Of a stretch of DNA of 64,000 nt, positions 1 through 64,000 are shown in pieces. Numbering within the stretch: position 1 is the first letter of the stretch; the number at the start of each line of letters is the position of its first letter. This stretch comes from Escherichia coli (GTDB lineage: Bacteria > Pseudomonadota > Gammaproteobacteria > Enterobacterales > Enterobacteriaceae), in NCBI RefSeq assembly GCF_044324785.1, contig NZ_CP172127.1. One strand, given 5' to 3'. The translations under genes were made by a program, and so were the position numbers. The notes under the pieces are model-generated. The model ran no database searches. It was not told the DNA's origin and worked only from the letters and a program-made list of their open reading frames with translations.

Positions 1-287
1 TAGATGTCTCTAAGGCCGGGATCAGCAAAACGTTTACTACCCGCAACCAGTTGACCAGTAACCAAAGTATTCTTATGAATCTGGTGGATGGGCCGTTCAA
101 GAAATTGATCGGTGGCTGGAAGTTTACGCCGCTGAGTCAGGAGGCGTGCCGTATCGAGTTTCATCTCGATTTTGAGTTTACCAATAAGTTGATTGAACTC
201 GCCTTTGGCCGCGTGTTTAAAGAGCTGGCGGCTAATATGGTCCAGGCTTTTACGGTTCGGGCGAAAGAGGTTTACAGTGCCAGGTAA
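1..287 (+). CDS. ratA: Ribosome-association toxin RatA (SRPBCC family), C-terminal part; gene begins upstream of the window
   Basis: Open frame from position 3 to the stop at 287; translation ends ...[12 protein letters not shown]; position immediately upstream of ratB and bamE as in E. coli. Confidence 0.8.
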
Positions 288-567
288 AATTGCCGTTGAG
301 GTGGCTTATGCGCTACCTGAGAAGCAGTACCTGCAGCGCGTGACGCTGCAGGAGGGCGCGACGGTTGAAGAAGCTATTCGCGCCAGTGGCTTGCTGGAAT
401 TGCGTACCGATATCGATTTAACTAAAAACAAAGTCGGCATTTACAGCCGTCCGGCAAAACTGAGCGATAGTGTGCATGATGGCGATCGGGTGGAGATTTA
501 TCGCCCTCTCATTGCCGATCCGAAAGAGCTGCGCAGGCAACGAGCAGAAAAATCAGCGAATAAATAA
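277..567 (+). CDS. ratB: RatB / YfjF, UPF0125 family protein (96 aa), GTG start
   Basis: GTG at 277 preceded by AAAGAGG Shine-Dalgarno; translation [22 protein letters not shown]...; overlaps ratA stop; the ORF-track TTG at 193 is probably an over-extension. Confidence 0.75.
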
Positions 568-574
568 CAGACAG

Positions 575-604
575 AAAAAAGGTGCTCATTGAGCACCTTT
601 TTTA
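575..604. terminator. Bidirectional rho-independent terminator between ratB and bamE
   Basis: AAAAAAGGTGCTCATTGAGCACCTTTTTT: perfect hairpin flanked by an A-run and a T-run. Confidence 0.8.
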
Positions 605-628
605 ACGTCTTTGAGAGCAACTTTATTA

Positions 629-970
629 TTAGTTACCACTCAGCGCAGGTTTGTTATCAATGTTGGTCAACACACCGCTACTGTTAAAGGTCAGCGTCAG
701 CGTTTGCTGCGTTACACCTTCATGACCTGGTTGCTGGCGGAAGACATAGAACCAGGTATTCGTACCAAATGGATCGGACATCAACGGTGTACCCAATGCG
801 TACGCAACTTGTTGTTGCGTCATGCCAACGCGTATTTTGGATACGTCGTTAGCGGTCAGATAATTCCCCTGGTTGATATCAGGACGGTAAACCACTCGCT
901 CCAGAGTGGAACAGCCTGCGGTCAACATCAATAGTACTGCTGCTGCAGCAGTCAGCGTTTTACAGCGCAT
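629..970 (-). CDS. bamE: Outer membrane protein assembly factor BamE (SmpA), lipoprotein
   Basis: 113 aa, signal peptide with lipobox LTAGCS, recognised sequence and position. Confidence 0.9.
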
Positions 971-1118
971 AGTGATTTGATTCCTTTTCGGGCCCGAGCA
1001 GTACGTGGCTCATCTGTAATATGCCGATGATAATAGACCTTTCATCACTTTAAAACCTTTTGCTTTCCGGTCTTACGGCGTTTTGCTGTTTACTCTGACC
1101 GTGAAGCAGGAAAAAAGT

Positions 1119-2780
1119 TTACGCCGCAAGTAGTTCTTTCGCATTCGCCAGTGTGTTACGTGTGACTTCACTGCCACCAAGCAGGCGCGCCAGCTCTTGT
1201 AACCGCGCTTTTTTATCCAGGGATTGCATATGCGTTTCTGTCATCGCACCATCGGTTTCTTTGCTGACAAAATAGTGTTGATGACCACATCCCGCGACTT
1301 GTGGCAGGTGGGTAACACACATCACCTGAGTTGATTCGCCGAGTTGACGCAGCAGTTTGCCAACAACTGCCGCTGTTGGGCCGCTAATCCCTACATCCAC
1401 TTCATCAAAAATCAGTGCCGGGGTTTCCATTTTACGCGCCGTGATGACCTGAATTGCCAGTGCGATGCGTGACAATTCACCACCGGATGCGACTTTGGCA
1501 ATAGGCTGCATTGGCTGACCTGGGTTGGTGGTCACCCGAAACTCAATACGATCAGCGCCGTCAGCGCCCAGGTGATGCTCGTCAAATTTAACATCAATCG
1601 TAAACTGCCCATGCGGCATAGAGAGTGCATGCATACTGTCGGTGATCAGCTGTGCAAGTTCTTCTGCATAGTGCTGGCGTTGCAGGTGTAATGCGTGCGC
1701 GGTTTCCAGTGCCTGCTGATGATGTTTCGTTACCGCCAGCGCGAGCGTTTCTTGTGAGTCGGCCTGATCGTCCAGTTGCTGCTGTTCTTCCAGTAGCGAC
1801 TGGTAATACTGTGGCAATGCCTCAGGGCTGACGTGATGTTTACGTGCCAGCGAAATCTGTTTTGAGATGCGCTGTTCAAGTTCAAACAGTCGGTTGGGAT
1901 CGAGATCCAGACGATCGCAGTAGTGGCGCAGTTCATCGCTGGCTTCAGCAATCTGGATGGTAGCTTCTTCCAGCATATCAAGTACGCCGGACAGTTTGCT
2001 GTCCATGCCAATCAATTCGCTCACCAGTTGTTTAGCCGTGTAAAGCTGACTTTGCAGGTTTGCGTCTTCACCGTCGGCCATTACTGCCAATGCATTCTGG
2101 CTGGTAGTCAGCAATTGACCGCTGTTCGCCAGACGTTTGTACTCTTCGTCGATTTGCTCAAACTCTCCGGGCTGCGGATTAAATTCGTTAAGTTCTTTTA
2201 ATTGGTATTGCAGCAGTTCCGCACGGGCGGCGCGTTCCTGACTTAACTGTTGATGATGCGCGAGGTCACGGCAGCTTTGATGCCACAACTGATAACGTGC
2301 GGTCATTTCCTGGAGCAGAGAGGTTTCATTGGCATAGCCATCAAGCAGGAATTTTTGGTGCTCGGGTTTGGTGAGTAACTGATGGGCGTGCTGACCATGG
2401 ATCTGAATCAACAACTGGCCCAGTTCGCGAAGTTGTGACAGAGGAACAGCTGTACCGTTGATAAAACCTCGTGAGCGACCATCGCTACTGATTACGCGAC
2501 GAAGCAAACATTCATGACCGTCTTCAAGCTGGTTTTCTTCCAGCCAGCGCAGGGCCGCTGGCGTATCTTTCAGAGAAAAACGGGCGCACAGGTCGGCACG
2601 AGCAGCGCCGGTACGCACCATGTCGGCTTCAGCGCGACCACCGAGACAAAGGCCGAGGGCATCTATTGCAATAGATTTACCCGCGCCGGTCTCGCCAGTT
2701 ATTACGGTCATGCCGCTATGAAAATCAATCTCAAGCTCACGAACGATAGCAAAGTTGCTGATGGTCAGTTGTGCCAACAT
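1119..2780 (-). CDS. recN: DNA repair protein RecN
   Basis: 553 aa, Walker [12 protein letters not shown]-like coiled coil; LexA boxes upstream. Confidence 0.95.
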
Positions 2781-2806
2781 AGTTGTTTTCCTGTATGAAA
2801 AACCAT

Positions 2807-2848
2807 TACTGTTATTGTGTACAGTATAAACTGGTTTTATATACAGTA
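2807..2848 (-). promoter_or_regulatory. Two tandem LexA (SOS) boxes in the recN promoter; a third weaker half-site lies at 2791-2806
   Basis: TACTGTTATTGTGTACAGTA and AACTGGTTTTATATACAGTA match the CTGT-N8-ACAG consensus. Confidence 0.8.
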
Positions 2849-2865
2849 AAGAGGCTGGCGTAAAA

Positions 2866-3744
2866 TTAGAATAATTTTTTTGACCAGCCGAGCTTGGTGC
2901 TTAATGTATTGAAATAACTGTAATCTTTCGGATGAATCAGATTCAGATGGTAATCACAGCGACGAATCAGGACATCTTCGCCCTCCTGAATCGGCAGTGC
3001 TATCTGGCTGTCGCAACTGATTTCCAGGTCGTTACGGCGATGCGAAAAACGCAGACGGATCGTGCTGCTGCTGTTTATAACCAGTGGTCGTGCTGACAAC
3101 GTATGCGGGAACATGGGCACCAGGGTAATCGCATCCAGAGACGGTGTCAGAATCGGACCTCCCGCTGAGAGGGAATAAGCGGTGGAACCTGTTGGCGTCG
3201 AAATAATCAGGCCATCGGAACGCTGAGAAAACGCAAAGATCTCGTCGATATACACTTCGAACTCAATCATATGCGCCACTTTGCCAGGGTGAAGTACCAC
3301 TTCGTTAATCGCCGTGCTGATGCGTTTCTGGCAATCTTGCTGACAGACTTGCGCTTCCAGCAAAAAACGTTTTTCGCTGATGTAGTGGCCTTCCAGCACA
3401 TCGGCTAACTGTTGCTGGGCGTTATCGGGATCAAGGTCGGTCAGGAAACCCAGGTTGCCACGGTTGATTCCAATAACTTTAATATCGTAACGGGCGAGCG
3501 TGCGCGCCGCGCCCAGCATATTACCGTCGCCGCCAACGACAACCGCGAGATCAGCCTGTTGCCCAATCTCCGCGAGCGTGCCAGTTTTCACATTCTTCAG
3601 TTGCAGTTCGTGAGCGATTTGTTGCTCAACGATGACCTCGTAACCTTTTGTGCACAGCCAGCGGTAGAGCATTTCATGTGTTGTCAGTGCAGTGGGGTGC
3701 CGTGGGTGTCCCACAATGCCAATACACTTGAAATGATTATTCAT
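2866..3744 (-). CDS. nadK: NAD kinase
   Basis: 292 aa, GGDGN motif, recognised sequence. Confidence 0.95.
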
Positions 3745-3792
3745 TTTTCCGAGGTCCTTGTTGCGAAGATTGATGACAATGTGAGTGCTTCC

Positions 3793-3819
3793 CTTGAAAC
3801 CCTGAAACTGATCCCCATA
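3793..3819 (+). promoter_or_regulatory. Sigma-32 heat-shock promoter of grpE
   Basis: CTTGAAA, 13 nt spacer, CCCCATAA: close match to the sigma-32 consensus CTTGAAA / CCCCATnT. Confidence 0.8.
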
Positions 3820-3833
3820 ATAAGCGAAGTTAG

Positions 3834-4460
<627 letters not shown>

Positions 4461-4480
4461 TTTCTGTTTTCGTAATAATT

Positions 4481-4514
4481 CACGGCCCTGCATGCGAATG
4501 CAGGGCCGTTTTCG
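4481..4514 (+). terminator. grpE rho-independent terminator
   Basis: CACGGCCCTGCATGCGAATGCAGGGCCGTTTTCG hairpin followed by a T-run. Confidence 0.8.
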
Positions 4515-5777
4515 TTACTCCGCCACACTCTCGCGCAGCGGTTTCACAGGAAAAACTTTTACCTGCTTAATCATATTGTCCTGTACGTCGAGAATGTCGA
4601 TGTCGTACTCGCCAATACGTACACGGGTGCCCGCGACCGGGATCTCTTCCAGTGCCTCAAGAATGACGCCATTAACAGTGCGGGCATCATCTTCCGGTAG
4701 ATGCCAGTTAAAGGCTTTGTTGATTTCCCGCACGTTGGCGGTGCCATCAATAATCACTGAACCGTCGTTTTGCGGCGTGACCTCTTCGGCAAGTGTTGGC
4801 GACATGGACGTGGTGAAATCGCCGACAATCTCTTCCAGAATATCTTCAACCGTCACCAGCCCCTGAATGTCTCCATACTCGTTGACGACCAGGCCGACTT
4901 TCTTTTTGTTGCGCTGAAACTTTACCAACTGCGTGCTGAGCGGCGTACCTTCTGGCACAAAATAGATCTCGTCCGCAGCACGCAGCATCGTCTCTTTGGT
5001 GAACTCTTTTTTCTCCGACATCAACCGCCAGGCTTCACGTACTCGCAGCATACTGATGGCGTCGTCCAGCGAATCACGGTAGAGCACGATGCGCCCGTGA
5101 GGTGAGTGGGAGAGTTGGCGCAGAATCGATTTCCAGTCATCGTTGATATCAATACCGATAATTTCACTGCGCGGCACCATGATGTCATCAACGGTCATTT
5201 TTTCCAGATCGAGCACCGACAGCAGCATATCCTGATTGCGACGGGAAATTTGTGAGCGCGATTCGTGCACGATGGTGCGCAACTCTTCTTTGCTTAAAGA
5301 GCCGCTAACAACGATATCGGTTTTGATGCCCATCATGCGCATTAACATGCGGGTAATAGCGTTCAGCAACCAGACCAGCGGCATCATCAAAATTTGCAGC
5401 GGAGCCAGCAGAAAACTACTCGGATAAGCGACTTTTTCCGGGTACAGCGCGGCAATGGTTTTCGGCAATACCTCAGCAAAAACCAGTACGACAAAAGTCA
5501 GCACACCAGTCGCAATTGCCACGCCCGCATCGCCGTACAAACGCATCCCAACAATAGTGCCGAGCGCGGAGGCAAGAATATTGACCAGGTTATTGCCGAT
5601 TAACACCAGGCTAATCAGGCGGTCTGGCTTACGCAGCAATTTTTCGACGCGTTTGGCCGAGCGATTACCCTGTTTCGCCATATGTCGCAGACGATAGCGG
5701 TTGAGGGTCATCATTCCGGTTTCGGACCCGGAAAAATAGGCTGAAATGACCACCATGATGATCAGAATAATGATCAA
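4515..5777 (-). CDS. yfjD: Inner membrane protein YfjD (CorC/CNNM family: DUF21, CBS pair and CorC_HlyC domains)
   Basis: 420 aa ORF with N-terminal transmembrane segments; true start may lie slightly upstream at a non-ATG codon. Confidence 0.85.
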   Translation of the reverse strand: MIIILIIMVVISAYFSGSETGMMTLNRYRLRHMAKQGNRSAKRVEKLLRKPDRLISLVLIGNNLVNILASALGTIVGMRLYGDAGVAIATGVLTFVVLVFAEVLPKTIAALYPEKVAYPSSFLLAPLQILMMPLVWLLNAITRMLMRMMGIKTDIVVSGSLSKEELRTIVHESRSQISRRNQDMLLSVLDLEKMTVDDIMVPRSEIIGIDINDDWKSILRQLSHSPHGRIVLYRDSLDDAISMLRVREAWRLMSEKKEFTKETMLRAADEIYFVPEGTPLSTQLVKFQRNKKKVGLVVNEYGDIQGLVTVEDILEEIVGDFTTSMSPTLAEEVTPQNDGSVIIDGTANVREINKAFNWHLPEDDARTVNGVILEALEEIPVAGTRVRIGEYDIDILDVQDNMIKQVKVFPVKPLRESVAE

Positions 5778-5821
5778 CGTAGTAGTAGAAATGTGTTCCA
5801 GGGGAAACTCCTTTTCTGGGT

Positions 5822-6613
5822 TTAGCTGATTAACTGCTGGACAATTCGGCTGCCGAAGTAGGCTAGTGTCAGAATGACTGCACCCGCAACGTTAAACCAG
5901 ACGACGCGGCGTCCACGCCATCCTTCATGATAATGTCCCCACAGCAGCACAATATAGACAAACCACGCCACGATAGAGAGCACGGCCTTGTCGATATTTT
6001 CCATGCTAAATAAGTTGTGCATGTAGAACAGGCCAGTGCAAAGAGTGAGCGTTAGCAGCACCACGCCAATCTGCGTGATGTGGAACATTTTACGCTCGAT
6101 ACTCATCAATGGCGGCATTTCCTGGTTAAACGCCAGCTTCTTGTTCTTCAGTTGGTAATCAATCCACGCCAGTTGCAGCGCGTACAGGGCGGCGATAATC
6201 AGCGTGGCATAGGAAAAGAGCGATAAGCCAATGTGCACCAGCATCCCAGGCGTAGCTTCCAGATGGGTGATGTATTCATTGGGCATGAAGGTCGCCAGCG
6301 CCAGGTTGATAAGCGCAAAGGCATAGACAATGGGTAGCAGCAACCAGCCACGATTGCGAGAAGCCACAATGGTCATTACCGTACAGATCATCAAACTGAC
6401 CAATGAACCAACATTCAGCAGGCTGAGGTTTTGTCCGCTATCACCGTCGGGAAGGATGCGGGCTTCCAGAGCGATTGCGTGGCAGATCAGCGCGATGACC
6501 GCAGAAATAATAGCCATGCGCCGCCAGCCGCCGTTTTTTTGCAGCAGACCGGGAACAATCAGCGCAAGACTGACGGAGTAGGCGACAAGCGCGAGCAGAG
6601 CAAAAACGGGCAT
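5822..6613 (-). CDS. ypjD: Inner membrane protein YpjD (cytochrome c assembly CcsA-like family)
   Basis: ORF track gives 288 aa; start chosen at the internal Met (MPVFALLALVAY...) giving 263 aa; polytopic membrane protein. Confidence 0.8.
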   Translation of the reverse strand: MPVFALLALVAYSVSLALIVPGLLQKNGGWRRMAIISAVIALICHAIALEARILPDGDSGQNLSLLNVGSLVSLMICTVMTIVASRNRGWLLLPIVYAFALINLALATFMPNEYITHLEATPGMLVHIGLSLFSYATLIIAALYALQLAWIDYQLKNKKLAFNQEMPPLMSIERKMFHITQIGVVLLTLTLCTGLFYMHNLFSMENIDKAVLSIVAWFVYIVLLWGHYHEGWRGRRVVWFNVAGAVILTLAYFGSRIVQQLIS

Positions 6614-6779
6614 AGTAATGTCGACAGTTTGAGCAATAAGAAAGAGAAGCAGTATAGCGTTAGGTGAACGCTGCTCCAACCGTTGCATAACAACAAAGAC
6701 GCCTTCATGTTATACTGCGGCAAAATACTGATGATGTGTCGCGATTGCGGCCAACCGTTTCCACCCCAGGCGAGAGACA

Positions 6780-8141
6780 ATGTTTGATAATTTAACCGAT
6801 CGTTTGTCGCGCACGCTGCGCAATATCAGTGGCCGTGGACGCCTCACTGAAGACAACGTAAAAGATACGCTGCGCGAAGTGCGCATGGCGCTGCTGGAGG
6901 CGGACGTCGCTCTGCCGGTAGTGCGTGAGTTTATCAATCGCGTAAAAGAGAAAGCGGTTGGTCATGAAGTTAATAAGAGCCTGACGCCGGGGCAGGAGTT
7001 CGTCAAAATCGTCCGTAACGAACTGGTTGCGGCGATGGGCGAAGAGAACCAGACCCTGAACCTGGCTGCGCAACCGCCTGCGGTCGTGCTGATGGCGGGC
7101 CTGCAAGGTGCCGGTAAAACAACCAGCGTTGGTAAACTCGGTAAGTTCCTGCGCGAGAAGCACAAGAAGAAAGTGCTGGTGGTTTCCGCCGACGTTTATC
7201 GCCCGGCGGCAATCAAACAGCTTGAGACGCTGGCAGAGCAGGTGGGCGTTGATTTCTTCCCTTCTGATGTTGGTCAGAAGCCGGTAGATATCGTTAACGC
7301 GGCGCTGAAAGAAGCCAAACTGAAATTCTACGACGTGCTGCTGGTGGATACCGCTGGTCGTCTGCACGTTGACGAAGCGATGATGGATGAGATCAAACAA
7401 GTCCATGCGTCGATTAATCCGGTTGAAACCCTGTTTGTGGTTGACGCCATGACCGGTCAGGATGCGGCCAATACGGCAAAAGCATTCAATGAAGCGTTAC
7501 CGCTTACCGGTGTAGTGTTGACCAAAGTGGACGGCGATGCCCGCGGTGGTGCGGCGCTCTCTATTCGTCACATCACTGGCAAACCGATCAAGTTCCTCGG
7601 TGTTGGCGAGAAAACTGAGGCGCTGGAGCCGTTCCATCCGGACCGCATCGCGTCGCGTATTCTAGGCATGGGCGACGTACTGTCGCTGATCGAAGATATC
7701 GAAAGCAAAGTTGACCGCGCGCAGGCAGAGAAATTAGCCAGCAAGCTAAAAAAAGGCGACGGCTTCGATCTCAACGACTTCCTTGAGCAACTGCGCCAGA
7801 TGAAAAATATGGGCGGCATGGCCAGCTTGATGGGCAAACTGCCGGGCATGGGGCAGATCCCGGATAACGTCAAGTCACAGATGGACGATAAAGTGCTGGT
7901 GCGTATGGAAGCCATCATCAACTCGATGACGATGAAAGAGCGCGCTAAGCCAGAAATCATCAAAGGTTCGCGTAAGCGTCGTATCGCTGCCGGTTGCGGT
8001 ATGCAGGTGCAGGACGTTAACCGCCTTCTGAAGCAGTTCGACGACATGCAGCGCATGATGAAGAAAATGAAGAAGGGCGGAATGGCGAAGATGATGAGAA
8101 GCATGAAGGGTATGATGCCGCCGGGATTTCCTGGTCGCTAA
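6780..8141 (+). CDS. ffh: Signal recognition particle protein Ffh
   Basis: 453 aa, SRP54-type GTPase motifs GLQGAGKTT and DTAGR, Met-rich C-terminal domain. Confidence 0.95.
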   Translation: MFDNLTDRLSRTLRNISGRGRLTEDNVKDTLREVRMALLEADVALPVVREFINRVKEKAVGHEVNKSLTPGQEFVKIVRNELVAAMGEENQTLNLAAQPPAVVLMAGLQGAGKTTSVGKLGKFLREKHKKKVLVVSADVYRPAAIKQLETLAEQVGVDFFPSDVGQKPVDIVNAALKEAKLKFYDVLLVDTAGRLHVDEAMMDEIKQVHASINPVETLFVVDAMTGQDAANTAKAFNEALPLTGVVLTKVDGDARGGAALSIRHITGKPIKFLGVGEKTEALEPFHPDRIASRILGMGDVLSLIEDIESKVDRAQAEKLASKLKKGDGFDLNDFLEQLRQMKNMGGMASLMGKLPGMGQIPDNVKSQMDDKVLVRMEAIINSMTMKERAKPEIIKGSRKRRIAAGCGMQVQDVNRLLKQFDDMQRMMKKMKKGGMAKMMRSMKGMMPPGFPGR

Positions 8142-8199
8142 ATGACCTTATGCGACAGAGTTATTAACTGCTGATTGCATTTTCTCCAGAAATCAGTAA

Positions 8200-8526
<327 letters not shown>

Positions 8527-8544
8527 TCTGTCACGGTGGTCATG

Positions 8545-9093
8545 ATGAGCAAACAACTCACCGCGCAAGCACCTGTTGATCCCATCGTTTTGGGAAAAAT
8601 GGGTTCGTCTTACGGTATTCGTGGGTGGCTCAGAGTGTTTTCTTCCACCGAAGACGCCGAAAGCATTTTTGACTATCAGCCCTGGTTTATCCAGAAGGCG
8701 GGTCAGTGGCAGCAAGTCCAGCTGGAAAGCTGGAAGCACCACAATCAGGACATGATCATCAAGCTGAAAGGCGTTGACGATCGTGATGCGGCGAACCTGC
8801 TGACGAATTGTGAAATTGTCGTGGATTCATCGCAGCTGCCTCAGCTTGAAGAGGGTGACTACTACTGGAAAGACCTGATGGGCTGCCAGGTAGTAACCAC
8901 TGAAGGCTACGATCTCGGTAAAGTCGTCGATATGATGGAAACCGGATCTAATGACGTTCTCGTCATTAAGGCAAACCTGAAAGATGCGTTTGGTATCAAG
9001 GAACGTCTCGTACCGTTCCTCGATGGGCAGGTTATCAAGAAAGTCGATCTCACTACTCGTTCAATCGAAGTAGATTGGGATCCTGGTTTTTAA
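8545..9093 (+). CDS. rimM: Ribosome maturation factor RimM
   Basis: [20 protein letters not shown]...; start is one of the tandem ATG codons at 8542/8545. Confidence 0.9.
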
Positions 9094-9123
9094 ACCACCG
9101 GATAAACGGTAAAAGACGGCGCT

Positions 9124-9891
9124 ATGTGGATTGGCATAATTAGCCTGTTTCCTGAAATGTTCCGCGCAATTACCGATTACGGGGTAACTGGCCGGGCAGT
9201 TAAAAATGGCCTGCTGAGCATCCAGAGCTGGAGTCCTCGCGACTTCACGCATGACCGGCACCGTACTGTGGACGATCGTCCTTACGGCGGCGGACCGGGG
9301 ATGTTAATGATGGTGCAACCCTTGCGGGACGCCATTCATGCAGCAAAAGCCGCGGCGGGTGAAGGCGCAAAGGTGATTTATCTGTCACCACAGGGACGCA
9401 AGCTTGATCAAGCGGGCGTCAGCGAACTGGCAACGAATCAAAAATTGATTCTGGTGTGCGGTCGCTACGAAGGTATAGATGAGCGCGTGATCCAAACCGA
9501 AATTGACGAAGAATGGTCAATCGGCGATTACGTTCTCAGTGGTGGTGAGTTACCAGCAATGACGCTGATTGACTCCGTTTCCCGGTTTATTCCGGGAGTA
9601 CTGGGACATGAAGCTTCGGCAACGGAAGATTCCTTTGCTGAAGGATTGCTGGATTGCCCGCACTATACGCGGCCTGAGGTGTTAGAAGGGATGGAAGTTC
9701 CGTCAGTGTTACTGTCGGGCAACCATGCCGAGATACGTCGCTGGCGTTTGAAACAGTCGCTGGGCCGTACCTGGCTTAGAAGACCTGAACTTCTGGAAAA
9801 CCTGGCTCTGACTGAAGAGCAAGCAAGGTTGCTGGCGGAGTTCAAAACGGAACACGCACAACAGCAACATAAACATGATGGGATGGCGTAA
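9124..9891 (+). CDS. trmD: tRNA (guanine37-N1)-methyltransferase TrmD
   Basis: 255 aa, recognised sequence; rpsP-rimM-trmD-rplS operon order. Confidence 0.95.
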
Positions 9892-9929
9892 GCCCCCGAG
9901 ATATCAGTTTACCCAGGATAAGAGATTAA

Positions 9930-10280
<351 letters not shown>

Positions 10281-10306
10281 GGTTTCGCTTAAGCGACATC
10301 CTGTTA

Positions 10307-10339
10307 AGAAGGGCTGGCCAATTGGCTGGCCCTTTTTTT
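10307..10339 (+). terminator. rplS operon terminator
   Basis: GGGCTGGCCAATTGGCTGGCCC hairpin followed by TTTTTTT. Confidence 0.75.
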
Positions 10340-10356
10340 ATCTGTTTGCTCGTGTT

Positions 10357-10839
10357 TTAAGGGGTAGTAATCACCACTGCGACGCGGCGGTTCTCGGCGC
10401 GGCCCTGGGCGGTCTTGTTACTGGCTATGGGATATTTTTTTCCTAAACCCTGTGTGGTGAGATTGCTGCGCGGAATTTGTCCACCTATAGCCCATGCATC
10501 GGCCACAACATTCGCCCGTTTCAATGATAAGGCTTCGTTGTAACTGTCTTCACCATAGTTGTCGGTGTGTCCATCCATACGGGCATGCGTTAGCCCTGTC
10601 GAGGCCAATTTGGCTGCCATGGTTTGGATCTGTTGCTGGCTTTCCGGGAGCAATTTGTAGTCATTTTTTGCGAACAGAATGGCATCTGATAAGCCCAGCG
10701 ACCAGTCGCCGGCGGATTCAGTAAATCCATAAGATTGCATAGCGGCGACTTGCTCAGGAGTAAACTTTCCCTGAGGGGACTGGCAGCCAGTCAGTATTAG
10801 TGAGGTGAAAATCAGGGGTGCTACCAGGTGCTTTATCAT
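10357..10839 (-). CDS. yfiB: OmpA-like outer membrane lipoprotein YfiB (Pal-like), activator arm of the YfiBNR module
   Basis: 160 aa, lipobox LTGCQ, C-terminal OmpA domain. Confidence 0.9.
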   Translation of the reverse strand: MIKHLVAPLIFTSLILTGCQSPQGKFTPEQVAAMQSYGFTESAGDWSLGLSDAILFAKNDYKLLPESQQQIQTMAAKLASTGLTHARMDGHTDNYGEDSYNEALSLKRANVVADAWAIGGQIPRSNLTTQGLGKKYPIASNKTAQGRAENRRVAVVITTP

Positions 10840-10854
10840 ATCGATATATCCTTG

Positions 10855-12081
10855 TTATCTCACCAGCTTTTCGGCACGCTGGTGTTTGGCCTGATACATA
10901 TTGTGATCGGCCAGCTCTTGTAATTTTTCCGCAGAAGCGTGCGCAATGGTCATTGCGTAACCAATGCTTAATGTCATGGTGGTCTGATGGCCATTATGAA
11001 GATCAAACGGGTGATTAAAGATTTGTGTCAGTGCTGAGCATATCTGCTGCACTTCAGATTCCGACTGTACATCATAGAGCACCATCGCGAATTCATCGCC
11101 GCCCAGGCGGTATGCTTTATGTCGCAGCCCGCCAAATTCAGCTAACCGTTTTGCGATTTCAATCAAGACTCTATCGCCCGTCGCATGACCCCAGGTATCA
11201 TTGATATATTTGAAATTATCGCCATCAAGAAATAGTAACGCCGACGTTTTTCGGGCATCGGAATTGTTCATCAACGTGTTGATGCCGCTACGAAACGCTG
11301 CGCGGTTAGCCAGCCCGGTTAATGGGTCATGTAGCGCGGTACGTAGAAGCTGCGCATTTTTGGCCTGTAAACGAAGCTGCCACTCTTCCATTTCATCCAG
11401 CAGACTGTTGAAGTCGAGTGCGAAGCGGTGAAACTCAGCGATACGTTCTTCCGAAACTCGCCGGGAAAAATTGCGGTTGGAACGTACGTCATGCACGACA
11501 TCGGTGATATTTTTCAATGCTTCCACCAGACCATTGTGCAAATGACGGGTGAGGGTAATTGCGATGCCTGATGCCAGCAGAATACAACCGGTCAGTACGG
11601 CGAGCGAAAACCAGATAAAATGGCTGATTGAACTGTCGCGAGCGGTTAAGCGTACTTCGCCAATGGTTTCACCATTGTGACGAATCGGCTGAATGATGGG
11701 GGCAGGGAAGAGCCAGTGGCTTATGAAATTACTGAAAGTATCGCCTGGATCCTTACGGGTGTAATGCCAGGATGCCAGAATATTTTGCTGCTTATCACGC
11801 ACTTCTGCAGTTGAAAATTGCCCTTGCTGCCCCAGCGCTGCCAGTGTTTCAGTTGCTGCAGGGCCATCGGCAAAAACGACCGCTGCTTCCAGACTGTAAG
11901 TCATTGTTGCTGCTGTCAGTGCCAGGTTTTTTTGCGCGTACTGTTTCAGGGTCAGCACCGAGGTCACGGAAAGCAGCAACCAGATCAGCATCATAGTGAT
12001 AAATATGCTGGTCATACTGATGTTGCGTAATGCTCTTTTAAACGTGGGGCGCTTATTAAGAGAATTATCGTTATCCATCAT
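10855..12081 (-). CDS. dgcN: Diguanylate cyclase DgcN (YfiN): periplasmic sensor, HAMP and GGDEF domains
   Basis: 408 aa, membrane N-terminus and GGDEF domain with RLGGDEF active-site motif. Confidence 0.9.
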
Positions 12082-12589
12082 TTTTCTTCCGTGCGAGCAT
12101 TAAGACATCCGGGTTGACCTTTACACCGCTACGCGATAAGGCATCCAGGTTTACGGCAAATCTGACGTCATTATTGTGGATGATCAGACAAAAGGCGCTA
12201 CCAATAATGCACTCGGTATTTTGTTCGGCAATTAATAATAACGCCTTTGACGGATATTGTTCGGTTAATTCCATCTGGAATGTCGGTGACTCGTTGCCAA
12301 AATAAAAACCATTGCAGCCTGAAATCATCGCCTCTTGTTGAGTGTGAATGATGACAGGCAGATAAGGCAAAGATGTCGCGGCATTCTCTTGTAGGGCGGT
12401 ACTAAAACGTGAAGATGAAAAGATACATAACTTTGGTGGCCCTGATAGCGCAGGCCAGCGGGTGTAACTGACAATACCGGAAACCATCATACGCACGTTT
12501 TTCGCAACGTCAGAAGGTTCCTGAGCGAGTATTGGTGCTCCCGTCAGCAGGAGAATCAGCAGTAAGAACAGTCGGTGAGAAAAACGCAT
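12071..12589 (-). CDS. yfiR: Periplasmic repressor of DgcN, YfiR
   Basis: 172 aa with signal peptide; overlaps dgcN start by 11 bp (yfiRNB operon). Confidence 0.9.
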
Positions 12590-12738
12590 TCAGGGATCCT
12601 CACCATCTTCGCTCGAAATGCATCGATATTTTTTAAGAATGCTCATTAAAATATCATTCTTTCATGCGGTCGTCATCAATGTGAGAAATAAAACACAATG
12701 AGTAAAATCTCATGCTTAATTTATTTGCGGGGGTTTAA

Positions 12739-13104
12739 TTAATTTAATCGTATTGTGCTGGCATTTTCATCAGCCCCTTTTTGCCATACTTCATGCAGTT
12801 GGCTGGCATTTTCAACATTGTTGCAGCTGGCAGGAAAGCTTTTACCGGAAAGTCCTCGGGCATAAGTAAAATCGGTCTGGCAAGTTTTCTTTTGTCCTTC
12901 GGCATATCCTTTAAGGTATAGACTGCGATCCGCCTGTGAATCGCTAAATGCATCGTCATCTTTTATGGCGTTGCCCGATATCGCATCTTCCATACCGACA
13001 TCATACCAGTCGGTGCTGGTCAAGGTTGGCGCGTGAGTATAAGGATCAATCTGACATCCGCTAACCAGTAAAGCCAACAAGGGGGCGATAAACTTTTTCA
13101 TCAT
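12739..13104 (-). CDS. yfiL: Putative lipoprotein YfiL
   Basis: Signal peptide with lipobox LVSGCQ; start chosen at the ATG preceded by GGAG (MMKKFIAPLL...); the ORF-track start at 13143 is an over-extension. Confidence 0.75.
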   Translation of the reverse strand: MMKKFIAPLLALLVSGCQIDPYTHAPTLTSTDWYDVGMEDAISGNAIKDDDAFSDSQADRSLYLKGYAEGQKKTCQTDFTYARGLSGKSFPASCNNVENASQLHEVWQKGADENASTIRLN

Positions 13105-13149
13105 TTCTTTCTCCTTTTTCAAAGCATAGCGGATTGTTTTCAAAGGTGG

Positions 13150-13219
13150 TGTAAATTTATTTATACATAAACAAGGGTTAAAAGCGCGAATAAATTGCTT
13201 ATGTAAAGAAAAATGTACG
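13150..13219 (+). promoter_or_regulatory. TyrR boxes in the aroF promoter region
   Basis: TGTAAATTTATTTATACA (13150-13167) and TGTAAAGAAAAATGTACG (13202-13219) match TGTAAA-N6-TTTACA. Confidence 0.8.
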
Positions 13220-13313
13220 AAATATGGATTGAAAACTTTACTTTATGTGTTATCGTTACGTCATCCTCGCTGAGGATCAACTATCGCAAACGAGCATAAA
13301 CAGGATCGCCATC

Positions 13314-14384
13314 ATGCAAAAAGACGCGCTGAATAACGTACATATTACCGACGAACAGGTTTTAATGACTCCGGAACAACTGAAGGCCGCTTTTCCATTA
13401 AGCCTGCAACAAGAAGCCCAGATTGCTGACTCGCGTAAAACCATTTCAGATATTATCGCCGGGCGCGATCCTCGTCTTCTGGTAGTATGTGGTCCTTGTT
13501 CCATTCATGATCCGGAAACTGCTCTGGAATATGCTCGTCGATTTAAAGCCCTTGCCGCAGAGGTCAGCGATAGCCTCTATCTGGTAATGCGCGTCTATTT
13601 TGAAAAACCCCGTACCACTGTCGGTTGGAAAGGGTTGATTAACGATCCCCATATGGATGGCTCTTTTGATGTAGAAGCCGGGCTGCAGATCGCGCGTAAA
13701 TTGCTGCTTGAGCTGGTGAATATGGGACTGCCACTGGCGACGGAAGCGTTAGATCCGAATAGCCCGCAATACCTGGGCGATCTGTTTAGCTGGTCAGCAA
13801 TTGGTGCTCGTACAACGGAATCGCAAACTCACCGTGAAATGGCCTCCGGGCTTTCCATGCCGGTTGGTTTTAAAAACGGCACCGACGGCAGTCTGGCAAC
13901 AGCAATTAACGCTATGCGCGCCGCCGCCCAGCCGCACCGTTTTGTTGGCATTAACCAGGCAGGGCAGGTGGCGTTGCTACAAACTCAGGGGAATCCGGAC
14001 GGGCATGTGATCCTGCGCGGTGGTAAAGCGCCGAACTATAGCCCTGCGGATGTTGCGCAATGTGAAAAAGAGATGGAACAGGCGGGACTGCGCCCGTCTC
14101 TGATGGTAGATTGCAGCCACGGTAATTCCAATAAAGATTATCGCCGTCAGCCTGCGGTGGCAGAGTCCGTGGTTGCTCAGATCAAAGATGGTAATCGCTC
14201 CATTATTGGTCTGATGATTGAAAGTAATATCCACGAAGGTAATCAGTCTTCCGAACAGCCGCGTAGCGAAATGAAATACGGCGTGTCTGTAACCGATGCC
14301 TGCATTAGTTGGGAAATGACCGATGCCTTGCTGCGTGAAATTCATCAGGATCTGAACGGGCAGCTGACGGCTCGCGTGGCTTAA
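13314..14384 (+). CDS. aroF: DAHP synthase, tyrosine-sensitive
   Basis: 356 aa [25 protein letters not shown]... Confidence 0.95.
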
Positions 14385-14394
14385 GAGGTTTATT

Positions 14395-15516
14395 ATGGTT
14401 GCTGAGTTGACCGCATTACGCGATCAAATTGATGAAGTCGATAAAGCGCTGCTGAATTTATTAGCGAAGCGTCTGGAACTGGTTGCTGAAGTGGGCGAGG
14501 TGAAAAGCCGCTTTGGACTGCCTATTTATGTTCCGGAGCGCGAGGCATCTATGCTGGCCTCGCGTCGTGCAGAGGCGGAAGCTCTGGGTGTACCGCCAGA
14601 TCTGATTGAGGATGTTTTGCGTCGGGTGATGCGTGAATCTTACTCCAGTGAAAACGACAAAGGATTTAAAACGCTTTGTCCGTCACTGCGTCCGGTGGTT
14701 ATCGTCGGTGGTGGCGGTCAGATGGGACGTCTGTTCGAGAAGATGCTGGCACTCTCGGGTTATCAGGTGCGGATTCTGGAGCAACATGACTGGGATCGAG
14801 CGGCTGATATTGTTTCCGATGCCGGAATGGTGATTGTTAGTGTGCCAATCCACGTTACTGAGCAAGTTATCGGCAAATTACCGCCTTTACCGAAAGATTG
14901 TATTCTGGTTGATCTGGCATCGGTGAAAAATGGACCGTTACAGGCCATGCTGGCGGCGCATGATGGTCCGGTGCTGGGGCTACACCCGATGTTCGGCCCG
15001 GACAGCGGTAGCCTGGCAAAGCAAGTTGTGGTCTGGTGTGATGGACGTAAGCCGGAAGCATACCAATGGTTTCTGGAGCAAATTCAGGTCTGGGGCGCTC
15101 GACTGCATCGTATTAGCGCTGTCGAGCACGATCAGAATATGGCGTTTATTCAGGCACTGCGCCACTTTGCTACTTTTGCTTATGGGCTGCACCTGGCAGA
15201 AGAAAATGTTCAGCTTGAGCAACTTCTGGCACTTTCTTCGCCGATTTACCGCCTTGAGCTGGCGATGGTCGGGCGACTGTTTGCTCAGGATCCGCAGCTT
15301 TATGCCGACATTATTATGTCGTCAGAGCGTAATCTGGCGTTAATCAAACGTTACTATAAGCGTTTCGGCGAGGCGATTGAGTTGCTGGAGCAGGGCGATA
15401 AGCAGGCGTTTATTGACAGTTTCCGCAAGGTGGAGCACTGGTTCGGCGATTACGCACAGCGTTTTCAGAGTGAAAGCCGCGTGTTATTGCGTCAGGCGAA
15501 TGACAGTCGCCAGTAA
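14395..15516 (+). CDS. tyrA: Chorismate mutase / prephenate dehydrogenase (T-protein)
   Basis: 373 aa, recognised sequence; 10 bp downstream of aroF. Confidence 0.95.
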
Positions 15517-15523
15517 TAATCCA

Positions 15524-15551
15524 GTGCCGGGTGGCGTGTTTCACCCGGCAC
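15524..15551. terminator. Bidirectional terminator between convergent tyrA and pheA
   Basis: GTGCCGGGTG...CACCCGGCAC inverted repeat. Confidence 0.75.
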
Positions 15552-15558
15552 GATTTCA

Positions 15559-16719
15559 TTATGCCGGATCGACTGGTACCACATTCTCGCTTGGGTAACA
15601 GCCCAGGACTTTCATCGAGCGAGTGATTTCACCTAGCTCTTTCAACGCCTGTTGCATTTCCGCTGATTCCAGATTGGCCTGAATATCCAGATAAAACATC
15701 TCTTCCCACGGGTTTCCGTGAATCGGGCGTGATTCCAGACGGGTCATAATCAGATTGTGGTTGCGCAGTACCAGCAACGCTTCAACCAGCGCACCAGCTT
15801 GTTGGCCGGTCGCCATTAACAACGTCGTTTTCGCCGGAACCTGGTCAGAAACGTTAATGGCTTTACGTGCCAACACCACAAATCGGGTGAAGTTTTGTCG
15901 CTGATTCGCTTCAATACGCTCCAGTACTTGCAAACCGTACAAAGTGCCGCCAGCTTCGCTTCCCAACGCAGCAATATGCGGTGATTTTGCCTGTGCAACC
16001 TTTTCCATTGCCGCAGACGTACTTTCGGTATATTCAATCTTCCAGTGCGGATAACGATTAAGGAATTTGCTGCATTGCTGGAATGGCTGCGGATGGCTGT
16101 AGACCGTATTAATGGTGGATAAATCAGTAGTGCCGGAGACCAACAAACAATGATCGATAGTTAACGTCATCTCGCCAACAATCGACAAACTGGTATGTTG
16201 CAGCAGATCGTAAACGTCGTTTATGGCACCGGAGCTGGTATTTTCAATCGGTACGACGGCATAGTCGGCCTGGCCGGTTTCCACCTGATTAAAAATATCG
16301 GCAAATTTGGCGCAGCCACTTTCAATGAATTGCTCAAAGTGACGGGCAGCGTACTGACGAGCGGCAAGATGTGAATAGGAGCCTTTGGGGCCGAGAAAAG
16401 CAATGCGGGCAGAGTGTGGATTAATTTTATTGAGATGTTGCTGGAGCAAAGCCTGCTGAGTTAATACGGAATCTTCAATGATGAGCTGGAACAGGCGAGT
16501 AATGTAATGGGCGTCCAGATGGTGCGCTTTACCGAGCGTAATTAATCTTTCCAGTAAATCGCGTTCACGATCAATATCACGTACCGGGCGATGCGAGAGC
16601 AGTTTGGCTTTTCCCACCTCGACGGCCAGTTCGCGCCGCTCTGCCAGTAATGCTAATAATTTTTCATCCAGCGCGCTGATTTTCTCACGCAGCGCCAGTA
16701 ACGGGTTTTCCGATGTCAT
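15559..16719 (-). CDS. pheA: Chorismate mutase / prephenate dehydratase (P-protein)
   Basis: 386 aa, recognised sequence. Confidence 0.95.
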
Positions 16720-16740
16720 AGTGTTGCCTTTTTTGTTATC

Positions 16741-16776
16741 AATAAAAAAGGCCCCCCGATTTGGGAGGCCTTATTG
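16741..16776 (-). promoter_or_regulatory. pheA transcription attenuator (terminator hairpin between pheL and pheA)
   Basis: Minus strand reads CAATAAGGCCTCCCAAATCGGGGGGCCTTTTTTATT. Confidence 0.85.
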
Positions 16777-16818
16777 TTCGTCTTCGCATTCTGTTTCACA
16801 CGACGAAACGCCTCCCAT

Positions 16819-16866
16819 TCAGGGGAAGGTAAAAAAGAATGCGAAGAAAAACGGTGTGTGTTTCAT
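16819..16866 (-). CDS. pheL: pheA leader peptide (15 aa, seven Phe codons)
   Basis: Minus strand ATGAAACACACACCGTTTTTCTTCGCATTCTTTTTTACCTTCCCCTGA = [15 protein letters not shown]. Confidence 0.9.
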   Translation of the reverse strand: [15 protein letters not shown]

Positions 16867-16920
16867 GTTTGTTTCCTTAAGTGACTTCAGTACAGTACCC
16901 GTACTGTTTTCACGCTGTCA

Positions 16921-16950
16921 ACAAAAAACGCGCCCGAAGGCGCGTTGGCG
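16921..16950 (-). terminator. raiA terminator
   Basis: ACGCGCCCGAAGGCGCGT hairpin followed by a T-run on the minus strand. Confidence 0.7.
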
Positions 16951-16969
16951 ATACACTCAATATAAAGGA

Positions 16970-17365
<396 letters not shown>

Positions 17366-17534
17366 TCAAAATGTGTGATGGAAATCTCATAATTTTGTCA
17401 CTTTTTGTCAACGAATCTTTTTTGTGAGAAATCGCAGGAAGAGATGTTTTTTTACTTGAGGAATATCTCAAAGCGAGCCATATTTGATGAGATCGATAGT
17501 GACTAAATCGCTTCAGTTTCACAACAAACAGAAT

Positions 17535-17567
17535 AAAAAAACGGCAGCTCAAGGGCTGCCGTTTTGT
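17535..17567 (-). terminator. bamD terminator
   Basis: CGGCAGCTCAAGGGCTGCCG hairpin flanked by A- and T-runs. Confidence 0.7.
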
Positions 17568-17581
17568 GTTTCAGGTTTCTG

Positions 17582-18319
17582 TTATGTATTGCTGCTGTTT
17601 GCGGCGATGATTTTCGCTACTTTTTCAGCTTGCGCATTCATTTGCATCTGACGGTATGCATTTTCCATCAGCGGCAGCGCATCACGCGTAGCCTGGGTAT
17701 CCGGGTAGTCGCGCAACATGCCTTCTACGCGGTTAACGACGGCAACCCATGCGCCACGTTCTGTATAGTACTCGGCCACGGAGTATTCATATTTCGCCAG
17801 ACGATCTTTCAGGAATACCAGACGTTTGGTGGCATCGGTGGTGTACTGACTGTTCGGATAGCCGCGCACCAGTTTGGAAAAGTCACTAAACGCAGCTCGT
17901 GCATGTTGAGGATCGCGATCGCTACGGTCAACGCCAAAGAACCCTTGCAGCGCACTGTCATCCAGCGCCATATTGGTCAGGCCACGCATGTACATGACAT
18001 AATCGATATTCGGATGGGTCGGGTTAAGGCGAATAAAACGATCGATGGCAGCCTGTGCTAACGGCAAATCGGCGTTTTTATAGTAGGCGTAGATGAGATC
18101 CAGCTGCACCTGCTGCGAATACGGACCAAACGGATAGCGATTATCTAACGCTTCCAGTTGCGTTATTGCCTGTCTCCAGTTACCGTCCTGCAGCTTTTGT
18201 TGTGCAGTCGCGTAAATTTCATTTGGCGGATTATCAGGTACTTCTTCCTTTGACCCCGAGCAACCCGCCAAAAACAGGCTTAGTGTGGCGGCTGCCACCA
18301 GATATTTCATGCGCGTCAT
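17582..18319 (-). CDS. bamD: Outer membrane protein assembly factor BamD (YfiO), TPR lipoprotein
   Basis: 245 aa, lipobox LAGCSG. Confidence 0.95.
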
Positions 18320-18453
18320 GACGTTTTGACTTTCCTCAAAATGTAATACGGGAGATTCTCTGTTCCTGCTCCCGGTTAAGACCAGCTACAATAGCACACT
18401 ATATTAAACGGCAAAGCCGTAAAACCCCAACGATAAACGAAGAAGCAGTATAT

Positions 18454-19434
18454 ATGGCACAACGAGTACAGCTCACTGCAACGGTGTCCGAAAACCAACT
18501 CGGTCAACGCTTAGATCAGGCTTTGGCCGAAATGTTCCCGGATTATTCACGTTCGCGAATAAAAGAATGGATCCTCGACCAGCGCGTGCTGGTTAACGGC
18601 AAAGTTTGTGATAAGCCGAAAGAAAAAGTATTGGGTGGCGAGCAGGTTGCCATCAACGCTGAGATTGAAGAAGAAGCGCGTTTTGAACCGCAGGATATCC
18701 CGCTGGATATTGTCTATGAAGATGAAGATATCATCGTCATTAATAAACCACGCGACCTGGTGGTACATCCTGGCGCGGGTAACCCGGATGGCACGGTACT
18801 GAATGCGTTGCTTCATTATTATCCGCCCATTGCCGATGTACCGCGTGCGGGCATCGTCCATCGTCTGGATAAAGACACCACCGGCCTGATGGTTGTGGCA
18901 AAAACCGTTCCGGCTCAGACGCGTTTAGTCGAATCTTTGCAACGGCGTGAAATTACTCGTGAGTACGAAGCGGTGGCGATTGGTCATATGACCGCAGGTG
19001 GCACGGTGGACGAGCCAATCAGTCGCCACCCGACCAAACGTACCCATATGGCGGTGCATCCGATGGGCAAACCAGCGGTGACTCACTATCGCATCATGGA
19101 ACACTTCCGTGTGCACACGCGTCTGCGGTTGCGTCTGGAAACTGGACGTACGCACCAGATCCGCGTGCATATGGCCCATATCACTCATCCGCTGGTGGGC
19201 GATCCGGTTTATGGTGGCCGTCCGCGTCCGCCAAAAGGTGCTTCGGAAGCGTTTATCTCCACGCTGCGTAAGTTTGACCGCCAGGCGCTTCATGCAACCA
19301 TGCTGCGTCTTTATCACCCGATCTCCGGTATCGAAATGGAATGGCATGCGCCTATTCCAGAAGATATGGTGGAGCTGATTGAGGTGATGCGCGCCGATTT
19401 CGAAGAGCATAAGGATGAAGTGGACTGGTTATGA
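18454..19434 (+). CDS. rluD: 23S rRNA pseudouridine(1911/1915/1917) synthase RluD
   Basis: 326 aa, S4 domain plus RluA-family catalytic HRLD motif. Confidence 0.95.
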   Translation: MAQRVQLTATVSENQLGQRLDQALAEMFPDYSRSRIKEWILDQRVLVNGKVCDKPKEKVLGGEQVAINAEIEEEARFEPQDIPLDIVYEDEDIIVINKPRDLVVHPGAGNPDGTVLNALLHYYPPIADVPRAGIVHRLDKDTTGLMVVAKTVPAQTRLVESLQRREITREYEAVAIGHMTAGGTVDEPISRHPTKRTHMAVHPMGKPAVTHYRIMEHFRVHTRLRLRLETGRTHQIRVHMAHITHPLVGDPVYGGRPRPPKGASEAFISTLRKFDRQALHATMLRLYHPISGIEMEWHAPIPEDMVELIEVMRADFEEHKDEVDWL

Positions 19435-20162
19435 GTAAGCTGATTGTCCCGCAGTGGCCGCTGCCAAAAGGTGTTGCGGCCTGTAGCTCTACCCGTATCG
19501 GCGGCGTGAGCTTGCCGCCTTACGACTCTCTCAACCTTGGCGCTCATTGTGGTGATAACCCGGATCACGTTGAGGAGAATCGCAAGCGACTTTTTGCTGC
19601 GGGCAATTTGCCTTCTAAACCGGTCTGGCTTGAGCAGGTACACGGCAAAGATGTGCTTAAGCTTACTGGTGAACCTTATGCCTCAAAACGAGCAGATGCC
19701 TCTTATAGCAATACGCCCGGCACGGTTTGCGCAGTGATGACTGCCGACTGCCTCCCCGTGCTGTTTTGCAATCGAGCGGGAACGGAAGTCGCCGCCGCTC
19801 ATGCTGGCTGGCGTGGACTGTGCGCTGGCGTGTTGGAGGAGACGGTTTCCTGTTTTGCTGATAATCCGGAAAATATTCTCGCCTGGTTAGGGCCGGCAAT
19901 TGGTCCACGCGCGTTTGAAGTGGGGGCGGAGGTTCGCGAGGCGTTTATGGCAGTAGACGCCAAAGCGAGTACAGCTTTCATTCAGCATGGTGATAAGTAT
20001 CTGGCGGATATTTATCTCCTTGCCCGGCAGCGTCTGGCGAACGTCGGTGTCGAACAAATTTTCGGCGGCAACCGTTGTACATATACGGAAAATGAGACTT
20101 TCTTCTCTTATCGTCGCGACAAGACCACTGGTCGTATGGCAAGTTTCATTTGGCTGATATAA
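19431..20162 (+). CDS. pgeF: Peptidoglycan editing factor PgeF (YfiH)
   Basis: 243 aa; start overlaps rluD stop by 4 bp. Confidence 0.9.
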   Translation: MSKLIVPQWPLPKGVAACSSTRIGGVSLPPYDSLNLGAHCGDNPDHVEENRKRLFAAGNLPSKPVWLEQVHGKDVLKLTGEPYASKRADASYSNTPGTVCAVMTADCLPVLFCNRAGTEVAAAHAGWRGLCAGVLEETVSCFADNPENILAWLGPAIGPRAFEVGAEVREAFMAVDAKASTAFIQHGDKYLADIYLLARQRLANVGVEQIFGGNRCTYTENETFFSYRRDKTTGRMASFIWLI

Positions 20163-20224
20163 CCTAAAGAATCAAGACGATCCGGTACGCGTGATTTTCT
20201 TTTCACATTAATCTGGTCAATAAC

Positions 20225-20253
20225 CTTGAATAATTGAGGGATGACCTCATTTA
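20225..20253 (+). promoter_or_regulatory. Sigma-32 heat-shock promoter of clpB
   Basis: CTTGAAT, 13 nt spacer, CCTCATTTA. Confidence 0.7.
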
Positions 20254-20291
20254 ATCTCCAGTAGCAACTTTGATCCGTTATGGGAGGAGTT

Positions 20292-22865
20292 ATGCGTCTG
20301 GATCGTCTTACTAATAAATTCCAGCTTGCTCTTGCCGATGCCCAATCACTTGCACTCGGGCACGACAACCAATTCATCGAACCACTTCATTTAATGAGCG
20401 CCCTGCTGAATCAGGAAGGGGGTTCGGTTAGTCCTTTATTAACATCCGCTGGCATTAATGCTGGCCAGTTGCGCACAGATATCAATCAGGCATTAAATCG
20501 TTTACCGCAGGTTGAAGGTACTGGTGGTGATGTCCAGCCATCACAGGATCTGGTGCGCGTTCTTAATCTTTGCGACAAGTTGGCGCAAAAACGTGGTGAT
20601 AACTTTATCTCGTCAGAACTGTTCGTTCTGGCGGCACTTGAGTCTCGCGGCACGCTGGCCGACATCCTGAAAGCAGCAGGGGCGACCACCGCCAACATTA
20701 CTCAAGCGATTGAACAAATGCGTGGAGGTGAAAGCGTGAACGATCAAGGTGCTGAAGACCAACGTCAGGCTTTGAAAAAATATACCATCGACCTTACCGA
20801 ACGAGCCGAACAAGGCAAACTCGATCCGGTGATTGGTCGTGATGAAGAAATTCGCCGTACCATTCAGGTGCTGCAACGTCGTACTAAAAATAACCCGGTA
20901 CTGATTGGTGAACCAGGCGTCGGTAAAACTGCCATCGTTGAAGGTCTGGCGCAGCGTATCATCAACGGCGAAGTGCCGGAAGGGTTGAAAGGCCGCCGCG
21001 TACTGGCGCTGGATATGGGCGCGCTGGTGGCTGGGGCGAAATATCGCGGTGAGTTTGAAGAACGTTTAAAAGGCGTACTTAACGATCTTGCTAAACAGGA
21101 AGGCAACGTCATCCTGTTTATCGACGAATTACATACCATGGTCGGCGCGGGTAAAGCCGATGGCGCAATGGACGCCGGAAACATGCTGAAACCGGCGCTG
21201 GCGCGTGGTGAATTGCACTGCGTAGGTGCCACGACGCTTGACGAATATCGCCAGTACATCGAAAAAGATGCTGCGCTGGAGCGTCGTTTCCAGAAAGTGT
21301 TTGTTGCCGAGCCTTCTGTTGAAGACACCATTGCTATTCTGCGTGGCTTAAAAGAACGTTACGAACTGCACCACCATGTGCAAATTACTGACCCGGCAAT
21401 TGTTGCAGCTGCGACGTTGTCTCATCGCTACATTGCTGACCGTCAGCTGCCGGATAAAGCCATCGACCTGATCGATGAAGCAGCATCCAGCATTCGTATG
21501 CAGATTGACTCAAAACCAGAAGAACTCGACCGACTCGATCGTCGTATCATCCAGCTCAAACTGGAACAACAGGCGTTAATGAAAGAGTCTGATGAAGCCA
21601 GTAAAAAACGCCTGGATATGCTCAACGAAGAACTGAGCGACAAAGAACGTCAGTACTCCGAGTTAGAAGAAGAGTGGAAAGCAGAGAAAGCATCGCTTTC
21701 TGGTACACAGACCATTAAAGCGGAACTGGAACAGGCGAAAATCGCTATTGAACAGGCTCGCCGTGTGGGTGACCTGGCGCGGATGTCTGAACTGCAATAC
21801 GGCAAAATCCCGGAACTGGAAAAGCAACTGGAAGCCGCAACGCAGCTCGAAGGCAAAACTATGCGTCTGTTGCGTAATAAAGTGACCGACGCCGAAATTG
21901 CTGAAGTGCTGGCGCGTTGGACGGGGATTCCGGTTTCTCGCATGATGGAAAGCGAGCGCGAAAAACTGCTGCGTATGGAGCAAGAGCTGCACCATCGCGT
22001 TATTGGTCAGAACGAAGCGGTTGATGCGGTATCTAACGCTATTCGTCGTAGCCGTGCGGGGCTGGCGGATCCAAATCGCCCGATTGGTTCATTCCTGTTC
22101 CTCGGCCCAACGGGTGTGGGGAAAACTGAGCTTTGTAAGGCGCTGGCGAACTTTATGTTTGATAGCGACGAGGCGATGGTCCGTATCGATATGTCCGAGT
22201 TTATGGAGAAACACTCGGTGTCTCGTCTGGTTGGTGCGCCTCCGGGATATGTCGGTTATGAAGAAGGTGGCTACCTGACCGAAGCTGTGCGTCGTCGTCC
22301 GTATTCCGTCATCCTGCTGGATGAAGTGGAAAAAGCGCATCCGGATGTCTTCAACATTCTGTTGCAGGTACTGGATGATGGGCGTCTGACTGACGGGCAG
22401 GGGAGAACGGTCGACTTCCGTAATACGGTTGTCATTATGACCTCTAACCTCGGTTCCGATTTGATTCAGGAACGCTTCGGTGAACTGGATTATGCGCACA
22501 TGAAAGAGCTGGTGCTCGGTGTGGTAAGCCATAACTTCCGTCCGGAATTCATTAACCGTATCGATGAAGTGGTGGTCTTCCATCCGCTGGGTGAACAGCA
22601 CATTGCGTCGATTGCGCAGATTCAGTTGAAACGTCTGTATAAACGTCTGGAAGAACGTGGTTATGAAATCCACATTTCTGACGAGGCGCTGAAACTGCTG
22701 AGCGAGAACGGTTACGATCCGGTCTATGGTGCACGTCCTCTGAAACGTGCTATCCAGCAGCAGATCGAAAACCCGCTGGCACAGCAAATACTGTCTGGTG
22801 AATTGGTTCCGGGTAAAGTTATTCGCCTGGAAGTTAATGAAGACCGGATTGTCGCCGTCCAGTAA
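20292..22865 (+). CDS. clpB: Disaggregase chaperone ClpB (857 aa); internal GTG at 20736 is the ClpB-80 start
   Basis: [18 protein letters not shown]...; two AAA+ modules with Walker A GEPGVGKT and GPTGVGKT; the ORF-track start at 20280 is 4 codons too long. Confidence 0.95.
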
Positions 22866-22869
22866 TGAT

Positions 22870-22899
22870 AAAACGAGCCCTTCGGGGCTCGTTTTTGTC
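22870..22899 (+). terminator. clpB terminator
   Basis: AAAACGAGCCCTTCGGGGCTCGTTTTTGTC. Confidence 0.85.
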
Positions 22900-22979
22900 T
22901 ATAAATTAGACGGAAAAGACTATGTTTAAGATGTTTTGCCTGAAAAATGAGCGAACGATAAAGTTTTTATATTTTTCGC

Positions 22980-23007
22980 TTGTCAGGCCGGAATAACTCC
23001 CTATAAT
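22980..23007 (+). promoter_or_regulatory. rrnG P1 promoter, with A/T-rich UP element immediately upstream
   Basis: TTGTCA, 16 nt spacer, TATAAT; upstream AAAGTTTTTATATTTTTCGC. Confidence 0.85.
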
Positions 23008-23098
23008 GCGCCACCACTGACACGGAACAACGGCAAACACGCCGCCGGGTCAGCGGAGTTCTCCTGAGAATTCCGGCAGAGAAAGCAAAAATAAATGC

Positions 23099-23126
23099 TT
23101 GACTCTGTAGCGGGAAAGCGTATTAT
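23099..23126 (+). promoter_or_regulatory. rrnG P2 promoter
   Basis: TTGACT, 16 nt spacer, TATTAT. Confidence 0.85.
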
Positions 23127-23163
23127 GCACACCCCGCGCCGCTGAGAAAAAGCGAAGCGGCAC

Positions 23164-23176
23164 TGCTCTTTAACAA
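23164..23176 (+). promoter_or_regulatory. rrn leader boxA antitermination element
   Basis: TGCTCTTTAACAA. Confidence 0.8.
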
Positions 23177-23307
23177 TTTATCAGACAATCTGTGTGGGCA
23201 CTCGAAGATACGGATTCTTAACGTCGCAAGACGAAAAATGAATACCAAGTCTCAAGAGTGAACACGTAATTCATTACGAAGTTTAATTCTTTGAGCATCA
23301 AACTTTT

Positions 23308-24849
<1,542 letters not shown>

Positions 24850-24934
24850 CCTTAAAGAAGCGTTCTTTGTAGTGCTCACACAGATTGTCTGATAGAAAGT
24901 GAAAAGCAAGGCGTCTTGCGAAGCAGACTGATAC

Positions 24935-25010
24935 GTCCCCTTCGTCTAGAGGCCCAGGACACCGCCCTTTCACGGCGGTAACAGGGGTTCGAATCCCCTA
25001 GGGGACGCCA
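24935..25010 (+). tRNA. gltW: tRNA-Glu (UUC) in the 16S-23S spacer
   Basis: GTCCCCTTCGTCTAGAGGCCCAGGACACCGCCCTTTCACGGCGGTAACAGGGGTTCGAATCCCCTAGGGGACGCCA. Confidence 0.95.
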
Positions 25011-25194
25011 CTTGCTGGTTTGTGAGTGAAAGTCACCTGCCTTGATATCTCAAAACTCATCTTCGGGTGATGTTTGAGATATTTGCTCTTTAAAAATCTG
25101 GATCAAGCTGAAAATTGAAACACTGAACAACGAAAGTTGTTCGTGAGTCTCTCAAATTTTCGCAACTCTGAAGTGAAACATCTTCGGGTTGTGA

Positions 25195-28099
<2,905 letters not shown>

Positions 28100-28191
28100 A
28101 CAACGCCGAAGATGTTTTGGCGGATGAGAGAAGATTTTCAGCCTGATACAGATTAAATCAGAACGCAGAAGCGGTCTGATAAAACAGAATT

Positions 28192-28311
28192 TGCCTGGCG
28201 GCCGTAGCGCGGTGGTCCCACCTGACCCCATGCCGAACTCAGAAGTGAAACGCCGTAGCGCCGATGGTAGTGTGGGGTCTCCCCATGCGAGAGTAGGGAA
28301 CTGCCAGGCAT
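28192..28311 (+). rRNA. rrfG: 5S ribosomal RNA (rrnG operon)
   Basis: TGCCTGGCGGCCGTAGCGCGGTGG...GGGAACTGCCAGGCAT, 120 nt. Confidence 0.97.
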
Positions 28312-28323
28312 CAAATTAAGCAG

Positions 28324-28351
28324 AAGGCCATCCTGACGGATGGCCTTTTTG
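28324..28351 (+). terminator. rrnG operon terminator
   Basis: AAGGCCATCCTGACGGATGGCCTTTTTG. Confidence 0.85.
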
Positions 28352-28354
28352 CGC

Positions 28355-28410
28355 TGGTGCGGAATAAATGCCGGATGCGACGCTGGCGCGTCTTACCCGA
28401 CCTACGAAGA
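28355..28410. repeat. REP (repetitive extragenic palindromic) element
   Basis: GCCGGATGCGACGCTGGCGCGTCTTACCCGACCTACG, the typical REP signature. Confidence 0.7.
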
Positions 28411-28674
28411 GTTGCGGCGAGTGTAGATATCCGCATTATCCCCCCACATACGCCAGATTCAGCAACGGATACGGTTTCCCCAAATTGCCCACTTCCATAC
28501 ATCCTCCTTACCAGAAATCTATCCTTAAGCTCCTTAATAACCATTTTCCTGCTAACTAAATTCATGGTTAAGGTTGCATAATGATACGCAACAAATGTAT
28601 AACATTTTCTTTACCAAAAAAATAAACAACAGCGACCGACAAAAGCATCGGATTACGGCAGGAGACATAATGGC

Positions 28675-29973
28675 ATGGCTGAAAGTACTGTAACGGCAGA
28701 CAGCAAACTGACAAGTAGTGATACTCGTCGCCGCATTTGGGCGATTGTGGGGGCCTCTTCAGGTAATCTGGTCGAGTGGTTCGATTTCTATGTCTACTCG
28801 TTCTGTTCACTCTACTTTGCCCACATCTTCTTCCCTTCCGGGAACACGACGACTCAACTACTACAAACAGCAGGTGTTTTTGCTGCGGGATTTCTGATGC
28901 GCCCAATAGGCGGTTGGCTATTTGGCCGCATAGCCGATAAACATGGTCGCAAAAAATCGATGCTGTTATCGGTGTGTATGATGTGTTTCGGCTCACTGGT
29001 TATCGCCTGTTTGCCAGGCTACGAAACAATCGGTACCTGGGCTCCGGCATTATTGCTTCTTGCTCGTTTATTCCAGGGATTATCCGTTGGCGGAGAATAT
29101 GGCACCAGCGCCACCTATATGAGTGAAGTTGCCGTTGAAGGGCGCAAAGGTTTTTACGCATCATTTCAGTATGTGACGTTGATCGGCGGGCAACTGCTAG
29201 CTCTACTGGTTGTCGTGGTTTTACAACACACCATGGAAGACGCTGCACTCAGAGAGTGGGGATGGCGTATTCCTTTCGCGTTAGGAGCTGTGTTAGCTGT
29301 TGTGGCGTTGTGGTTACGTCGTCAGTTAGATGAAACTTCACAACAAGAAACACGCGCTTTAAAAGAAGCTGGATCTCTGAAAGGATTATGGCGCAATTGC
29401 CGTGCATTCATCATGGTTCTCGGTTTTACCGCTGCGGGCTCCCTTTGTTTCTATACCTTCACCACTTATATGCAGAAGTATCTGGTAAATACTGCGGGAA
29501 TGCATGCCAACGTGGCGAGTGGCATTATGACAGCCGCATTGTTTGTTTATATGCTCATTCAGCCACTTTTTGGTGCCTTGTCAGATAAGATTGGTCGCCG
29601 AACTTCGATGCTTTGCTTCGGTTCTCTGGCTGCTGTTTTTACCGTTCCGATACTCTCAGCATTACAGAATGTATCTTCTCCTTATGCCGCTTTTGGTCTG
29701 GTGATGTGCGCCCTGCTGATCGTGAGTTTTTATACTTCAATCAGTGGAATACTGAAGGCTGAAATGTTCCCGGCCCAGGTTCGCGCATTAGGTGTTGGTC
29801 TGTCGTATGCCGTCGCTAATGCGATATTTGGTGGCTCAGCAGAGTATGTAGCGTTATCGTTAAAATCGGTAGGAATGGAAACATCTTTCTTCTGGTATGT
29901 CACCTTTATGGCAGTGATTGCATTCCTGGTATCACTAACATTGCACCGTAAAGGAAAAGGGATGCGTCTTTAG
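28675..29973 (+). CDS. kgtP: Alpha-ketoglutarate:H+ symporter KgtP (MFS)
   Basis: 432 aa [22 protein letters not shown]...; 12 predicted transmembrane segments. Confidence 0.95.
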
Positions 29974-30293
29974 TTACGGGTCAGTTGCCAGACGGTATAG
30001 CCGGTGCTTGCACCGGCGACATCCCAGGCCAAATCCTTCCAGCTCCAGCCGCTCCCTTCGGGGCGGCTATCCCAAAGCTCTTTTGACGCGCCCAGCCCAA
30101 CAGAGAACATCAGCCCGAAAGTGGCACTGCGATCGCGACTCATCCCCTGATGCTGTGCATATTCATTTCCGGCGGCGGAAAGCATCGCCGAGGCGATAAA
30201 GTGTTGAGCTTTATCCTGCCCGCTCCAGCTATCGTTAGCCATATGGCTGCATCCAGAAAGTAACAATAGCGAACAGACAAAAAGAATACGCAA
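29970..30293 (-). CDS. yfiM: Lipoprotein YfiM (107 aa), TTG start
   Basis: Lipobox LLSGCS; GGAGG Shine-Dalgarno 6 nt upstream of the TTG at 30293; the ORF-track start at 30314 is an over-extension; 3' end overlaps kgtP stop. Confidence 0.75.
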
Positions 30294-30338
30294 AACGTGG
30301 CCTCCAAAAAACAAACCCCGTACAGGACGGGGTTGTGA

Positions 30339-31694
30339 TTACAGGATGCGGCTAATTAATCGGTCGATGCGGATACGGCGCAAACGACGGATGAGTTTAC
30401 GAACCTTCACCGGATAATCGGCAATACTTTGCAGATCGCGATAGTGCTTAACGATGGTGGTATGCTCGCGGATCAGCTCCAGTTCTTTCTCTCGCTGTGG
30501 TGCAAGCTCCAGTTGCGGATCGTGGATCAAAATGGCGTTTTCCAGATCCAGACGCCAGGCGCGCGGGTTCAGGTTATTACCGGTGATCAACATCCACTTA
30601 TCATCAACCCACATCCCTTTCAGGTGATAGGTGTTGTCGTCATCTTTCCATAACCGAACCACTAACTGGTCAGTGTTGACGTAATACTGTAAACGGCTCA
30701 GGAAACGACGCAGATTGATCTCATAGAGATAAGGCAATGCGCCAATTATCTTGAAAGGTTCATCTTCCGGAATGTAGAAGTCATTCGCGGTTTTATCACC
30801 AACAATAATTTCGACCTTTTTCCCTTCGCGCAGCAACTGGATGATATTGCGCACAAGGATTGCTGGCAGGTTGAAGTATGGCGTACAGATGGTTAGTTTC
30901 TGCTCGGCACAAGGCATAAGGTGGAAAATGGTCTTGTTTAACAGACTCGATTTCCCCAGTCCCACTAGCGGCGTTACGGAAAGCTGATCGTTGTCGGCAT
31001 CGCCCTGGAAATGATAAGCGGCATCACGCAGCTCCTGGCGGAACAGGCGAATGTCGTTCTTGATTTCCGGGCTTTTTGGCCGATTAACATCATCCAGACG
31101 ATTAACGCCGCGGCCATTCATAATATTCTGTGTAACCCATTCAAACATAATGTCTGACATCTTACGGTTACGGATAAGATGATAACGGTCGTAGCGATAT
31201 TTATCGTGCTGATGCAGGTAAACATCGTTCAGGCTGGCACCGCTATAAAGTACGCTATCGTCGATGATAAAGCCTTTAAAGTGCAGAACACCAAGGGCTT
31301 CACGGGTATTGATTGGAACGCCATAAACCGGAACATCTACGCCCGGATTTTCCTGCGCCATGCGGCAGTACCAGTCAGCGTTAGTGTTAGATGCCGCAGC
31401 GCCAATGCGTCCACGTTGTGCACGATGCCAGTCGACCAGCACCCGCACATCCAGTTCCGGACGCTGCCTTTTAGCCTCATACAACGCGTTCAGAATGCCT
31501 TTGCCACCGTCATCCTGTTCGAGATACAGGGCGACAATGCAAATGCGCTGCTTCGCGCTGGCTATTTTTTCCAGCAGCGTCTCCCGGAAGTCGGCGGGAG
31601 CGTAAAAGAAATCGACATCATCAACTGATTGAGAAATCTTGGGTAGTTGGGCAAGGTGTTGTTGATGTTTATTACGCTTAAATTTTGACAACAT
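30339..31694 (-). CDS. pssA: CDP-diacylglycerol-serine O-phosphatidyltransferase (phosphatidylserine synthase), PLD family
   Basis: 451 aa MLSKFKRNKHQQHLAQLPKISQSV... Confidence 0.95.
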   Translation of the reverse strand: MLSKFKRNKHQQHLAQLPKISQSVDDVDFFYAPADFRETLLEKIASAKQRICIVALYLEQDDGGKGILNALYEAKRQRPELDVRVLVDWHRAQRGRIGAAASNTNADWYCRMAQENPGVDVPVYGVPINTREALGVLHFKGFIIDDSVLYSGASLNDVYLHQHDKYRYDRYHLIRNRKMSDIMFEWVTQNIMNGRGVNRLDDVNRPKSPEIKNDIRLFRQELRDAAYHFQGDADNDQLSVTPLVGLGKSSLLNKTIFHLMPCAEQKLTICTPYFNLPAILVRNIIQLLREGKKVEIIVGDKTANDFYIPEDEPFKIIGALPYLYEINLRRFLSRLQYYVNTDQLVVRLWKDDDNTYHLKGMWVDDKWMLITGNNLNPRAWRLDLENAILIHDPQLELAPQREKELELIREHTTIVKHYRDLQSIADYPVKVRKLIRRLRRIRIDRLISRIL

Positions 31695-31807
31695 CACAGT
31701 GCATTTCTTCTCTGTTCATTGAAGGGTCCTCTGTGCAATGCAGACGACATAAGCGGGCAATAATAACACCAGTCCCGATTAAGTGGTCAACATTTCCAGT
31801 ACCTTAC

Positions 31808-34468
31808 TCATGATTCCTCGCGCTGGGCAAGATTTAGCGTAAGCCCAACGATCCCCTCTTCGAGCTGGATATCAACGTTAAACCCGAGCTTGCGGGCCAG
31901 CGCCACCATGCCACGATTGTTTGGCATCGTAATACCATTCAGACGTTGTAGTCCGTGATCTCGCGTATAGGTAATCAACTTTTCCATTAAGCGTCGACCT
32001 AAGCCTAACCCTTTGAGATCCGAGCGAACCAGCACGGCAAATTCGGCATCGATGTTATCAGGGTCGGAGATCGCACGCGTGACGCCGAGGATCTCTTCCG
32101 TTTGATCAATACGTCGTACCGCTACAAATGCCATTTCCCGATCGTAGTCGATCTGCGTCATGTTGGCTAAATCTTCATGGGTAAATTCGTTGATCTCGCT
32201 AAAGTAGCGGTAATAAAGATCTTCTTTGGTGACTCGCGAAATGAACTGCTGAAGTTGTGGCTCATCTTCTGGCAAAATCGGGCGGAACAAGCAGCGTTCA
32301 CCGTTTTTCAATTCTACCCACTCTTCCAGCTGATGTGGATAAGGGCGCACTGCCAGCCGGCTCTCGTTATCGCCTTCAAACGGCGCGATATCCAGCGTGA
32401 CATCCAGCGCGGTAAATTCACTGCCAGAAGCCAGCAAAGGATGAATATCCAGACGTTGAATTTCCGGACAATCGACAATCAAGTTGGAAACCTGTACCAG
32501 AAGCTGGCTCAAGCCTGCAACATCCAATGGGCGTAGCGCACTGCGCGCACGAATCTTTTTACTTTTGATCCCCTGAATAACCAGATAGCGGGCCAGGTTC
32601 ATGTTCAGCGGCGGCAGTGCGACGACGGCTTGATCTTCAGGACGCCACTCCACACCGCCTTCACCCAGCATGATTAACGGCCCGAAAACCGGATCGTGCT
32701 CAACCACAACCCGCAACTCCTGAGCGCCAGCACGGTTAGCCATACTTTGCACCAACAGGCCGTGGACCCGCGCCTGCGGCCAGGCCATTTTTACGCGATC
32801 GAAAATAGCGTTTGCCGCTTGCTGGACTTCATTAGCTGTACGCAGGTAGAGCATTACGCCCTGAACTTCCGATTTATGTGGAATATCCGGCGAGCGCAAT
32901 TTCAGTGCCACCGGATAGCCAATCTGTTCGGCAATATGTACCGCTTCGGTGCTATCACTGGCAATCCAGGTAGGGAGAGTATTCATACCATACGCTTGCA
33001 GGATGGGCTGAACTTCATGGGTATCGAGCGACGTAGCCCCTTCGGCAATCGCCTGTTGCAACAGAAGATGCGCTTCTGCGGTATTGGAAGTCAGATTGCT
33101 GGGCAACGCCGGCGTTTCGCGTAGTTGCTTCTGATTACGCCGGTACTCGACCATATGCATAAAAGCAGTGATGGTTCCTTCCGGAGTACGGTAAGTCGGC
33201 AGCCCGGCTTCGCTGAATAAACGTCGTGCCTCTTGCGAGGAGTGCTCGCCGCACCAGTTCGTCAGCAAAGAGACATATTTGCTGCGGGGATGATGCTTTA
33301 CCGCTTCAATTAATACTTGCGCGCTTTCTGTTGCGGGAGCAGCGGCGCTGGGCGAATGAATAACCATCAGCGCATCAAAATCCTGGCTGTGGAGCAGAAT
33401 GTCCAGCGTTTTGACATAATGCTCGCTGCTGGCGTCATCGCGCAGATCGAGCGGGTTAGAGATTGCCACATGCCCTGGCAGTGCATCGCGCAGTTTCTGG
33501 CAGGTTTCTTCGCTTAGCGTTGCCAGCTTGCCATTACGTGACCATAAGGCATCCAGCGCCAGCGCGGCAGGCGCAGCACCGTTGCTGATAATCATCAATC
33601 GGTCGCCACGCAGCGGGCGCATATGGCTAAGGGTTTCCACCGCCGAAAACAGTTCGTGGGTGTCCTGTACCCGCAACAAACCGGCACGCTGAATAGCTGC
33701 ATCCCACGCCGGATCCATTCCTGCCGTGGTGTTCAACAGACGTTGAGCCGCCGGGCTACGTCCGCTTTTAATCACCAGAATCGGTTTATTGCGCGAGGCA
33801 CTACGGGCTGCCGAAACAAAGCGCCTCGCGTCGCTTAACTGTTCGAGATAGAGCAGGATGGCGCTGGTTTTACTGTCGCGCGCCAGATAGTCGAGCAATT
33901 CATCAACGTCGATATCCAGGCTGTCGCCGAGCGCAATAAAGTAGGAAAAGCCCATCTCACGCTGTTGCGCCCAGTCGAGGATGGTGTTGGAGACAGCAGC
34001 CGATTGCGAAATAAACGCCAGCTTGCCGCGTTTAATCGGCACAGGCGAAAAGCTGGCATTCAGACCTTGCCAGGGAGCCAGTAAGCCCAGACTGTTTGGT
34101 CCTAGCAGGCGCATGTTATGGCGCAGGGCGCAGGCGCGGAGATCTTCGTGTTGCGATGCCGGGGCGGAAAGAATAATGCAGGTTTTACAGCCTTTCTCGC
34201 CGAGCTCTTCCAGAAGAGCAAGATTACGGCTGGCATTGGTACATAAAACCGCAAGGTCGGGTGTAAAGGGCAAGCTGGCAATATCCGGCCAGGCCAACAC
34301 ACCCAACACCGCTTTCCAGGCTGGCGTCACCGGGAGTACCGGTCCGTTAAAGCCTCCCGCCAGCAGGTTACGCATCATCAGGTAACCTGCGCGATTGGGT
34401 TTCATCGACGCGCCAATTACCGCTATCGATTTTGGTCGCAGTAGTGCTTCCAGTCCTCGCTGACTCAT
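31808..34468 (-). CDS. patZ: Protein lysine acetyltransferase PatZ/Pka (YfiQ): CoA-binding, NDP-forming acyl-CoA synthetase-like and GNAT domains
   Basis: 886 aa, recognised sequence. Confidence 0.95.
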   Translation of the reverse strand: MSQRGLEALLRPKSIAVIGASMKPNRAGYLMMRNLLAGGFNGPVLPVTPAWKAVLGVLAWPDIASLPFTPDLAVLCTNASRNLALLEELGEKGCKTCIILSAPASQHEDLRACALRHNMRLLGPNSLGLLAPWQGLNASFSPVPIKRGKLAFISQSAAVSNTILDWAQQREMGFSYFIALGDSLDIDVDELLDYLARDSKTSAILLYLEQLSDARRFVSAARSASRNKPILVIKSGRSPAAQRLLNTTAGMDPAWDAAIQRAGLLRVQDTHELFSAVETLSHMRPLRGDRLMIISNGAAPAALALDALWSRNGKLATLSEETCQKLRDALPGHVAISNPLDLRDDASSEHYVKTLDILLHSQDFDALMVIHSPSAAAPATESAQVLIEAVKHHPRSKYVSLLTNWCGEHSSQEARRLFSEAGLPTYRTPEGTITAFMHMVEYRRNQKQLRETPALPSNLTSNTAEAHLLLQQAIAEGATSLDTHEVQPILQAYGMNTLPTWIASDSTEAVHIAEQIGYPVALKLRSPDIPHKSEVQGVMLYLRTANEVQQAANAIFDRVKMAWPQARVHGLLVQSMANRAGAQELRVVVEHDPVFGPLIMLGEGGVEWRPEDQAVVALPPLNMNLARYLVIQGIKSKKIRARSALRPLDVAGLSQLLVQVSNLIVDCPEIQRLDIHPLLASGSEFTALDVTLDIAPFEGDNESRLAVRPYPHQLEEWVELKNGERCLFRPILPEDEPQLQQFISRVTKEDLYYRYFSEINEFTHEDLANMTQIDYDREMAFVAVRRIDQTEEILGVTRAISDPDNIDAEFAVLVRSDLKGLGLGRRLMEKLITYTRDHGLQRLNGITMPNNRGMVALARKLGFNVDIQLEEGIVGLTLNLAQREES

Positions 34469-34499
34469 ACCGGTCTCCCGCAGAAGTGACCGAATGATT

Positions 34500-35198
34500 T
34501 TAAACGCTTTCTAACTGTTCTGCTGTGATGCTACCCAGATGTTGCGTTTTTCCTGCCAGATAGCGTGTTTTAAAGCGGGTAAAATGCTCGCCTAACCCTG
34601 CTGCCGCCCCGGTATCGCCGGCCATATCTAACAGTGCGATGGCTACCTCGGCAGTACAATATTGGCCTTCAGCCTGGGCTTCACGCAGGCGATAGGCAGA
34701 AAGCCGGGAAAGATCGACGGAAATGACGGGAAGATTATCCAGATACGGACTTTTACGAAACATTTTGCGAGCTTCCGGCCAGGTACCATCGAGCATGATA
34801 AACAGCGGTGGCTTACCGGCAGGTGGTGTGAAGATCACTTCCCGTTGCTCATCAGCATACGAGGCGGGAAAGACCACCATTGGCTGATAATCCGGGTTTT
34901 GTACCAGATCCAGCAAATCTTGCGAGGGTTCGGTACGCGACCATTGAAACGCAACGGTATCAGGCAAAATATCAGCAATCAGACGCCCGGTATTACTGGG
35001 CTTCATTGGCTCGGTGTCGAACATCAGCAAACAGAAGCGACTTTTTGCTTGTGCTGGGGTAATTGTCGAACAGAGACATAATTTCTCTGGCAAAAGACAG
35101 CGTTGGCAGCGAAGAACGCGATTACCGCGGGCAAGAAAAGGACGTGTTGCGCGCGCAATACGCTCGGCGCGTAACTGAAGAACAGCGTTTTCGGTCAT
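34500..35198 (-). CDS. yfiP: DTW-domain tRNA-uridine aminocarboxypropyltransferase YfiP (TapT)
   Basis: Start at the internal Met (MTENAVLQLRAERIARAT...) giving 232 aa; the ORF-track start at 35249 is an over-extension; DTW motif present. Confidence 0.85.
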   Translation of the reverse strand: MTENAVLQLRAERIARATRPFLARGNRVLRCQRCLLPEKLCLCSTITPAQAKSRFCLLMFDTEPMKPSNTGRLIADILPDTVAFQWSRTEPSQDLLDLVQNPDYQPMVVFPASYADEQREVIFTPPAGKPPLFIMLDGTWPEARKMFRKSPYLDNLPVISVDLSRLSAYRLREAQAEGQYCTAEVAIALLDMAGDTGAAAGLGEHFTRFKTRYLAGKTQHLGSITAEQLESV

Positions 35199-35235
35199 AA
35201 GAGAGCGTCGAAAAAACGCCATTGTCGCAGAGGAG

Positions 35236-35262
35236 AAAACGGGGCACAAGATGCGCCCCGGT
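35236..35262 (-). terminator. trxC terminator
   Basis: CGGGGCACAAGATGCGCCCCG hairpin with a T-run on the minus strand. Confidence 0.6.
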
Positions 35263-35266
35263 AAGA

Positions 35267-35686
35267 TTAAAGCGATTCGTTCAGCCAGCTATCGAACGGC
35301 GCTTTCGGTACTGCGCCATTAAGCATGTCGACAACCTGACCGTTTTTGAAAATCATGATCGTCGGTATACTACGAATTCCAAAGCGACTGCTCAATTCAC
35401 GTTCAGCTTCGGTATTCACTTTCACAAAGCGCACTTTACCGCTACGCTCTTGCGCGACATCTTCAAAAATTGGTGCGAAATTACGGCAGGGGCCGCACCA
35501 CGGTGCCCAGAAGTCGATCACCACTGGTAGATCATCTTTCAGCAATTTGTCGAGCGTTTCACCGGTCGCATTAATCACCTCTCCGTCAAACAAGTCGTGA
35601 CCGCAGCGTCCGCATTTTGCCGCATCTTCGATCCGATCGTCGGGAATGCGATTGATGGCCTGACAATGGGTACAAACGGTATTCAT
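35267..35686 (-). CDS. trxC: Thioredoxin 2 (N-terminal zinc-finger CxxC pairs plus WCGPC active site)
   Basis: 139 aa [30 protein letters not shown]...WAPWCGPC. Confidence 0.95.
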
Positions 35687-35892
35687 AACTAACCTCGGGA
35701 TGAGTAAGGAGACTTATCGGCAACGACGCCGGTATGTTTCTAATATGTTACATATTATCGGGGACATTGTTCCAGACAACAATCTGTTTTATTCAATAGG
35801 TATGATAGTCGCAGGCTTTGGTACGAAATCATGGCGAACCGCGCGGACTTCGGGTAATCTGCGCGCTTCGCGCAGCGCTGGTGGAGAAAAGC

Positions 35893-36930
35893 ATGAACGA
35901 TGAAATGAAAGGTAAAAGCGGCAAGGTCAAAGTGATGTATGTCCGCAGTGATGATGATTCTGATAAACGTACCCACAACCCGCGTACCGGGAAAGGGGGC
36001 GGGCGTCCAGGAAAATCTCGTGCTGACGGTGGCCGTCGCCCCGCCCGCGATGACAAACAGAGTCAGCCCCGTGACCGCAAGTGGGAAGATTCGCCGTGGC
36101 GCACGGTTTCCCGCGCGCCGGGTGATGAGACGCCGGAAAAGGCCGATCACGGTGGCATCAGTGGTAAAAGTTTTATTGATCCAGAAGTTTTGCGTCGTCA
36201 GCGTGCGGAAGAAACCCGCGTCTACGGCGAAAATGCATGTCAGGCACTGTTCCAGAGCCGTCCGGAAGCGATTGTTCGCGCCTGGTTTATCCAGAGCGTA
36301 ACGCCACGTTTTAAAGAAGCCTTGCGCTGGATGGCGGCAAACCGCAAAGCGTACCATGTGGTGGATGAAGCGGAATTGACAAAAGCGTCAGGCACGGAAC
36401 ATCACGGCGGCGTTTGCTTCCTGATCAAAAAGCGTAATGGCACAACTGTGCAGCAGTGGGTAAGCCAGGCAGGTGCGCAGGATTGCGTTCTGGCACTGGA
36501 AAACGAATCTAACCCGCATAACCTGGGGAGCATGATGCGCAGCTGCGCGCACTTCGGCGTGAAAGGCGTTGTGGTGCAGGATGCGGCACTGCTGGAGTCG
36601 GGTGCGGCTATCCGTACCGCAGAAGGCGGCGCAGAGCACGTTCAGCCGATTACTGGCGACAACATTGTTAACGTGCTGGATGATTTCCGTCAGGCGGGTT
36701 ACACCGTAGTGACAACTTCCAGCGAGCAGGGGAAACCGCTGTTCAAAACCAGTCTGCCAGCGAAAATGGTACTGGTGCTGGGTCAGGAATATGAAGGGTT
36801 ACCGGATGCCGCACGCGATCCAAACGATCTGCGCGTGAAGATTGACGGTACTGGCAACGTTGCCGGGCTAAATATCTCTGTCGCAACTGGCGTTTTGCTT
36901 GGTGAATGGTGGCGTCAGAATAAAGCCTGA
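35893..36930 (+). CDS. yfiF: Putative SpoU/TrmH-family RNA methyltransferase YfiF
   Basis: Start at [22 protein letters not shown] giving 345 aa; Lys/Arg-rich N-terminal extension and SpoU methylase domain. Confidence 0.85.
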
Positions 36931-36977
36931 TAAATCAGCCGGGTGGCAACGCTGCCATCCGGCGTTTTCCTGCAAAT

Positions 36978-37667
36978 TTACTCACTCTCTGCCGGTAATA
37001 CTGGCATCCAGTCAATCGGTTTCTCGCCACGTTGTTCCAGCCACTGATTTGCCAGCACAAAATGGTTGCAGCCAAAGAACCCGCGATGCGCAGAAAGCGG
37101 TGATGGATGCGGCGCTTTCAGTACGTGATGGCGTTGCTTATCAATAATCGCCCCTTTCTTTTGCGCATGTGAGCCCCACAACAAAAACACCACGCCTTCG
37201 CGATGCTGGTTAATCAGGCTGATGACTTTATCGGTGAAGGTCTCCCAGCCGAGGCTGGCGTGGGAATGCGCCTGACCTGCGCGAACCGTCAACACAGTAT
37301 TGAGTAGCAGAACGCCCTGACGCGCCCAGCTTTCAAGATAACCATGATTAGGGCGGGTGAAACCGGGAATAGTATTTTCCAGCTCTTTATACATATTCAG
37401 CAGTGACGGCGGTGTCGCAATGCCGGGGCGAACGGAAAATGCCAGACCATGCGCCTGTCCCGGTCCGTGATAAGGATCCTGGCCGAGAATCACCACTTTA
37501 ACGTCACCCAACTCTGTAAAGCGGAACGCGTTAAAAACATCCTTTTGTGGCGGATAGATAGTGACGCCGGACTGCCGCTCGCTGGCGACGGTCTGTAGGG
37601 TATTAAGAAAATAGGGTTGTTGCTTCTCTTCAGCCAGCACGTCATGCCAGGTTAATTCGTTTGCCAT
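36978..37667 (-). CDS. ung: Uracil-DNA glycosylase
   Basis: 229 aa [20 protein letters not shown]...[13 protein letters not shown]. Confidence 0.95.
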
Positions 37668-37850
37668 CTCGCTCTCCCGCGAATCTTCAATCCGCCTAGC
37701 TTAACTGCTTCTTTCTACAGAACAAAATCATGCTCATTTTTTAGACTTAAACGAGTGCAAAAAAATGTAAATTGGTAAAATTTCACACCTGCATAAGTTG
37801 ATGTAAAACAATAAAATCCATTTGCGACCATACTTGATGTGTGGTTTTTA

Positions 37851-37864
37851 TTGATTTAAATCAA
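37851..37864 (+). promoter_or_regulatory. FNR binding site in the grcA promoter
   Basis: TTGATTTAAATCAA, perfect match to TTGAT-N4-ATCAA, about 110 bp upstream of the grcA start. Confidence 0.8.
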
Positions 37865-37971
37865 AGATTCAAGGGTGTTTGAGGAGTATATATACACTCA
37901 AGCAACAATGGTTTTACCAATTGGCCGCGACAGGCTGAACAAATCAAATAATTTTGCCGGGGAGGCATCAC

Positions 37972-38355
37972 ATGATTACAGGTATCCAGATTACTAAAGC
38001 CGCTAACGACGATCTGCTGAACTCTTTCTGGCTGCTGGACAGCGAAAAAGGCGAAGCGCGTTGCATCGTTGCGAAAGCAGGTTTTGCAGAAGACGAAGTG
38101 GTTGCAGTAAGCAAACTGGGTGACATTGAGTACCGTGAAGTTCCAGTAGAAGTGAAACCAGAAGTTCGCGTTGAAGGTGGTCAACACCTGAACGTAAACG
38201 TTCTGCGTCGTGAAACTCTGGAAGATGCAGTTAAGCATCCGGAAAAATATCCGCAGCTGACCATCCGTGTATCCGGTTATGCAGTTCGCTTTAACTCTCT
38301 GACTCCGGAACAGCAGCGCGACGTTATCGCTCGTACCTTTACTGAAAGCCTGTAA
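37972..38355 (+). CDS. grcA: Stress-induced alternate pyruvate formate-lyase subunit GrcA (YfiD), glycyl-radical domain
   Basis: 127 aa [22 protein letters not shown]...RVSGYAVRF; the ORF-track start at 37954 is an over-extension. Confidence 0.95.
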
Positions 38356-38376
38356 GGCTTAAGTAGCAAGTTACTA

Positions 38377-38408
38377 AGCGGAAGAGGGCAACTTCTTCCG
38401 CTTTTTTC
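38377..38408 (+). terminator. grcA terminator
   Basis: AAGCGGAAGAGGGCAACTTCTTCCGCTTTTTT. Confidence 0.85.
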
Positions 38409-38409
38409 G

Positions 38410-38997
38410 TTAATAGAATATGCGTACCGCACAATAGACCAGCAACAGGGCAAGCACGATATTTAACTGGCGACCATACTGGCGAAACAATCGCTGAAAC
38501 AGATGCCCCGCCAGCGCCCAGCACACATTGCCAAACGTCCCAATCATCGCCAGCAAAACGCTGACGCCAACTACCCAGCTTAGCGCCTGCGTTTGCGGCA
38601 GGACAAACGTCGACAGTGCCGTAACGCCATACAAAATGATTTTGACGTTCACAAACTGCAAAGCAAAGCTGGCCCAAAAGCTGATTGGTTTTGCCTGAAG
38701 TCCGTCTTCCTTTGTTGGACTGGTAGCGATTTTCCACGCCAGCCAGACAATGTATGCCGCTCCTGCCCAACTCAACAGATGCACTGCTGCCGGGTCGATA
38801 ACAGCCAGTGAAAACGAAATTCCCGCACACAGCAACATGACGATTAAAAATCCCAGACTCATCCCTGCCAGCACGCGGGTACTCTGACGAAATCCGTGCG
38901 ATGTGGCTGAGCTAAGGGCGAGAATATTGTTCGGTCCTGGCGTCATGGCGGTAATCAGGGTGTAAGTCCAAAAAGCACTTAAAAGGGTCGGTGTCAC
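38410..38997 (-). CDS. eamB: Cysteine / O-acetylserine exporter EamB (YfiK), LysE/RhtB family
   Basis: 195 aa, six transmembrane segments. Confidence 0.9.
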   Translation of the reverse strand: MTPTLLSAFWTYTLITAMTPGPNNILALSSATSHGFRQSTRVLAGMSLGFLIVMLLCAGISFSLAVIDPAAVHLLSWAGAAYIVWLAWKIATSPTKEDGLQAKPISFWASFALQFVNVKIILYGVTALSTFVLPQTQALSWVVGVSVLLAMIGTFGNVCWALAGHLFQRLFRQYGRQLNIVLALLLVYCAVRIFY

Positions 38998-39099
38998 TTG
39001 TTATCTCCTCTGTTTTGGTAGACAGTACCCGACACGGAACATTTAAAAAAATGAATGTTTTTACATTCTAAATTCGATATTTTCGATAGGTTTGGAGTT

Positions 39100-39981
39100 A
39101 TGGATCTGCGCCGTTTTATTACGCTTAAAACCGTGGTGGAAGAGGGTTCCTTTTTGCGAGCTTCGCAAAAATTGTGCTGTACACAATCGACGGTGACTTT
39201 TCATATTCAGCAGCTTGAACAGGAGTTCTCGGTACAGTTGTTTGAGAAAATTGGTCGACGGATGTGCCTCACTCGCGAAGGAAAAAAGCTGCTGCCGCAC
39301 ATCTATGAACTTACCCGAGTGATGGATACGCTTCGTGAGGCTGCCAAAAAAGAGTCGGATCCGGACGGGGAACTACGCGTTGTTTCGGGCGAAACGTTGC
39401 TCTCTTACCGAATGCCGCAGGTGTTGCAGCGTTTTCGGCAACGTGCACCAAAAGTACGTTTATCGCTGCAGTCGCTGAACTGTTACGTGATCCGTGATGC
39501 ACTACTGAATGATGAGGCCGATGTTGGCGTCTTTTATCGCGTAGGAAATGATGATGCTTTGAACCGACGAGAGTTGGGTGAACAATCGCTGGTGCTGGTG
39601 GCTTCACCACAAATTGCAGATGTCGATTTTACTGAGCCGGGAAGACATAACGCCTGTAGCTTTATTATCAACGAACCGCAATGTGTCTTCCGGCAGATAT
39701 TTGAGAGCACGCTGCGACAGCGGCGGATCACGGTGGAAAACACCATTGAGCTTATAAGTATCGAAAGCATCAAGCGTTGTGTCGCGGCGAATATCGGGGT
39801 CAGTTACTTGCCGCGCTTTGCGGTGGCAAAAGAGCTTGAGAGCGGAGAATTAATTGAATTGCCTTTTGGCGAACAGTCGCAGACCATTACGGCCATGTGC
39901 GCACACCATGCTGGAAAAGCGGTTAGCCCGGCGATGCACACTTTTATTCAGTGTGTTGAAGAGTGTTTTTTGCCGGGATAA
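39100..39981 (+). CDS. yfiE: LysR-type transcriptional regulator YfiE
   Basis: Start at MDLRRFITLKTVVEEGSF giving 293 aa; N-terminal HTH; divergent from eamB. Confidence 0.85.
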   Translation: MDLRRFITLKTVVEEGSFLRASQKLCCTQSTVTFHIQQLEQEFSVQLFEKIGRRMCLTREGKKLLPHIYELTRVMDTLREAAKKESDPDGELRVVSGETLLSYRMPQVLQRFRQRAPKVRLSLQSLNCYVIRDALLNDEADVGVFYRVGNDDALNRRELGEQSLVLVASPQIADVDFTEPGRHNACSFIINEPQCVFRQIFESTLRQRRITVENTIELISIESIKRCVAANIGVSYLPRFAVAKELESGELIELPFGEQSQTITAMCAHHAGKAVSPAMHTFIQCVEECFLPG

Positions 39982-40016
39982 AAATAATGCCGGGCTTAAA
40001 CCCGGCATTGAAATTA
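39981..40016 (-). terminator. srmB terminator (between convergent yfiE and srmB)
   Basis: ATGCCGGGCTTAAACCCGGCAT hairpin with a T-run on the minus strand. Confidence 0.7.
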
Positions 40017-41348
40017 CTCTTCTGTCGTTTGCGGTGGCACGCCCGTTCCGCTTGGTTTACGGCGCTTACCAATATTTTTGGTGTCGCGATGGCGTTTTTT
40101 CACCCGCGGCTTCTCTTTCTCTTTAGCTTTTTTCTTCTCGGCACGTTTAGCCAGTACTTTCTTCGATGGCTTGCCGGTCTGCTTTTCGCTTGGCGCACGC
40201 GTTTTCGGGCGTAACTCATCAATAACGCGAGCTTTAATTGGCTCTTCAATATAGCGGCCTACTTTGCCCAGCAGCAGATGGTCATGAGCTTCAACCAGCG
40301 AAATCGCTGTTCCCTTACGACCGGCGCGCGCGGTACGTCCGATACGGTGCAAATAAGTATCACCACTGCGCGGCATATCGAAGTTAAAGACGTGGCTGAC
40401 GTCTGGAATGTCGATACCGCGTGCAGCAACGTCGGTGGCAACCAGTACGTTTACGCGGCCTTCGGTCAGACGTTTAATCGCTTCGTTACGCTTACCTTGT
40501 ACCATCTCGCCTTCGAGATAGCAGTTGTTGATGCCCGCTTCGCGCAGCCAGTTTGCCAGCTCATGCACACGCTCACGCTTACGCACAAATACGATTGAGC
40601 GAGTCGCTTCCGGCTGTTTTAACAGGTGCACCAGCAACGCGGTTTTATGTTCCAGGTCATCGGCGCGGTAATACCACTGATGAATTTTTTTGCGCTCACG
40701 GGTGGAGGGATGGGCAGAAACTTCCACCGGATCTTCCAGCAGACGCTCGGCAAAGTCCTGAATCGCATCGCCTTCCAGCGTTGCCGAAAAGAGCAGGGTC
40801 TGTTTACGCCAGCGAGTTTCGCCAGCAATATGTTCGATATCCTGAGCGAAGCCCATATCCAGCATACGGTCAGCTTCGTCGAGGATCAGCGTTTCAACTG
40901 CGCGGCAATCGAAGTTCTCTTCTTTTATGTATTGCAGCAGACGTCCGGTCGTGGCGACCACGATGTCCTGGTTTTCGCTGAAAACTTCTGCGTGGTTCAT
41001 ATAGGCCACGCCGCCGGTGATAGTGGCGATATCCAGATGCGTATGTTTCGCCAGTTCGCGGGCATGATCGGCCACCTGCATCGCCAGCTCGCGAGTTGGG
41101 GTGAGGATCAAAATACGCGGCGGACCGGATTTCTTACGTGGGAAATCGAGCAGGTGCTGCAACGCTGGCAGCAGATACGCCGCCGTTTTACCGGTGCCTG
41201 TCGGCGCAGAACCGAGTACATCACGGCCATCGAGCGCAGGCGGAATGGCGGCAGCCTGAATGGCGGTCGGGCGAGTGAAACCTTTATCCTGGAGGGCTTC
41301 CAGCAGGCTTTCGTCGAGTTCAAGTTCGGAAAAAGTCGTTACAGTCAT
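40014..41348 (-). CDS. srmB: ATP-dependent DEAD-box RNA helicase SrmB
   Basis: 444 aa; [14 protein letters not shown] and SAT motifs; basic C-terminal tail. Confidence 0.95.
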
Positions 41349-41479
41349 GTTCTACCTCTGTGTGGGGCGCTGATTATAGACGTTACGGCTGCAATCTTCA
41401 TCTGTTTGTATGGATATCGCTTCTCGGGTATTGTTCTCACCCGGTGCTATCGCCGTTTTTCCTGCAAGGTTTTATTTTC

Positions 41480-43833
<2,354 letters not shown>

Positions 43834-44121
43834 TTAATTTACTAAACACGGTTTGGTCAGCATAGCATCATGTTGTGCGAATAAACACCTGCTATTTTAA
43901 TATTTGTTACAGTTGCTAAACACGCTGACGCAGGGCGGCGAGAAAAAGAGAAGTTACTGGCTGGTGGAGGATTAGGTGGTGAAATAAAAAGGCCGTTGGG
44001 TTACTCTTCAGGCAGTTAAATGGGCATTTCTACACAGATAATGCGATGTTCAGATTCTGTAGACTTATAATGATAGATAATGATCCGTCTACAGCATGAC
44101 AAACAAAAACAGATGCGTTAC

Positions 44122-44149
44122 GGAACTTTACAAAAACGAGACACTCTAA
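44122..44149 (+). promoter_or_regulatory. Sigma-E-dependent (autoregulated) rpoE promoter
   Basis: GGAACTT, 16 nt spacer, TCTAA: matches the sigma-E consensus. Confidence 0.8.
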
Positions 44150-44231
44150 CCCTTTGCTTGCTCAAATTGCAGCTAATGGAGTGGCGTTTCGATAGCGCGT
44201 GGAAATTTGGTTTGGGGAGACTTTACCTCGG

Positions 44232-44807
44232 ATGAGCGAGCAGTTAACGGACCAGGTCCTGGTTGAACGGGTCCAGAAGGGAGATCAGAAAGCCTTTAAC
44301 TTACTGGTAGTGCGCTATCAGCATAAAGTGGCGAGTCTGGTTTCCCGCTATGTGCCGTCGGGTGATGTTCCCGATGTGGTACAAGAAGCTTTTATTAAAG
44401 CCTATCGTGCGCTGGATTCGTTCCGGGGAGATAGCGCTTTTTATACATGGCTGTATCGGATTGCTGTAAATACAGCAAAAAATTACCTGGTTGCTCAGGG
44501 GCGTCGTCCACCTTCCAGTGATGTGGATGCCATTGAAGCTGAAAACTTCGAAAGTGGCGGCGCGTTGAAAGAAATTTCGAACCCTGAGAACTTAATGTTG
44601 TCAGAAGAACTGAGACAGATAGTTTTCCGAACTATTGAGTCCCTCCCGGAAGATTTACGCATGGCAATAACCTTGCGGGAGCTGGATGGCCTGAGCTATG
44701 AAGAGATAGCCGCTATCATGGATTGTCCGGTAGGTACGGTGCGTTCACGTATCTTCCGAGCGAGGGAAGCTATTGATAACAAAGTTCAACCGCTTATCAG
44801 GCGTTGA
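44232..44807 (+). CDS. rpoE: ECF sigma factor sigma-E (sigma-24)
   Basis: 191 aa MSEQLTDQVLVERVQKGDQKAFNLLVVRYQHKV... Confidence 0.95.
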   Translation: MSEQLTDQVLVERVQKGDQKAFNLLVVRYQHKVASLVSRYVPSGDVPDVVQEAFIKAYRALDSFRGDSAFYTWLYRIAVNTAKNYLVAQGRRPPSSDVDAIEAENFESGGALKEISNPENLMLSEELRQIVFRTIESLPEDLRMAITLRELDGLSYEEIAAIMDCPVGTVRSRIFRAREAIDNKVQPLIRR

Positions 44808-44839
44808 CGATAGCGGGATACTGGATAAGGGTATTAGGC

Positions 44840-45490
44840 ATGCAGAAAGAACAACTTTCCGCTTTAATGGATGGCGAAACGCTGGATAGTGAGCTGCTTA
44901 ACGAACTGGCTCATAACCCAGAAATGCAGAAAACCTGGGAAAGCTATCACTTAATCCGTGACTCAATGCGGGGTGATACTCCCGAGGTGCTCCATTTCGA
45001 TATCTCTTCACGCGTGATGGCCGCCATTGAAGAAGAGCCAGTACGTCAACCGGCGACATTGATCCCGGAAGCCCAGCCTGCGCCGCATCAATGGCAGAAA
45101 ATGCCATTCTGGCAGAAAGTACGTCCGTGGGCGGCACAGCTTACCCAAATGGGCGTAGCAGCATGCGTATCGCTTGCAGTTATCGTTGGCGTCCAGCACT
45201 ATAATGGACAATCTGAAACGTCCCAGCAGCCCGAAACGCCGGTATTTAATACACTGCCGATGATGGGTAAAGCCAGCCCGGTTAGTCTGGGAGTACCTTC
45301 TGAAGCGACCGCAAATAATGGTCAACAGCAGCAGGTACAGGAGCAGCGTCGTCGCATTAATGCAATGTTGCAGGATTACGAACTGCAACGCCGACTCCAC
45401 TCTGAACAGCTTCAGTTTGAGCAGGCACAAACTCAGCAAGCCGCTGTACAGGTGCCAGGAATTCAAACTTTAGGAACGCAATCGCAGTAA
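44840..45490 (+). CDS. rseA: Anti-sigma-E factor RseA
   Basis: 216 aa MQKEQLSALMDGETLDSELLNELAHNPEMQKTWESYH... Confidence 0.95.
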   Translation: MQKEQLSALMDGETLDSELLNELAHNPEMQKTWESYHLIRDSMRGDTPEVLHFDISSRVMAAIEEEPVRQPATLIPEAQPAPHQWQKMPFWQKVRPWAAQLTQMGVAACVSLAVIVGVQHYNGQSETSQQPETPVFNTLPMMGKASPVSLGVPSEATANNGQQQQVQEQRRRINAMLQDYELQRRLHSEQLQFEQAQTQQAAVQVPGIQTLGTQSQ

Positions 45491-46446
45491 TGAAGCAACT
45501 TTGGTTTGCCATGTCATTAGTGACAGGTAGCCTGTTATTCTCTGCTAACGCCTCGGCCACTCCCGCGTCCGGGGCGTTATTACAGCAGATGAACCTGGCC
45601 AGTCAGTCACTGAATTACGAGCTGTCATTTATCAGCATCAATAAACAGGGTGTTGAGTCTCTGCGTTATCGACATGCACGCCTCGATAACCGTCCTCTTG
45701 CACAATTGTTGCAAATGGATGGCCCGCGCCGGGAAGTGGTACAGCGCGGCAATGAAATCAGCTATTTTGAACCGGGACTTGAACCGTTCACGCTTAATGG
45801 CGATTACATTGTTGATTCTCTGCCATCGCTCATCTATACCGATTTCAAACGCCTTTCTCCTTACTACGACTTTATCTCCGTCGGGCGCACGCGTATTGCT
45901 GATCGTCTTTGCGAAGTCATTCGCGTGGTTGCCCGAGATGGTACACGCTACAGCTACATCGTGTGGATGGACACCGAATCGAAATTACCGATGCGGGTTG
46001 ATCTCCTTGATCGCGATGGTGAAACGCTGGAACAATTTCGCGTGATTGCTTTTAACGTCAATCAGGATATCGGCAGCAGTATGCAGACGCTGGCGAAGGC
46101 AAATTTGCCGCCGTTGCTTTCTGTTCCTGTAGGTGAAAAAGCTAAATTCAGCTGGACGCCAACCTGGTTGCCACAGGGTTTTAGCGAAGTTTCCAGTAGT
46201 CGACGTCCGCTACCGACGATGGACAACATGCCTATCGAATCACGTCTCTATTCCGACGGATTATTCAGCTTCTCGGTAAACGTTAACCGCGCTACGCCAT
46301 CGAGCACCGATCAGATGTTGCGCACCGGGCGCAGAACCGTCAGTACAAGCGTACGTGATAACGCCGAAATCACCATTGTCGGTGAACTGCCGCCGCAAAC
46401 GGCGAAACGCATTGCCGAGAATATTAAGTTCGGGGCAGCGCAATGA
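45490..46446 (+). CDS. rseB: Sigma-E regulatory protein RseB
   Basis: 318 aa with signal peptide; stop/start overlap with rseA. Confidence 0.95.
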   Translation: MKQLWFAMSLVTGSLLFSANASATPASGALLQQMNLASQSLNYELSFISINKQGVESLRYRHARLDNRPLAQLLQMDGPRREVVQRGNEISYFEPGLEPFTLNGDYIVDSLPSLIYTDFKRLSPYYDFISVGRTRIADRLCEVIRVVARDGTRYSYIVWMDTESKLPMRVDLLDRDGETLEQFRVIAFNVNQDIGSSMQTLAKANLPPLLSVPVGEKAKFSWTPTWLPQGFSEVSSSRRPLPTMDNMPIESRLYSDGLFSFSVNVNRATPSSTDQMLRTGRRTVSTSVRDNAEITIVGELPPQTAKRIAENIKFGAAQ

Positions 46447-46922
46447 TCAAAGAGTGGGCTACCGTCGTCTCCTGGGAAAACGGGCAGGCGCTGGTTAGTT
46501 GTGATGTTAAAGCCTCATGCAGCAGCTGCGCTTCACGCGCCGGTTGCGGTAGCCGCGTGTTGAATAAACTTGGCCCGCAAACCACGCATACCATTGTCGT
46601 ACCCTGTGATGAGCCGTTAGTGCCGGGGCAAAAAGTGGAATTGGGGATCGCCGAAGGCAGCCTGCTTAGCTCCGCATTACTGGTTTATATGTCGCCGCTG
46701 GTGGGATTATTTCTCATCGCTTCGCTATTTCAGCTACTCTTTGCTTCAGATATTGCAGCATTATGCGGTGCGATTCTCGGTGGCGTTGGTGGATTCCTGA
46801 TTGCACGTGGCTGCTCTCGAAAGTTTGCTGCCCGGTCTGAATGGCAACCGATCATCTTAAGCGTGGCATTGCCGCCTGGCCTTGTGCGATTTGAAACATC
46901 TTCGGAAGACGCGAGCCAGTGA
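46443..46922 (+). CDS. rseC: Sigma-E regulatory protein RseC
   Basis: 159 aa, membrane protein with Cys-rich N-terminus. Confidence 0.9.
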   Translation: MIKEWATVVSWENGQALVSCDVKASCSSCASRAGCGSRVLNKLGPQTTHTIVVPCDEPLVPGQKVELGIAEGSLLSSALLVYMSPLVGLFLIASLFQLLFASDIAALCGAILGGVGGFLIARGCSRKFAARSEWQPIILSVALPPGLVRFETSSEDASQ

Positions 46923-47119
46923 TTTCACTGGCTTTGTTGCATTTTGCATAACAAATGCGAGGACGTTTCCAGATACCACAATCCATACGGTATGAACATT
47001 TCCTCGCCTCAATGTTGTAGTGTAGAATGCGGCGTTTCTATTAATACAGACGTTAAGCTCAGAACAGCGACTTCTAAAAGCCTGGTTAACCGGGCATTAA
47101 GGCACAATAATCATACTTT

Positions 47120-48919
<1,800 letters not shown>

Positions 48920-48934
48920 CCCTTAGGAGTTGGC

Positions 48935-49909
48935 ATGGCGAATATGTTTGCCCTGATTCTGGTGATTGCCACACTGGTGACGGGCATTTTATGGTGCGTG
49001 GATAAATTCTTTTTCGCACCTAAACGGCGGGAACGTCAGGCAGCGGCGCAGGCGGCTGCCGGTGACTCACTGGATAAAGCAACACTGAAAAAGGTTGCGC
49101 CGAAGCCTGGCTGGCTGGAAACTGGTGCTTCTGTTTTTCCTGTGCTGGCTATCGTATTGATTGTGCGTTCGTTTATTTATGAACCGTTCCAGATCCCGTC
49201 AGGTTCGATGATGCCGACTCTGTTAATCGGTGATTTTATTCTGGTAGAGAAGTTTGCTTATGGCATTAAAGATCCTATCTACCAGAAAACGCTGATCGAA
49301 ACCGGTCATCCGAAACGCGGCGATATCGTGGTCTTTAAATATCCGGAAGATCCAAAGCTTGATTACATCAAGCGCGCGGTGGGTTTACCGGGCGATAAAG
49401 TCACTTATGATCCGGTCTCAAAAGAGCTGACGATTCAACCGGGATGCAGTTCCGGCCAGGCATGTGAAAACGCGCTGCCGGTCACCTACTCAAACGTGGA
49501 ACCGAGCGATTTCGTTCAGACCTTCTCACGCCGTAATGGTGGGGAAGCGACCAGCGGATTCTTTGAAGTGCCGAAAAACGAAACCAAAGAAAATGGAATT
49601 CGTCTTTCCGAGCGTAAAGAGACACTGGGTGATGTGACGCACCGCATTCTGACAGTGCCGATTGCGCAGGACCAGGTGGGGATGTATTACCAGCAGCCAG
49701 GGCAACAACTGGCAACCTGGATTGTTCCGCCGGGACAATACTTCATGATGGGTGACAACCGCGACAACAGCGCGGACAGCCGTTACTGGGGCTTTGTGCC
49801 GGAAGCGAATCTGGTCGGTCGGGCAACGGCTATCTGGATGAGCTTCGATAAGCAAGAAGGCGAATGGCCGACAGGTGTGCGCTTAAGTCGCATTGGCGGC
49901 ATCCATTAA
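48935..49909 (+). CDS. lepB: Signal peptidase I
   Basis: 324 aa, catalytic GDNRDNSADSRYWG box. Confidence 0.95.
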   Translation: MANMFALILVIATLVTGILWCVDKFFFAPKRRERQAAAQAAAGDSLDKATLKKVAPKPGWLETGASVFPVLAIVLIVRSFIYEPFQIPSGSMMPTLLIGDFILVEKFAYGIKDPIYQKTLIETGHPKRGDIVVFKYPEDPKLDYIKRAVGLPGDKVTYDPVSKELTIQPGCSSGQACENALPVTYSNVEPSDFVQTFSRRNGGEATSGFFEVPKNETKENGIRLSERKETLGDVTHRILTVPIAQDQVGMYYQQPGQQLATWIVPPGQYFMMGDNRDNSADSRYWGFVPEANLVGRATAIWMSFDKQEGEWPTGVRLSRIGGIH

Positions 49910-50151
49910 TAGCCCATCTTCGTTCACGTTGTCGCCGTTATGGCGACAACGTGAATTATTTATGAGATAAATCTCCCGTGGCTAACGACATCCCCCGTCG
50001 TTGTGTATAGAATATTCCCCCGAAGTTTAAGGTTGGCACCTCCAGGTTGCCACGGCACACGAAACAGCGTTGGTCCCCATATACCGGTAAACTGAAACTG
50101 CAGCGAAGCAGTTAGCAGAGCCATGTATATCAGGTCTGTTTCGTGTGCTGA

Positions 50152-51764
<1,613 letters not shown>

Positions 51765-51775
51765 GAGTAACTCCG

Positions 51776-52504
51776 ATGGAAGGCTGGCAGCGCGCATTTG
51801 TCCTGCATAGTCGCCCGTGGAGCGAAACCAGCCTGATGCTGGACGTCTTCACGGAGGAATCGGGTCGCGTGCGTCTGGTTGCCAAAGGCGCACGCTCTAA
51901 ACGCTCTACTCTGAAAGGTGCATTACAGCCTTTCACCCCTCTCTTGCTACGTTTTGGCGGGCGTGGCGAAGTCAAAACGCTGCGCAGTGCTGAAGCTGTC
52001 TCGCTGGCGCTGCCATTAAGCGGTATCACGCTTTACAGCGGTCTGTACATCAACGAACTTCTCTCCCGCGTACTGGAATACGAGACGCGCTTCTCTGAAC
52101 TCTTTTTCGATTACTTGCACTGCATTCAGTCACTTGCAGGTGCCACTGGTACGCCAGAACCCGCGCTGCGCCGCTTTGAACTGGCACTGCTCGGGCATCT
52201 GGGCTATGGCGTCAATTTTACTCATTGTGCGGGTAGCGGCGAGCCGGTAGATGACACCATGACGTATCGTTATCGCGAAGAAAAAGGGTTTATCGCAAGC
52301 GTCGTTATCGACAATAAAACGTTCACCGGAAGGCAGTTAAAAGCGTTAAACGCGCGGGAATTTCCTGACGCAGACACACTGCGCGCCGCGAAACGCTTTA
52401 CCCGCATGGCGCTTAAGCCGTATCTTGGCGGTAAACCATTAAAGAGCAGGGAACTGTTCCGGCAGTTTATGCCTAAGCGAACGGTGAAAACACATTATGA
52501 ATGA
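51776..52504 (+). CDS. recO: DNA repair protein RecO
   Basis: 242 aa, recognised sequence. Confidence 0.95.
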
Positions 52505-52515
52505 TGAGGATTGTC

Positions 52516-53247
52516 ATGGCTGAATTACTGTTAGGCGTCAACATTGACCATATTGCAACGCTGCGTAACGCACGCGGTACTGCTTACCCGGATCCGGTGC
52601 AGGCGGCGTTTATTGCCGAGCAGGCGGGAGCAGACGGCATTACCGTGCATTTACGTGAAGATCGCCGCCACATTACTGACCGCGATGTGCGCATCCTGCG
52701 TCAGACGCTGGATACCCGCATGAATCTGGAGATGGCGGTGACCGAAGAGATGCTGGCGATCGCCGTTGAGACGAAGCCACATTTTTGCTGCCTGGTACCG
52801 GAAAAGCGTCAGGAAGTAACAACCGAAGGCGGCCTGGACGTCGCTGGACAGCGTGAAAAAATGCGCGATGCCTGCAAACGTTTGGCGGAGGCCGGGATCC
52901 TGGTTTCTCTGTTTATCGACGCCGATGAAGAGCAGATCAAAGCTGCGGCAGAGGTTGGCGCACCGTTTATCGAGATCCACACCGGTTGCTATGCTGATGC
53001 CAAAACTGACGCCGAACAGGCGCAAGAGCTTGCGCGTATCGCCAAAGCCGCGACCTTTGCCGCAAGTCTCGGTCTGAAAGTTAACGCCGGACACGGTCTG
53101 ACATATCACAACGTGAAAGCCATTGCCGCCATTCCTGAGATGCACGAACTGAATATCGGTCATGCCATTATTGGTCGTGCAGTGATGACCGGACTGAAAG
53201 ATGCGGTGGCAGAAATGAAGCGTCTGATGCTGGAAGCGCGTGGCTAA
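52516..53247 (+). CDS. pdxJ: Pyridoxine 5'-phosphate synthase
   Basis: 243 aa [21 protein letters not shown]...; the ORF-track start at 52501 is an over-extension. Confidence 0.95.
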
Positions 53248-53627
53248 TGGCAATATTAGGTTTAGGCACGGATATTGTGGAGATCGCTCGCATCGAAGCG
53301 GTGATCACCCGATCCGGTGATCGCCTGGCACGCCGCGTATTAAGCGATAACGAATGGGCTATCTGGAAAACGCACCACCAGCCGGTGCGTTTTCTGGCGA
53401 AGCGTTTTGCTGTGAAAGAAGCGGCGGCAAAAGCGTTTGGCACCGGGATCCGCAATGGTCTGGCGTTTAATCAGTTTGAAGTATTCAATGATGAGCTCGG
53501 CAAACCACGGCTACGGCTATGGGGTGAGGCATTAAAACTGGCGGAAAAGCTCGGCGTTATAAATATGCATGTAACGCTTGCCGATGAGCGCCACTATGCT
53601 TGTGCCACGGTAATTATTGAAAGTTAA
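53247..53627 (+). CDS. acpS: Holo-[acyl-carrier-protein] synthase
   Basis: 126 aa [19 protein letters not shown]... Confidence 0.95.
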
Positions 53628-53653
53628 AAATAATACCGTTCTCTTTATAAAGT

Positions 53654-53692
53654 AAAACCCCCGAACTGGTAAGGAACGGGGGTTTTACTTTT
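53654..53692. terminator. acpS terminator, bidirectional
   Basis: AAAACCCCCGAACTGGTAAGGAACGGGGGTTTTACTTTTT. Confidence 0.8.
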
Positions 53693-54048
53693 TAACTTTA
53701 ATTTTGTGCAGCACACGATTCCAACGGAAATGATTATGGATCAATTTCGTTATCCTGTACAAGCAACTTGCAATCTCTGACATAAAAAACGCGAGCCTTT
53801 ACGAAGAAATCGACATTGATGAAAAGATTAACGTGACCGCTTTTTGATAAGTACATTAAAATCGGTTTCGTTATTGGCAATTTTGCTGTGCTTTACACCA
53901 TGCCACTGAATTCCCCCATTGAAACGAGTGGTGTCGTCAAAGCTCTGGTGTGGAGTGCAGCACTCGATTCCAATAACTCGCACGTTCAGTTTTGGGGAGA
54001 TGTAAGGGCTAATCTGAACGGCTGCATTCCTTGTTTAAGGAAAAACGA

Positions 54049-54129
54049 ATGACTGATTGCCGATACCTGATTAAACGGGTCATCAAAATCATCATTGCTG
54101 TTTTACAGCTGATCCTTCTGTTCTTATAA
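54049..54129 (+). CDS. shoB: Type I toxin ShoB (26 aa hydrophobic peptide)
   Basis: ATGACTGATTGCCGATACCTGATTAAACGGGTCATCAAAATCATCATTGCTGTTTTACAGCTGATCCTTCTGTTCTTATAA = MTDCRYLIKRVIKIIIAVLQLILLFL*; absent from the ORF track because of size. Confidence 0.85.
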   Translation: MTDCRYLIKRVIKIIIAVLQLILLFL

Positions 54130-54146
54130 CATAAGGAAACGTACTT

Positions 54147-54186
54147 AAGGCGCGTCAGGTTAACCAGCCAGGCGCGCCTTTAATAA
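54147..54186 (+). terminator. Putative shoB terminator
   Basis: GGCGCGTCAGGTTAACCAGCCAGGCGCGCC inverted repeat followed by TTTAAT. Confidence 0.5.
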
Positions 54187-54322
54187 TTATAAATAAATGT
54201 CTGGGCAGATATTATATAAATTCATTTGGTGAATAATTATGCTAATGTCATCAATTAAATAAATATAATGGCGTTAAGGCTTCCCTGTAAAATAATTAAC
54301 ACTCTACCTCCAGAGTAGAATA

Positions 54323-54619
<297 letters not shown>

Positions 54620-54638
54620 TTATACGCGCATTCTTTAC

Positions 54639-55487
54639 TCAGACCAGTTTTTTCACCAGCGCTTCACTATGACGAATACGTTCTGGTGCCAGTTCCAGAT
54701 CCTGCTGAATCAGCGCAATGAACAGCAAATCCGTTAACATTCCCTGCGCGTGGCAAGCAGAGATTGAAGCACTGTTTGTCGCTTGTTCTTCGGCAATGGT
54801 ATACAGGCAATGAGAAGCACGCTGTTGCAGGGCATTGGGAGTAAAGCCGGTAATCGCCAGCACTTTTCCGCCCACTCGCAGCATCTCATCTGCCGCCAGG
54901 TTTAACTCGCGTCGTACACCGGTGTAGGAAATGGCTAATAACAGATCGTCAGGGGACGACGCCTGTACTGTAGCGAGTAGCGCATGCATATCGCGCACTG
55001 CGGCAGCATTGAAGCCAATCTTCATCAGCTTCCAGGCAAAGTTTTGCGCCACCAGACCCGAAGCGCCAATACCGGTCAGAATTATCCGCCGTGCAGAGCG
55101 CAACATTGCCACGCACTCATGCAGCTTCTCTTCACTATTAACGTTTAGCGTTGCGTACATGGCGGCAGTATTTTCTTTAATCAGTTTTTCGCCGACCAGC
55201 CGTAACGGATCATCACCGCGGATTTGGTTATGAATGGGCACGGAGGGAGATTCCGGCTGGCTTGCCAGCGCTTCACTCAACGCCAACTTAAGTGCCGGAA
55301 AACCTTTATAGCCGAGTTTTTGCGCAAACTTCACGACGCTGGACTGACTGACTCCGGCTTCGTTGGCCAGTTGCTGAGAGCTTAAATGGCGCGCCGTATC
55401 AGGTTGTAGCAGCAGATAATCCGCCAGTTTTTTATCACTCTGGGCAAGCCCCTGGTAACGCTGACGGATACGAAGTAAGCCGTTCAT
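54639..55487 (-). CDS. yfhH: RpiR-family transcriptional regulator YfhH (HTH plus SIS domain)
   Basis: Start at MNGLLRIRQRYQGLAQSDKKLADYLL giving 282 aa; the ORF-track start at 55559 is an over-extension. Confidence 0.8.
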   Translation of the reverse strand: MNGLLRIRQRYQGLAQSDKKLADYLLLQPDTARHLSSQQLANEAGVSQSSVVKFAQKLGYKGFPALKLALSEALASQPESPSVPIHNQIRGDDPLRLVGEKLIKENTAAMYATLNVNSEEKLHECVAMLRSARRIILTGIGASGLVAQNFAWKLMKIGFNAAAVRDMHALLATVQASSPDDLLLAISYTGVRRELNLAADEMLRVGGKVLAITGFTPNALQQRASHCLYTIAEEQATNSASISACHAQGMLTDLLFIALIQQDLELAPERIRHSEALVKKLV

Positions 55488-55695
55488 ATCTTTCCTCGCG
55501 ATGAAATAGTGGCGACAACAGGCAATATGAGACACACGCGAGTGAATTTTATATTCCATTGCCGCTAATTGCCATGAATTAAAAATTCCAGTTAGCCATG
55601 ATGCGGTCGATTGTTGCCGGAAAAGTGATGATCTATCTGTTAGGCTATGTAGTAGCGAAAATTAATCAGGATGTTTCAGTCCAGAGGAGTATGGT

Positions 55696-56331
55696 TTGGC
55701 AACTCACGAGCGTCGTGTGGTGTTTTTTGACTTAGATGGAACATTGCATCAGCAGGATATGTTCGGCAGTTTTCTGCGCTATTTACTGCGTCGCCAACCG
55801 CTGAATGCGTTACTTGTCCTGCCGTTGTTGCCGATTATAGCCATTGCGTTATTGATAAAAGGTCGTGCGGCACGCTGGCCGATGAGTCTGCTTCTGTGGG
55901 GATGCACTTTTGGTCACAATGAAGCGCGTTTGCAGGCGTTGCAGGCCGATTTCGTACGCTGGTTTCGTGACAATGTTACCGCCTTTCCGCTGGTTCAGGA
56001 GCGATTAACCACCTACCTGTTAAGTTCCGATGCTGATATCTGGTTGATTACCGGCTCTCCGCAGCCGCTGGTTGAAGCGGTTTATTTCGATACGCCCTGG
56101 CTGCCGCGGGTTAATCTTATCGCCAGTCAGTTTCAGCGTGGCTATGGTGGTTGGGTATTGACGATGCGTTGCCTCGGGCATGAGAAGGTCGCGCAACTGG
56201 AGCGTAAAATCGGCACGCCACTGCGGTTGTACAGTGGCTATAGCGACAGTAATCAGGACAACCCGCTGCTTTATTTCTGTCAGCATCGCTGGCGAGTAAC
56301 CCCGCGCGGTGAACTCCAGCAACTGGAATAG
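55696..56331 (+). CDS. pgpC: Phosphatidylglycerophosphatase C (HAD family)
   Basis: 211 aa, HAD motif FFDLDGTL. Confidence 0.9.
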   Translation: MATHERRVVFFDLDGTLHQQDMFGSFLRYLLRRQPLNALLVLPLLPIIAIALLIKGRAARWPMSLLLWGCTFGHNEARLQALQADFVRWFRDNVTAFPLVQERLTTYLLSSDADIWLITGSPQPLVEAVYFDTPWLPRVNLIASQFQRGYGGWVLTMRCLGHEKVAQLERKIGTPLRLYSGYSDSNQDNPLLYFCQHRWRVTPRGELQQLE

Positions 56332-56343
56332 AGTAAAGCATAG

Positions 56344-58445
<2,102 letters not shown>

Positions 58446-58610
58446 TTAGTTAATTCTCTGTGTCGTGCGCGTCCCAGCTTGAAAAAACGTAATAATAGTG
58501 AAAGGTTTACTCATAAATGAGCGGCATTTTGCGTAAACCTGCGCCAGTTGGCAACTTATTACAGCCATTGGCGGCACGCGTTGCTAATTCTCGATGGTGA
58601 TTTTATTTCC

Positions 58611-58626
58611 ACGCAAACGGTTTCGT
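58611..58626 (+). promoter_or_regulatory. PurR operator in the purL promoter
   Basis: ACGCAAACGGTTTCGT matches the PurR box consensus. Confidence 0.8.
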
Positions 58627-58702
58627 CAGCGCATCAGATTCTTTATAATGACGCCCGTTTCCCCCCCTTGGGTACACCGAAAGCTTAGAAGACGAGAGAC
58701 TT

Positions 58703-61700
58703 ATGATGGAAATTCTGCGTGGTTCGCCTGCATTGTCGGCATTCCGAATCAACAAACTGCTGGCACGTTTTCAGGCTGCCAGGCTCCCGGTTCACACTAT
58801 TTACGCCGAGTATGTCCATTTTGCTGACCTCAATGCGCCGTTAAACGATGATGAGCACGCACAACTTGAACGCCTGCTGAAATATGGCCCGGCACTCGCC
58901 AGCCACGCCCCGCAAGGCAAACTCCTGCTGGTGACCCCGCGTCCTGGCACCATCTCTCCCTGGTCTTCGAAAGCGACCGATATTGCCCATAACTGCGGGC
59001 TGCAACAGGTAAACCGTCTTGAGCGCGGCGTGGCTTACTATATAGAAGCCGGTACGCTGACCAATGAACAATGGCAGCAGGTTACCGCTGAACTGCACGA
59101 CCGCATGATGGAAACGGTCTTTTTTGCTTTAGATGATGCAGAGCAGCTGTTTGCACACCATCAACCGACTCCGGTCACCAGCGTTGATTTGCTGGGGCAG
59201 GGCCGTCAGGCGCTAATCGACGCTAACCTGCGTCTTGGCCTGGCACTGGCGGAAGATGAAATTGACTATTTGCAGGATGCTTTCACAAAGCTTGGTCGTA
59301 ACCCGAACGACATCGAACTGTATATGTTTGCCCAGGCGAACTCCGAGCACTGCCGCCACAAAATTTTTAACGCCGACTGGGTTATCGATGGTGAACAGCA
59401 GCCGAAATCGCTGTTTAAGATGATCAAAAACACCTTCGAAACCACGCCGGATCACGTTCTCTCTGCTTATAAAGATAACGCCGCCGTAATGGAAGGTTCT
59501 GAAGTGGGCCGCTACTTTGCTGACCACGAAACGGGCCGCTACGATTTCCATCAGGAACCGGCGCATATTCTGATGAAAGTCGAAACTCACAACCACCCGA
59601 CTGCGATTTCTCCGTGGCCGGGCGCGGCGACCGGTTCCGGCGGTGAAATCCGCGATGAAGGTGCCACCGGACGTGGCGCAAAGCCGAAAGCTGGTTTGGT
59701 TGGTTTCTCCGTTTCCAACCTGCGAATTCCTGGCTTCGAACAGCCGTGGGAAGAAGATTTCGGTAAGCCTGAGCGCATTGTCACCGCGCTGGACATCATG
59801 ACCGAAGGCCCGCTGGGCGGCGCGGCATTTAACAACGAATTTGGTCGTCCGGCACTGAACGGCTACTTCCGTACTTATGAAGAAAAAGTGAACAGCCACA
59901 ATGGCGAAGAGCTGCGCGGTTATCACAAACCGATCATGCTGGCGGGTGGGATCGGCAACATTCGCGCCGATCACGTACAAAAAGGCGAGATCAACGTTGG
60001 TGCGAAGCTGGTCGTTCTCGGCGGCCCGGCAATGAACATCGGTCTTGGCGGCGGCGCGGCGTCTTCCATGGCATCTGGTCAGTCTGATGCCGACCTCGAC
60101 TTTGCTTCCGTACAGCGCGACAACCCGGAGATGGAGCGTCGCTGCCAGGAAGTGATCGACCGTTGCTGGCAGCTTGGTGATGCCAACCCAATCCTGTTTA
60201 TCCACGACGTTGGCGCAGGCGGTCTTTCTAACGCCATGCCGGAACTGGTGAGCGACGGCGGGCGCGGCGGTAAATTTGAACTGCGCGATATCCTGAGCGA
60301 CGAACCGGGCATGAGCCCGCTGGAAATCTGGTGTAACGAATCCCAGGAACGCTACGTGCTGGCGGTTGCTGCCGATCAGTTACCGCTGTTTGACGAACTG
60401 TGTAAGCGTGAACGAGCGCCATACGCGGTGATTGGCGAGGCCACCGAAGAATTACATCTTTCTCTGCACGATCGTCATTTTGATAATCAACCCATCGATC
60501 TGCCGCTGGACGTGCTACTCGGCAAAACGCCGAAGATGACTCGCGATGTACAAACGCTGAAAGCGAAAGGCGACGCGCTGGCCCGTGAAGGGATCACCAT
60601 CGCTGACGCGGTGAAACGCGTGCTGCATCTGCCGACCGTGGCGGAGAAAACTTTCCTGGTGACCATTGGTGACCGCAGCGTAACCGGCATGGTAGCGCGC
60701 GATCAGATGGTGGGTCCGTGGCAGGTGCCGGTCGCTAACTGCGCGGTCACTACCGCCAGCCTCGATAGCTACTACGGCGAAGCGATGGCAATTGGCGAGC
60801 GTGCGCCGGTTGCGCTGCTGGATTTCGCCGCCTCTGCCCGTCTGGCGGTCGGTGAAGCGTTAACCAATATTGCCGCAACACAGATTGGCGATATCAAACG
60901 CATTAAACTTTCCGCGAACTGGATGGCAGCGGCAGGTCATCCAGGCGAAGATGCGGGCCTGTATGAAGCCGTTAAAGCTGTGGGCGAAGAGCTTTGTCCG
61001 GCGCTGGGCCTGACGATCCCGGTGGGTAAAGACTCTATGTCGATGAAAACCCGCTGGCAGGAAGGTAACGAAGAGCGCGAAATGACGTCGCCGCTGTCGC
61101 TGGTGATTTCTGCATTTGCCCGTGTGGAAGATGTGCGTCACACCATCACGCCGCAGCTTTCTACCGAAGATAACGCATTACTGCTGATTGATCTGGGCAA
61201 AGGCAATAACGCGCTGGGCGCAACGGCGCTGGCGCAGGTTTATCGTCAGCTTGGCGACAAACCGGCAGATGTACGCGACGTCGCGCAACTGAAAGGTTTC
61301 TATGACGCGGTTCAGGCGCTGGTAGCACAGCGTAAGCTGCTCGCGTACCACGACCGCTCTGATGGCGGCCTGCTGGTAACGCTGGCGGAAATGGCCTTTG
61401 CTGGTCATTGCGGCATTGACGCGGATATCGCCACTCTGGGTGACGATCGCCTGGCGGCGTTGTTTAACGAAGAACTGGGTGCGGTGATTCAGGTTCGAGC
61501 CGCTGACCGTGAAGCCGTTGAAGTGGTACTGGCACAGCATGGGCTTGCTGATTGCGTCCATTATGTTGGCCAGGCGGTTTCCGGTGACCGTTTTGTGATT
61601 ACCGCCAACGGGCAGACTGTATTCAGCGAAAGCCGCACTACGTTGCGTGTCTGGTGGGCAGAAACTACCTGGCAGATGCAGCGCCTGCGTGACAACCCGG

Positions 61701-62590
61701 AGTGTGCCGATCAGGAACATCAGGCGAAATCCAACGACGCCGATCCGGGCCTGAATGTGAAACTGTCGTTCGATATTAACGAAGATGTAGCAGCTCCGTT
61801 TATCGCTACTGGCGCGCGCCCGAAAGTTGCCGTACTGCGTGAGCAAGGCGTGAACTCGCATGTTGAAATGGCGGCAGCTTTCCACCGTGCGGGCTTTGAT
61901 GCTATCGACGTGCATATGAGCGACCTGCTGACTGGACGCACGGGACTGGAGGATTTCCACGCCCTGGTCGCGTGCGGTGGTTTCTCCTACGGTGATGTGC
62001 TGGGTGCCGGTGAAGGTTGGGCGAAGTCTATCCTGTTCAATGACCGTGTACGCGATGAGTTTGCAACCTTCTTCCACCGTCCGCAAACGCTGGCGCTGGG
62101 GGTATGTAACGGTTGCCAGATGATGTCTAATCTGCGTGAACTGATCCCAGGTAGTGAGTTGTGGCCACGTTTTGTGCGCAATACCTCCGATCGCTTTGAA
62201 GCGCGTTTCAGCCTGGTTGAAGTGACCCAAAGCCCATCGCTGCTATTGCAGGGGATGGTGGGCTCACAGATGCCGATTGCTGTGTCTCACGGTGAAGGGC
62301 GCGTGGAAGTGCGCGATGCGGCGCATCTGGCGGAGCTGGAAAGTAAAGGGCTGGTGGCACTGCGCTATGTCGATAACTTCGGTAAAGTCACTGAAACCTA
62401 CCCGGCTAACCCGAACGGTTCTCCGAATGGTATTACGGCGGTTACGACTGAAAGTGGTCGAGTCACCATTATGATGCCGCACCCGGAACGTGTTTTCCGT
62501 ACTGTCAGCAACTCCTGGCATCCGGAAAACTGGGGCGAGGATGGCCCATGGATGCGCATTTTCCGCAATGCGCGTAAGCAGTTGGGGTAA
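58703..62590 (+). CDS. purL: Phosphoribosylformylglycinamidine synthase (FGAM synthase, large single-chain form)
   Basis: 1295 aa [26 protein letters not shown]...; C-terminal glutamine amidotransferase domain. Confidence 0.97.
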
Positions 62591-62647
62591 GCCGTCAGTC
62601 CATTGGTTTTACAGCCGGATGAGGCATTAAGCACCAACCACTATTAT

Positions 62648-62674
62648 AAGCTCCCAACTTCGGGAGCTTTTTTG
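62648..62674 (+). terminator. purL terminator
   Basis: AAGCTCCCAACTTCGGGAGCTTTTTTG. Confidence 0.85.
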
Positions 62675-62788
62675 TGTCTGTAAATCACGACAATGGGTGG
62701 TTTACCGTGTCGCTTTCTGGCGACACTTAACTGATTGATTTTAATAGTATCTAATAAGTTTATCTTAAGTTGTCTCTTTTTAGCGACA
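62675..62788 (+). promoter_or_regulatory. Three GlrR (sigma-54 enhancer-binding protein) sites upstream of glmY
   Basis: TGTCTGTAAATCACGACA (62675-62692), TGTCGCTTTCTGGCGACA (62708-62725), TGTCTCTTTTTAGCGACA (62771-62788): all TGTC-N10-GACA. Confidence 0.75.
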
Positions 62789-62877
62789 CAGTGGCTGATT
62801 TACATTCAAATAGCGAAGAAGCCATAAATCCCTCAAAGCAGCGTATAATCAGTACGTTACCAAACTATTTTCTTTAT

Positions 62878-62900
62878 TGGCACAGTTACTGCATAATAGT
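62878..62900 (+). promoter_or_regulatory. glmY sigma-54 promoter (-24/-12) overlapping a sigma-70 -10 element
   Basis: TGGCACAGTTACTGCATAAT: TGGCAC-N5-CTGCA sigma-54 core with CATAAT -10 superimposed. Confidence 0.8.
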
Positions 62901-62904
62901 AACC

Positions 62905-63088
62905 AGTGGCTCATTCACCGACTTATGTCAGCCCCTTCGGGACGTGCTACATAAAATTCGAATGACGCACAACAAGGTGCCTGCCGTCCAACTTCTGATA
63001 TCAGCGTAGCTATATCAACCATCGGGCGAAACGTCGAGTTAGGCACCGCCTTATTCCATAACAAAGCCGGGTAATTCCCGGCTTTGTT
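62905..63088 (+). ncRNA. glmY: Small regulatory RNA GlmY (GlmZ decoy controlling glmS)
   Basis: Starts about 12 nt downstream of the sigma-54 -12 element at AGTGGCTCATTCACC; ends at terminator AAAGCCGGGTAATTCCCGGCTTTGTTGT; position between purL and glrK. Confidence 0.8.
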
Positions 63089-63146
63089 GTATCTGAACTT
63101 CCCCTCGGTTAGCATCAGGCTATTCGCGTCTGACGAGAGTAACACC

Positions 63147-64000
63147 TTGAAACGCTGGCCCGTTTTTCCCCGCTCATTACGACAACTGGTAATGCTGGCA
63201 TTTTTGCTGATTCTGCTGCCCCTGTTGGTGCTGGCATGGCAAGCCTGGCAAAGCCTGAATGCGCTTAGCGATCAGGCGGCGCTGGTTAACCGCACTACGC
63301 TTATTGATGCCCGGCGTAGTGAAGCGATGACCAACGCGGCGCTGGAGATGGAGCGTAGTTACCGTCAGTATTGCGTGCTGGACGACCCAACCCTGGCGAA
63401 GGTTTATCAAAGCCAGCGCAAGCGTTACAGCGAAATGCTCGATGCCCACGCAGGCGTGCTGCCGGACGATAAACTCTACCAGGCATTACGTCAGGATTTG
63501 AACAATCTGGCTCAACTTCAGTGTAACAACAGCGGTCCCGATGCTGCCGCCGCCGCACGTCTTGAAGCCTTTGCCAGTGCCAATACCGAAATGGTACAGG
63601 CCACGCGCACAGTGGTGTTCTCTCGTGGGCAGCAGCTTCAGCGTGAAATTGCCGAACGCGGGCAATATTTTGGTTGGCAATCGCTGGTGCTATTTCTGGT
63701 GAGTCTGGTGATGGTGCTACTTTTCACGCGGATGATTATCGGTCCGGTGAAAAATATTGAACGGATGATCAACCGGCTGGGGGAAGGGCGTTCTCTGGGC
63801 AATAGCGTTTCGTTCAGTGGACCGAGTGAGTTACGCTCGGTTGGGCAACGTATTCTTTGGTTAAGTGAGCGCCTGTCATGGCTGGAATCCCAACGTCATC
63901 AATTCTTAAGACATTTATCTCATGAATTAAAAACGCCGCTGGCGAGTATGCGCGAGGGCACTGAATTACTGGCTGACCAGGTTGTCGGGCCGCTTACGCC
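63147..64000 (+). CDS. glrK: Sensor histidine kinase GlrK (YfhK), N-terminal part; gene continues beyond the window
   Basis: Open frame from TTG at 63147 (KRWPVFPRSLRQLVMLAFLLILLPLLVLAW...) through HAMP and HisKA (LSHELKTPL) to the window end; absent from the ORF track because no stop is reached; an alternative ATG start lies near 63192. Confidence 0.8.
   Translation, partial: MKRWPVFPRSLRQLVMLAFLLILLPLLVLAWQAWQSLNALSDQAALVNRTTLIDARRSEAMTNAALEMERSYRQYCVLDDPTLAKVYQSQRKRYSEMLDAHAGVLPDDKLYQALRQDLNNLAQLQCNNSGPDAAAAARLEAFASANTEMVQATRTVVFSRGQQLQREIAERGQYFGWQSLVLFLVSLVMVLLFTRMIIGPVKNIERMINRLGEGRSLGNSVSFSGPSELRSVGQRILWLSERLSWLESQRHQFLRHLSHELKTPLASMREGTELLADQVVGPLT

Follow-up and report, generated by a model that had tools for sequence, protein, structure and literature searches.

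We analysed a stretch of 64,000 nucleotides of Escherichia coli DNA (RefSeq assembly GCF_044324785.1, contig NZ_CP172127.1), referred to below as the window, and examined the gap between recN and its upstream neighbour nadK. The genes around this gap were assigned using NCBIfam models (Table 1). As recN lies on the minus strand, ‘upstream’ corresponds to higher window coordinates and the motifs were read on the minus strand. The nadK-recN gap is 85 bp long, as in K-12 MG1655, and the intergenic region, which bears the operators described below, has a GC content of 32%. A single base in this region differs between the window and MG1655 (A/G, 5 nt ahead of the ATG), outside the boxes. A 351-bp segment around the operators is 100% identical to that of E. 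coli strain N3 and was found in 5425/5426 complete E. coli genomes, annotated as nadK / recN every time. Elsewhere in the window, Rfam placed an rrn operon and several further RNA elements (Table 1), and all of the elements at 16742..63052 are expected for that region of the E. coli chromosome.

Table 1. Coordinates of genes, promoter elements, LexA boxes and other features in the window.
Feature	Coordinates	Strand	Sequence, evidence or remark
bamE	629..970	minus	NCBIfam equivalog
recN	1119..2780	minus	553 aa; NCBIfam equivalog NF008121 RecN, 1067.5 bits, full length
Shine-Dalgarno AGGA	2792..2789	minus	8 nt ahead of recN ATG, in box 3 right arm
LexA box 3 (weak, nearest ATG)	2808..2789	minus	TAATGGTTTTTCATACAGGA; core ATGG-N8-ACAG
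LexA box 2	2826..2807	minus	TACTGTACACAATAACAGTA; core CTGT-N8-ACAG, exact match at 2809..2824
Predicted -10 hexamer TATACT	2828..2823	minus	16-nt spacer from -35
LexA box 1 (promoter-distal)	2848..2829	minus	TACTGTATATAAAACCAGTT; core CTGT-N8-CCAG
Predicted -35 hexamer TTTACT	2850..2845	minus	sigma-70-like promoter match
nadK (NAD kinase)	2866..3744	minus	NCBIfam NF002893, 568.6 bits; same-strand neighbour upstream of recN
grpE	3867..4460	plus	NCBIfam equivalog
Phe leader	16742..16867	minus	Rfam
RyfD	20173..20311		Rfam
16S rRNA (rrn operon)	23308..24849		Rfam
tRNA (rrn operon)	24935..25007		Rfam
23S rRNA (rrn operon)	25195..28099		Rfam
5S rRNA (rrn operon)	28194..28309		Rfam
CTGT-N8-ACAG match near 5S rRNA	28686..28705		TACTGTAACGGCAGACAGCA; exact; 8.5 bits
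eamB	38410..38997	minus	cysteine/O-acetylserine exporter
Fourth-best matrix match	39008..39027		TACTGTCTACCAAAACAGAG; 12.2 bits; exact CTGT-N8-ACAG at 39010..39025
LysR-family regulator gene	39055..39981	plus	
AsrC	46407..47238	minus	Rfam
rncO	50022..50236		Rfam
OhsC	53649..53725	minus	Rfam
GlmY	62905..63052		Rfam

On the recN strand, the sequence over the operator block reads ...CTCTTTACTGTATATAAAACCAGTTTATACTGTACACAATAACAGTAATGGTTTTTCATACAGGAAAACAACTATG. Three contiguous boxes fit in 60 bp, with the block ending 8 nt ahead of the recN ATG (2780) and boxes 2 and 3 having 2 bp in common. The palindromic arms CTG-N10-CAG, invariant in the gamma-proteobacterial LexA operator (consensus TACTG(TA)5CAGTA), are present in boxes 1 and 2, while one arm deviates in box 3 (ATG-N10-CAG). 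An earlier note, made from the letters alone, had placed LexA boxes at 2791-2848, which agrees with the outer edges of the box cores. Its description of two strong CTGT-N8-ACAG boxes is exact for box 2 but not for box 1, the core of which is CTGT-N8-CCAG. The third element, which it had taken for a weaker half-site, turned out to be a full 20-bp weak box that overlaps the ribosome-binding site.

From 16 published E. coli LexA boxes (PMC3009722 Table 4), with recN deliberately excluded, we derived a symmetrised weight matrix for LexA. Scanning the full 64-kb window with it, we found that boxes 1, 2 and 3 scored 25.7, 17.8 and 12.6 bits, ranking 1, 2 and 3, respectively. Leave-one-out scores of the 16 known sites extended from 4.9 to 28.4 bits (dinG, 13.4; dinB, 13.7; polB, 4.9), and all three boxes score inside this range of established sites. 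Box 1 matches the best known sites, box 2 is typical, and box 3 is at the low edge, under dinG and dinB and over polB. Although it has one mismatch to CTGT-N8-ACAG, box 1 has the top score of the three, because the CCAG arm is frequent among real LexA sites. Heterology indices (HIs) for boxes 1, 2 and 3, computed from the 16-site set, were 2.1, 5.9 and 14.4 unsymmetrised and 4.1, 9.2 and 12.2 symmetrised; these are not directly comparable with published HIs, which vary by source (recN 3.5, PMC11228462).

As a chance control, we prepared 300 dinucleotide-preserving shuffles of the window. Matches of at least 17.8 bits averaged 0.02 per window, 25.7 bits was reached in 0/300 shuffles, and a pair of matches scoring 12 bits or more and no more than 60 bp apart was likewise found in 0/300. 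A single match of at least 12 bits arose in 35% of shuffles, and box 3 alone is therefore non-significant window-wide. For the 85-bp region, a local AT-rich model predicts about 0.003 matches of at least 12 bits and 1.7e-4 of at least 17.8 bits. It is only its position that makes box 3 convincing.

Two further sites in the window carry an exact CTGT-N8-ACAG core. The fourth-best matrix match is situated in the 57 bp that separate eamB from the divergently oriented gene for a LysR-family regulator (Table 1); it is probably unrelated to LexA and may be the LysR regulator’s own dyad. The other follows the 5S rRNA gene at a distance of a few hundred bases; it scores low, which points to a match by chance.

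The predicted TTTACT/TATACT hexamers form the only sigma-70-like promoter match in 2600..3000, from which transcription would start near 2816. Relative to this inferred start, box 1 extends from about -32 to -13, box 2 from about -10 to +10 and box 3 from about +9 to +28. Box 1 spans the -35/-10 spacer and overlaps both predicted hexamers, and box 2 overlaps the predicted -10 hexamer together with the inferred transcription start. Both hexamers end in TACT, the beginning of the LexA left arm TACTGT. Since each hexamer is fused to the left arm of a box (the -35 hexamer to box 1, the -10 hexamer to box 2), the boxes stand 22 bp apart just as the hexamers do. In an alignment of Enterobacterales sequences among the matches listed, two T’s ahead of box 1 and TA ahead of box 2 are invariant; these hexamer bases lie outside the LexA 20-mers, and their invariance supports the promoter assignment.

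On these grounds, 2789..2848 is almost certainly the E. coli recN promoter operator region, in which three LexA dimer sites would stand side by side on the minus strand. Matrix scores, conservation and the literature agree with the view in the earlier note that the sites are the recN LexA (SOS) operators in tandem. The counter-evidence concerns box 3 alone, and there is none against boxes 1 and 2. The RefSeq annotation of K-12 and other strains carries no operator or protein-binding features at the recN site, and the comparison with known recN operators was therefore made against published motif tables; the recN LexA motif printed in PMC3009722 Tables 4 and 7 is exactly the 20-mer of box 1.

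In undamaged cells, LexA on boxes 1 and 2 would block RNA polymerase at both hexamers and at the start site, occlusion of RNA polymerase by bound LexA being the standard mechanism of SOS repression (PMC6590174). The weak box 3, which adjoins box 2 and would sit in the early transcribed leader over the ribosome-binding site, probably either raises occupancy or serves as a block further downstream. Following DNA damage, RecA-stimulated self-cleavage of LexA would empty the sites, leading to strong recN transcription. ClpXP, acting via a C-terminal LAA-type tail, would additionally hold the RecN protein low. RecN is degraded by ClpXP through C-terminal signals (PMC10714372), and the protein encoded in the window ends in the ssrA-tag-like sequence ...AKELLAA (translation, window 1119..1178, minus strand). 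This tail is consistent with ClpXP degradation, which would form a second layer confining RecN to damaged cells.

We compared the 62-bp block (2789..2850) between E. coli genomes and found it to be identical in 5357/5425, with 68/5425 differing. In divergent strains, the polymorphisms were found outside the boxes or in box spacers, leaving the CTG/CAG arms unchanged. In SI-NP020 (L123), the single differing genome inspected, each of the first two boxes has one change, TACTGTA[T>C] for box 1 and TACTGT[A>G] for box 2. The two substitutions affect position 7 of their box, a spacer position adjoining a conserved arm.

Beyond E. coli, species-representative genomes were scanned with a DNA pattern from the back-translated RecN N-terminus, yielding at least 120 gamma-proteobacterial loci. 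Among the matches listed, the RecN Walker A motif was present in all but two of the loci with readable sequence. Box 1 was nearly invariant, scoring at least 14 bits in 76/80 Enterobacterales species among the matches listed. In the same listed set, a second box 22 bp downstream of box 1 reached at least 9 bits in 71/80 and at least 14 bits in 60/80 species, while a third site, at the expected offset, scored 8 bits or more in 59/80. The distances from box to ATG were 48, 26 and 8 bp in most of the Enterobacterales loci listed. When 71 of the listed Enterobacterales sequences were stacked in an alignment, CTTTACTG and TATACTGT were invariant. Outside this order and again among the matches listed, Aeromonas recN has the enterobacterial box layout, and 16/20 Pasteurellales loci have one or more boxes scoring 14 bits or above, with two such boxes in 4/20.

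Erwiniaceae depart from the E. coli pattern. Among the matches listed, the right arm of their box 2 has decayed to CCAT, with a median score of 9.7 bits against 19.9 elsewhere, while their box 3 is a canonical CTGT-N8-ACAG site with a median of 11.5 bits and a maximum of 18.3, against 8.4 elsewhere. Loci with this reversed pattern, from Erwinia, Pantoea and Mixta, include L023, L034, L039, L040, L044, L059, L080, L085, L087 and L104. The strengths of boxes 2 and 3 in Erwiniaceae are the reverse of those in E. coli, in what looks like operator turnover in a fixed scaffold. The shift is seen at the level of the clade only and may represent one evolutionary event. A general compensation between boxes 2 and 3 was also considered across the Enterobacterales; the correlation was weak and non-significant (rho -0.21, p = 0.06, 80 loci among the matches listed).

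The three-box recN operator is already known and has been described since 1987; it is a textbook locus, real and conserved, and the finding is therefore ordinary. PMC10714372 and PMC7440846 attribute LexA binding at recN to Rostas et al. 1987, and the K-12 recN operators (b2616) that they describe from that source are the same locus in another strain, with no difference of substance. Three boxes at 8, 26 and 48 bp from the ATG, the third of them weak (HI 12.97), are also present at Salmonella enterica recN (PMC8072944 Table 1), although the sequences and relative strengths differ (HIs 8.82, 7.72 and 12.97 at 48, 26 and 8 bp, PMC8072944). Unlike in Salmonella enterica, box 1 is clearly the strongest in E. 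coli.

LexA binding is cooperative at colicin operators. At colicin promoters, two SOS boxes overlap (Lloubes et al. 1991, as cited in PMC7440846), resembling the 2-bp overlap of recN boxes 2 and 3, but these promoters belong to plasmid-borne toxin genes. recN, lexA and the colicin genes are named together as multi-operator SOS promoters (PMC7440846). The lexA double operator is similar to that of recN in having more than one LexA box in one SOS promoter; it differs in having two boxes rather than three, the second of which adds little (PMC7440846). In the literature examined, we found no recN counterpart to the dissection of individual operators carried out for lexA.

How far the number of boxes accounts for the regulation of recN is a separate question. 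PMC10714372 (with reference to Rostas et al. 1987 and Courcelle et al. 2001) and PMC7440846 give E. coli recN three SOS boxes and tight LexA regulation. After AZT, recN showed 19-fold induction and 36-fold lexA dependence, the latter surpassed only by umuD (50), umuC (40), dinI (39) and tisB (38) (PMC11228462 Table 1). In Salmonella, recN is the third most induced SOS gene (39-fold, PMC8072944 Table 1), and it is strongly induced by UV (PMC3009722). By LexA dependence and the rank in Salmonella, it is reasonable to count recN among the most tightly repressed SOS genes, as had been claimed. That the tandem layout is the cause of this tightness is plausible but not secure, and the earlier note is therefore right as to identity and only partly supported as to cause.

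The multiplicity of boxes might instead be mainly a by-product of promoter hexamers built from LexA half-sites (TTTACTGT and TATACTGT), providing redundancy and not cooperative extra-tightness, with the single high-affinity box 1 responsible for most of the repression. We do not favour this explanation but regard it as a serious possibility. It fits the equality of box spacing and hexamer spacing, and it fits the published comparisons between SOS genes: those that match or surpass recN in LexA dependence are listed with a single LexA-box HI (tisB 1.8, umuD 2.1 and dinI 4.8, against 3.5 for recN; PMC11228462 Table 1), a double operator had a negligible effect relative to a single one at the lexA promoter (PMC7440846), and recN was timed as a ‘middle’ promoter whereas umuD and sulA were ‘late’ (PMC5999292). 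Pasteurellales recN, which among the matches listed mostly has one strong box, points the same way. What it does not account for is the retention of both arms of box 2 (CTGT and ACAG) in 58/71 Enterobacterales sequences among the matches listed, although the -10 hexamer needs the left arm only; LexA binding itself is thus shown to be under selection. Moreover, the Erwiniaceae in which box 2 has decayed have a stronger box 3, which suggests that the promoter retains more than one operator.

Box 3 raises a different doubt, namely that only boxes 1 and 2 function and that the conservation of box 3 reflects the recN ribosome-binding site and 5′ leader. We consider this rather unlikely, and box 3 is probably functional, judging from its sequence and conservation. 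Its right arm ACAGGA, which is conserved in the Enterobacterales alignment (among the matches listed), includes the Shine-Dalgarno AGGA. As the best-conserved arm of box 3 coincides with the Shine-Dalgarno sequence, translation may account for part of the conservation. The left core ATGG is without the invariant C of CTG. The score of box 3 is also modest, being 12.6 bits here and only 8.4 in most Enterobacteriaceae among the matches listed, while window-wide 35% of shuffles yield a match of 12 bits or more and the 12.2-bit site beside eamB is probably not a LexA site. In Salmonella, the box was missed by FIMO (PMC8072944).

We therefore turn to what a ribosome-binding site would produce at this position. 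For 135 other genes with a Shine-Dalgarno sequence at the equal position, the 20-mer there was scored with a cut-off of 8 bits. This score was reached in 1/135 of the control genes and in 59/80 recN loci among the matches listed, which weakens an account of box 3 based on the Shine-Dalgarno sequence only. Furthermore, the left-arm TG, like the right-arm ACAG, is retained in 62/71 Enterobacterales among the matches listed; the flanks of the TG vary (ATGG, GTGT, ATGT and CTGT), and the core xTGx-N8-ACAG persists from one family to another. Among the matches listed, Erwinia, Pantoea and Mangrovibacter have a canonical CTGT-N8-ACAG at this site, scoring 13.5 to 18.3 bits. A third SOS box is also counted in the literature (PMC10714372, PMC8072944).

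A broader proposal is that selection maintains at least two operators at the recN promoter while the pair in use varies, through turnover within the 60-bp scaffold, and that the downstream boxes might in addition serve as a roadblock to transcription from nadK. On the sequence comparison, we regard this combination as unlikely.

Still more doubtful is the idea that boxes 2 and 3 are partly a LexA roadblock insulating recN from constitutive nadK read-through. No terminator-like site was detected in 2600..3000, an interval that includes the stretch from the nadK stop (2866) to the recN promoter. Among the matches listed, nadK directly precedes recN, in the same orientation, in 105/120 gamma-proteobacterial loci, with a gap of typically about 80-100 bp. 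The lack of a terminator, together with this conserved adjacency, makes nadK read-through into recN conceivable. However, the adjacency is equally conserved in Pasteurellales, mostly with a single strong box, indicating that the number of boxes does not track the arrangement, and we found no published report of the idea. Whether box number goes with nadK adjacency was examined among the matches listed; no association emerged, because the adjacency is near-universal.

Finally, the suggestion that the motif cluster is a chance product of an AT-rich intergenic region can be rejected: the region is 32% GC, and loose matches to CTGT-N8-ACAG, with one mismatch allowed, are common (29 in the window, 18 expected), but the recN boxes are the top three matrix matches of the window, none of the 300 shuffles gave such a cluster, the local AT-rich model predicts next to no matches of at least 17.8 bits in the region, and the sites are kept across a whole bacterial order.

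The recN operators are a classic, often-cited example of a multi-operator SOS promoter, and finding them again has little discovery value. Their main use here is as a positive control, in which a reading from sequence only located genuine regulatory sites with an error of no more than a few bases. The comparative work adds two small, descriptive points on the recN promoter in the Enterobacterales, namely that the 22-bp spacing of the boxes is the predicted -35/-10 spacing, and that the conservation of the third box exceeds what the ribosome-binding site would explain.

Follow-up and report, generated by a model that had tools for sequence, protein, structure and literature searches.

The heat-shock factor sigma-32 (RpoH) accumulates after heat or protein-misfolding stress, and RNA polymerase carrying it recognises both boxes of its promoters, at −35 and −10. 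Two founding examples of such promoters are those of grpE and clpB, which we take to have been mapped experimentally. The grpE heat-shock promoter of Escherichia coli K-12 was reportedly first described by Lipinska et al. in 1988 and is said to feature in the 2006 analysis of the sigma-32 regulon by Nonaka et al.; the K-12 clpB (htpM) heat-shock promoter, with rpoH-dependent heat induction and a mapped start, was reportedly described by Kitagawa et al. and by Squires et al. in 1991. The grpE promoter also serves as a routine stress reporter, PgrpE being in use as a standard readout of RpoH (PMC10442448). The cryo-EM structure of the sigma-32 open complex was obtained with a consensus-adjusted dnaK P1 promoter in which CTTGAA is numbered −35 to −30 (PMC10216364).

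Here we analyse a 64-kb stretch of DNA (the window) that contains a sigma-32-like element upstream of both genes. The two elements are almost certainly the sigma-32 heat-shock promoters of grpE and clpB on an E. coli chromosome, a reading put forward in the preliminary description and upheld by motif statistics, identity to K-12, conservation across species, published chromatin immunoprecipitation (ChIP-chip) data and an rpoH-dependent PgrpE–lux fusion. Both promoters were already known, and the finding is correct but ordinary; the value of the analysis lies in an annotation confirmed by independent statistics, cross-species conservation and published occupancy. One detail is less ordinary and is the sole lead worth bench work: the clpB promoter is nested within the gene of the small RNA RyfD.

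The window follows the E. coli chromosomal order ratA-bamE-recN-nadK / grpE ... rluD-yfiH-clpB-rrnG ... rpoE, presented in the reverse of the K-12 orientation. Across about 200 nt each, the grpE and clpB promoter regions are 100% identical to those of K-12 MG1655, so that K-12 findings on both promoters apply directly here, and of 5425 complete E. coli genomes, 5422 match each 47-nt promoter segment at 99% identity or better. The closest genome match is strain N3 (100% identity over the grpE region); an IS4 element interrupts its raiA–bamD interval, at about 17.5 kb of the window, where the window has none, and annotated coordinates shift by 1439 bp as a result.

At grpE, direct reading gives a −35 element CTTGAAA (3793–3799, plus strand, as for the grpE, clpB and ryfD features below), immediately preceded by TTCC to form TTCCCTTGAAA, a spacer of 13 nt (3800–3812) and a −10 element CCCCATAAT (3813–3821), of which the first eight bases, CCCCATAA, occupy 3813–3820. 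The motif CTTGAAA-N13-CCCCATAA was thus present where the preliminary description had placed it, at 3793–3819; the start of that interval is right, and its end falls one base short of the quoted 8-mer, which runs to 3820. Compared with the −10 consensus CCCCATnT, CCCCATAA differs in its final base, A rather than T, and the spacer lies within the consensus range of 13–14 nt. The grpE coding sequence, for the nucleotide exchange factor GrpE, extends from its ATG at 3867 to 4460 (open-reading-frame list and RefSeq annotation of the identical stretch). By analogy with dnaK P1 numbering, transcription is predicted to begin at 3828 (about ±2 nt), equivalent to K-12 position 2750747, which would leave a 5′ untranslated region (UTR) of 39 nt. 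Across Enterobacteriaceae, 22 of the 34 positions of the grpE 5′ UTR between 3833 and 3866 are invariant. We considered this leader as a possible RNA thermometer and dropped the idea because its predicted structure is not significant (z = 0.11).

At clpB, the −35 element CTTGAAT (20225–20231) and the −10 element CCTCATTTA (20245–20253) are likewise separated by 13 nt, and the motif CTTGAAT-N13-CCTCATTTA was found on direct reading exactly at the interval first reported for it, 20225–20253. The earlier statement that both elements match the sigma-32 consensus holds in full for grpE; for clpB it holds for the −35 element and the spacer, whereas the −10 element departs from it, with CCTCATTT reading CCTCAT in place of the canonical CCCCAT of CCCCATnT, that is, T rather than C at the third position. 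The clpB coding sequence, for the ClpB disaggregase, spans 20292–22865 (open-reading-frame list, annotation and a protein alignment of 11 residues), with its ATG 39 nt from the −10 element. The predicted sigma-32 start, again placed by likeness to dnaK P1, is 20260 (about ±2 nt), equivalent to K-12 position 2734205, and would give a 5′ UTR of 32 nt. A further in-frame ATG lies upstream at 20280, within the clpB ribosome-binding site; the annotated start is elsewhere, and the extra codon lengthens mechanical open-reading-frame calls. One metagenome gene call begins MGGIMRLDRL, which may be compared with this in-frame ATG. The internal start of the short isoform ClpB80, annotated in K-12, maps to about 20736 of the window. 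That both genes encode core heat-shock chaperone components, as the preliminary description had it, is borne out: GrpE is the nucleotide-exchange factor of DnaK and ClpB is a disaggregase.

By the mechanism established for promoters of this class, sigma-32 region 4 would contact CTTGAA at −35 and region 2 would contact CCCCAT or CCTCAT at −10. Initiation is predicted some 7 nt past the −10 9-mer, near 3828 (grpE) and near 20260 (clpB). These short-leader mRNAs, with 39 nt preceding grpE and 32 nt preceding clpB, would supply the DnaK nucleotide-exchange factor and the disaggregase, and both would be induced as sigma-32 rises.

How surprising the two motifs are depends on how strictly the pattern is drawn. 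A search of the two strands of the 64 kb for CTTGAA-N14-CCNCAT gave exactly two matches where 0.06 would be expected, and none of 100 shuffled sequences reached two; both matches are intergenic, in sense orientation and 39–47 nt upstream of the grpE and clpB start codons. Widening the gap to 12–16 nt returned the same two matches only (0.22 expected in 64 kb). With two mismatches allowed, no enrichment of the sigma-32 pattern was detected in the 64 kb (13 found, 18.5 expected), and the signal is confined to near-perfect matches.

We also scored the window with an independent two-block weight matrix built from the best sites upstream of nine K-12 sigma-32 genes (dnaK, groS, ibpA, hslV, clpP, lon, htpG, htpX and rlmE), with grpE and clpB excluded. 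Such a scan had been named in the preliminary description as the way to check the motifs, and it settled one of them on score: the grpE site ranks first in the window at 22.1 bits, inside the range of the training promoters (20.2–27.0), with 0.02 scores of this size expected per simulated window. The clpB site, at 14.8 bits, ranks fourth, with 2.8 such matches expected per window; its deficit arises because its −10 element has T at a position where all nine training promoters have C. The matrix score of clpB alone is not significant, and its significance comes from position, orientation and conservation; a plain matrix scan confirms grpE and would have missed singling out clpB, for which context is needed. 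None of the other top-15 matrix matches in the window is both intergenic and upstream of a gene. Those at 13623, 17942, 11198, 16250 and elsewhere were rejected as promoters, being inside genes or antisense to them.

These numbers bear on the simplest alternative, namely that both motifs resemble a short, degenerate consensus by chance and lie beside chaperone genes by coincidence. The lack of enrichment under the relaxed pattern is what such a reading would lead one to expect, as is the clpB score, which a random window reaches about 2.8 times; the two exact matches, each correctly placed and oriented, are not. We give the chance reading practically no weight, and the conservation and occupancy described below leave it effectively refuted.

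To assess conservation at grpE, 80 Enterobacteriaceae loci yielded 66 distinct upstream sequences for alignment, with Escherichia, Citrobacter, Salmonella, Klebsiella, Raoultella, Enterobacter, Kluyvera, Kosakonia, Atlantibacter and others represented. Seven of the eight positions of the −35 segment CCCTTGAA and all nine positions of the −10 segment CCCCATAAT are invariant, compared with 4 of 14 in the spacer, and all 66 sequences have the same 14-nt gap between CTTGAA and CCCCAT. To judge from this alignment, the pattern is a classic two-box promoter footprint. Boxes that persist through dozens of genera, against a drifting spacer at grpE, are not what chance matches would leave behind.

The same bases at grpE can be read in a second way. 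A consensus scan identified a sigma-70-like promoter, TTGAAA-16-CATAAT (3794–3821; 10 of 12 consensus matches), which has the −35 in common with the sigma-32 element and a −10 that overlaps it, and the element might accordingly be mainly a housekeeping sigma-70 promoter with secondary use by sigma-32. Published ChIP-chip regions for sigma-70 (SigD_1109) and sigma-38 (SigS_607) over the grpE locus are in keeping with this (PMC3923258). Against it, the invariant block extends beyond CATAAT to the whole of CCCCATAAT, including four Cs that are irrelevant to sigma-70 and are 100% conserved, which argues that sigma-32 recognition is what is conserved at grpE; the matrix score lies in the range of canonical sigma-32 promoters; and the heat induction of a grpE-promoter lux fusion is lost in the rpoH mutant K165 (PMC10025913). 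A predominantly sigma-70 promoter is therefore improbable. Dual recognition by sigma-70 and sigma-32, as the overlapping motifs would allow, is plausible at grpE and compatible with a sigma-32 heat-shock promoter as the main explanation. No consensus sigma-70 promoter overlapping the sigma-32 site was found when clpB was scanned in the same way.

Occupancy in vivo has been charted by Cho et al. (2014), whose Table S2 lists the sigma-32 ChIP-chip regions SigH_273 (2748133–2749219) and SigH_270 (2731757–2732618) in older K-12 coordinates (PMC3923258). With a 1978-bp offset to NC_000913.3, a value that is inferred and that agrees with the bamD sigma-E and raiA landmarks of the same table, SigH_273 covers the grpE promoter and SigH_270 the clpB promoter, and no other sigma-32 region in this part of the genome is as wide as these two. 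At the resolution of the method (several hundred bp, about 0.9 kb at SigH_270), the best matrix match within SigH_273 is the grpE motif, at 22.1 bits against 8.3 for the next, and the best within SigH_270 is the clpB motif, at 14.8 bits against 7.3. Sigma-32 regions over both motifs in vivo are the further evidence against chance matches. The same table places sigma-70 and sigma-38 regions over both promoters as well (PMC3923258), so sigma-32 is not the sole holoenzyme there. Four narrower sigma-32 regions also map to the window, at about 6628–6977, 17281–17668, 38000–38270 and 47200–47550, corresponding in that order to the ypjD/ffh, raiA, grcA and lepA promoter areas (PMC3923258); within these four the matrix found no sigma-32 motif above 11.5 bits.

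For clpB, upstream regions were gathered through ClpB homologues and one metagenome scan anchored on the first eleven codons only; a single locus was left out because its contig is rearranged, with a break within the clpB −35 element. A sense-strand sigma-32 motif of at least 13 bits lies 61–95 nt before the clpB ATG in 100 of 104 distinct upstream regions, and in the antisense control no motif of at least 13 bits was found in any of the 104. In a set of 60 distinct homologous regions, the CTTG and the AA of the −35 element never vary.

This conservation has to be read with a second gene in mind. In K-12, the small-RNA gene ryfD is annotated at 2734153–2734295 (Rfam RF02768), corresponding to 20170–20312 of the window, and encloses the clpB sigma-32 promoter in its entirety, along with the 5′ UTR and 21 nt from the start of the clpB coding sequence. 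The Rfam model RF02768 matches 20173–20311 at 125.3 bits (gathering score 42) over positions 1–140 of 140. A Term-seq 3′ end lies at K-12 position 2734153, equivalent to 20312 of the window, with read scores far above those of neighbouring sites in the table (PMC7815308 supplement), and in Table S2 of Kim et al. (2012) the start of ryfD is flagged as found by three methods. RyfD has been seen on northern blots in Yersinia, independently of temperature; its pairing with the lpp 5′ UTR has been reported in a 2025 preprint, and according to a 2023 SEC-seq paper neither a protein nor an RNA partner is known for it. RyfD is a genuine RNA, and an abundant one. In the searchable literature, which omits much relevant work, we found no discussion of a clpB sigma-32 promoter inside ryfD.

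A candidate promoter for ryfD itself is the extended −10 motif TGaTATAAC (20155–20163), read directly from the sequence and tentatively assigned to ryfD; it overlaps the yfiH stop codon (TAA, 20160–20162), with the RyfD 5′ end 7 nt downstream. Of 58 distinct homologous sequences, 50 have a TGnTAnnnn motif, in most cases TGATATAAC. In Edwardsiella tarda (L092) and Plesiomonas (L093), yfiH–clpB synteny and a sigma-32-like motif are kept, the intergenic region is longer and the RyfD 5′ arm is absent; RyfD thus appears to be restricted to a subset of Enterobacterales.

The predicted fold of the 143-nt RyfD has a minimum free energy of −52 kcal/mol (z = −5.6) and is closed by an outer helix between a 5′ arm, AAGACGAUCCGG (20174–20185, including AAGACGATCC), and a 3′ arm, CUGGAUCGUCUU (20298–20309), which is the same DNA as clpB codons 3–6. 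The outer helix comprises 11 pairs that are 99.7% paired across 60 distinct sequences, compared with 34–53% for slid-register controls, and in the E. coli minimum-energy fold the closing helix reaches over the AUG. All substitutions in its non-coding arm among the 60 sequences are wobble-preserving transitions, and there is one compensatory change, from A-U to U-A, that coincides with a synonymous substitution in clpB, CTT to CTA. The regular expression that defined the RyfD group admitted only pairing-preserving variants of the 5′ arm and may bias these pair counts; an unbiased best-arm scan found arms matching at 12/12 or 11/12 positions or else no arm, with no intermediates.

Two further elements of the fold involve the clpB expression signals. 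An anti-Shine–Dalgarno segment CUCC (20256–20259), taken from the Rfam consensus structure, pairs with GGAG (20283–20286) of the clpB ribosome-binding site, and the two are 100% paired in 60 sequences, yet almost invariant. The clpB promoter spacer and −10 element, read as RNA, form the predicted hairpin UGAGG-GAUGA-CCUCA (20235–20249), which is invariant in 60 of 60 sequences and hence carries no covariation evidence. The T by which CCTCAT differs from the sigma-32 consensus pairs, in this fold, with the A of UGAGG. The stability of the fold (−52 kcal/mol) makes an RNA thermometer unlikely for RyfD, and no support for one was found in the searchable literature.

It could be, then, that the clpB motif is conserved through selection on the enclosing RyfD RNA and not for promoter function. 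The entire 143-nt RyfD region is conserved, promoter spacer included; spacer and −10 element together make up the invariant UGAGG/CCUCA hairpin; and among the 65 distinct upstream regions with a RyfD arm, the non-consensus CCTCAT is found in 64, which is to say in all of those scoring at least 13 bits. Regions without a RyfD 5′ arm speak against this reading, as 36 of 39 keep a sigma-32 motif equally far from the start codon, frequently with the canonical CCCCAT (CCCCAT in 11, CCTCAT in 10 and several rarer variants), and the ChIP-chip region SigH_270 puts sigma-32 over the clpB site. Selection on RyfD in place of promoter function is accordingly very improbable; it is more likely that promoter and RyfD constraints are superimposed on the motif than that they are alternatives. 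The distribution of −10 variants suggests a double constraint, from promoter and RNA hairpin, on the clpB −10 element.

The overlap also changes what different clpB transcripts would contain. The predicted sigma-32 start at 20260 is directly 3′ of CUCC and far 3′ of the 5′ arm, so a heat-shock mRNA beginning there would be without both sequestering segments. The sigma-32-initiated clpB mRNA has no unusual predicted structure (z = 0.16). Positions −13 to +6 are predicted to be unpaired with a probability of 0.15 in the upstream-initiated and 0.43 in the sigma-32-initiated transcript, a difference that has the same direction in 60 of 60 sequences.

On the basis of these modelled folds, we tentatively propose that the nested arrangement lets promoter choice decide whether ClpB can be made. 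Transcripts from upstream, whether started at the candidate extended −10 promoter or reading through from yfiH, would contain the 5′ arm and CUCC and would fold (−52 kcal/mol) into a structure in which codons 2–6 of clpB are paired, together with its AUG and ribosome-binding site; they would be translationally silent or would end as the abundant 143-nt RyfD. The sigma-32 mRNA from about 20260, starting 3′ of both sequestering segments, would be open for translation. In this way constitutive transcription from upstream would not feed into ClpB synthesis, for which sigma-32 would be the only gate, and the CCTCAT −10 element would represent a trade-off between promoter and RNA hairpin. The structural facts of the ryfD/clpB overlap are well supported, and the functional gating is what we infer from them. 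RyfD might instead be a purely trans-acting small RNA whose gene overlaps clpB with no effect in cis. A search of the accessible literature, which omits much relevant work, returned no statement of a cis gating idea for RyfD and clpB. If true, the proposal would provide a compact example of promoter choice coupled to mRNA structure and a cis role for an abundant small RNA whose function is still being worked out.

Set beside the described systems, the grpE promoter of the window has the same sequence as that of K-12 over 201 nt, with the same gene, orientation and divergent nadK, and the clpB promoter has the same sequence as that of K-12 clpB (htpM) over 200 nt, in the same yfiH–clpB intergenic position; there is no detectable difference in either case. 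With the canonical sigma-32 promoters dnaK P1 and groE, both share the CTTGAA −35 element and a 14-nt gap to a CCCCAT-type −10 element, and grpE additionally shares a C-rich run upstream of the −35. Unlike dnaK P1 and groE, clpB has CCTCAT at −10, and the grpE −10 element ends in AAT, which creates the sigma-70-like CATAAT. The match to RyfD / Ysr155 (RF02768) extends over the full model, at coordinates equal to those of K-12 ryfD, and denotes an overlapping gene rather than an alternative identity for the promoter.

What the first reader, a model, noticed from the sequence alone, without database searches (positions are those of the whole stretch)
4515..6613. Under-characterised genes embedded among essential loci are the best targets for functional follow-up
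yfjD (CorC/CNNM-like membrane protein) and ypjD (CcsA-like membrane protein) sit between grpE and ffh. Elsewhere the window holds yfiL and yfiM (lipoproteins), yfiF (SpoU methyltransferase with a highly basic N-terminus), yfiE (LysR regulator divergent from the exporter eamB), and yfhH-yfhL (RpiR regulator beside a small ferredoxin). Their functions are poorly defined compared with their neighbours.
Basis: inference. Interest (0 to 1): 0.3.

Follow-up and report, generated by a model that had tools for sequence, protein, structure and literature searches.

The report
Two E. coli genes of unclear function
The flagged stretch is the ordinary E. coli ypjD-yfjD gene pair: yfjD is a CorB-type magnesium exporter, and ypjD looks like a relative of HemX, the membrane protein that limits haem synthesis in Gram-positive bacteria, which gives a testable function for a long-unexplained gene.

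Summary
Window 4515-6613 (minus strand) contains exactly yfjD (4515-5801) and ypjD (5822-6613), between grpE and ffh. The other seven genes named are also in the window with the stated domains. As written, the finding is a list of known unknowns, and several of these genes now have partial data: YfiF, YfiE, YfiM and YfhL.

- **YfjD:** it is a complete CNNM/CorB cation exporter that keeps the ion-site residues of the solved archaeal CorB. Its start codon is never ATG in 84 genomes examined.
- **YpjD relatives:** the nearest relatives I could find are WWD-less proteins encoded beside hemA (HemX-like). They share its 8-helix layout and Tyr12, His45 and His127.
- **Published phenotypes:** ypjD loss gives resistance to the porphyrin NMM, while hemA knock-down sensitises. 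ypjD loss also gives blue-light hypersensitivity. ypjD is absent from haem-auxotrophic Haemophilus haemolyticus.

My best reading is that YpjD is a HemX-like brake on tetrapyrrole flux. This is inferred, not shown. Interest is moderate.

The parts
4515..5801 (-). yfjD (corB), 428 codons: CNNM transmembrane domain, CBS pair, CorC_HlyC domain
   Evidence: Annotation; Pfam 182.5, 35.8 and 69.6 bits. PDB relatives are MtCorB 7M1T/7M1U, TpCorC 7CFF, and 3HF7 (CBS pair of an unidentified near-identical protein; residues 201-330, E 2e-74). Ion-site residues S20, S24, E110 and P113 align with MtCorB S21, S25, E111 and P114.
5799..5801 (-). yfjD start codon CTG (non-AUG)
   Evidence: Read directly from the sequence. 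The homologous codon is CTG in K-12 and Salmonella, GTG in Klebsiella and TTG in 79 of 80 other gammaproteobacterial loci; it is never ATG. E. coli and Klebsiella differ in codons 2-8 only at third positions, with the peptide unchanged.
5808..5813 (-). Shine-Dalgarno AAGGAG, 6 nt upstream of the CTG
   Evidence: An AAGGA-type SD sits at the same distance in most of the orthologous loci.
5822..6613 (-). ypjD, 263 codons: 8-helix membrane protein with the CcsA/CcmF fold and no WWD loop
6479..6481 (-). codon for His45 (helix 2, outer half of the membrane)
   Evidence: His in 89 of 98 family representatives and in 11 of 14 hemA-adjacent relatives. It is Ala in the one true CcsA control.
6233..6235 (-). 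codon for His127 (periplasmic end of helix 5)
   Evidence: Invariant in 98 of 98 representatives and in 15 of 15 relatives found near hemA loci. It aligns with CcmF His173 in a low-confidence hhalign.
6651..6679 (-). ypjD sigma-70 promoter: -35 TTGGAG (6674-6679), 17-nt spacer, -10 TATACT (6651-6656)
   Evidence: Both hexamers are invariant across E. coli, Salmonella, Klebsiella, Yersinia, Serratia, Hafnia and Photorhabdus, while the surrounding intergenic DNA varies. The promoter lies inside the longer 288-codon ORF (5822-6688), which argues for the ATG at 6611-6613.
4482..4509 (.). GC-rich hairpin between the convergent grpE and yfjD, a likely two-way terminator
   Evidence: 12-bp stem with 8 GC pairs followed by a T run.
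12739..13104 (-). yfiL, DUF2799 lipoprotein
29970..30293 (-). yfiM, DUF2279 / YfiM-family lipoprotein, last gene of the trxC-tapT-patZ-pssA-yfiM run
   Evidence: Lipocone paper.
35893..36930 (+). yfiF, SpoU-type methyltransferase with a charged, disordered-looking N-terminus
   Evidence: iCLIP paper.
39100..39981 (+). yfiE, LysR regulator divergent from eamB (38410-38997, -)
   Evidence: ChIP-exo.
54323..54583 (-). yfhL, 2x[4Fe-4S] ferredoxin
54639..55487 (-). yfhH, RpiR/MurR-type regulator (HTH_6 + SIS)

Best explanation
The interval is a two-gene operon, ypjD then yfjD. It is read from a conserved sigma-70 promoter that points away from ffh, and it ends at the hairpin shared with grpE.

YfjD is the E. 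coli CorB. It is a CNNM-type exporter of Mg2+ (or a similar cation) whose CBS pair senses Mg-ATP. It is made in small amounts because its start codon is CTG.

YpjD is not a cytochrome c assembly enzyme. It is a branch of the CcsA fold that has lost the WWD loop, and it is closest to the HemX-like proteins encoded beside hemA in other bacteria.

I propose that YpjD binds haem or a porphyrin through His45 and His127 in the outer half of the membrane. Like HemX, it would then hold down the level of glutamyl-tRNA reductase (HemA), and so the flux into tetrapyrroles.

Shown here: gene structure, domains, fold, absence of WWD, similarity to hemA-linked proteins, and synteny. Inferred: ligand binding, the effect on HemA, and the ion carried by YfjD.
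For: **Operon anatomy**
- The gap between the genes is 20 bp with no terminator-like hairpin in that gap; a hairpin follows yfjD.
- The promoter hexamers are invariant in 7 genera.
- yfjD lies directly downstream of ypjD in 80 of 85 loci.

**YfjD**
- All three domains are above the Pfam cut-offs.
- It aligns with MtCorB and TpCorC, and S20, S24, E110 and P113 are conserved.
- In the literature, CorB comes from a Co2+-resistance / Mg2+-efflux screen, and its homologues MtCorB and MpfA export Mg2+.

**YpjD structure and family**
- The model has pLDDT 94. CcmF and CcsBA are the top structural hits.
- No Trp-rich loop exists: periplasmic loop 6 is about 9 residues.
- It scores 36 bits on TIGR03144, whose cut-off is 187.6.

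**Link to HemX-like proteins**
- A YpjD profile finds 15 ORFs in 120 metagenomic hemA loci. Of these, 14 are in the same orientation as, and 11 directly abut (3 lie 0.4-0.7 kb from), a hemA-motif ORF; three of these neighbours were checked with Pfam and are GtrR. They give full-length matches of 54-108 bits.
- The HemX-like profile scores E. coli YpjD at 91 bits in return.
- They share Y12, H45, H127, K209 and W217.
- E. coli CcmC and CcmF score below 0 bits against the YpjD profile.
- Published HemX is PF01578 with 8 TM helices and N-out/C-out topology. Its loss raises GtrR, haem and porphyrins.

**Published phenotypes**
- In a tolC-deletion strain, ypjD::kan is resistant to NMM but not to Braco-19. 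In the same study, CRISPRi of hemA sensitises cells to NMM.
- The ypjD deletion mutant is hypersensitive to blue light.
- YpjD is present in all haem-synthesising Haemophilus HMT-036 genomes and absent from the haem auxotroph H. haemolyticus.
Against: - ypjD is never next to hemA in the 85 gammaproteobacterial loci. Its fixed neighbours are ffh (81 of 85) and yfjD (80 of 85), whereas 94% of published hemX genes adjoin gtrR.
- I could not obtain the B. subtilis or S. aureus HemX sequences, so the link rests on hemA-adjacent metagenomic proteins that fit the published description.
- The HemX-like profile scores the one true CcsA control higher (120 bits) than most YpjD proteins (median 80). This makes HemX-like proteins intermediate between the two, not a proven sister group of YpjD.
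- There was only one CcsA control.
- CRISPRi of hemA is polar on prfA, which was itself a hit in that screen.
- The blue-light screen has many unrelated hits.
- E. coli has Asp at position 208, where 84% of the family has His.
- Salmonella corB deletion showed no phenotype in recent Mg2+ stress tests.
- The mechanism of HemX itself is unknown.
Confidence: 0.45

Rival explanations
1. YpjD is itself a porphyrin or haem carrier: a stripped-down CcsA channel that moves tetrapyrroles across the inner membrane, with no effect on HemA.
For: It has the fold of the haem-trafficking proteins CcmF and CcsBA. His127 is invariant and sits where CcmF has its first periplasmic haem ligand. The authors of the NMM study suggest import or export.
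Against: Loss of an importer would explain NMM resistance but not blue-light hypersensitivity. Loss of an exporter would explain the reverse. One carrier does not easily give both phenotypes. The WWD loop that holds haem in known carriers is absent. The closest relatives found sit beside hemA, a biosynthetic gene, not beside transport genes.
Confidence: 0.25
2. YpjD is a partner or accessory subunit of the CorB transporter and acts in cation homeostasis. On this reading the porphyrin phenotypes are indirect membrane effects.
For: The gene order ypjD-yfjD is kept in 80 of 85 loci spanning Enterobacterales, Vibrionales, Aeromonadales, Alteromonadales and Xanthomonadaceae. Its COG name is 'ABC-type uncharacterized transport system permease'.
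Against: Three distant clades keep ypjD next to ffh but have flagellar genes downstream instead of yfjD. No ABC ATPase is nearby. Solved CorB and CorC proteins work as homodimers without such a partner. This reading does not explain the similarity to hemA-linked proteins.
Confidence: 0.1
3. YpjD takes part in c-type cytochrome maturation, as the database name 'cytochrome c assembly family protein' implies.
For: Pfam PF01578 match at 164 bits, and a weak hit to the CcsB model.
Against: There is no WWD loop. It scores 36 bits against a cut-off of 187.6 on TIGR03144, while a true CcsA control scores 294. No ResB/CcsB partner gene lies nearby. E. coli has a full Ccm system elsewhere.
Confidence: 0.03

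Closest known systems
HemX of Staphylococcus aureus and Bacillus subtilis (membrane regulator of glutamyl-tRNA reductase abundance)
   Same: Both are PF01578 proteins of about 260-280 residues with eight helices and both ends outside the cell. Neither is tied to cytochrome c. hemA-adjacent proteins of this type match the YpjD profile over its full length and share Tyr12, His45 and His127. The mutant phenotypes point to porphyrin biology in both.
   Different: ypjD sits beside ffh and corB, not hemA. No effect of YpjD on HemA has been measured. The authentic HemX sequences were not compared here.
CcsA / CcsBA and CcmF (haem-handling cytochrome c synthases)
   Different: YpjD has no WWD loop. 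It lies far below the family cut-off, has no partner genes nearby, and shows no sequence match to any solved chain.
CorB / CNNM transporters (M. thermophilus CorB, T. parvatiensis CorC, S. aureus MpfA, Salmonella CorB and PaeA)
   Same: YfjD has the same three-domain layout and the same ion-site residues.
   Different: The substrate and direction of transport for E. coli YfjD are untested. Its paralogue PaeA exports polyamines rather than Mg2+, and Salmonella corB mutants lacked a phenotype in recent tests.

Membership tests
CNNM/CorB cation transporters (YfjD) | DUF21/CNNM transmembrane domain | tested here: met
   PF01595 at 182.5 bits against a cut-off of 28.4, covering residues 11-184.
CNNM/CorB cation transporters (YfjD) | Cytosolic CBS pair followed by a CorC_HlyC domain | tested here: met
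   PF00571 and PF03471 are both above cut-off. PDB 3HF7, 4HG0 and 3LAE match these regions.
CNNM/CorB cation transporters (YfjD) | Ion-coordinating Ser/Ser/Glu residues and the pi-helix Pro of MtCorB (S21, S25, E111, P114) | tested here: met
   A gap-free phmmer alignment to 7M1U gives S20, S24, E110 and P113. MtCorB S71 corresponds to N70, as in TpCorC.
CNNM/CorB cation transporters (YfjD) | Mg2+ efflux activity | not testable with these tools
   Only genetics from Salmonella (1991 screen) and negative 2025 phenotypes are on record.
CcsA/CcmC/CcmF haem-handling proteins (YpjD) | Pfam PF01578 match and the shared fold | tested here: met
CcsA/CcmC/CcmF haem-handling proteins (YpjD) | Trp-rich WWD loop on the periplasmic side | tested here: not met
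   No periplasmic loop holds conserved Trp, and loop 6 is about 9 residues. The only conserved Trp residues are in helix 7 and in the cytoplasmic GWRG motif. A true CcsA in the same alignment shows WGTYWSWDPKE.
CcsA/CcmC/CcmF haem-handling proteins (YpjD) | Periplasmic His ligands flanking the WWD loop | tested here: inconclusive
   His127 is invariant and aligns with CcmF His173, but the hhalign probability is below 1%. No second flanking His was identified.
CcsA/CcmC/CcmF haem-handling proteins (YpjD) | Score above the curated cut-off of the CcsB equivalog model TIGR03144 | tested here: not met
   36 bits against 187.6. The control CcsA scores 293.8.
CcsA/CcmC/CcmF haem-handling proteins (YpjD) | Neighbouring ResB/CcsB or Ccm genes | tested here: not met
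   The neighbours are ffh and yfjD. The ccm operon lies about 460 kb away in strain N3.
HemX-type regulators of GtrR (YpjD) | PF01578 protein with eight helices and both termini outside | tested here: met
   published description.
HemX-type regulators of GtrR (YpjD) | Sequence similarity to hemA-adjacent PF01578 proteins | tested here: met
   Forward scores are 54-108 bits. Reverse scores are 28-118 bits (E. coli YpjD 91). Matches cover the full length.
HemX-type regulators of GtrR (YpjD) | Gene adjacent to gtrR/hemA (94% of published cases) | tested here: not met
   0 of 85 loci.
HemX-type regulators of GtrR (YpjD) | Occurs only in genomes that make haem | tested here: inconclusive
   The Haemophilus pangenome paper supports this. 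My own Pasteurellaceae check landed on error-rich assemblies.
HemX-type regulators of GtrR (YpjD) | Direct similarity to B. subtilis or S. aureus HemX, and the same four conserved membrane residues | not tested
   The sequences could not be obtained. The afdb50 library was not available.
HemX-type regulators of GtrR (YpjD) | Loss raises GtrR, haem and porphyrin levels | not testable with these tools
   Only indirect phenotypes are available.

The most novel reading that the evidence does not exclude
YpjD is the HemX of gamma-proteobacteria: a haem-sensing membrane protein that sets HemA (GtrR) abundance. It would be the missing membrane component of the haem-dependent HemA turnover known in Salmonella and E. 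coli. Its fixed position beside ffh, rather than hemA, would then reflect a link between tetrapyrrole supply and membrane-protein biogenesis.
Probability: 0.3. Interest if true: 0.6.

Novelty: new member of a known kind. Interest (0 to 1): 0.4.

Why it matters
YpjD is conserved across gamma-proteobacteria, and its database name ('cytochrome c assembly family protein') points to a function it probably does not have.

If it works like HemX, the mechanism of HemX could be studied in E. coli, the best-developed genetic system. That mechanism has been unsolved since 1994. The result would bear on haem overproduction strains, on porphyrin-based photodynamic killing, and on off-target effects of NMM in G-quadruplex work.

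The never-ATG start of corB is a clean example of a conserved weak initiation codon. It could explain why corB mutants show so little phenotype.

The rest of the finding is a useful but ordinary checklist of partly characterised genes.

Tried and rejected
- **Sequence searches against PDB:** YpjD alone and the family profile against all PDB chains found nothing, even at E 10.
- **hhalign against E. coli CcmC and CcmF:** the family profile gave only sub-1% probabilities. I use the His127/His173 pairing only as a hint.
- **First related-loci scan:** The search for related loci with the 98-sequence alignment failed for lack of a conserved stretch. I repeated it with a 33-sequence subset. That scan returned only the 80 closest loci and, because of the peptide pattern used, none from Escherichia, Salmonella or Klebsiella. 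Those were added separately.
- **Context look-ups:** the first three landed on contigs of 1-2 kb or found no record.
- **AlphaFold-database fold search:** intended to rank authentic HemX against CcsA, but the library was not installed.
- **Haemophilus haem-auxotroph check:** I tried to test whether auxotrophs have lost ypjD between ffh and HI0107. The fragment search returned only short products, and both genomes reached are frameshift-ridden assemblies, so intact and decayed genes cannot be told apart.
- **Rfam:** no RNA family in 4300-7000.
- **Promoter scan:** the generic scan missed the ypjD promoter because its -35 matches only 3 of 6 positions. The alignment found it.
- **288-codon form of ypjD:** rejected. 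The promoter lies inside it, and orthologues align from residue 1-5 of the 263-residue form.
- **Met16 or the TTG at codon 9 as the yfjD start:** rejected. Residues 1-8 are conserved as protein.
Full report
**What is there.** The window is E. coli chromosome. Bases 4000-7200 match 5425 of 5426 complete E. coli genomes and are identical to strain N3. RefSeq annotation places yfjD at 4515-5801 and ypjD at 5822-6613, both on the minus strand, between grpE and ffh. These are the coordinates in the finding.

Outside that stretch the window is only 98.5-98.9% identical to N3 and lacks N3's IS4 element, so I re-derived the positions of the other genes:
- yfiL 12739-13104 (-)
- yfiM 29970-30293 (-)
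- yfiF 35893-36930 (+)
- eamB 38410-38997 (-)
- yfiE 39100-39981 (+)
- yfhL 54323-54583 (-)
- yfhH 54639-55487 (-)

YfiL and YfiM have lipoboxes. The YfiF N-terminus is charged rather than simply basic, with 26 K/R and 18 D/E in 105 residues.

**State of knowledge for the wider list.**
- YfiF binds rRNA, tRNA and several sRNAs in iCLIP, and its loss slows growth. Its methylation target is unknown.
- YfiE binds the yfiE/eamB region in ChIP-exo.
- YfiM has been placed by sequence analysis in the Lipocone superfamily. The window's trxC-tapT-patZ-pssA-yfiM run matches a five-gene operon described there.
- YfhL has a crystal structure and measured potentials, and can reduce NifH. Its native role is unknown.
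- YfhH was still listed as a regulator of unknown function in 2022.
- I found no functional work on YfiL.

**Anatomy of the interval.** ypjD stops at 5822 and yfjD starts 20 bp later, with no terminator-like hairpin in that gap. A 12-bp GC-rich hairpin (4482-4509) separates yfjD from the convergent grpE.

Upstream of ypjD, an alignment of seven enterobacterial genera shows two invariant blocks in an otherwise variable spacer: TTGGAG (6674-6679) and, 17 nt later, TATACT (6651-6656). This is a sigma-70 promoter about 35 nt before the ATG at 6611-6613. It lies inside the longer 288-codon ORF, which is therefore not the gene. No Rfam family matches the region.

**YfjD.**
- It has the full CNNM + CBS pair + CorC_HlyC layout.
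- It aligns without gaps to the solved archaeal CorB. Ser20, Ser24, Glu110 and Pro113 correspond to the Na+/cation-site residues Ser21, Ser25 and Glu111 and to the pi-helix Pro114. Asn70 matches the bacterial TpCorC.
- The literature treats Salmonella CorB as one of three loci from a cobalt-resistance screen that together abolish Mg2+ efflux. CorB homologues in an archaeon, a thermophile and S. aureus export Mg2+. Salmonella corB deletion had no phenotype in 2025 Mg2+ stress assays, and the paralogue PaeA exports polyamines.

I therefore call YfjD a CorB-type cation exporter, with Mg2+ as the most likely but unproven substrate.

**An unexpected detail in yfjD.** The annotated start is CTG, six bases after AAGGAG. 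The homologous codon is CTG in K-12 and Salmonella, GTG in Klebsiella, and TTG in 79 of 80 other gammaproteobacterial loci. It is never ATG.

Residues 1-8 are conserved as protein. E. coli and Klebsiella differ there only by third-position changes that leave the peptide unchanged. Translation therefore really begins at this weak codon, which suggests that low CorB output is selected.

**YpjD: fold and what is missing.**
- I aligned 98 representatives of 28-49% identity. They gave an AlphaFold model with pLDDT 94.4 and eight helices.
- Loop charges (10 K/R against 2) put both termini outside the cell.
- The family has no Trp-rich periplasmic loop. The loop where WWD should sit is about nine residues long, and the conserved Trp residues lie in helix 7 and in a cytoplasmic GWRG motif.
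- YpjD scores 36 bits on the CcsB equivalog model, whose cut-off is 187.6. It has no sequence match to any solved chain.
- Conserved polar residues are Tyr12, His45 (91%), His127 (100%), Glu173 and Lys209. Position 208 is His in 84% of the family but Asp in E. coli.

The database label 'cytochrome c assembly' is thus a fold label, not a function.

**YpjD: neighbours.** In 85 loci from Enterobacterales, Vibrionales, Aeromonadales, Alteromonadales, Xanthomonadaceae and unnamed lineages, ffh is the divergent neighbour in 81 and yfjD follows in 80. Three distant clades keep ffh but have flagellar genes downstream. The ffh link is therefore the older one, and I cannot explain it.

**YpjD: the HemX lead.** HemX of B. 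subtilis and S. aureus is described as a PF01578 protein with eight helices and both ends outside. It is adjacent to gtrR in 94% of genomes, and its loss raises GtrR, haem and porphyrins.

I could not fetch those sequences, so I scanned metagenomes for a hemA motif and obtained 120 loci. I then searched their ORFs with the YpjD profile.
- Fifteen ORFs matched. Fourteen are in the same orientation as a hemA-motif ORF, 11 directly abutting it and 3 lying 0.4-0.7 kb away; three of these neighbours were checked with Pfam and are GtrR. The matches are full length at 54-108 bits.
- These proteins lack WWD and fall below the CcsB cut-off (53-123 bits). They share Tyr12, His45 (11 of 14), His127 (all), Lys209 and Trp217 with YpjD.
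- The fifteenth is a true CcsA. It has WGTYWSWDPKE, scores 294 bits on TIGR03144, and has Val12 and Ala45. It scores only 44 bits on the YpjD profile.
- E. coli CcmC and CcmF score below zero on the YpjD profile.
- In the reverse direction, a profile of the hemA-linked proteins scores E. coli YpjD at 91 bits and the CcsA control at 120.

The hemA-linked group therefore lies between CcsA and YpjD. YpjD's nearest known relatives are HemX-like, but a sister relationship is not proven. No paper in the searchable library mentions ypjD and hemX together.

**Phenotypes from the literature.**
[quoted passage not shown] The authors suggest a role in 'porphyrin biology'.
- In the same paper, CRISPRi of hemA sensitised cells to NMM. 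That is the opposite sign, as expected if YpjD lowers HemA. The knock-down is polar on prfA, however, and prfA was also a hit.
- The ypjD deletion is among 64 mutants hypersensitive to antimicrobial blue light, and that study cites work on photo-excitation of endogenous porphyrins.
- In a Haemophilus pangenome, the YpjD function is present in every haem-synthesising HMT-036 genome and absent from the haem auxotroph H. haemolyticus.
- From general knowledge, not tested here: NMM is also a classic ferrochelatase inhibitor. More pathway flux could therefore plausibly give resistance.

**Reading.** The most economical account is that YpjD is a HemX-like brake on tetrapyrrole flux. It probably senses membrane haem or porphyrin through His45 and His127. 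A pure transporter explains one phenotype or the other, but not both easily. A CorB partner role fits the synteny but not the family relations. A cytochrome c role is nearly excluded. All functional steps are inferred, and the missing hemA adjacency is a real objection.

**Verdict.** The finding as written is an accurate but ordinary list of known unknowns. Its core interval is a normal conserved operon. The added value is a specific, cheap-to-test hypothesis for YpjD, and the conserved non-AUG start of corB.

Noticed in passing
window 5799-5813 (-); loci L006-L091, L212-L215: The yfjD/corB start codon is never ATG. It is CTG in E. coli and Salmonella, GTG in Klebsiella and TTG in 79 of 80 other gammaproteobacterial loci, in most cases 6-9 nt after an AAGGA-type Shine-Dalgarno. 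Gene callers therefore often start the Salmonella gene 15 codons too late (413 aa instead of 428 aa).
   Followed up: yes
window 6651-6679 (-): A conserved ypjD promoter (-35 TTGGAG, 17 nt, -10 TATACT) is invariant in seven enterobacterial genera. It lies inside the longer 288-codon ORF that some databases annotate as the gene.
   Followed up: yes
window 6614-6779; loci L006-L010, L012-L091: ffh is the divergent neighbour of ypjD in 81 of 85 loci, including distant clades that have lost the yfjD linkage. I found no reason for this pairing of the SRP protein gene with a CcsA-fold gene.
   Followed up: partly
window ~17545-17560, compared with L002 7361-8786: Strain N3 carries an IS4 element between raiA and bamD that the window lacks. 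The window is 100% identical to N3 over 4000-7200 but only 98.5-98.9% identical elsewhere, so it comes from a different strain with a locally identical segment.
   Followed up: partly
window ~29970-35690 (-): trxC, tapT, patZ, pssA and yfiM run head to tail on the minus strand. This matches the 'five-gene operon' (thioredoxin, DTW SPOUT enzyme, acyl-CoA ligase/GNAT, PssA, YfiM Lipocone) proposed in a 2025 preprint to act in resistance to antibacterial agents.
   Followed up: no
L199 2702-3616 (-): One metagenomic locus has a true CcsA (WWD motif present, 294 bits on TIGR03144) about 1 kb from hemA on the opposite strand. It served as an internal control but was the only one.
   Followed up: partly
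L216 4239-4847; L217 4173-4956: Two Pasteurellaceae genomes keep a ypjD-like sequence upstream of the corB homologue. In the Haemophilus-like one the match is weak and spread over two reading frames. This could be gene decay in a haem auxotroph or just assembly error, since ffh and corB are also fragmented there.
   Followed up: partly

Follow-up and report, generated by a model that had tools for sequence, protein, structure and literature searches.

An intact yfiR-dgcN-yfiB operon, presumably functional, as an allelic copy of a known Escherichia coli K-12 locus

Introduction

Do the three minus-strand genes at 10357-12589 of a 64,000-nucleotide stretch of Escherichia coli DNA (hereafter the window) form the YfiBNR c-di-GMP signalling module, and how much of what is known of that module can be carried over to them? 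An initial annotation, made from the letters of the DNA, took them for a periplasmic repressor (yfiR), an inner-membrane HAMP-GGDEF diguanylate cyclase (dgcN, also called yfiN) and an OmpA/Pal-like outer-membrane lipoprotein (yfiB), which together would make a complete relay from envelope stress to c-di-GMP with relevance to small-colony variants. We put at roughly 96% the probability that the locus is the chromosomal E. coli yfiR-dgcN-yfiB operon, intact and presumably functional, with its function transferred from K-12 and P. aeruginosa.

The model in which YfiR represses the cyclase and YfiB sequesters YfiR stems from P. aeruginosa (PMC2837407, PMC3375315, PMC4887326). In E. coli, YfiR inhibits YfiN via the periplasmic domain of the latter, and this inhibition is relieved by DTT or by loss of dsbA; de-repression of YfiN activates cellulose production, and further envelope stress sends YfiN to the Z ring in an FtsZ- and ZipA-dependent manner and arrests division (PMC4992967). 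Work on the same protein has found that YfiN, for want of I-sites, can deplete GTP and stop growth when the carbon source is gluconeogenic (PMC10127611).

Results

Gene arrangement and flanking signals

A program-made list of open reading frames places three intact minus-strand frames of 172, 408 and 160 amino acids at 10357-12589 (Table 1), in exact agreement with the limits first assigned to the genes, and the domain matches within them lie far above chance. All three share a strand and follow one another directly as yfiR-yfiN-yfiB. They had been described as three overlapping genes, which is correct for yfiR and dgcN, whose 11-nt overlap spans 12071-12081 (ATGATGGATAA), but not for dgcN and yfiB, which are separated by 15 nt. 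The neighbourhood reads rplS / yfiB-dgcN-yfiR-yfiL / aroF, as at K-12 b2603-b2605; the rplS flank also holds rpsP, rimM and trmD (rpsP-rimM-trmD-rplS), and the flank of yfiL and aroF also holds tyrA.

Table 1. Coordinates of the features of the yfiR-dgcN-yfiB locus in the window
Feature	Coordinates	Strand	Basis
yfiL-yfiR intergenic region, presumed operon promoter region	12590-12738	-	position, RBS
yfiR, DgcN repressor (periplasmic)	12071-12589	-	172 aa; ORF list, Pfam, NCBIfam
dgcN (yfiN), diguanylate cyclase of the inner membrane	10855-12081	-	408 aa; ORF list, NCBIfam
DgcN hydrophobic segment 1, residues ~20-46	11944-12024	-	Kyte-Doolittle
CHASE8 periplasmic sensor, DgcN residues 45-146	11644-11949	-	Pfam CHASE8 1.3e-33, full model 1-102
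DgcN hydrophobic segment 2, residues ~150-179	11545-11634	-	Kyte-Doolittle
Divergent HAMP-like linker, DgcN residues ~181-235	11377-11541	-	homology to Pfam-positive relatives
DgcN GGDEF catalytic domain, residues 249-403	10873-11337	-	Pfam GGDEF 3.2e-43
I-site-equivalent tetrapeptide GLRH, DgcN residues 318-321	11119-11130	-	translation
GGDEF motif, intact, DgcN residues 327-331	11089-11103	-	translation
dgcN-yfiB spacer, 15 nt, CAAGGATATATCGAT	10840-10854	-	with AAGGA Shine-Dalgarno-like RBS; K-12 identical
yfiB, OmpA/Pal-like lipoprotein of the outer membrane	10357-10839	-	160 aa; Pfam, NCBIfam
YfiB lipobox LTGC, residues 16-19	10783-10794	-	Cys19 = sole Cys; +2 = Gln
YfiB OmpA_C peptidoglycan-binding domain, residues 55-151	10387-10677	-	Pfam OmpA
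G+C-rich palindromic hairpin, 14 pairs, T-run on + strand	10306-10337	.	terminator scan; K-12 conserved

A plausible ribosome-binding site precedes each of yfiR, dgcN and yfiB, that of yfiR being a GAGGA 8 nt upstream of the ATG. With the 11-nt overlap and the 15-nt spacer, translation of the three genes would be coupled and the three proteins kept in step. A scan for sigma-70 promoters returned 5 sites, where chance alone would give 5.3, and none of them lies on the minus strand within the intergenic region upstream of yfiR (12590-12738). The absence of a clear sigma-70 promoter there fits the very low native expression reported by Kim and Harshey, according to whom the transcriptional signals are not known (PMC4992967). 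Downstream, rplS and yfiB converge, and the palindromic hairpin lies between their stop codons (10278-10280 and 10357-10359) and is likely a terminator shared by the two genes, although its use by yfiB is our extrapolation; the scan left it uncalled on the minus strand because the tail on that strand is only TTCTTAAC.

Comparison with K-12 and occurrence in E. coli

K-12 MG1655 carries yfiR-dgcN-yfiB in the same order, with the same neighbours, gene lengths and 11-nt overlap and an identical 15-nt spacer. At the nucleotide level yfiR is 99.6% identical to its K-12 counterpart, with 0 amino-acid changes (YfiR 100% identical), dgcN is 98.2% identical, with the substitutions L357H and E380A, and yfiB is 98.3% identical, with the conservative changes V10I, G103A and M118I. 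Both substitutions in DgcN fall in variable columns of an alignment with 90 relatives of the family.

When we compared the locus with complete E. coli genomes by megablast, it was matched in 5425 of 5426, always on the chromosome and annotated dgcN/yfiR/yfiB, with a best DNA identity of only 99.2%. The exact sequences of all three proteins are already catalogued as E. coli, the DgcN allele on 292 contigs, and the entire window is collinear with K-12 at ~2.69-2.75 Mb (97-98% identity). Given these catalogued proteins and this collinearity, we rejected a source outside E. coli, considered in view of the best DNA identity, and read the stretch as ordinary E. coli chromosome from outside the K-12 lineage; the locus itself is, on sequence comparison, an allelic copy of K-12 yfiR-dgcN-yfiB from another E. 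coli lineage. Some E. coli strains carry broken copies, for example with IS200C in dgcN of CFSAN018748.

YfiR and YfiB as repressor and lipoprotein

YfiR matched the Pfam family DUF4154 ('YfiR/HmsC-like', E=4.9e-31) and passed the NCBIfam equivalog sequest_YfiR (NF053586) with 168 bits against a cut-off of 85. Its hydrophobic N-terminus forms a predicted signal peptide over residues 1-22, ending in ILA ahead of QE. Four cysteines are present (C55, C92, C127 and C134), and alignment to the structures of P. aeruginosa YfiR at 1e-16 indicates that all four are conserved in that protein, where they make up two disulfide pairs. The equivalog match, the export signal and both conserved cysteine pairs agree with the role of periplasmic repressor that had been assigned to yfiR.

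YfiB passed two NCBIfam models, OMP_LP_YfiB (NF053585; 231.3 bits, cut-off 128) and PRK09967 (NF007424; 348 bits, cut-off 155), and matched Pfam OmpA at 6.7e-18. The Gln at position +2 of its lipobox fits targeting to the outer membrane through Lol sorting. In an alignment with structures of P. aeruginosa YfiB (1.2e-31), F39 and W46 are conserved as P. aeruginosa F48 and W55 (numbering derived from the alignment) and M34 is the equivalent of L43, a position that we placed via the L43P mutant chain 6ikk. The peptidoglycan-binding region GHTDNYG...R (GHTDNYG and RA motifs) is likewise conserved with P. aeruginosa 4zhv. Both models, the LTGC lipobox and the OmpA_C domain point to the OmpA/Pal-like lipoprotein that had been proposed.

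DgcN also passed its equivalog (DgcN/YfiN, NF007423; 504.6 bits against a cut-off of 325, over residues 11-399). With all three NCBIfam equivalogs passed and the K-12 gene order and neighbours in place, the reading of the locus as a tripartite YfiBNR module is well founded. The same three-protein architecture is known from P. aeruginosa YfiBNR (YfiB, structure 4zhv; TpbB/YfiN, 7a7e and 4iob; YfiR, 4yn7 and 5y61), which shares the YfiR cysteine pairs and the YfiB lipobox and peptidoglycan-binding residues and is otherwise distant in identity.

The catalytic domain of DgcN

The nearest solved relative of DgcN is P. aeruginosa TpbB (7a7e), matched over the GGDEF domain at 5e-28. To gauge conservation, we aligned DgcN to 90 relatives, all full-length and 24-46% identical, collected by an exhaustive search with the half of the protein that holds the sensor and linker. 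The alignment has 43 columns conserved at >=90%, and DgcN agrees with the consensus in 42 of them, D286, N294, D303, R325 and K399 of the catalytic domain included; the sole departure is at the Asp of the I-site, which is H321 in DgcN. No degenerate GG(D/E)EF motif and no disrupted reading frame, the two findings named in advance as counting against the annotation, came to light: residues 327-331 are intact, and the comparison of the active site with homologues came out in its favour. DgcN is presumably catalytically competent, as judged from its GGDEF motif and conserved columns.

We weighed this against the possibility that DgcN is degenerate or inactive as a GGDEF protein, or that the operon is a decaying cluster of pseudogenes. 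The replaced I-site Asp and the replacement of the HAMP helix-1 Pro by A188 could be taken as signs of decay, and disrupted copies do occur in some E. coli, as in CFSAN018748. Yet GLRH and A188 are found, together with GGDEF, in K-12 YfiN, a demonstrated active cyclase (PMC10127611), while every other conserved catalytic column is at consensus and the genes contain no stops or frameshifts and have K-12 lengths. With motif, conserved columns and frames intact, we rejected this reading at the level of the sequence and regard its probability as close to nil.

Loss of the RxxD I-site

A comparison of the I-site with characterized homologues, also proposed with the initial annotation, gave a different outcome: RxxD is absent, as in the published E. 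coli YfiN, and we found no RxxD anywhere in the DgcN protein. In P. aeruginosa TpbB the canonical I-site is kept as RESD, five residues ahead of GGDEF, whereas E. coli has GLRH after a 2-residue deletion. RxxD is present in 71 of the 90 distant relatives (24-46% identity) and absent among the tetrapeptides tallied in the listed enterobacterial orthologues, which are 65-99% identical. Because distant relatives have the motif and close orthologues have none, its loss is derived within the enterobacterial clade and not specific to this strain. Hwang and Harshey reported that E. coli YfiN is without an RxxD I-site and that changing GLRH to RxxD restored the site (PMC10127611).

Mapping of the published secondary I-site 'N280' onto DgcN was unsuccessful: the 408-aa protein has Ser at position 280, and the closest column that could plausibly correspond is N289.

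A HAMP linker too divergent for Pfam

The Pfam search suggested for the locus recovered GGDEF and OmpA_C but no HAMP, and it identified the sensor as CHASE8. The HAMP model (PF00672), applied to the whole DgcN protein and to the isolated linker at E<=10, returned nothing but a spurious Med29 match; the precomputed Pfam annotations of the 120 closest DgcN orthologues contain no HAMP; and phmmer with the linker against the PDB at E<=10 gave chance coiled-coil/transmembrane matches and no HAMP chain.

The distant relatives gave a different picture. HAMP is significant in 56 of the 90 (24-46% identity; best 8.1e-9), and these matches align without gaps to DgcN ~180-235, for example P0199 at 187-239, P0200 at 183-235 and P0193 at 188-236. 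Against the family consensus (PL...A..VAH.VR..R.F..RVP...IAE...L..DFNALL.EL), DgcN keeps the helix-2 signature DFNxLLxE as DFNSLLDEM, with N225 invariant, and has Ala188 at the helix-1 position occupied by Pro in 74 of the 91 aligned sequences. DgcN also weakly matches the BaeS and LapD HAMP regions.

Because it aligns gap-free to Pfam-positive HAMP domains of distant relatives, we read the DgcN linker as HAMP and hold it, on this homology, to be a genuine but divergent member. The literature also uses the HAMP label for YfiN (PMC4992967, PMC10127611). The description 'HAMP-GGDEF cyclase' can thus be kept, its GGDEF half on a direct match (3.2e-43) and its HAMP half through transitive homology despite the negative direct search.

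Discussion

The locus is one that is already known, and by our comparisons nothing in its sequence departs from the known E. coli state; we expect the allele to behave as that of K-12. DgcN would be a dimeric cyclase of the inner membrane built from a first transmembrane segment, a periplasmic CHASE8 sensor, a second transmembrane segment, the divergent HAMP and the GGDEF domain. Periplasmic YfiR would bind the sensor domain and hold DgcN off until the two YfiR disulfides are broken, under reducing conditions or when DsbA is lost, and the cyclase is released; the c-di-GMP then made by freed DgcN would inhibit motility and activate cellulose production. De-repressed DgcN, having no RxxD feedback, would run unchecked, which underlies the published growth arrest by GTP depletion. 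With additional envelope stress, DgcN would move to the Z ring and cell division would be blocked. YfiB, anchored to peptidoglycan through OmpA_C, could sequester YfiR upon envelope stress, as demonstrated in P. aeruginosa.

The part played by YfiB is where the E. coli evidence leaves most room for another reading, namely that the locus works as a two-part redox switch of YfiR and DgcN, with YfiB peripheral or in some other envelope role and not the main stress input. Kim and Harshey found the envelope-stress relocation of YfiN unaffected in an E. coli yfiB knockout, inactivating YfiR with DTT or through dsbA is documented to relieve repression in E. coli, and yfiB is missing from Salmonella, which does have yfiRN (PMC4992967). 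On the other hand, the YfiB studied here retains its lipobox, its peptidoglycan-binding residues and its N-terminal segment, in which P. aeruginosa L43, F48 and W55 control activation; it scores above the OMP_LP_YfiB equivalog cut-off, and yfiB is kept beside dgcN in essentially all E. coli. In Shigella flexneri, a very close relative, a yfiB knockout is reported to alter c-di-GMP levels and biofilm formation (PMC8948675). We consider a switch that largely bypasses YfiB possible but rather unlikely, and retain the three-part operon as the preferred reading.

The claim of a complete relay can accordingly be kept in part: the three genes are intact, but the YfiB-driven step has been shown in Pseudomonas, with the Shigella knockout beside it, and yfiB is dispensable for relocation in E. 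coli. The proposed relevance to small-colony variants does not carry over, as that phenotype belongs to Pseudomonas, whereas E. coli YfiN is associated with cellulose, motility, division arrest and growth arrest by GTP depletion. Both framings call for caution before they are transferred from Pseudomonas to E. coli.

Salmonella enterica yfiRN encodes a DgcN orthologue of ~75% identity with CHASE8 and GGDEF (P0105), and Salmonella YfiN does not relocate under envelope stress (PMC4992967). Yersinia pestis HmsCDE is likened here by name (Pfam 'YfiR/HmsC-like'), and its output is Hms-dependent biofilm in the flea.

The locus has little import beyond correct annotation: it is a core operon of E. 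coli with genetic studies behind it, and its P. aeruginosa counterpart is structurally solved. What is gained is a cleaner description, that of an intact cyclase without product feedback whose HAMP is too divergent for Pfam.

One only mildly new observation concerns the two departures of DgcN from its family. Loss of the helix-1 Pro and loss of RxxD tend to co-occur among the relatives (counts 63/11/8/8; Fisher p=0.004, with phylogeny ignored), which may simply reflect shared ancestry. That the two losses in enterobacterial DgcN instead mark re-wired signalling, tied to Z-ring binding and GTP-draining synthesis, and are not neutral drift, strikes us as improbable.

Numbering of the DgcN secondary I-site

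Comparison of DgcN with the published description of its secondary I-site revealed a discrepancy in numbering, as the residue is given as 'N280' (PMC10127611), which disagrees with the 408-aa numbering of both the window and K-12 proteins, where residue 280 is a serine. An asparagine is found at position 289 within DGDNF, in an alignment column whose commonest residue is arginine (23 of the 91 sequences, comprising the window DgcN and 90 full-length relatives).

Probable disruption and predicted fusions of the locus in other strains and relatives

Upon matching the locus to complete E. coli genomes, we observed that the match in strain CFSAN018748 (NZ_CP028192.1) is broken into two pieces. The annotation of this strain lists a transposase of IS200C and, as an entry of its own, a 'diguanylate cyclase domain-containing protein'. 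Together, these observations suggest that dgcN of this strain is naturally disrupted by an IS.

Among the closest DgcN orthologues catalogued from public E. coli assemblies (P0048, P0049 and P0064), we noted predicted fusions of two types, YfiR-DgcN (525-542 aa, DUF4154+CHASE8+GGDEF) and DgcN-YfiB (512 aa, with OmpA). A distant relative, P0193 (383 aa), carries CHASE8, HAMP and OmpA domains without GGDEF. All of these forms probably arose at the tight gene junctions, through frameshifts or as artefacts of gene calling.

Neighboring genes and window-wide features

The gene yfiL lies 149 nt upstream of yfiR on the same strand, and its mechanical ORF begins at TTG 13143 (134 aa) as opposed to the K-12 annotation, which begins at ATG 13104 (121 aa). 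The mechanical aroF ORF spans 379 aa compared to the 356 aa annotated in K-12; the true start is probably an internal ATG, and the 5' extension of the ORF is therefore likely non-coding.

Features located in the window.
Feature	Position	Strand	Description
DgcN residues 280 and 289	about 11215-11244		
yfiL	12739-13143	-	DUF2799 lipoprotein, lipobox LVSGC
aroF ORF	13245-14384	+	mechanical, from ATG 13245
Phe leader	16742-16867	-	Rfam, gathering-score match
RyfD	20173-20311	+	Rfam, gathering-score match
Complete rRNA operon (16S, tRNA, 23S, 5S)	23308-28309	+	counterpart of K-12 rrnG
StyR-44	25088-25187		Rfam match in spacer of rrnG-equivalent operon
AsrC	46407-47238	-	antisense to rseC; Rfam, gathering-score match
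rncO	50022-50236	+	Rfam, gathering-score match
OhsC	53649-53725	-	Rfam, gathering-score match
GlmY	62905-63052	+	Rfam, gathering-score match

Phe leader, RyfD, AsrC, rncO, OhsC and GlmY are known E. coli RNAs, all placed as K-12 synteny predicts. K-12 carries three short additional intergenic pieces that the window lacks. The rpsP-ffh interval is affected by ~126 bp (window position about 8141-8156), the 16S-tRNA-Glu spacer by ~106 bp (about 24914-24935) and the srmB-yfiE interval by ~146 bp (about 39985-40015); these differences probably represent REP-type or spacer variation.

Follow-up and report, generated by a model that had tools for sequence, protein, structure and literature searches.

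A common Thr4 allele of the pheL leader peptide in a non-K-12 Escherichia coli genome

We analysed the region around the leader peptide gene pheL in a 64,000-nucleotide stretch of Escherichia coli DNA, referred to here as the window. The features of the region are collected in Table 1. The pheA ORF starts 99 nt beyond the pheL stop codon, and its exact protein carries the PF01817 CM_2 and PF00800 PDT domains. Read codon by codon on the minus strand, pheL is ATG AAA CAC ACA CCG TTT TTC TTC GCA TTC TTT TTT ACC TTC CCC TGA. Seven of its 15 codons specify Phe (codons 6-8, 10-12 and 14, in the arrangement FFF-A-FFF-T-F), and the ORF closes with UUC_CCC_UGA. A plus-strand reading of 16819-16866 as pheL was also considered and was rejected, its translation being nonsense.

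Table 1. Positions of pheL, pheA and associated features in the window.
Feature	Position	Strand	Description	Basis
pheA	15559..16719	(-)	chorismate mutase/prephenate dehydratase, 386 aa	ORF list; RefSeq annotation of matching regions
A6 run	16729..16734	(-)	between terminator and pheA ribosome-binding site	alignment
Attenuator terminator	16742..16772	(-)	10-bp G+C-rich stem 16772-16748, then T-run	terminator scan
Phe leader attenuator RNA (Rfam RF01859)	16742..16867	(-)	model positions 1-125 of 125	cmscan
pheL leader-peptide ORF	16819..16866	(-)	15 codons + TGA stop	translation; 48-mer matches annotated pheL
pheL codon 4, ACA (Thr)	16855..16857	(-)	variant base 16856	MG1655 alignment
G for K-12 A	16888	(-)	22 nt upstream of pheL ATG	alignment
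TTGACA, presumed -35 of pheL-pheA promoter	16916..16921	(-)	K-12 identical	read from sequence
raiA	16970-17311	(-)	upstream of pheL; own terminator 16946-16927	

The leader RNA was compared with the Rfam family RF01859 (Phe_leader) using cmscan and scored 132.2 bits (gathering score 55; E = 2.4e-25). A match this far over the gathering score indicates that pheL is not a chance ORF. Seven of the 10 base pairs in the terminator stem are G-C; the stem is followed directly by TTTTTT, has the same sequence in K-12 and is present in the minimum free energy (MFE) fold. When a ribosome footprint was masked with the A site at codons 6-10, an alternative helix was predicted (-36.8 to -33.3 kcal/mol) in which both arms of the terminator are tied up; once the footprint was moved to later codons or to the stop codon, the predicted fold contained the terminator. 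The classical attenuation switch was thus reproduced in these predicted folds, in silico only. With its score, Phe-codon ORF, terminator, antiterminator and adjacent pheA, the locus belongs to the pheL-pheA attenuator class. From its near-identity to the characterised K-12 attenuator, we infer that Phe-dependent termination and read-through would also operate in vivo.

The initial annotation had placed Thr (ACA) at codon 4 of this leader and had given Ile (ATA) for K-12. Reverse-complement translation of the window bore out the former, and the reference genome the latter: the MG1655 gene (b2598, NC_000913.3 2737599-2737646), which begins ATGAAACACATACCG, has ATA at codon 4 when translated from the fetched record, and its peptide starts MKHIP. 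The variant base is C on the minus strand (G on the plus strand) in the window and T in K-12. Aligned over 270 nt, from the raiA terminator through to where pheA starts, the window and K-12 differed at three places, namely codon 4, position 16888 and the A-run at 16729-16734; between the pheL ATG and the terminator T-run, the C/T of codon 4 is the sole difference. The seven Phe control codons and the attenuator hairpin, described earlier as intact, are both identical to those of K-12.

The two flanking differences differ in frequency. An exact match to the 99-mer covering 16800-16898, which contains both G16888 and the ACA codon, was found in 682 of 5,425 genomes, and one to the 99-mer covering 16690-16788, which spans the A6 run, in just 11 of 5,425 complete genomes; the A-run ahead of the pheA ribosome-binding site is A6 in the window and A5 in the other E. 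coli compared, K-12 included. G16888 falls either within the promoter (-10/+1 zone) or at the start of the leader transcript. The TTGACA hexamer is presumed, after the K-12 promoter, to be the -35 element of the pheL-pheA promoter; a simple sigma-70 scan of 16650-17000 returned no promoter, the -10 being weak.

To place the codon 4 difference within the species, alleles were counted as exact 48-mers in 5,426 complete RefSeq E. coli genomes (at the threshold of at least 99% identity, a match to a 48-nt query is an exact one). The initial annotation had proposed this comparison of the 48 nt with MG1655 and other E. coli. The window allele (Thr4/ACA) was present in 3,564 genomes (66%), among them O157:H7, O104:H4, an ST95 strain and BL21(DE3), while the K-12 allele (Ile4/ATA) was present in 1,392 (26%). 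An allele combining Thr4 with Ile13 accounted for a further 428 genomes (8%), leaving, by subtraction, about 30 (<1%) with other pheL variants, one of which, in strain PCN061, has a mutated stop codon. The Thr4/Ile4 difference is therefore a genuine strain polymorphism, and the earlier wording needs refinement in one respect: the minority allele is that of K-12, and that of the window is the E. coli majority. The S. flexneri 2a pheL has been stated to be identical to that of K-12 (Gurvich et al., 2011; PMC3082878), which rules out S. flexneri 2a as the origin of the window.

The Thr4/Ile13 allele differs at codon 13, where ACC is replaced by ATC, a change corresponding to window position 16829. 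Both Thr4/Ile13 sequences examined (NZ_CM149868.1 and NZ_OZ501616.1) also have TGAAAG for TGAATG just past the stop codon, at window position 16817. In the predicted fold the C-to-U change at ORF nucleotide 38 replaces a C-G pair by a U-G wobble, the TGAAAG change falls in a loop, and the fold is predicted to be retained. A non-synonymous change at this codon, the -2 codon of pheL, has been reported to raise +1 frameshifting by ~50% (Gurvich et al., 2011; PMC3082878).

The direction of the codon 4 change was addressed by a haplotype test and a species scan. For the former, all genomes were put in order of identity to an 846-nt raiA-pheL-pheA segment from K-12, 60 rows were sampled evenly, and the RefSeq product name served as the allele marker, the Ile form being named 'phe operon leader peptide' and the others 'pheA operon leader peptide PheL'. 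All of the top 15 rows (99.9-100% identity) carried the Ile-form name, and at 99.5% identity and below every row except one carried the other. This pattern indicates that Ile4 is tied to a single K-12-like raiA-pheL-pheA haplotype. The species scan was a pattern search of one genome per GTDB species and yielded at least 120 Enterobacterales pheL genes; its pattern fixed a 10-residue part of the peptide, so that it informs on the variability of codons 2-5 and not on conservation elsewhere. The peptide begins MKHTP in Escherichia albertii (codon 4 ACT), in Citrobacter amalonaticus (codon 4 ACC) and, among the matches listed, also in Pseudenterobacter timonensis. E. albertii is the closest outgroup among these matches, which include no entry for E. 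fergusonii, E. marmotae, E. ruysiae or the E. coli representative. Since E. albertii also has Thr and Ile4 is linked to one haplotype, parsimony makes it most likely that Thr4 is the ancestral state of Escherichia and that Ile4/ATA is derived and arose once. This most likely polarity depends on the haplotype linkage and on E. albertii, a single close outgroup, compared at a position that evolves fast.

Sequence identity also bears on the origin of the window. The initial annotation had suggested that the window may not be MG1655, and this proved correct, the two sharing 97.1% identity over 3 kb. The closest of the 5,426 complete RefSeq E. coli genomes, strain N3, was 99.2% identical whether 4 kb or 24 kb (window 5000-29000) was compared, and most stood at about 98.6% or lower. 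Through a look-up of the exact PheA protein, window positions 14059-18219 (4,161 nt) were found to be 100% identical to SNEV01000001.1 of the draft assembly GCA_013355125.1. Judged by these identities, the window comes from a natural genome of the E. coli lineage that is unrepresented among the complete genomes searched and appears unusually distant from them.

Two rearrangements were observed in this neighbourhood in other E. coli. Some genomes have a gene for a 329-aa phage-type integrase directly upstream of pheL in place of raiA (at 198-1187, 200-1189 and 197-1186 in the three compared), and in these the homology to the window starts at the raiA/RaiZ terminator hairpin (window ~16940-16947). 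This arrangement suggests an integrative element whose attachment site is the 3' end of raiA/raiZ. In many genomes an IS4-family insertion lies in the bamD-raiA-pheA neighbourhood, and their matches to the window are split in two around the IS4 transposase; the window is without this insertion (~17400-18300, the bamD-raiA interval).

Taken together, the locus is best explained, with a probability of about 0.93, as an ordinary pheL-pheA attenuator of a non-K-12 E. coli that carries the common Thr4 allele, with the Thr/Ile difference effectively neutral and Ile4 derived. Attenuation of pheA is an established mechanism. In this leader, a ribosome would translate the 15 codons and, if charged tRNA-Phe were scarce, would stall within the seven Phe codons; the stall would free downstream RNA to form the antiterminator, and RNA polymerase would read through into pheA. 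If tRNA-Phe were plentiful, the ribosome would reach the stop codon, the terminator hairpin with its U-run would form, and transcription would end. Codon 4 belongs to the N-terminal spacer formed by codons 2-5, which is variable; it precedes the control codons, and every RNA helix lies 3' of it, a location from which the Thr/Ile difference is expected to be effectively neutral. As neither the seven Phe codons nor the terminator nor its switch with the antiterminator is altered, attenuation is not expected to be affected.

Several observations bear on the equivalence of the two alleles. In the Rfam alignment the variant base lies 5' of every Phe_leader helix, in an unpaired segment of weakly conserved consensus positions. 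Folding with ViennaRNA predicted the same MFE structure for the ACA and ATA leaders, with the variant base unpaired in both, and identical energies (-52.2 kcal/mol from the presumed 5' end and -51.7 kcal/mol from the ATG); in the masked folds the variant base took no part in the antiterminator/terminator switch. By this sequence analysis, with the polymorphism outside the Rfam helices and the predicted folds and energies equal, the earlier expectation that attenuation would be unaffected holds. Across the species representatives (at least 120 Enterobacterales), codons 2-5 vary freely and some 14 different amino acids occur at position 4. Independently, Gurvich et al. (2011; PMC3082878) found pheL to be variable except at the AUG, the regulatory Phe codons and UUC_CCC_UGA. 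They reported that three wild-type codons ahead of CCC_UGA are enough for wild-type +1 frameshifting and that the Pro at position -10 has a two-fold effect on the frameshift, and they concluded that the frameshift is without effect on pheA expression. Given the Rfam position, the equal folds, the variability among species and these published data, codon 4 is implicated in no known property of pheL. We infer from these comparisons and predicted folds that Thr4 and Ile4 are probably neutral alternatives.

It is improbable, but conceivable, that the difference is functional, with the ATA of K-12 slowing the leader ribosome, or making it sensitive to the minor tRNA-Ile, so that basal read-through, or the timing with which the pause is released, would differ from that in ACA strains such as the one of the window. 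In E. coli, ATA is rare and is read by a minor, low-abundance tRNA-Ile, and the two leaders may therefore be translated at slightly different rates. Such a slowing would be a property of K-12, not of the window. Two further points would fit a functional role: codon 4 is ATA in 0 and ATC or ATT in 8 of the at least 120 species representatives listed, and in the ensemble the variant base has a slightly different pairing probability in the two alleles (0.04 as C vs 0.27 as U). On the other hand, position 4 is among the most variable of the leader in the matches listed, the base is outside every helix and leaves the MFE unchanged, both alleles persist in E. coli at high frequency, and one non-control codon before seven Phe codons would be expected to have little leverage. 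A consequence of this kind, in which the two major alleles are non-equivalent and the basal set-point of pheA attenuation in the K-12 lineage lies slightly off that of the ACA majority, we regard as very improbable; if it were true, textbook attenuator parameters obtained from K-12 would not represent the species.

An error of sequencing or assembly as the source of ACA at codon 4 was considered solely because one base is involved, and its probability is close to nil: the exact 48-mer is present in 3,564 independent complete genomes, counts that refute such an error, and ACA is also found in the draft assembly that matches the window perfectly over 4,161 nt. The initial annotation had offered a strain polymorphism or an error of its own about K-12 as the source of the discrepancy, and only the former stands, since the reference pheL does not likewise carry ACA; the MG1655 sequence, with its ATA codon and MKHIP peptide, refutes any such error about K-12 outright.

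The pheL allele of the window is already known and annotated, and finding it here is ordinary; Thr4 implies no new biology. What it illustrates is that K-12 is not always the E. coli consensus, its codon 4 being a minority allele (26% of complete genomes). That the window is not MG1655 also provides context for other findings made in it.

Among the known systems close to that of the window, K-12 MG1655 shares the locus and the gene order bamD-raiA-pheL-pheA-tyrA. The pheL ORFs of the two agree at 47 of 48 bases and have the same Phe codons, UUC_CCC_UGA end and terminator, while the window differs in having ACA/Thr for ATA/Ile, G for A at -22 and one extra A before the pheA ribosome-binding site. 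With the RefSeq 'pheA operon leader peptide PheL' (RF01859, PF28163), as found in O157:H7, O104:H4 and BL21(DE3), the ORF of the window is identical; relative to this form, the window is set apart by its G16888 leader haplotype, shared by 682 genomes, and by the rare A6 run. The pheL peptide of E. albertii is also identical to that of the window, although it is encoded with synonymous changes (CAT ACT ... TTC vs CAC ACA ... TTT) and the flanking region is 91.3% identical. Finally, in its Phe codons and UUC_CCC_UGA end, the ORF of the window matches the group A pheL genes of Gurvich et al. (PMC3082878).

Follow-up and report, generated by a model that had tools for sequence, protein, structure and literature searches.

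The small RNA RyfD, which lies upstream of clpB, was reportedly first described by Kawano et al. in 2005 and filed as a 5′-UTR-derived sRNA. It has been catalogued in Escherichia coli K-12 and in Rfam for years and is not a new RNA. RyfD (Ysr155) was validated by northern blotting in Yersinia pestis and Yersinia pseudotuberculosis, where it was constitutive with respect to temperature and hfq, and its gene context in Y. pestis, y0913 > / > / y0914 (clpB) >, is the same as that described here (PMC3672283). The RNA is Hfq-independent according to the literature (PMC4606813, PMC3672283). In Salmonella, RyfD was among the most abundant ProQ ligands, with strong and reproducible enrichment (PMC8136791). 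It was termed 'the abundant ProQ-associated sRNA' in a study in which ProQ RIL-seq named both RyfD and lpp mRNA as putative RaiZ targets and in which ProQ ligands were frequently derived from 3′ ends (PMC9438474). SEC-seq recovered RyfD in unusual fractions, with no ORF, no ribosome association and no clear partner (10.1101/2022.09.02.506378). Overexpression reduced swarming and biofilm formation, both modest phenotypes (PMC4606813), and RyfD was among the sRNAs with the fewest genetic interactions in a double-deletion screen (PMC9426594). A recent preprint using TRIC-seq proximity ligation reported a strong, odds-ratio-enriched contact between RyfD and the lpp 5′UTR (bioRxiv 10.1101/2025.09.11.675593, 2025).

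Three groups of described systems resemble this locus. As in 5′-UTR-derived sRNAs, which arise by premature termination or as riboswitch or attenuator fragments, RyfD lies in sense orientation over the beginning of a gene, and as there its 3′ end falls just inside or before the ORF; it differs in that its start is not shared with the known sigma-32 clpB mRNA and, compared with riboswitch or attenuator fragments, in having no evident ligand-sensing or leader-peptide element. In the rpoH thermosensor and in ROSE and fourU elements, as in RyfD, the Shine-Dalgarno sequence and AUG of a heat-shock gene are paired with upstream sequence. Their helices are metastable, however, whereas that of RyfD is long and very stable, and relief is predicted to come from a different, internal promoter rather than from melting. 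With type I 3′-UTR-derived sRNAs such as DapZ and MicL, RyfD would share a promoter within the upstream coding sequence, here yfiH, and RyfD is probably also an end point of upstream operon transcripts; with RaiZ, a ProQ-dependent 3′-derived sRNA, it shares ProQ association. Members of this class have their 3′ ends at canonical intrinsic terminators within genuine 3′ UTRs, whereas RyfD has no U-tract and ends in the first codons of the next gene, and, unlike them, it encloses the promoter and ribosome-binding site of that gene. In architecture, RyfD resembles type I 3′-UTR sRNAs and ProQ ligands like RaiZ more closely than it does a classical 5′-UTR fragment.

Location of RyfD between yfiH and clpB

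In the window (the whole 64,000-nucleotide stretch of E. coli DNA that was analyzed), the last base of the yfiH (= pgeF) ORF is 20162 and clpB begins with the ATG at 20292, and 20163-20291 is exactly the pgeF(yfiH)-clpB intergenic spacer. A scan of the whole window against Rfam gave a match to family RF02768 (Ysr155_RyfD) at 20173-20311 on the + strand (125.3 bits, E=6e-27) that spans the full model (positions 1-140 of 140) and exceeds, in combined sequence and secondary-structure score, the gathering cut-off of 42 bits. In the K-12 MG1655 record, the minus-strand ncRNA ryfD (b4609) occupies 2734153..2734295 and shares 21 nt with the beginning of clpB. Alignment showed 100% identity between the window and K-12 over 201 nt around the site (window position = 2754465 - K-12 coordinate), and ryfD is therefore assigned as follows.

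20170-20312, + strand: RyfD small RNA (b4609; RF02768), 143 nt, placed by the K-12 annotation through the identical alignment and by Rfam

The 5′ end lies 8 nt past the yfiH stop codon and the 3′ end 21 nt inside the clpB coding sequence, covering codons 1-7. As in the rest of the family, the RNA sits between yfiH and clpB, on the clpB strand, and overlaps the clpB start. A 701-nt query around the site matched 5425/5426 complete E. coli genomes, with annotated yfiH and clpB, and the RyfD sequence is at least 99% identical, single-copy and chromosomal in 5425/5426 E. coli genomes. Sequence, full covariance-model match, yfiH-clpB synteny and the published Term-seq 3′ end all agree that this is the same gene as RyfD/Ysr155; we found no difference at this locus, and only interpretation is added here.

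A sequence-only reading of this DNA had tentatively mentioned RyfD as annotated near clpB and had flagged a possible small RNA in 20163-20291. Both b4609 and RF02768 map onto that interval, and alignment to the annotated ryfD coordinates, the check proposed with that reading, was positive, so it is practically certain that the flagged interval holds this known, abundant, ProQ-associated enterobacterial small RNA. An RNA is indeed present, but within other limits than those suspected: it begins at 20170 and runs to 20312, in clpB.

A conserved helix that buries the clpB start

The 143-nt RyfD was predicted to fold with -52 kcal/mol (z = -5.6 versus dinucleotide shuffles), and its dominant element is a 23-bp closing helix with one bulged U (U17). 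The elements of interest are the following.

20174-20197, + strand: 5′ arm of the closing helix (RyfD nt 5-28), supported by the MFE structure, the centroid structure and the Rfam consensus
20287-20309, + strand: 3′ arm of the closing helix, RyfD nt 118-140, in the MFE and centroid folds
20256-20259, + strand: anti-Shine-Dalgarno CUCC, pairing with GGAG at 20283-20286, supported by fold and alignment

The 3′ arm spans the last Shine-Dalgarno base, the spacer, the clpB start codon (20292-20294) and codons 2-6, and both the outer helix and the Shine-Dalgarno hairpin of the predicted fold recur in the Rfam consensus structure. The long helix and the z-score correspond to the double-stranded structure of ProQ-type RNAs, the ProQ association itself being taken from the literature.

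Conservation was assessed with an exact-pattern scan of one genome per species, which returned at least 120 Enterobacterales loci, including Escherichia, Salmonella, Citrobacter, Klebsiella, Enterobacter, Serratia, Yersinia, Pectobacterium, Dickeya and Erwinia. The search pattern fixes part of the central region, so that conservation can be read only from the unfixed positions and the flanks. Among the matches listed, the closing helix is kept in about 100 Enterobacterales species. Standard pairs make up 91.2% of the helix in 106 distinct sequences among those matches, and sliding the partner by 1-3 columns lowers pairing to 38-45%. In the outer 11 bp, nearly all variation is pair-keeping (A/G opposite U or C/U opposite G); breaks there are limited to one G-to-A change in L109 and to two arm-less sequences described below. 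The CUCC-GGAG helix (helix 5) is 98% paired and almost invariant among the matches listed. Double-sided covariation is sparse, with 5 pairs among the listed matches, a number reached by 98/500 shuffles; such strict covariation is thin because the 3′ arm is locked by coding. Raoultella terrigena (L085) and a metagenomic sequence (L127) have GAC in place of GAT at codon 4, matched by a compensating A-to-G change in the arm; the codon change stands once without compensation, leaving an A.C mismatch, in another metagenomic sequence (L128).

The coding side of the helix is constrained beyond the protein sequence. In 114 distinct sequences among the matches listed, the synonymous entropies of clpB codons 2-6 (CGT CTG GAT CGT CTT) are 0.13, 0.07, 0.18, 0.13 and 0.00 bits, as against 1.06 bits for codon 7, the first beyond the helix, and 1.2-2.2 bits for other Leu codons among the matches listed. 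On this comparison, the closing helix freezes the synonymous sites of codons 2-6.

Two other structural elements were considered and rejected. The inner helices 2 and 3 of the E. coli MFE structure are only 57% and 81% paired in other genera and were not retained as conserved structure. Extended precursor helices joining yfiH GGCAAG/GGCUG to clpB codons 11-15 in a 261-nt fold carry an A.C mismatch in 59/119 listed sequences, and variants in these proposed helices mostly break pairs.

Both RyfD ends lie 3-4 nt beyond the closing helix. Term-seq reported a 3′ end at K-12 2734153 (window 20312), which is listed under both ryfD and clpB (Adams et al. 2021, PMC7815308 supplement). Its scores, 2.7e7 and 7.4e7, exceed those of neighboring entries by a factor of hundreds, and its Rho score is only 1.28 (PMC7815308). 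By the estimate of that study, most scored 3′ ends are neither intrinsic nor Rho-dependent and are probably products of processing (PMC7815308). No terminator-like site was detected at 20312 and there is no U-tract, the 3′ tail reading ...CGUCUUACU. With no GC-rich hairpin and U-tract at its 3′ end, RyfD is therefore not an Hfq-type sRNA. The closing helix would be the element that defines both ends of the RNA, and it may take part in 3′-end formation.

A heat-shock promoter nested inside RyfD

The sequence-only reading had also placed a sigma-32 promoter and the clpB leader in the 129 bp interval, and both were located there.

20225-20252, + strand: clpB sigma-32 (heat-shock) promoter, CTTGAA-N14-CCTCATTT, found by consensus scan

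This is the sole match to the sigma-32 consensus in the 64 kb window, where 0.02 would be expected by chance; the clpB Shine-Dalgarno sequence, GGGAGGA, follows at 20282-20288. The promoter is invariant in the homologues listed, part of its sequence being fixed by the search pattern. From promoter geometry, the sigma-32 start site should lie at about 20258-20260. The RyfD 5′ end (20170) is 88-90 nt upstream of that start and 55 nt upstream of the -35 box, which makes '5′-UTR-derived', a label that the sequence-only reading had offered for a possible RNA in the interval, mechanistically doubtful. Because the sigma-32 promoter lies inside RyfD, the RNA cannot be derived from the heat-shock clpB mRNA. 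Conversely, the heat-shock mRNA should lack the 5′ arm, and, since the anti-Shine-Dalgarno lies at or upstream of the deduced start, most of that element as well.

The sigma-32 transcript is itself not very open, with a predicted opening cost of ~14 kcal/mol. An alternative hairpin covering the Shine-Dalgarno sequence in this transcript was rejected, as its 5′ strand varies without compensation among genera. A small ORF from the in-frame ATG at 20280, which would add an MGGV extension to ClpB, was likewise discarded: the codon is ATT in Yersinia and Serratia, and SEC-seq gave no ribosome association.

A putative promoter at the end of yfiH

Upstream of RyfD, the last codons of yfiH hold two promoter-like boxes.

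20136-20141, + strand: putative -35-like hexamer ATGGCA in the last yfiH codons (CGT ATG GCA AGT), a 4/6 match to TTGACA
20155-20165, + strand: putative extended -10-like block TGATATAACCT, which runs across the yfiH stop codon and is recognized by conservation

Within this block, TGATATAAC occupies 20155-20163; its hexamer TATAAC lies 7 nt upstream of the annotated start of RyfD and is spaced 16 nt from ATGGCA. In 117 sequences among the matches listed, the TG bases are present in 115 and 112, the bases of the ATAAC core in 109-117 and the first T of TATAAC in 104. The rare Ile codon ATA is kept in 101/102 sequences among the matches listed, and where the last YfiH residue changes from Ile to Arg the nucleotides NATAAC are nevertheless retained. 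The non-coding CCTA that follows the yfiH stop codon (+3 to +6) is also conserved among the matches listed. The yfiH codons over the boxes have low synonymous entropy in 117 listed sequences (CGT 0.40, GCA 0.37, AGT 0.07, CTG 0.43 and ATA 0.08 bits), whereas the spacer between the boxes holds two unconstrained codons (0.98 and 0.91 bits in 117 sequences among the matches listed); other Arg, Thr and Gly codons nearby have 1.3-1.8 bits among the matches listed.

A sigma-70 consensus scan reported no site. It missed the extended -10 block because it demands T at hexamer position 6; TATAAC is without this usually important T, and TAACCT, which overlaps it, could serve as the hexamer instead. Judged by eye against their consensus sequences, sigma-E and sigma-S promoters fitted the block less well than an extended -10 sigma-70 promoter.

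Two RyfD-less lineages keep the sigma-32 promoter and clpB and have lost both the 5′ arm and the TGATATAAC block. In the first (L009 and L045), the anti-Shine-Dalgarno is retained, although it is fixed by the search pattern; otherwise frozen clpB codons carry the synonymous changes GAC and CGC, and RF02768 scores are 54-65 bits, compared with 100-160 bits in typical species. In the second (L125 and L130), an AT-rich relative with the same pheL...yfiH-clpB-rrn synteny, the anti-Shine-Dalgarno is lost and a different sequence stands in its place, and the otherwise frozen codons carry GAC and TTA; an RF02768 scan of L125 gave no match. In the RyfD-less loci, GCA in yfiH has become GCC, and the TGATATAAC block is absent from all four. 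These two lineages have relaxed the synonymous sites of clpB codons 2-6. The box-spacer-box pattern of constraint, the co-loss with RyfD and the temperature-independence of the RNA in Yersinia together argue for a sigma-32-independent promoter of its own. RyfD is thus probably driven by its own sigma-70 extended -10-type promoter, TGATATAAC, with a start at 20170.

Possible effects on clpB and lpp

We propose that RyfD would be transcribed independently from the TGATATAAC promoter rather than from the sigma-32 clpB promoter. As polymerase enters clpB, RNA nt 5-28 would pair with the clpB start codon and codons 2-6, the internal CUCC would pair with the Shine-Dalgarno sequence and the 23-bp helix would close. 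RNA initiated upstream, whether at the RyfD promoter or by read-through from rluD-yfiH, would then have a closed clpB ribosome-binding site and would mostly stop at codon 7, and ClpB synthesis would depend on the nested sigma-32 promoter, whose transcript would lack the 5′ arm and the anti-Shine-Dalgarno. In agreement with this, opening the clpB ribosome-binding site (-13 to +12) is predicted, over 116 listed loci, to cost 29.3 +/- 4.2 kcal/mol in the transcript with the RyfD start and 13.9 +/- 1.7 kcal/mol in that with the sigma-32 start; the difference exceeds 5 kcal/mol in 114/116 of them and is about zero in the arm-less L009 and L045. The opening-cost gap and the dominant 3′ end at codon 7 jointly suggest that upstream transcripts are closed and stopped. 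That clpB is in this way left to the sigma-32 promoter is a tentative reading of thermodynamics and conservation, to which we give a little less than an even chance.

A further part of the proposal concerns lpp mRNA and the following element.

20251-20265, + strand: candidate seed UUAAUCUCCAGUAGC, RyfD nt 82-96, complementary to lpp mRNA nt 1-16

Nucleotides 1-16 of lpp mRNA read GCUACAUGGAGAUUAA, and the stretch of interest for RyfD pairing at its 5′ end is GCUACAUGGAGAUU. The predicted RyfD-lpp duplex has 15 bp and one bulged A, with -21.6 kcal/mol, and only 1/60 shuffled lpp leaders did as well. Opening is predicted to cost 5.1 kcal/mol in RyfD and 5.6 in lpp, and the lpp seed is partly base-paired inside RyfD. 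The computed duplex independently reproduces the pairing proposed from TRIC-seq (10.1101/2025.09.11.675593). The unfixed positions of AATCTCCAGTAGCAA are almost invariant across genera among the matches listed. As the seed stretch doubles as the anti-Shine-Dalgarno and the start of the heat-shock mRNA, this conservation does not single out a seed function. After release, the structured RyfD, bound by ProQ according to the literature, might act through UUAAUCUCCAGUAGC on the 5′ end of lpp mRNA; such an action in trans, suggested by the modeled duplex, is possible, and we rate it somewhat lower than the effect on clpB.

Alternative explanations

The most skeptical reading, that no discrete RNA exists and that the sigma-32 promoter, the clpB leader and selection on the protein account for all the conservation, has next to no probability left and is already refuted by published transcript data. 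Much of the conserved core is indeed promoter and ribosome-binding site, but the 3′ end at codon 7 is sharp and very abundant (PMC7815308), the RNA was validated by northern blotting in Yersinia (PMC3672283) and recovered by ProQ co-immunoprecipitation, SEC-seq and TRIC-seq (PMC8136791, 10.1101/2022.09.02.506378, 10.1101/2025.09.11.675593), and a conserved 5′ arm upstream of the promoter complements the frozen synonymous sites. Hardly better placed is an RNA thermometer in the clpB leader, in which the helix over the Shine-Dalgarno sequence and AUG would melt on heat shock and upstream transcripts would then yield ClpB. It draws on the resemblance to ROSE, fourU and rpoH thermosensors and on the fact that clpB is a heat-shock gene whose long transcript hides both the Shine-Dalgarno sequence and the start codon. 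By predicted energies, however, this is not a metastable helix opening at 30-42°C: with 23 near-continuous bp, -52 kcal/mol in total and an opening cost of about 29 kcal/mol, it is too stable, the transcript ends at codon 7 (PMC7815308), and RyfD levels in Yersinia were the same at 26 and 37°C (PMC3672283). Too stable and unresponsive to temperature, RyfD is no plausible thermometer, and we consider this reading very improbable.

Two further readings accept the RNA and dispute its origin or its function. RyfD might be a processing product, trimmed from rluD-yfiH read-through to the ends of the closing helix and thus a 3′-UTR-derived fragment of yfiH mRNA. Such an origin is possible because a search for terminator-like sites found none from the yfiH stop (20162) to the start of RyfD, the sole + strand hairpin being inside RyfD. 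Ends 3-4 nt outside the helix are what exonucleases halted by a stable stem would leave, ProQ ligands are often 3′-end-derived (PMC9438474), and Adams et al. estimated that most scored 3′ ends are probably processed (PMC7815308). Against this, a conserved -10-like block stands exactly 7 nt before the 5′ end, with box-spacer-box synonymous constraint; the Term-seq signal is far above that expected for the tail of a housekeeping operon (PMC7815308); the main texts of RNase III transcriptome surveys name no site in the RyfD interval, referring only to the rrsG-clpB spacer or to ClpB; and the outer helices that could guide cleavage are not maintained, as the A.C mismatch in 59/119 listed sequences indicates. 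We regard processing as improbable. The view that RyfD is only a by-product in cis, the stable residue of a clpB leader that is attenuated or acts as an insulator, with no function in trans, carries more weight, although we still judge it rather unlikely. The closing helix consumes the clpB translation start, a deletion phenotype is not established and genetic interactions are few (PMC9426594), SEC-seq revealed no clear partner (10.1101/2022.09.02.506378), and RyfD-lpp proximity contacts could be incidental because both RNAs are extremely abundant. It fits less well with the near-invariance of the free positions of AATCTCCAGTAGCAA across genera among the matches listed, the strong, reproducible ProQ enrichment (PMC8136791), the specific lpp enrichment by TRIC-seq odds ratio (10.1101/2025.09.11.675593), the naming of RyfD as a putative RaiZ target in ProQ RIL-seq (PMC9438474) and the lowered swarming and biofilm formation on overexpression (PMC4606813).

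We therefore favor, as the probable explanation of the locus as a whole, an RNA with its own promoter and a closing helix, closure of clpB in cis and a ProQ-bound action in trans on lpp. The sharper statement, that RyfD is a promoter-selective gate around the clpB heat-shock promoter as well as a ProQ-bound RNA regulating the 5′ end of lpp mRNA, is one that we put forward as unlikely in its full form. In it, the closing helix would halt and silence all RNA arriving from upstream, whether from the RyfD promoter or from rluD-yfiH, and ClpB would be made solely from the nested sigma-32 start.

Biological implications

What remains of interest is that RyfD is among the most abundant ProQ-associated RNAs, yet its function is not established. 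To this our analysis adds an anatomy: a putative promoter of its own, a nested heat-shock promoter, a helix that buries the clpB start, two lineages that have lost the RNA and a 15-bp match to lpp. Two cautions for annotation follow. The label '5′-UTR-derived' is probably wrong for RyfD, and the first clpB codons are under RNA-level as well as protein-level selection. If the gate reading is true, a constitutive signal from a chaperone locus would be tied to the synthesis of the major envelope lipoprotein.

Lineages without RyfD and pairing in the closing helix

Two lineages at the homologous yfiH-clpB loci of other Enterobacterales genomes lack RyfD, the small RNA encoded between yfiH (pgeF) and clpB:

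L009:2998-3151 and L045:5955-6107, first RyfD-less lineage
L125 around 7640-7860 and L130 around 2120-2340, second RyfD-less lineage

In both, yfiH, the sigma-32 promoter and clpB are retained, and what has been lost is the RyfD 5' arm together with the TGATATAAC block, an extended -10-like element that overlaps the yfiH stop codon and is the putative RyfD promoter; the second lineage has additionally lost the anti-SD. Codons 4-6 of clpB in all four loci carry synonymous changes that are never or almost never found elsewhere among the matches listed. A metagenomic, Enterobacter-like locus (L128:9996-10213) has GAC as clpB codon 4 opposite an unaltered 5' arm; the closing helix, which pairs this arm with the clpB start, thereby acquires one A.C mismatch that is not compensated. 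This locus is a counter-example against strict compensation in the closing helix.

Hairpins within RyfD and the start of clpB

One short, terminator-like hairpin internal to RyfD was flagged:

20235-20249, + strand, TGAGG-GATGA-CCTCA followed by TTTAATCT

This element overlaps the spacer and -10 region of the sigma-32 promoter, yet RyfD extends 60 nt past it. The predicted heat-shock transcript could form a hairpin of its own over the SD and AUG (GCAACUUU with GGAGU..UGC, 20258-20301), with a predicted opening cost of approximately 14 kcal/mol; its 5' strand varies between genera with no compensation. The longest clpB open reading frame begins at an in-frame ATG at 20280, 12 nt 5' of the clpB start, and would add an MGGV extension (20280-20294). 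Because this ATG is replaced by ATT in Yersinia and Serratia, it is unlikely to serve as a genuine start.

Other RNA elements in the window

The Rfam scan also identified the following elements:

16742-16867, - strand, pheL leader (known element)
25088-25187, + strand, StyR-44 (Salmonella npcRNA 44)
46407-47238, - strand, AsrC (Salmonella antisense RNA of rseC), strong match at 507 bits
50022-50236, + strand, rncO leader of rnc (known element)
53649-53725, - strand, ohsC antitoxin RNA (known element)
62905-63052, + strand, GlmY (known element)

The AsrC match may be due to nothing more than sequence conservation of rseC, which is encoded on the opposite strand. The StyR-44 match, also present in L125, is situated between a tRNA (24935-25007) and the 23S rRNA gene, in a spacer of the ribosomal RNA operon 3' of clpB (23308-28309).

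Constraint past the RyfD 3' end

Close 3' of the RyfD end, after two freely varying codons, the synonymous sites of clpB codons 9-12 (AAATTCCAGCTT, 20316-20327) are nearly frozen (0.07-0.34 bits among the homologues listed), forming a second such run. A predicted pairing of these codons with GGCUG of yfiH in a longer precursor found no support in sequence variation. A termination, processing or pause signal could be the cause of this freezing.

Follow-up and report, generated by a model that had tools for sequence, protein, structure and literature searches.

A known second translation start at codon 149 of clpB in another Escherichia coli strain, with patchy conservation of the start codon among proteobacteria

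The gene considered here occupies positions 20292..22865 (+) of the 64,000-nucleotide stretch of Escherichia coli DNA that was analysed (the window) and consists of 857 codons plus stop, as judged from the list of open reading frames, RefSeq, Pfam and the mass of the product. Its predicted product of 857 amino acids, ClpB95, has a mass of 95.6 kDa. Pfam matches comprise Clp_N, two AAA modules, AAA_lid_9, AAA_2 and ClpB_D2-small, and residues 1-163 are colinear, end to end, with solved E. coli ClpB chains (E 3.5e-99); these domains and this colinearity, together with the RefSeq annotation, identify the gene as clpB, which codes for the heat-shock disaggregase. A single matching copy, annotated clpB, is present in 5425 of 5426 complete E. 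coli genomes. An 8.7-kb stretch of the window is 98.6% identical to the compared E. coli locus versus 93.5% to E. albertii, which marks the window as E. coli, and the gene order is bamD, rluD, yfiH, clpB and rRNA operon.

The RefSeq start of clpB in matching E. coli (98.6-99.4% identical) maps to the ATG at 20292-20294 (+), which is also evident from direct reading of the sequence. This primary start codon is preceded by the Shine-Dalgarno (SD) sequence GGAGG at 20283..20287 (+), recognised by direct reading and by its duplex energy. The SD score was taken as the duplex energy of the region from -20 to -4 upstream of a start codon with the anti-SD at the 3' end of 16S rRNA, ACCUCCUUA, and amounts to -10.2 kcal/mol for the annotated start. 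The mechanical list of open reading frames gives a slightly longer frame (20280..22865, +, 861 aa), lengthened by an in-frame ATG at 20280-20282 (+), four codons 5' of the annotated start; this ATG abuts the primary GGAGG, is without an SD of its own and is unused by RefSeq.

Several further elements surround the gene. A putative promoter-like motif was noticed by eye at 20225-20253 (+), about 40 nt 5' of the clpB ATG, consisting of CTTGAA (20225-20230), 14 nt and CCTCATTTA (20245-20253); a sigma-70 scan gave no match there, and we take the motif to resemble the heat-shock (sigma-32) promoter consensus. An Rfam match to the RyfD sRNA family at 20173-20311 (+), scoring 125 bits against a gathering score of 42, extends from the clpB leader 20 nt into the coding sequence; a SEC-seq paper describes RyfD as a neighbour of clpB for which neither a partner nor an ORF is known. 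Directly 3' of clpB lies a complete rRNA operon (23308-28309, +) with 16S rRNA (23308-24849, +), a tRNA (24935-25007, +; tRNA-Glu in the matching RefSeq record), a StyR-44 match in the rRNA spacer (25088-25187, +), 23S rRNA (25195-28099, +) and 5S rRNA (28194-28309, +). Elsewhere in the window, Rfam matches above the gathering score were obtained for the Phe leader (16742-16867, -), the AsrC antisense RNA of rseC (46407-47238, -), the rncO regulatory element (50022-50236, +), the OhsC antitoxin sRNA (53649-53725, -) and the GlmY sRNA (62905-63052, +), all of which are expected in this region of E. coli.

Within clpB, the earlier note had pointed to an in-frame GTG at codon 149 with an SD-like sequence before it, and direct reading of positions 20200 to 20900 bears this out to the base: counting 444 nucleotides on from 20292 places codon 149 at 20736-20738 (+), a position further supported by SD scoring and the literature. 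The 12 bases before it (20724-20735) read GGAGGTGAAAGC. They begin with the internal SD GGAGGT (20724..20729, +), formed by Gly145 GGA and Gly146 GGT and supported by sequence reading, SD scoring and codon counts; its GGAGG (20724-20728) is separated from the GTG by a spacer of 7 nt (20729-20735). The frame nested in clpB from this codon (20736..22865, +) would encode the computed product ClpB80 of 709 amino acids and 79.9 kDa, beginning fMet-Asn-Asp-Gln. Predicted masses of 95.6 and 79.9 kDa agree with the names ClpB95 and ClpB80.

The position of the internal start coincides with a boundary in the protein. Pfam places both stretches of the Clp_N match N-terminal of residue 149 and the first AAA module C-terminal of it, with the best AAA stretch at residues 203-336. 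Furthermore, the crystallised N domain (PDB 1KHY) comprises 148 residues, which correspond to ClpB residues 1-148. Codons 1-148 (20292..20735, +), encoding the N-terminal domain and the start of the linker by both Pfam Clp_N and PDB 1KHY, thus belong to ClpB95 only; ClpB80 is without exactly these residues and keeps both AAA+ modules.

All in-frame internal ATG, GTG and TTG codons of clpB (n=50) were scored in the same way as the annotated start. With -10.6 kcal/mol, GTG149 ranks first of the 50, the runner-up having -6.4, and its SD is slightly stronger than that of the annotated clpB start. Counting both strands, the window holds 5981 NTG triplets, and only 0.25% of them reach this energy; a set of 50 codons would accordingly be expected to contain about 0.13 such sites. 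The 2574-nt coding sequence has a single GGAGG, owing to the use at Gly145 of GGA, the rarest glycine codon of the gene (3 of 63 Gly codons). It is clear that the arrangement of the internal SD and GTG149 did not arise by chance.

RNA folding was considered as a further determinant of the site. The segment from -30 to +30 around the internal start is less structured than 89% of clpB positions; the accessibility over 25 nt is unremarkable, and the idea that unusual openness determines the site was rejected because the 25-nt unpaired probability lies only at the 63rd percentile. It is the strength of the SD, not openness, that sets the internal site apart. In the minimum free energy (MFE) fold of 100 nt (-24.5 kcal/mol, z = -2.16), the internal SD is covered by a predicted hairpin at 20686-20730 (+), in which the upstream CCACCGCCA (20686-20694) pairs with UGGAGGUG (20723-20730), and the probability of the SD being unpaired is 0.17. 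This site would thus not stand out on structure prediction alone. The pairs of the hairpin are kept only in Escherichia, Citrobacter and Enterobacter, whose sequences hardly vary, and not in the other lineages that have GTG with an SD (mean 3.25 of 7 pairs kept, versus 2.13 in the rest). No temperature response of the SD pairing was predicted: with three sizes of context, P(unpaired) lay within 0.17-0.31 at 30-46 °C. The idea that the internal SD forms part of an RNA thermometer or a structural switch is accordingly not supported, and the hairpin is not proposed as a regulator, given its restriction to the three closest genera and its constant predicted occupancy over 30-46 °C.

A second candidate for the start of the short isoform is the in-frame ATG of Met143 (20718..20720, +), which lies close to GTG149. 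As a start codon, ATG is stronger than GTG, and the resulting product of 80.5 kDa would be indistinguishable from one of 79.9 kDa on a gel; moreover, Met143 was the choice of an automated caller in Ribo-RET data from Salmonella (PMC11005335). This ATG, however, has no SD-like sequence upstream and does not figure among the 12 codons with the best SD scores, so that its energy must be weaker than -3.7 kcal/mol. A further observation comes from S. Typhimurium, in which mutation of the Met143 ATG leaves both ClpB isoforms in place, and only the chromosomal change of GTG-445 to CTT removes the short one, leaving the long form alone (PMC11005335). A start at Met143 instead of GTG149 is therefore extremely unlikely.

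The 71 nt centred on the internal start are identical (71/71) to those of E. coli K-12, NEB5-alpha and O157:H7, and the 32-nt core comprising SD and GTG is found without mismatch in 5399 of the 5426 complete E. coli genomes, 26 clpB-bearing genomes having no mismatch-free match to it. It was in K-12 that the two starts were characterised (Squires et al. 1991; Park et al. 1993; cited in PMC6941012 and PMC6168691). Reviewing these two studies together with Nagy 2010, the citing articles name GUG at position 149 as the alternative start and describe ClpB80 as being without the substrate-interacting N domain. E. coli clpB is also counted among three genes in which the use of an internal start besides the primary one has long been known to produce two isoforms (10.1101/520783). 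The local identity with K-12, this literature, the mass of 79.9 kDa and the match of 1KHY to residues 1-148 uphold the statement of the earlier note that the GTG is the known second start yielding ClpB80 devoid of its N domain. A nested product within one gene, as that note also held, agrees with the 709-aa in-frame reading frame and with the loss of the short form in the Salmonella GTG-445 to CTT mutant (PMC11005335). Initiation profiling, which had been suggested as a check, is already published: Ribo-RET with retapamulin gave a well-defined initiation peak at the clpB internal start in E. coli BW25113 (K) and BL21 (B) (10.1101/520783).

The same experiments bear on the origin of the 80-kDa form. 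It could in principle be translated from a separate internal transcript, as has been proposed for Leptospira clpB (PMC6941012), or be cut from ClpB95 by proteolysis, the site being located in an interdomain linker, where proteases often cut. Against this, a point mutation of the GTG eliminates the short form in Salmonella (PMC11005335), and initiating ribosomes have been reported at the clpB internal site by Ribo-RET (10.1101/520783). In the Salmonella study the alternative starts lie within known transcripts and the differences were ascribed to translation (PMC11005335). Likewise, a scan of 20100-20800 for sigma-70-like promoters, although a weak test, found none, in agreement with an origin in translation rather than transcription. 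An internal transcript or linker proteolysis in place of internal initiation is thus most improbable.

The conservation of the start was followed in a scan of 80 clpB loci from Gamma- and Betaproteobacteria, of which 79 orthologues served for the amino-acid view and 76 other genes for the codon tests. As amino acids, Arg144-Gly145-Gly146 and Val149 are nearly invariant. GTG at codon 149 is not enriched among the 76 genes, being found in 36 versus 35.7 expected from the valine codon usage of each gene (z = 0.07), and the idea of selection on GTG149 across species was rejected on these figures. The codon and the SD nevertheless occur together more often than expected: GTG149 is present in 15 of 21 genes with a strong SD versus 21 of 55 with a weak one (Fisher P = 0.011, phylogeny ignored), and GGA or GGG at codon 145 is combined with GTG at codon 149 in 13 genes versus 5.85 expected (P about 0.005, phylogeny ignored), both P values being only indicative because they overcount related genomes. 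Lineages with the latter combination include Escherichia/Citrobacter/Enterobacter, a member of the Pasteurellaceae, Methylococcaceae, Methylophaga, Xanthomonas, Alcanivorax and others. In Photorhabdus, one of two Vibrio species, two of three Shewanella loci, all Pseudomonas and one of two Stutzerimonas species, codon 149 is GTT, GTC or ATT, so that no start is possible at that codon. The internal start is thus patchy at the level of codons despite the conservation of Val149, and is not a universal feature of clpB.

These data raise the question whether GGAGG and GTG are simply a by-product of encoding a conserved Arg-Gly-Gly-x-x-Val motif, with no initiation in the present strain. The near-invariance of Gly145, Gly146 and Val149 among the 79 orthologues and the frequency of GTG149, which equals the expectation from codon usage in 76 species, would both be accounted for in this way. 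The use of the rarest glycine codon for the sole GGAGG of the coding sequence would not, nor would the excess of GGA or GGG at codon 145 jointly with GTG149. In addition, initiation has been reported experimentally at a site whose surrounding 71 nt are the same as here (10.1101/520783), and a mere by-product of coding is hardly credible.

Internal initiation must also be weighed against a role of the same sequence in elongation. Located exactly at the domain boundary defined by Pfam and PDB 1KHY, the internal SD-like sequence might serve mainly to make ribosomes pause for co-translational folding of the N domain, initiation being incidental. Elongation pausing induced by SD-like sequences is an idea found in the literature, and SD-dependent pausing has been disputed as an artefact of profiling. 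Pausing leaves the properly spaced start codon and the co-occurrence of GTG and SD unexplained, and the short isoform is functional according to work cited in PMC6941012; as the main role of the site, it is considered very unlikely.

Initiation at GTG149 remains the preferred reading, in which a single clpB mRNA would carry two in-frame translation starts. The 30S subunits would bind either at the primary SD and ATG (20283-20294) or at the internal SD GGAGG (20724-20728), and binding at the latter would align the GTG at 20736 with the P site. GTG start codons are decoded by fMet-tRNA. With fMet inserted at this codon, the second product would be Met followed by residues 150-857, that is, the 79.9-kDa ClpB80 starting with Met-Asn-Asp-Gln. 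Besides both AAA+ modules, it would retain the middle domain and the C-terminal domain, and would lack the substrate-binding N domain (residues 1-148). Going by the cited literature, ClpB80 and ClpB95 join in mixed hexamers, which are better at reactivating aggregates than either form alone. Such hetero-oligomers have been described as having higher reactivation activity (Squires 1991, Park 1993 and Nagy 2010, as reviewed in PMC6168691 and PMC6941012), and a mix of ClpB95 and ClpB80 is reported in PMC6941012 as the most efficient for protein disaggregation after heat stress.

We are highly confident that clpB is translated from two in-frame starts on one mRNA into ClpB95 and ClpB80. The codon, its SD, their spacing, the statistical exceptionality of the site, its identity with K-12 and its coincidence with the N-domain boundary are all properties of the sequence itself; ribosome initiation at the GTG, the requirement for the GTG and the cooperation of the isoforms come from literature on other strains and on orthologues. 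Given the identical local sequence, the present strain would be expected to behave like K-12. This is the ClpB95/ClpB80 dual start already described for E. coli, and nothing at the site is new; as textbook knowledge of E. coli since the early 1990s, its rediscovery in another strain adds nothing. It does illustrate that one clpB gene can stand for two proteins, of which standard annotation pipelines list the long form only.

Compared with known systems, the closest is the clpB dual start of E. coli K-12 (GUG codon 149), with the same gene, codon, 71-nt sequence, product sizes and N-domain boundary, and no difference at the site itself. The ClpB-L/ClpB-S pair of S. Typhimurium depends for its short form on the orthologous GTG at nucleotide 445 (codon 149) and has, as here, a nearby Met143, which is not used in Salmonella; it differs in belonging to another genus, and the Salmonella short form is about ninefold less abundant (PMC11005335). 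In E. coli infB (IF2 isoforms) and mrcB, an internal SD and an in-frame start likewise give an N-terminally shorter isoform detected by Ribo-RET (10.1101/520783), although these are other proteins for which truncation has another functional consequence. Mycobacterium tuberculosis also has two isoforms, ClpB and ClpB-deltaN, with an internal GTG at position 149 (PMC6168691), but belongs to a distant lineage, and the article equates conservation of Val149 with conservation of the start. Its description of the internal start as 'highly conserved', which was drawn from a protein alignment, needs a caveat, since it is the amino acid Val149 that is conserved and not the codon. Herein lies a small addition of the present analysis: the claimed conservation of the start across bacteria rests on the amino acid, and in proteobacteria the codon is patchy.

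The loci at which the codon aligned to 20736 is GTT, GTC or ATT (L005, L012, L013, L015, L052, L060, L062, L063 and L069) have weak SD scores and stem from Photorhabdus, Vibrio hannami, Shewanella (two loci), Stutzerimonas xanthomarina and Pseudomonas (all four loci). In our reading, the Gly-Gly-x-x-Val linker may stand one synonymous step away from an SD plus start, a state that some lineages, enterics included, would have fixed. More tentatively, and on balance doubtful, the internal start could be lineage-specific, not ancestral but repeatedly gained via the Arg-Gly-Gly-x-x-Val linker, because a single synonymous change turns GGN-GGN into an SD; additionally or alternatively, the hairpin between CCACCGCCA and the SD could tune the ratio of ClpB80 to ClpB95 in Escherichia, Citrobacter and Enterobacter. 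If the start is indeed lineage-specific, those Pseudomonas, Vibrio and Photorhabdus with GTC or GTT would make no ClpB80 from this site.

What the first reader, a model, noticed from the sequence alone, without database searches (positions are those of the whole stretch)
37851..37864. Perfect FNR palindrome upstream of grcA
TTGATTTAAATCAA is an exact match to the FNR consensus and lies about 110 bp upstream of the grcA start codon, consistent with anaerobic induction of this spare glycyl-radical domain that rescues oxidatively damaged pyruvate formate-lyase.
Basis: partly seen in the sequence, partly recalled or inferred. Interest (0 to 1): 0.25.

Follow-up and report, generated by a model that had tools for sequence, protein, structure and literature searches.

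The report
Known FNR site of grcA promoter
The perfect palindrome is real and is the already well-studied binding site through which the oxygen sensor FNR switches on the E. coli grcA (yfiD) gene, so the finding is correct but ordinary.

Summary
Observation confirmed. TTGATTTAAATCAA sits at window 37851-37864. It is the only perfect TTGAT-N4-ATCAA in 64 kb (0.09 expected), and its centre is 114.5 bp upstream of the grcA ATG (37972).

The window is E. coli chromosome (ung <-> grcA - eamB). The 14-mer is the published FNR I site of the yfiD/grcA promoter, centred at -40.5 (Class II activation). Myers et al. 2013 list this exact sequence under an FNR ChIP-seq peak, with the highest motif score of all ChIP-bound sites, and class yfiD as directly FNR-activated.

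- a weaker second FNR site (TTGATGTAAAACAA, 37798-37811, at -93.5) that down-regulates the promoter under full anaerobiosis, so expression peaks microaerobically
- a PdhR box at +17 (37906-37922)
- predicted ArcA repeats at -10/+22

My own tests agree. A PWM built without the yfiD sites ranks the two sites first and second in the window. 79 of 80 orthologous loci carry a site of at least 12 bits, against 1.1% of background blocks. 59 of 65 Enterobacterales loci keep the 52-53 bp spacing. Both 14-mers are invariant in the divergent E. coli alleles examined.

Verdict: interpretation supported, already known, low interest. The one mildly new item is a different tandem layout in Pasteurellaceae.

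The parts
37851..37864 (.). FNR I site, TTGATTTAAATCAA. A perfect palindrome centred at -40.5 from the grcA transcription start. This is the Class II activating site and is the reported finding.
   Evidence: 21.1 of 21.8 bits, rank 1 in the window. Identical to the Myers 2013 Table S6 site at 2714579, which is ChIP-seq positive. The half-sites are at least 95% conserved across 66 Enterobacterales promoters.
37798..37811 (.). FNR II site, TTGATGTAAAACAA. One mismatch to the consensus, centred at -93.5, 53 bp (5 helical turns) upstream of FNR I. This is the down-regulating site.
   Evidence: 15.9 bits, rank 2 in the window. It is the reverse complement of the Myers Table S6 site at 2714632. 59 of 65 Enterobacterales loci have a second site at 52-53 bp spacing. 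Its function is taken from the title of Green et al. 1998 and from PMC10208419.
37887..37892 (+). -10 element TATATA (positions -11 to -6). No usable -35 hexamer: 0-2 of 6 matches at spacers of 16-18.
   Evidence: The TATA bases at 37887-37890 are at least 95% conserved across Enterobacterales. The sigma-70 consensus scan finds no complete promoter, as expected for an activator-dependent Class II promoter.
37898..37898 (+). grcA transcription start (+1), imported from the literature by coordinate mapping. The uncertainty is a couple of bases.
   Evidence: Park et al. 2013 place their 32-nt ArcA element (K-12 2714524-2714555, which is window 37888-37919) at -10/+22. Myers et al. place FNR I at -40.5. 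Both give +1 = 37898. I could not verify this from the sequence alone.
37888..37919 (.). Predicted ArcA-P direct-repeat element spanning -10 to +22. The motif is weak (10.5 bits in Park et al.).
   Evidence: Park et al. 2013 supplementary tables. The sequence matches exactly after reverse complementing.
37906..37922 (.). PdhR box CAATGGTTTTACCAATT (12 of 14 matches to AATTGGTnnnACCAATT), centred at +17. It is a pyruvate-relieved repressor site.
   Evidence: Anzai et al. 2020 (PMC7660256) Table 1, grcA/ung gSELEX peak with the box centred at K-12 2714529, which is window 37914. The block is highly conserved in the Enterobacterales footprint.
37959..37965 (+). Shine-Dalgarno sequence GGGGAGG, 6 nt before the ATG.
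   Evidence: The GGAG core is at least 95% conserved.
37972..38355 (+). grcA (yfiD) coding sequence, 127 aa, autonomous glycyl radical cofactor.
   Evidence: TIGR04365 233.9 bits, above the 170 cut-off. Annotated as grcA in RefSeq E. coli genomes. RVSGY motif present.
38376..38410 (+). Intrinsic terminator-like hairpin (12-bp stem) followed by a T-run, after grcA.
36978..37667 (-). ung, the divergent neighbour that shares the intergenic region. It is context only and is not part of the FNR-controlled unit.
   Evidence: ung/b2580 is absent from every differential-expression table of Myers 2013.

Best explanation
The palindrome is the high-affinity FNR operator (FNR I) of the E. coli grcA/yfiD promoter, a Class II FNR-dependent sigma-70 promoter.

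When oxygen falls, FNR acquires its [4Fe-4S] cluster, dimerises and binds TTGAT-N4-ATCAA centred at -40.5. There it takes the place of the missing -35 hexamer and recruits RNA polymerase. That gives transcription from +1 (window 37898), a 74-nt leader and the GrcA coding sequence.

A second, weaker FNR site at -93.5 (37798-37811), on the same face of the helix, fills only when active FNR is abundant and then damps the promoter, so output peaks under microaerobic conditions. PdhR bound at +17 represses until pyruvate accumulates. ArcA counteracts the negative FNR effect. The product replaces the oxygen-cleaved glycyl-radical domain of pyruvate formate-lyase.

Shown here: the sequence, its position, its motif strength, its identity with the published sites, and its conservation. 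Taken from the literature: FNR occupancy, FNR dependence, the transcription start, and the roles of the -93.5 site, PdhR and ArcA. From general knowledge of Class II FNR promoters: the specific contacts (AR1 with alpha-CTD, AR3 with sigma region 4).
For: The site is exact and unique in the window. The PWM score is 21.1 of 21.8 bits at rank 1, with FNR II at rank 2.

The window is the E. coli ung-grcA-eamB locus.

Published features map exactly with a single offset. FNR I and FNR II come from Myers 2013 Table S6, both under an FNR ChIP-seq peak, and FNR I has the highest PatSer score (17.25) of all ChIP-bound predicted sites. The ChIP-seq peak centre maps to window ~37836-37838, between the two sites. 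yfiD is in Category 1, 'directly activated by FNR', with its site at -40.5. The aerobic/anaerobic expression ratio is 0.11 (Table S12). An FNR ChIP-chip target at yfiD/ung is reported in Grainger et al. 2007.

The geometry fits: the site centre lies 29.5 bp upstream of a conserved TATA -10 motif and there is no -35 hexamer.

Conservation supports function. 79 of 80 grcA loci from Enterobacterales and Pasteurellaceae have a site of at least 12 bits within 250 bp upstream, against 1.1% of 999 background blocks. 77 of 80 have a site with at most one mismatch, against a mean of 1.8 loci in shuffled upstream regions. The half-sites are at least 95% conserved while the flanks are 20-60% conserved. 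Both 14-mers are invariant in four divergent E. coli alleles and in E. albertii, with the polymorphisms falling in the spacers.

The microaerobic peak and the effect of removing the upstream site are reported in PMC10208419, citing Green 1998 and Marshall 2001. PdhR, ArcA and FNR co-regulation is in PMC3181329, PMC3798270 and PMC7660256.
Against: Nothing contradicts this explanation. The caveats are these.
- The primary papers (Green 1998, Wyborn 2002) are not in the held library, so their content is known only through citing papers and titles. I did not try to open Marshall 2001.
- The transcription start is imported rather than verified. It falls on a T, only 6 nt after a non-canonical TATATA.
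- This window is not K-12, and no experiment exists for this particular strain, although the whole block from FNR II to the PdhR box matches the published K-12 sequences.
- A perfect consensus is not sufficient for binding in vivo: Myers Table S6 lists perfect sites that are not ChIP-bound, for example within sucC. The case here rests on the ChIP and expression data, not on the motif alone.
- Myers Table S2 labels a sigma-70 peak at yfiD/ung as 'Aerobic'. I could not interpret that; it may reflect the ung promoter.
Confidence: 0.97

Rival explanations
1. The palindrome is a CRP (cAMP receptor protein) site rather than an FNR site, and it puts grcA under catabolite control.
For: CRP and FNR are paralogues that recognise related 22-bp inverted repeats with the same spacing. 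The 22-mer around the site matches 12 of 22 positions of the CRP consensus.
Against: Both half-sites read TTGA/TCAA, not the GTGA/TCAC that CRP requires. From established knowledge of the two proteins, the T versus G at this position is the base that discriminates FNR from CRP. The FNR PWM score is near its maximum. FNR ChIP-seq, FNR ChIP-chip and fnr-dependent expression have all been demonstrated.
Confidence: 0.01
2. It is a chance palindrome in AT-rich intergenic DNA with no regulatory role.
For: 9 of 100 shuffles of the window contain at least one perfect match. Some perfect FNR consensus sites in E. coli are not bound in vivo.
Against: The position relative to the -10 element is exact. 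The site is conserved across two bacterial orders while the flanking bases drift. The partner site keeps a conserved 52-53 bp spacing. Binding and regulation are published.
Confidence: 0.005
3. The FNR sites also, or instead, control the divergently transcribed ung gene, which shares the 304-bp intergenic region.
For: The region is labelled 'yfiD/ung' in every ChIP table. FNR II is 137.5 bp and FNR I is 190.5 bp upstream of the ung ATG. A sigma-70 peak at yfiD/ung with an oxygen-dependent change in occupancy is listed in Myers Table S2.
Against: ung/b2580 does not appear in any Myers 2013 table of FNR-dependent or oxygen-dependent expression. It appears only as an intergenic label. The spacing of the sites fits the grcA start (-40.5 and -93.5) and not any known ung promoter. 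In the orthologue scan the FNR sites were found directly upstream of grcA. I did not check whether ung is still the divergent neighbour in those loci.
Confidence: 0.03

Closest known systems
E. coli K-12 yfiD (grcA) promoter, FNR I site at -40.5 (Green, Baldwin & Richardson 1998; Marshall et al. 2001; Myers et al. 2013)
   Same: It is the same element. The 14-mer is identical, as are the partner site 53 bp upstream, the PdhR box, the ArcA element, the -10 element and the gene.
   Different: The only difference is the strain background. The window is not K-12 or strain N3 (98.8-99.3% identical to N3, and it lacks N3's IS4 copy). The polymorphisms seen among E. coli alleles lie in the spacers and not in the sites.
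Canonical Class II FNR-activated promoters (narG, nirB, dmsA, focA-pflB P6; site near -41.5)
   Same: A TTGAT-N4-ATCAA dimer site overlaps the -35 region, the -35 hexamer is poor, transcription is sigma-70 dependent, and the promoter is induced when oxygen is low. 19 of 23 directly activated promoters with a known start have their site at -41.5 +/- 4.
   Different: grcA carries a second FNR site at -93.5 that lowers expression instead of raising it, giving a microaerobic optimum. It is also gated by PdhR and pyruvate, whereas nar and nir are gated by NarL/NarP.
CRP Class II sites (for example galP1)
   Same: The protein family is the same, as are the 22-bp inverted-repeat geometry and the activation position.
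   Different: The half-site is TTGA here, not GTGA, so the sensor is oxygen through an Fe-S cluster and not cAMP.
Engineered oxygen-responsive promoters yfiD-WT, yfiD-m and yfiD-P1 (PMC10208419)
   Same: They are built from this very promoter. FNR I is retained as the activating site.
   Different: The FNR II core motifs are mutated (yfiD-m) or the upstream FNR site is deleted (yfiD-P1) to remove the anaerobic down-regulation.

Membership tests
FNR binding site (CRP/FNR-family operator) | 14-bp inverted repeat TTGAT-N4-ATCAA | tested here: met
   Zero mismatches at 37851-37864. 21.1 of 21.8 bits on a PWM built from 61 ChIP-bound sites, with the yfiD sites excluded.
FNR binding site (CRP/FNR-family operator) | The FNR-specific base (T at the first position of TTGA, and A opposite it) rather than the G/C that CRP requires | tested here: met
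   Both half-sites are TTGA/TCAA. The match to the CRP consensus is only 12 of 22. The discriminating role of this base comes from established knowledge and was not tested here.
FNR binding site (CRP/FNR-family operator) | Occupied by FNR in vivo or in vitro | not testable with these tools
   I could not run this experiment, but the answer is published. The exact 14-mer is marked '+' for an FNR ChIP-seq peak in Myers 2013 Table S6, there is a ChIP-chip target at yfiD/ung in Grainger 2007, and Myers Table 1 cites Green 1998 for prior binding evidence.
Class II FNR-activated promoter | Site centred at about -41.5 (+/-4) from the transcription start, overlapping the -35 region | tested here: met
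   The centre is at -40.5 relative to +1 = 37898. That start was obtained by mapping two independent published coordinate sets onto the window. The centre lies 29.5 bp upstream of the conserved TATA motif. The start itself is imported, not measured here.
Class II FNR-activated promoter | Weak or absent -35 hexamer, so the promoter depends on an activator | tested here: met
   0-2 of 6 matches to TTGACA at spacers of 16-18. The sigma-70 consensus scan finds no promoter in 37600-38450.
Class II FNR-activated promoter | Expression falls in an fnr mutant and rises when oxygen is removed | not testable with these tools
   Published. yfiD is in Category 1, 'directly activated by FNR', and is listed as 'Activated' in Table S8. 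The aerobic/anaerobic ratio is 0.11 in Table S12. yfiD transcript and protein are induced on shifting to microaerobic conditions (PMC3181329).
yfiD-type tandem FNR architecture (-40.5 activating plus -93.5 down-regulating) | A second, weaker FNR site an integral number of helical turns upstream | tested here: met
   TTGATGTAAAACAA at 37798-37811, 53 bp centre to centre, 15.9 bits. 59 of 65 Enterobacterales loci keep the 52-53 bp spacing. The negative function is known from the literature only.
GrcA (autonomous glycyl radical cofactor), TIGR04365 | Full-length match above the curated cut-off, with a C-terminal glycyl-radical motif | tested here: met
   233.9 bits against a cut-off of 170, covering residues 2-127. 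RVSGY at residue 99.

The most novel reading that the evidence does not exclude
The finding itself contains nothing new. The most novel reading my data leave open comes from the comparison set, not the window. The tandem-FNR design of the grcA promoter is ancient but has been rewired between orders. Enterobacterales keep a strong proximal site plus a weak site 52-53 bp (5 turns) upstream. Most Pasteurellaceae loci examined (13 of 15) instead have the strong site distal and a second, usually weaker FNR-like site 42-44 bp (4 turns) downstream of it. These sites sit in front of a good sigma-70-like TTGAAA-N16/17-TGnTAAAAT promoter, which would place them near -48 and -91. That would imply a different oxygen-response logic for the same repair gene. 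To my knowledge this has not been described, though Ravcheev et al. 2007 already predicted Fnr sites upstream of yfiD in Pasteurellaceae.
Probability: 0.3. Interest if true: 0.25.

Novelty: already known. Interest (0 to 1): 0.05.

Why it matters
This adds nothing to biology. The site, its position, its partner site and its co-regulators were worked out between 1998 and 2002, confirmed genome-wide in 2006-2013, and the promoter is already used as an oxygen-responsive part in metabolic engineering (PMC10208419). Its value here is as a positive control. The first-stage reader correctly recognised a real transcription-factor operator and its target gene from raw sequence. The independent tests (PWM rank, phylogenetic footprint, spacing conservation) recover the published architecture without using it. 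The comparative data also show that FNR control of grcA, and in the Enterobacterales loci sampled the exact two-site spacing, is under strong purifying selection. That fits the idea that tuning GrcA output to the microaerobic range matters physiologically.

Tried and rejected
1. The sigma-70 consensus scan of 37600-38450 found no promoter. I do not take this as evidence against a promoter, because a Class II activator site replaces the -35 hexamer.
2. A terminator-like hairpin at 37826-37846, between the two FNR sites, is rejected. It does not follow a same-strand gene, it lies in the most polymorphic part of the region, and the changes among E. coli alleles are not compensatory.
3. The Rfam scan of 37500-38600 gave only a plant miRNA family at 22.5 bits against a gathering score of 100, E = 0.28. 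That is chance.
4. The fold of the 74-nt leader plus the start of the CDS gave z = -0.41, so there is no evidence of a structured leader.
5. The primary papers I looked up (PubMed ids 9767578 and 11932447) are not held. I relied on citing papers and on supplementary tables.
6. My first translation of grcA was off by one base. The correct ATG is 37972.
7. I assumed the window was strain N3 because an 821-bp stretch matched at 100%. That was wrong. The window is 98.8-99.3% identical to N3 overall and lacks N3's IS4 copy.
8. An upstream PdhR half-site-like sequence, AATTGGTAAAATTTCAC (37770-37786), has a perfect left half and a poor right half. It is invariant within E. coli but poorly conserved across Enterobacterales and is not reported as a box by Anzai 2020. 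I did not count it as a site.
9. The other FNR-like hits in the window (48 hits with at most 2 mismatches against 32 expected) all score below the shuffle maximum except the two grcA sites. The best of the rest, at 18326-18339 between bamD and rluD, is listed by Myers as predicted but not ChIP-bound.

Full report
**Observation.** The 14-mer TTGATTTAAATCAA is at window 37851-37864, exactly as reported. It is the only perfect match to TTGATNNNNATCAA in the 64 kb window. Dinucleotide-preserving shuffles give 0.09 matches on average. The ORF downstream starts at ATG 37972 and ends at 38355. My first attempt used 37973 and failed. The palindrome ends 108 bp before the ATG and its centre is 114.5 bp upstream, so 'about 110 bp' is fair. 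The 127-aa product matches NCBIfam TIGR04365 (autonomous glycyl radical cofactor GrcA) at 233.9 bits against a cut-off of 170, and it carries the RVSGY glycyl-radical motif.

**Where the window comes from.** An 821-bp stretch around the site is present in 5425 of 5426 complete E. coli genomes. It is annotated ung (-), grcA (+), eamB (-). The window is collinear with strain N3 at 98.8-99.3% identity but lacks an IS4 copy that N3 carries between raiA and bamD. It is therefore an E. coli chromosome, and not strain N3.

**Motif strength.** I took the 61 ChIP-bound FNR sites from Myers et al. 2013 Table S6, excluding the two yfiD sites to avoid circularity. The reported site scores 21.1 of a possible 21.8 bits, rank 1 in the window. 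Rank 2 (15.9 bits) is TTGATGTAAAACAA at 37798-37811, exactly 53 bp upstream centre to centre. The best score in 30 shuffled windows averaged 13.8, with a maximum of 17.5. The 22-mer around the site matches only 12 of 22 positions of the CRP consensus, and both half-sites read TTGA, not the GTGA that CRP needs.

**Promoter anatomy.**
- The site centre lies 29.5 bp upstream of TATATA (37887-37892).
- No hexamer at a 16-18 bp spacer matches TTGACA in more than 2 positions.
- A sigma-70 consensus scan finds no complete promoter in the region.

This is the signature of a Class II activator-dependent promoter, where the activator site takes the place of the -35 element.

**Mapping the published features.** A single offset (window = 2752443 minus the K-12 coordinate) reproduces four published features exactly, sequence included.

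| Feature | Source | Window coordinates | Position |
|---|---|---|---|
| FNR I | Myers Table S6, 2714579 | 37851-37864 | -40.5 |
| FNR II | Myers Table S6, 2714632 | 37798-37811 | -93.5 |
| Predicted ArcA repeats | Park et al. 2013, 2714524-2714555, given as -10/+22 | 37888-37919 | -10 to +22 |
| PdhR box AATTGGTaaaACCAtTg | Anzai et al. 2020, centred 2714529 | 37906-37922 | +17 |

 The ArcA '-10/+22' annotation and the '-40.5' in Myers Table 1 both place the transcription start at window 37898. FNR II then falls at -93.5, the position named in the title of Green, Baldwin & Richardson 1998.

**Published function.**
- Myers et al. mark both 14-mers as lying under an FNR ChIP-seq peak. FNR I has the highest PatSer score (17.25) of all ChIP-bound predicted sites.
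- The ChIP-seq peak centre maps to window ~37836-37838, between the two sites.
- yfiD is in Category 1, 'directly activated by FNR'. It is listed as 'Activated' in the table of operons differentially expressed between wild type and the fnr deletion, and its aerobic/anaerobic expression ratio is 0.11.
- Grainger et al. 2007 list yfiD/ung among their FNR ChIP-chip targets.
- PMC10208419 summarises Green 1998 and Marshall 2001. The wild-type promoter is more active microaerobically than under full anaerobiosis, and mutating or deleting the upstream FNR site gives stronger anaerobic activity.
- PMC3181329 annotates yfiD as ArcA (+), FNR (+/-), PdhR (-). It shows induction of yfiD transcript and protein on shifting an anaerobic culture to microaerobic conditions, and cites Wagner et al. 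2001 for the PFL-repair role.
- Park et al. state that ArcA activation of yfiD works by disrupting FNR binding, citing Wyborn et al. 2002.
- ung (b2580) appears in the Myers tables only as an intergenic label and never as a differentially expressed gene.

**Independent comparative test.** I fetched 80 grcA loci from one-genome-per-species contigs (Enterobacterales and Pasteurellaceae).
- 77 of 80 have a site with at most one mismatch within 250 bp upstream, and 46 are perfect. In shuffled upstream regions the mean is 1.8 loci. The density of such sites is 7.0 per kb upstream against 0.053 per kb in the rest of the loci.
- With the PWM, 79 of 80 loci have a site of at least 12 bits, against 1.1% of 999 background 250-nt blocks.
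- In an alignment of 66 Enterobacterales promoters, the TTGAT and ATCAA half-sites are at least 95% conserved. The N4 spacer is 70-80% conserved and the flanks 20-60%. The same footprint picks out FNR II, the TATA motif, the PdhR box and the Shine-Dalgarno sequence.
- 59 of 65 Enterobacterales loci keep a second site at 52-53 bp.
- Within E. coli, the 136-bp promoter segment differs by up to about 7% between genomes. In four divergent alleles and in E. albertii, both 14-mers and the whole block from the -10 element to the PdhR box are invariant, and the polymorphisms cluster in the spacers.

These sequences are related, so raw counts overstate independence. The informative signal is the contrast between the sites and their flanks.

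**Mechanism.** The promoter is a Class II FNR-dependent promoter with a built-in attenuator. At low oxygen, [4Fe-4S]-FNR dimers fill the near-perfect site at -40.5 first and recruit RNA polymerase. As active FNR rises further, the weaker -93.5 site fills and damps transcription, so output peaks microaerobically. PdhR at +17 blocks transcription until pyruvate accumulates, and ArcA relieves the negative FNR effect. This fits a gene whose product is needed when traces of oxygen are cleaving pyruvate formate-lyase. The sequence features and their conservation are shown here. Occupancy, regulation and the transcription start come from the literature. The polymerase contacts come from general knowledge of Class II FNR promoters.

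**Negative results.** An Rfam scan of the region gave only a chance sub-threshold hit. The leader RNA folds no better than shuffles, z = -0.41. A terminator-like hairpin between the FNR sites is neither conserved nor kept by compensatory changes.

**Verdict.** The element is already known in full detail. Interest is low. The only mildly new item is a different tandem-site layout in Pasteurellaceae, recorded under things noticed in passing.

Noticed in passing
L043, L045, L046, L048, L051-L055, L060, L062, L063, L066, L073 (about 85-145 bp upstream of grcA at locus position 2001; 177 in L062): Pasteurellaceae grcA promoters have a different tandem layout. The strong FNR site is distal (127-143 bp from the ATG), and in 13 of 15 loci a second, usually weaker FNR-like site lies 42-44 bp (4 helical turns) downstream of it. 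In Enterobacterales the strong site is proximal and the weak site is 52-53 bp upstream. A conserved TTGAAA-N16/17-TGnTAAAAT element, which looks like a sigma-70 promoter, follows both sites and would place them near -48 and -91. The transcription start is unknown.
   Followed up: partly
L058 (Pasteurella bettyae), 400 bp upstream of grcA: This is the only one of the 80 orthologous loci with no FNR-like site at all upstream of grcA. The best PWM score is 2.7 bits, against a median of 18.9.
   Followed up: no
window 18326-18339 (bamD/rluD intergenic region): TTGACTTTCCTCAA is the third-best FNR PWM hit in the window at 14.0 bits, about the level of the best hit in a shuffled window. It corresponds to the Myers 2013 Table S6 site 'rluD/bamD', which was predicted but is not under an FNR ChIP-seq peak and overlaps Fis enrichment.
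   Followed up: yes
window ~35737 and ~35860 (trxC/yfiF intergenic region): Published tables place a further FNR ChIP peak (yfiF/trxC, with a weak motif, ln p -7.15) and a strong predicted ArcA site (18.9 bits) here, about 2 kb from the grcA promoter. I mapped the coordinates but did not examine the sequence.
   Followed up: no
window ~16120-17545, compared with L082 16119-17544: The window lacks the IS4 insertion that strain N3 carries between raiA and bamD. Otherwise the window is collinear with N3 at 98.8-99.3% identity, so it comes from a different E. coli strain.
   Followed up: partly
window 37770-37786: AATTGGTAAAATTTCAC has a perfect left PdhR half-site and a poor right half, 128 bp upstream of the mapped PdhR box. 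It is invariant among the E. coli alleles examined but poorly conserved across Enterobacterales, and it is not reported as a box in the gSELEX study.
   Followed up: partly
window 37812-37850 and 37865-37886: Within E. coli, the grcA promoter spacers are unusually polymorphic. 654 of 5425 genomes are only 90-95% identical to the window over 136 bp, while the FNR sites, the -10 element and the PdhR block stay invariant in the divergent alleles I fetched.
   Followed up: partly
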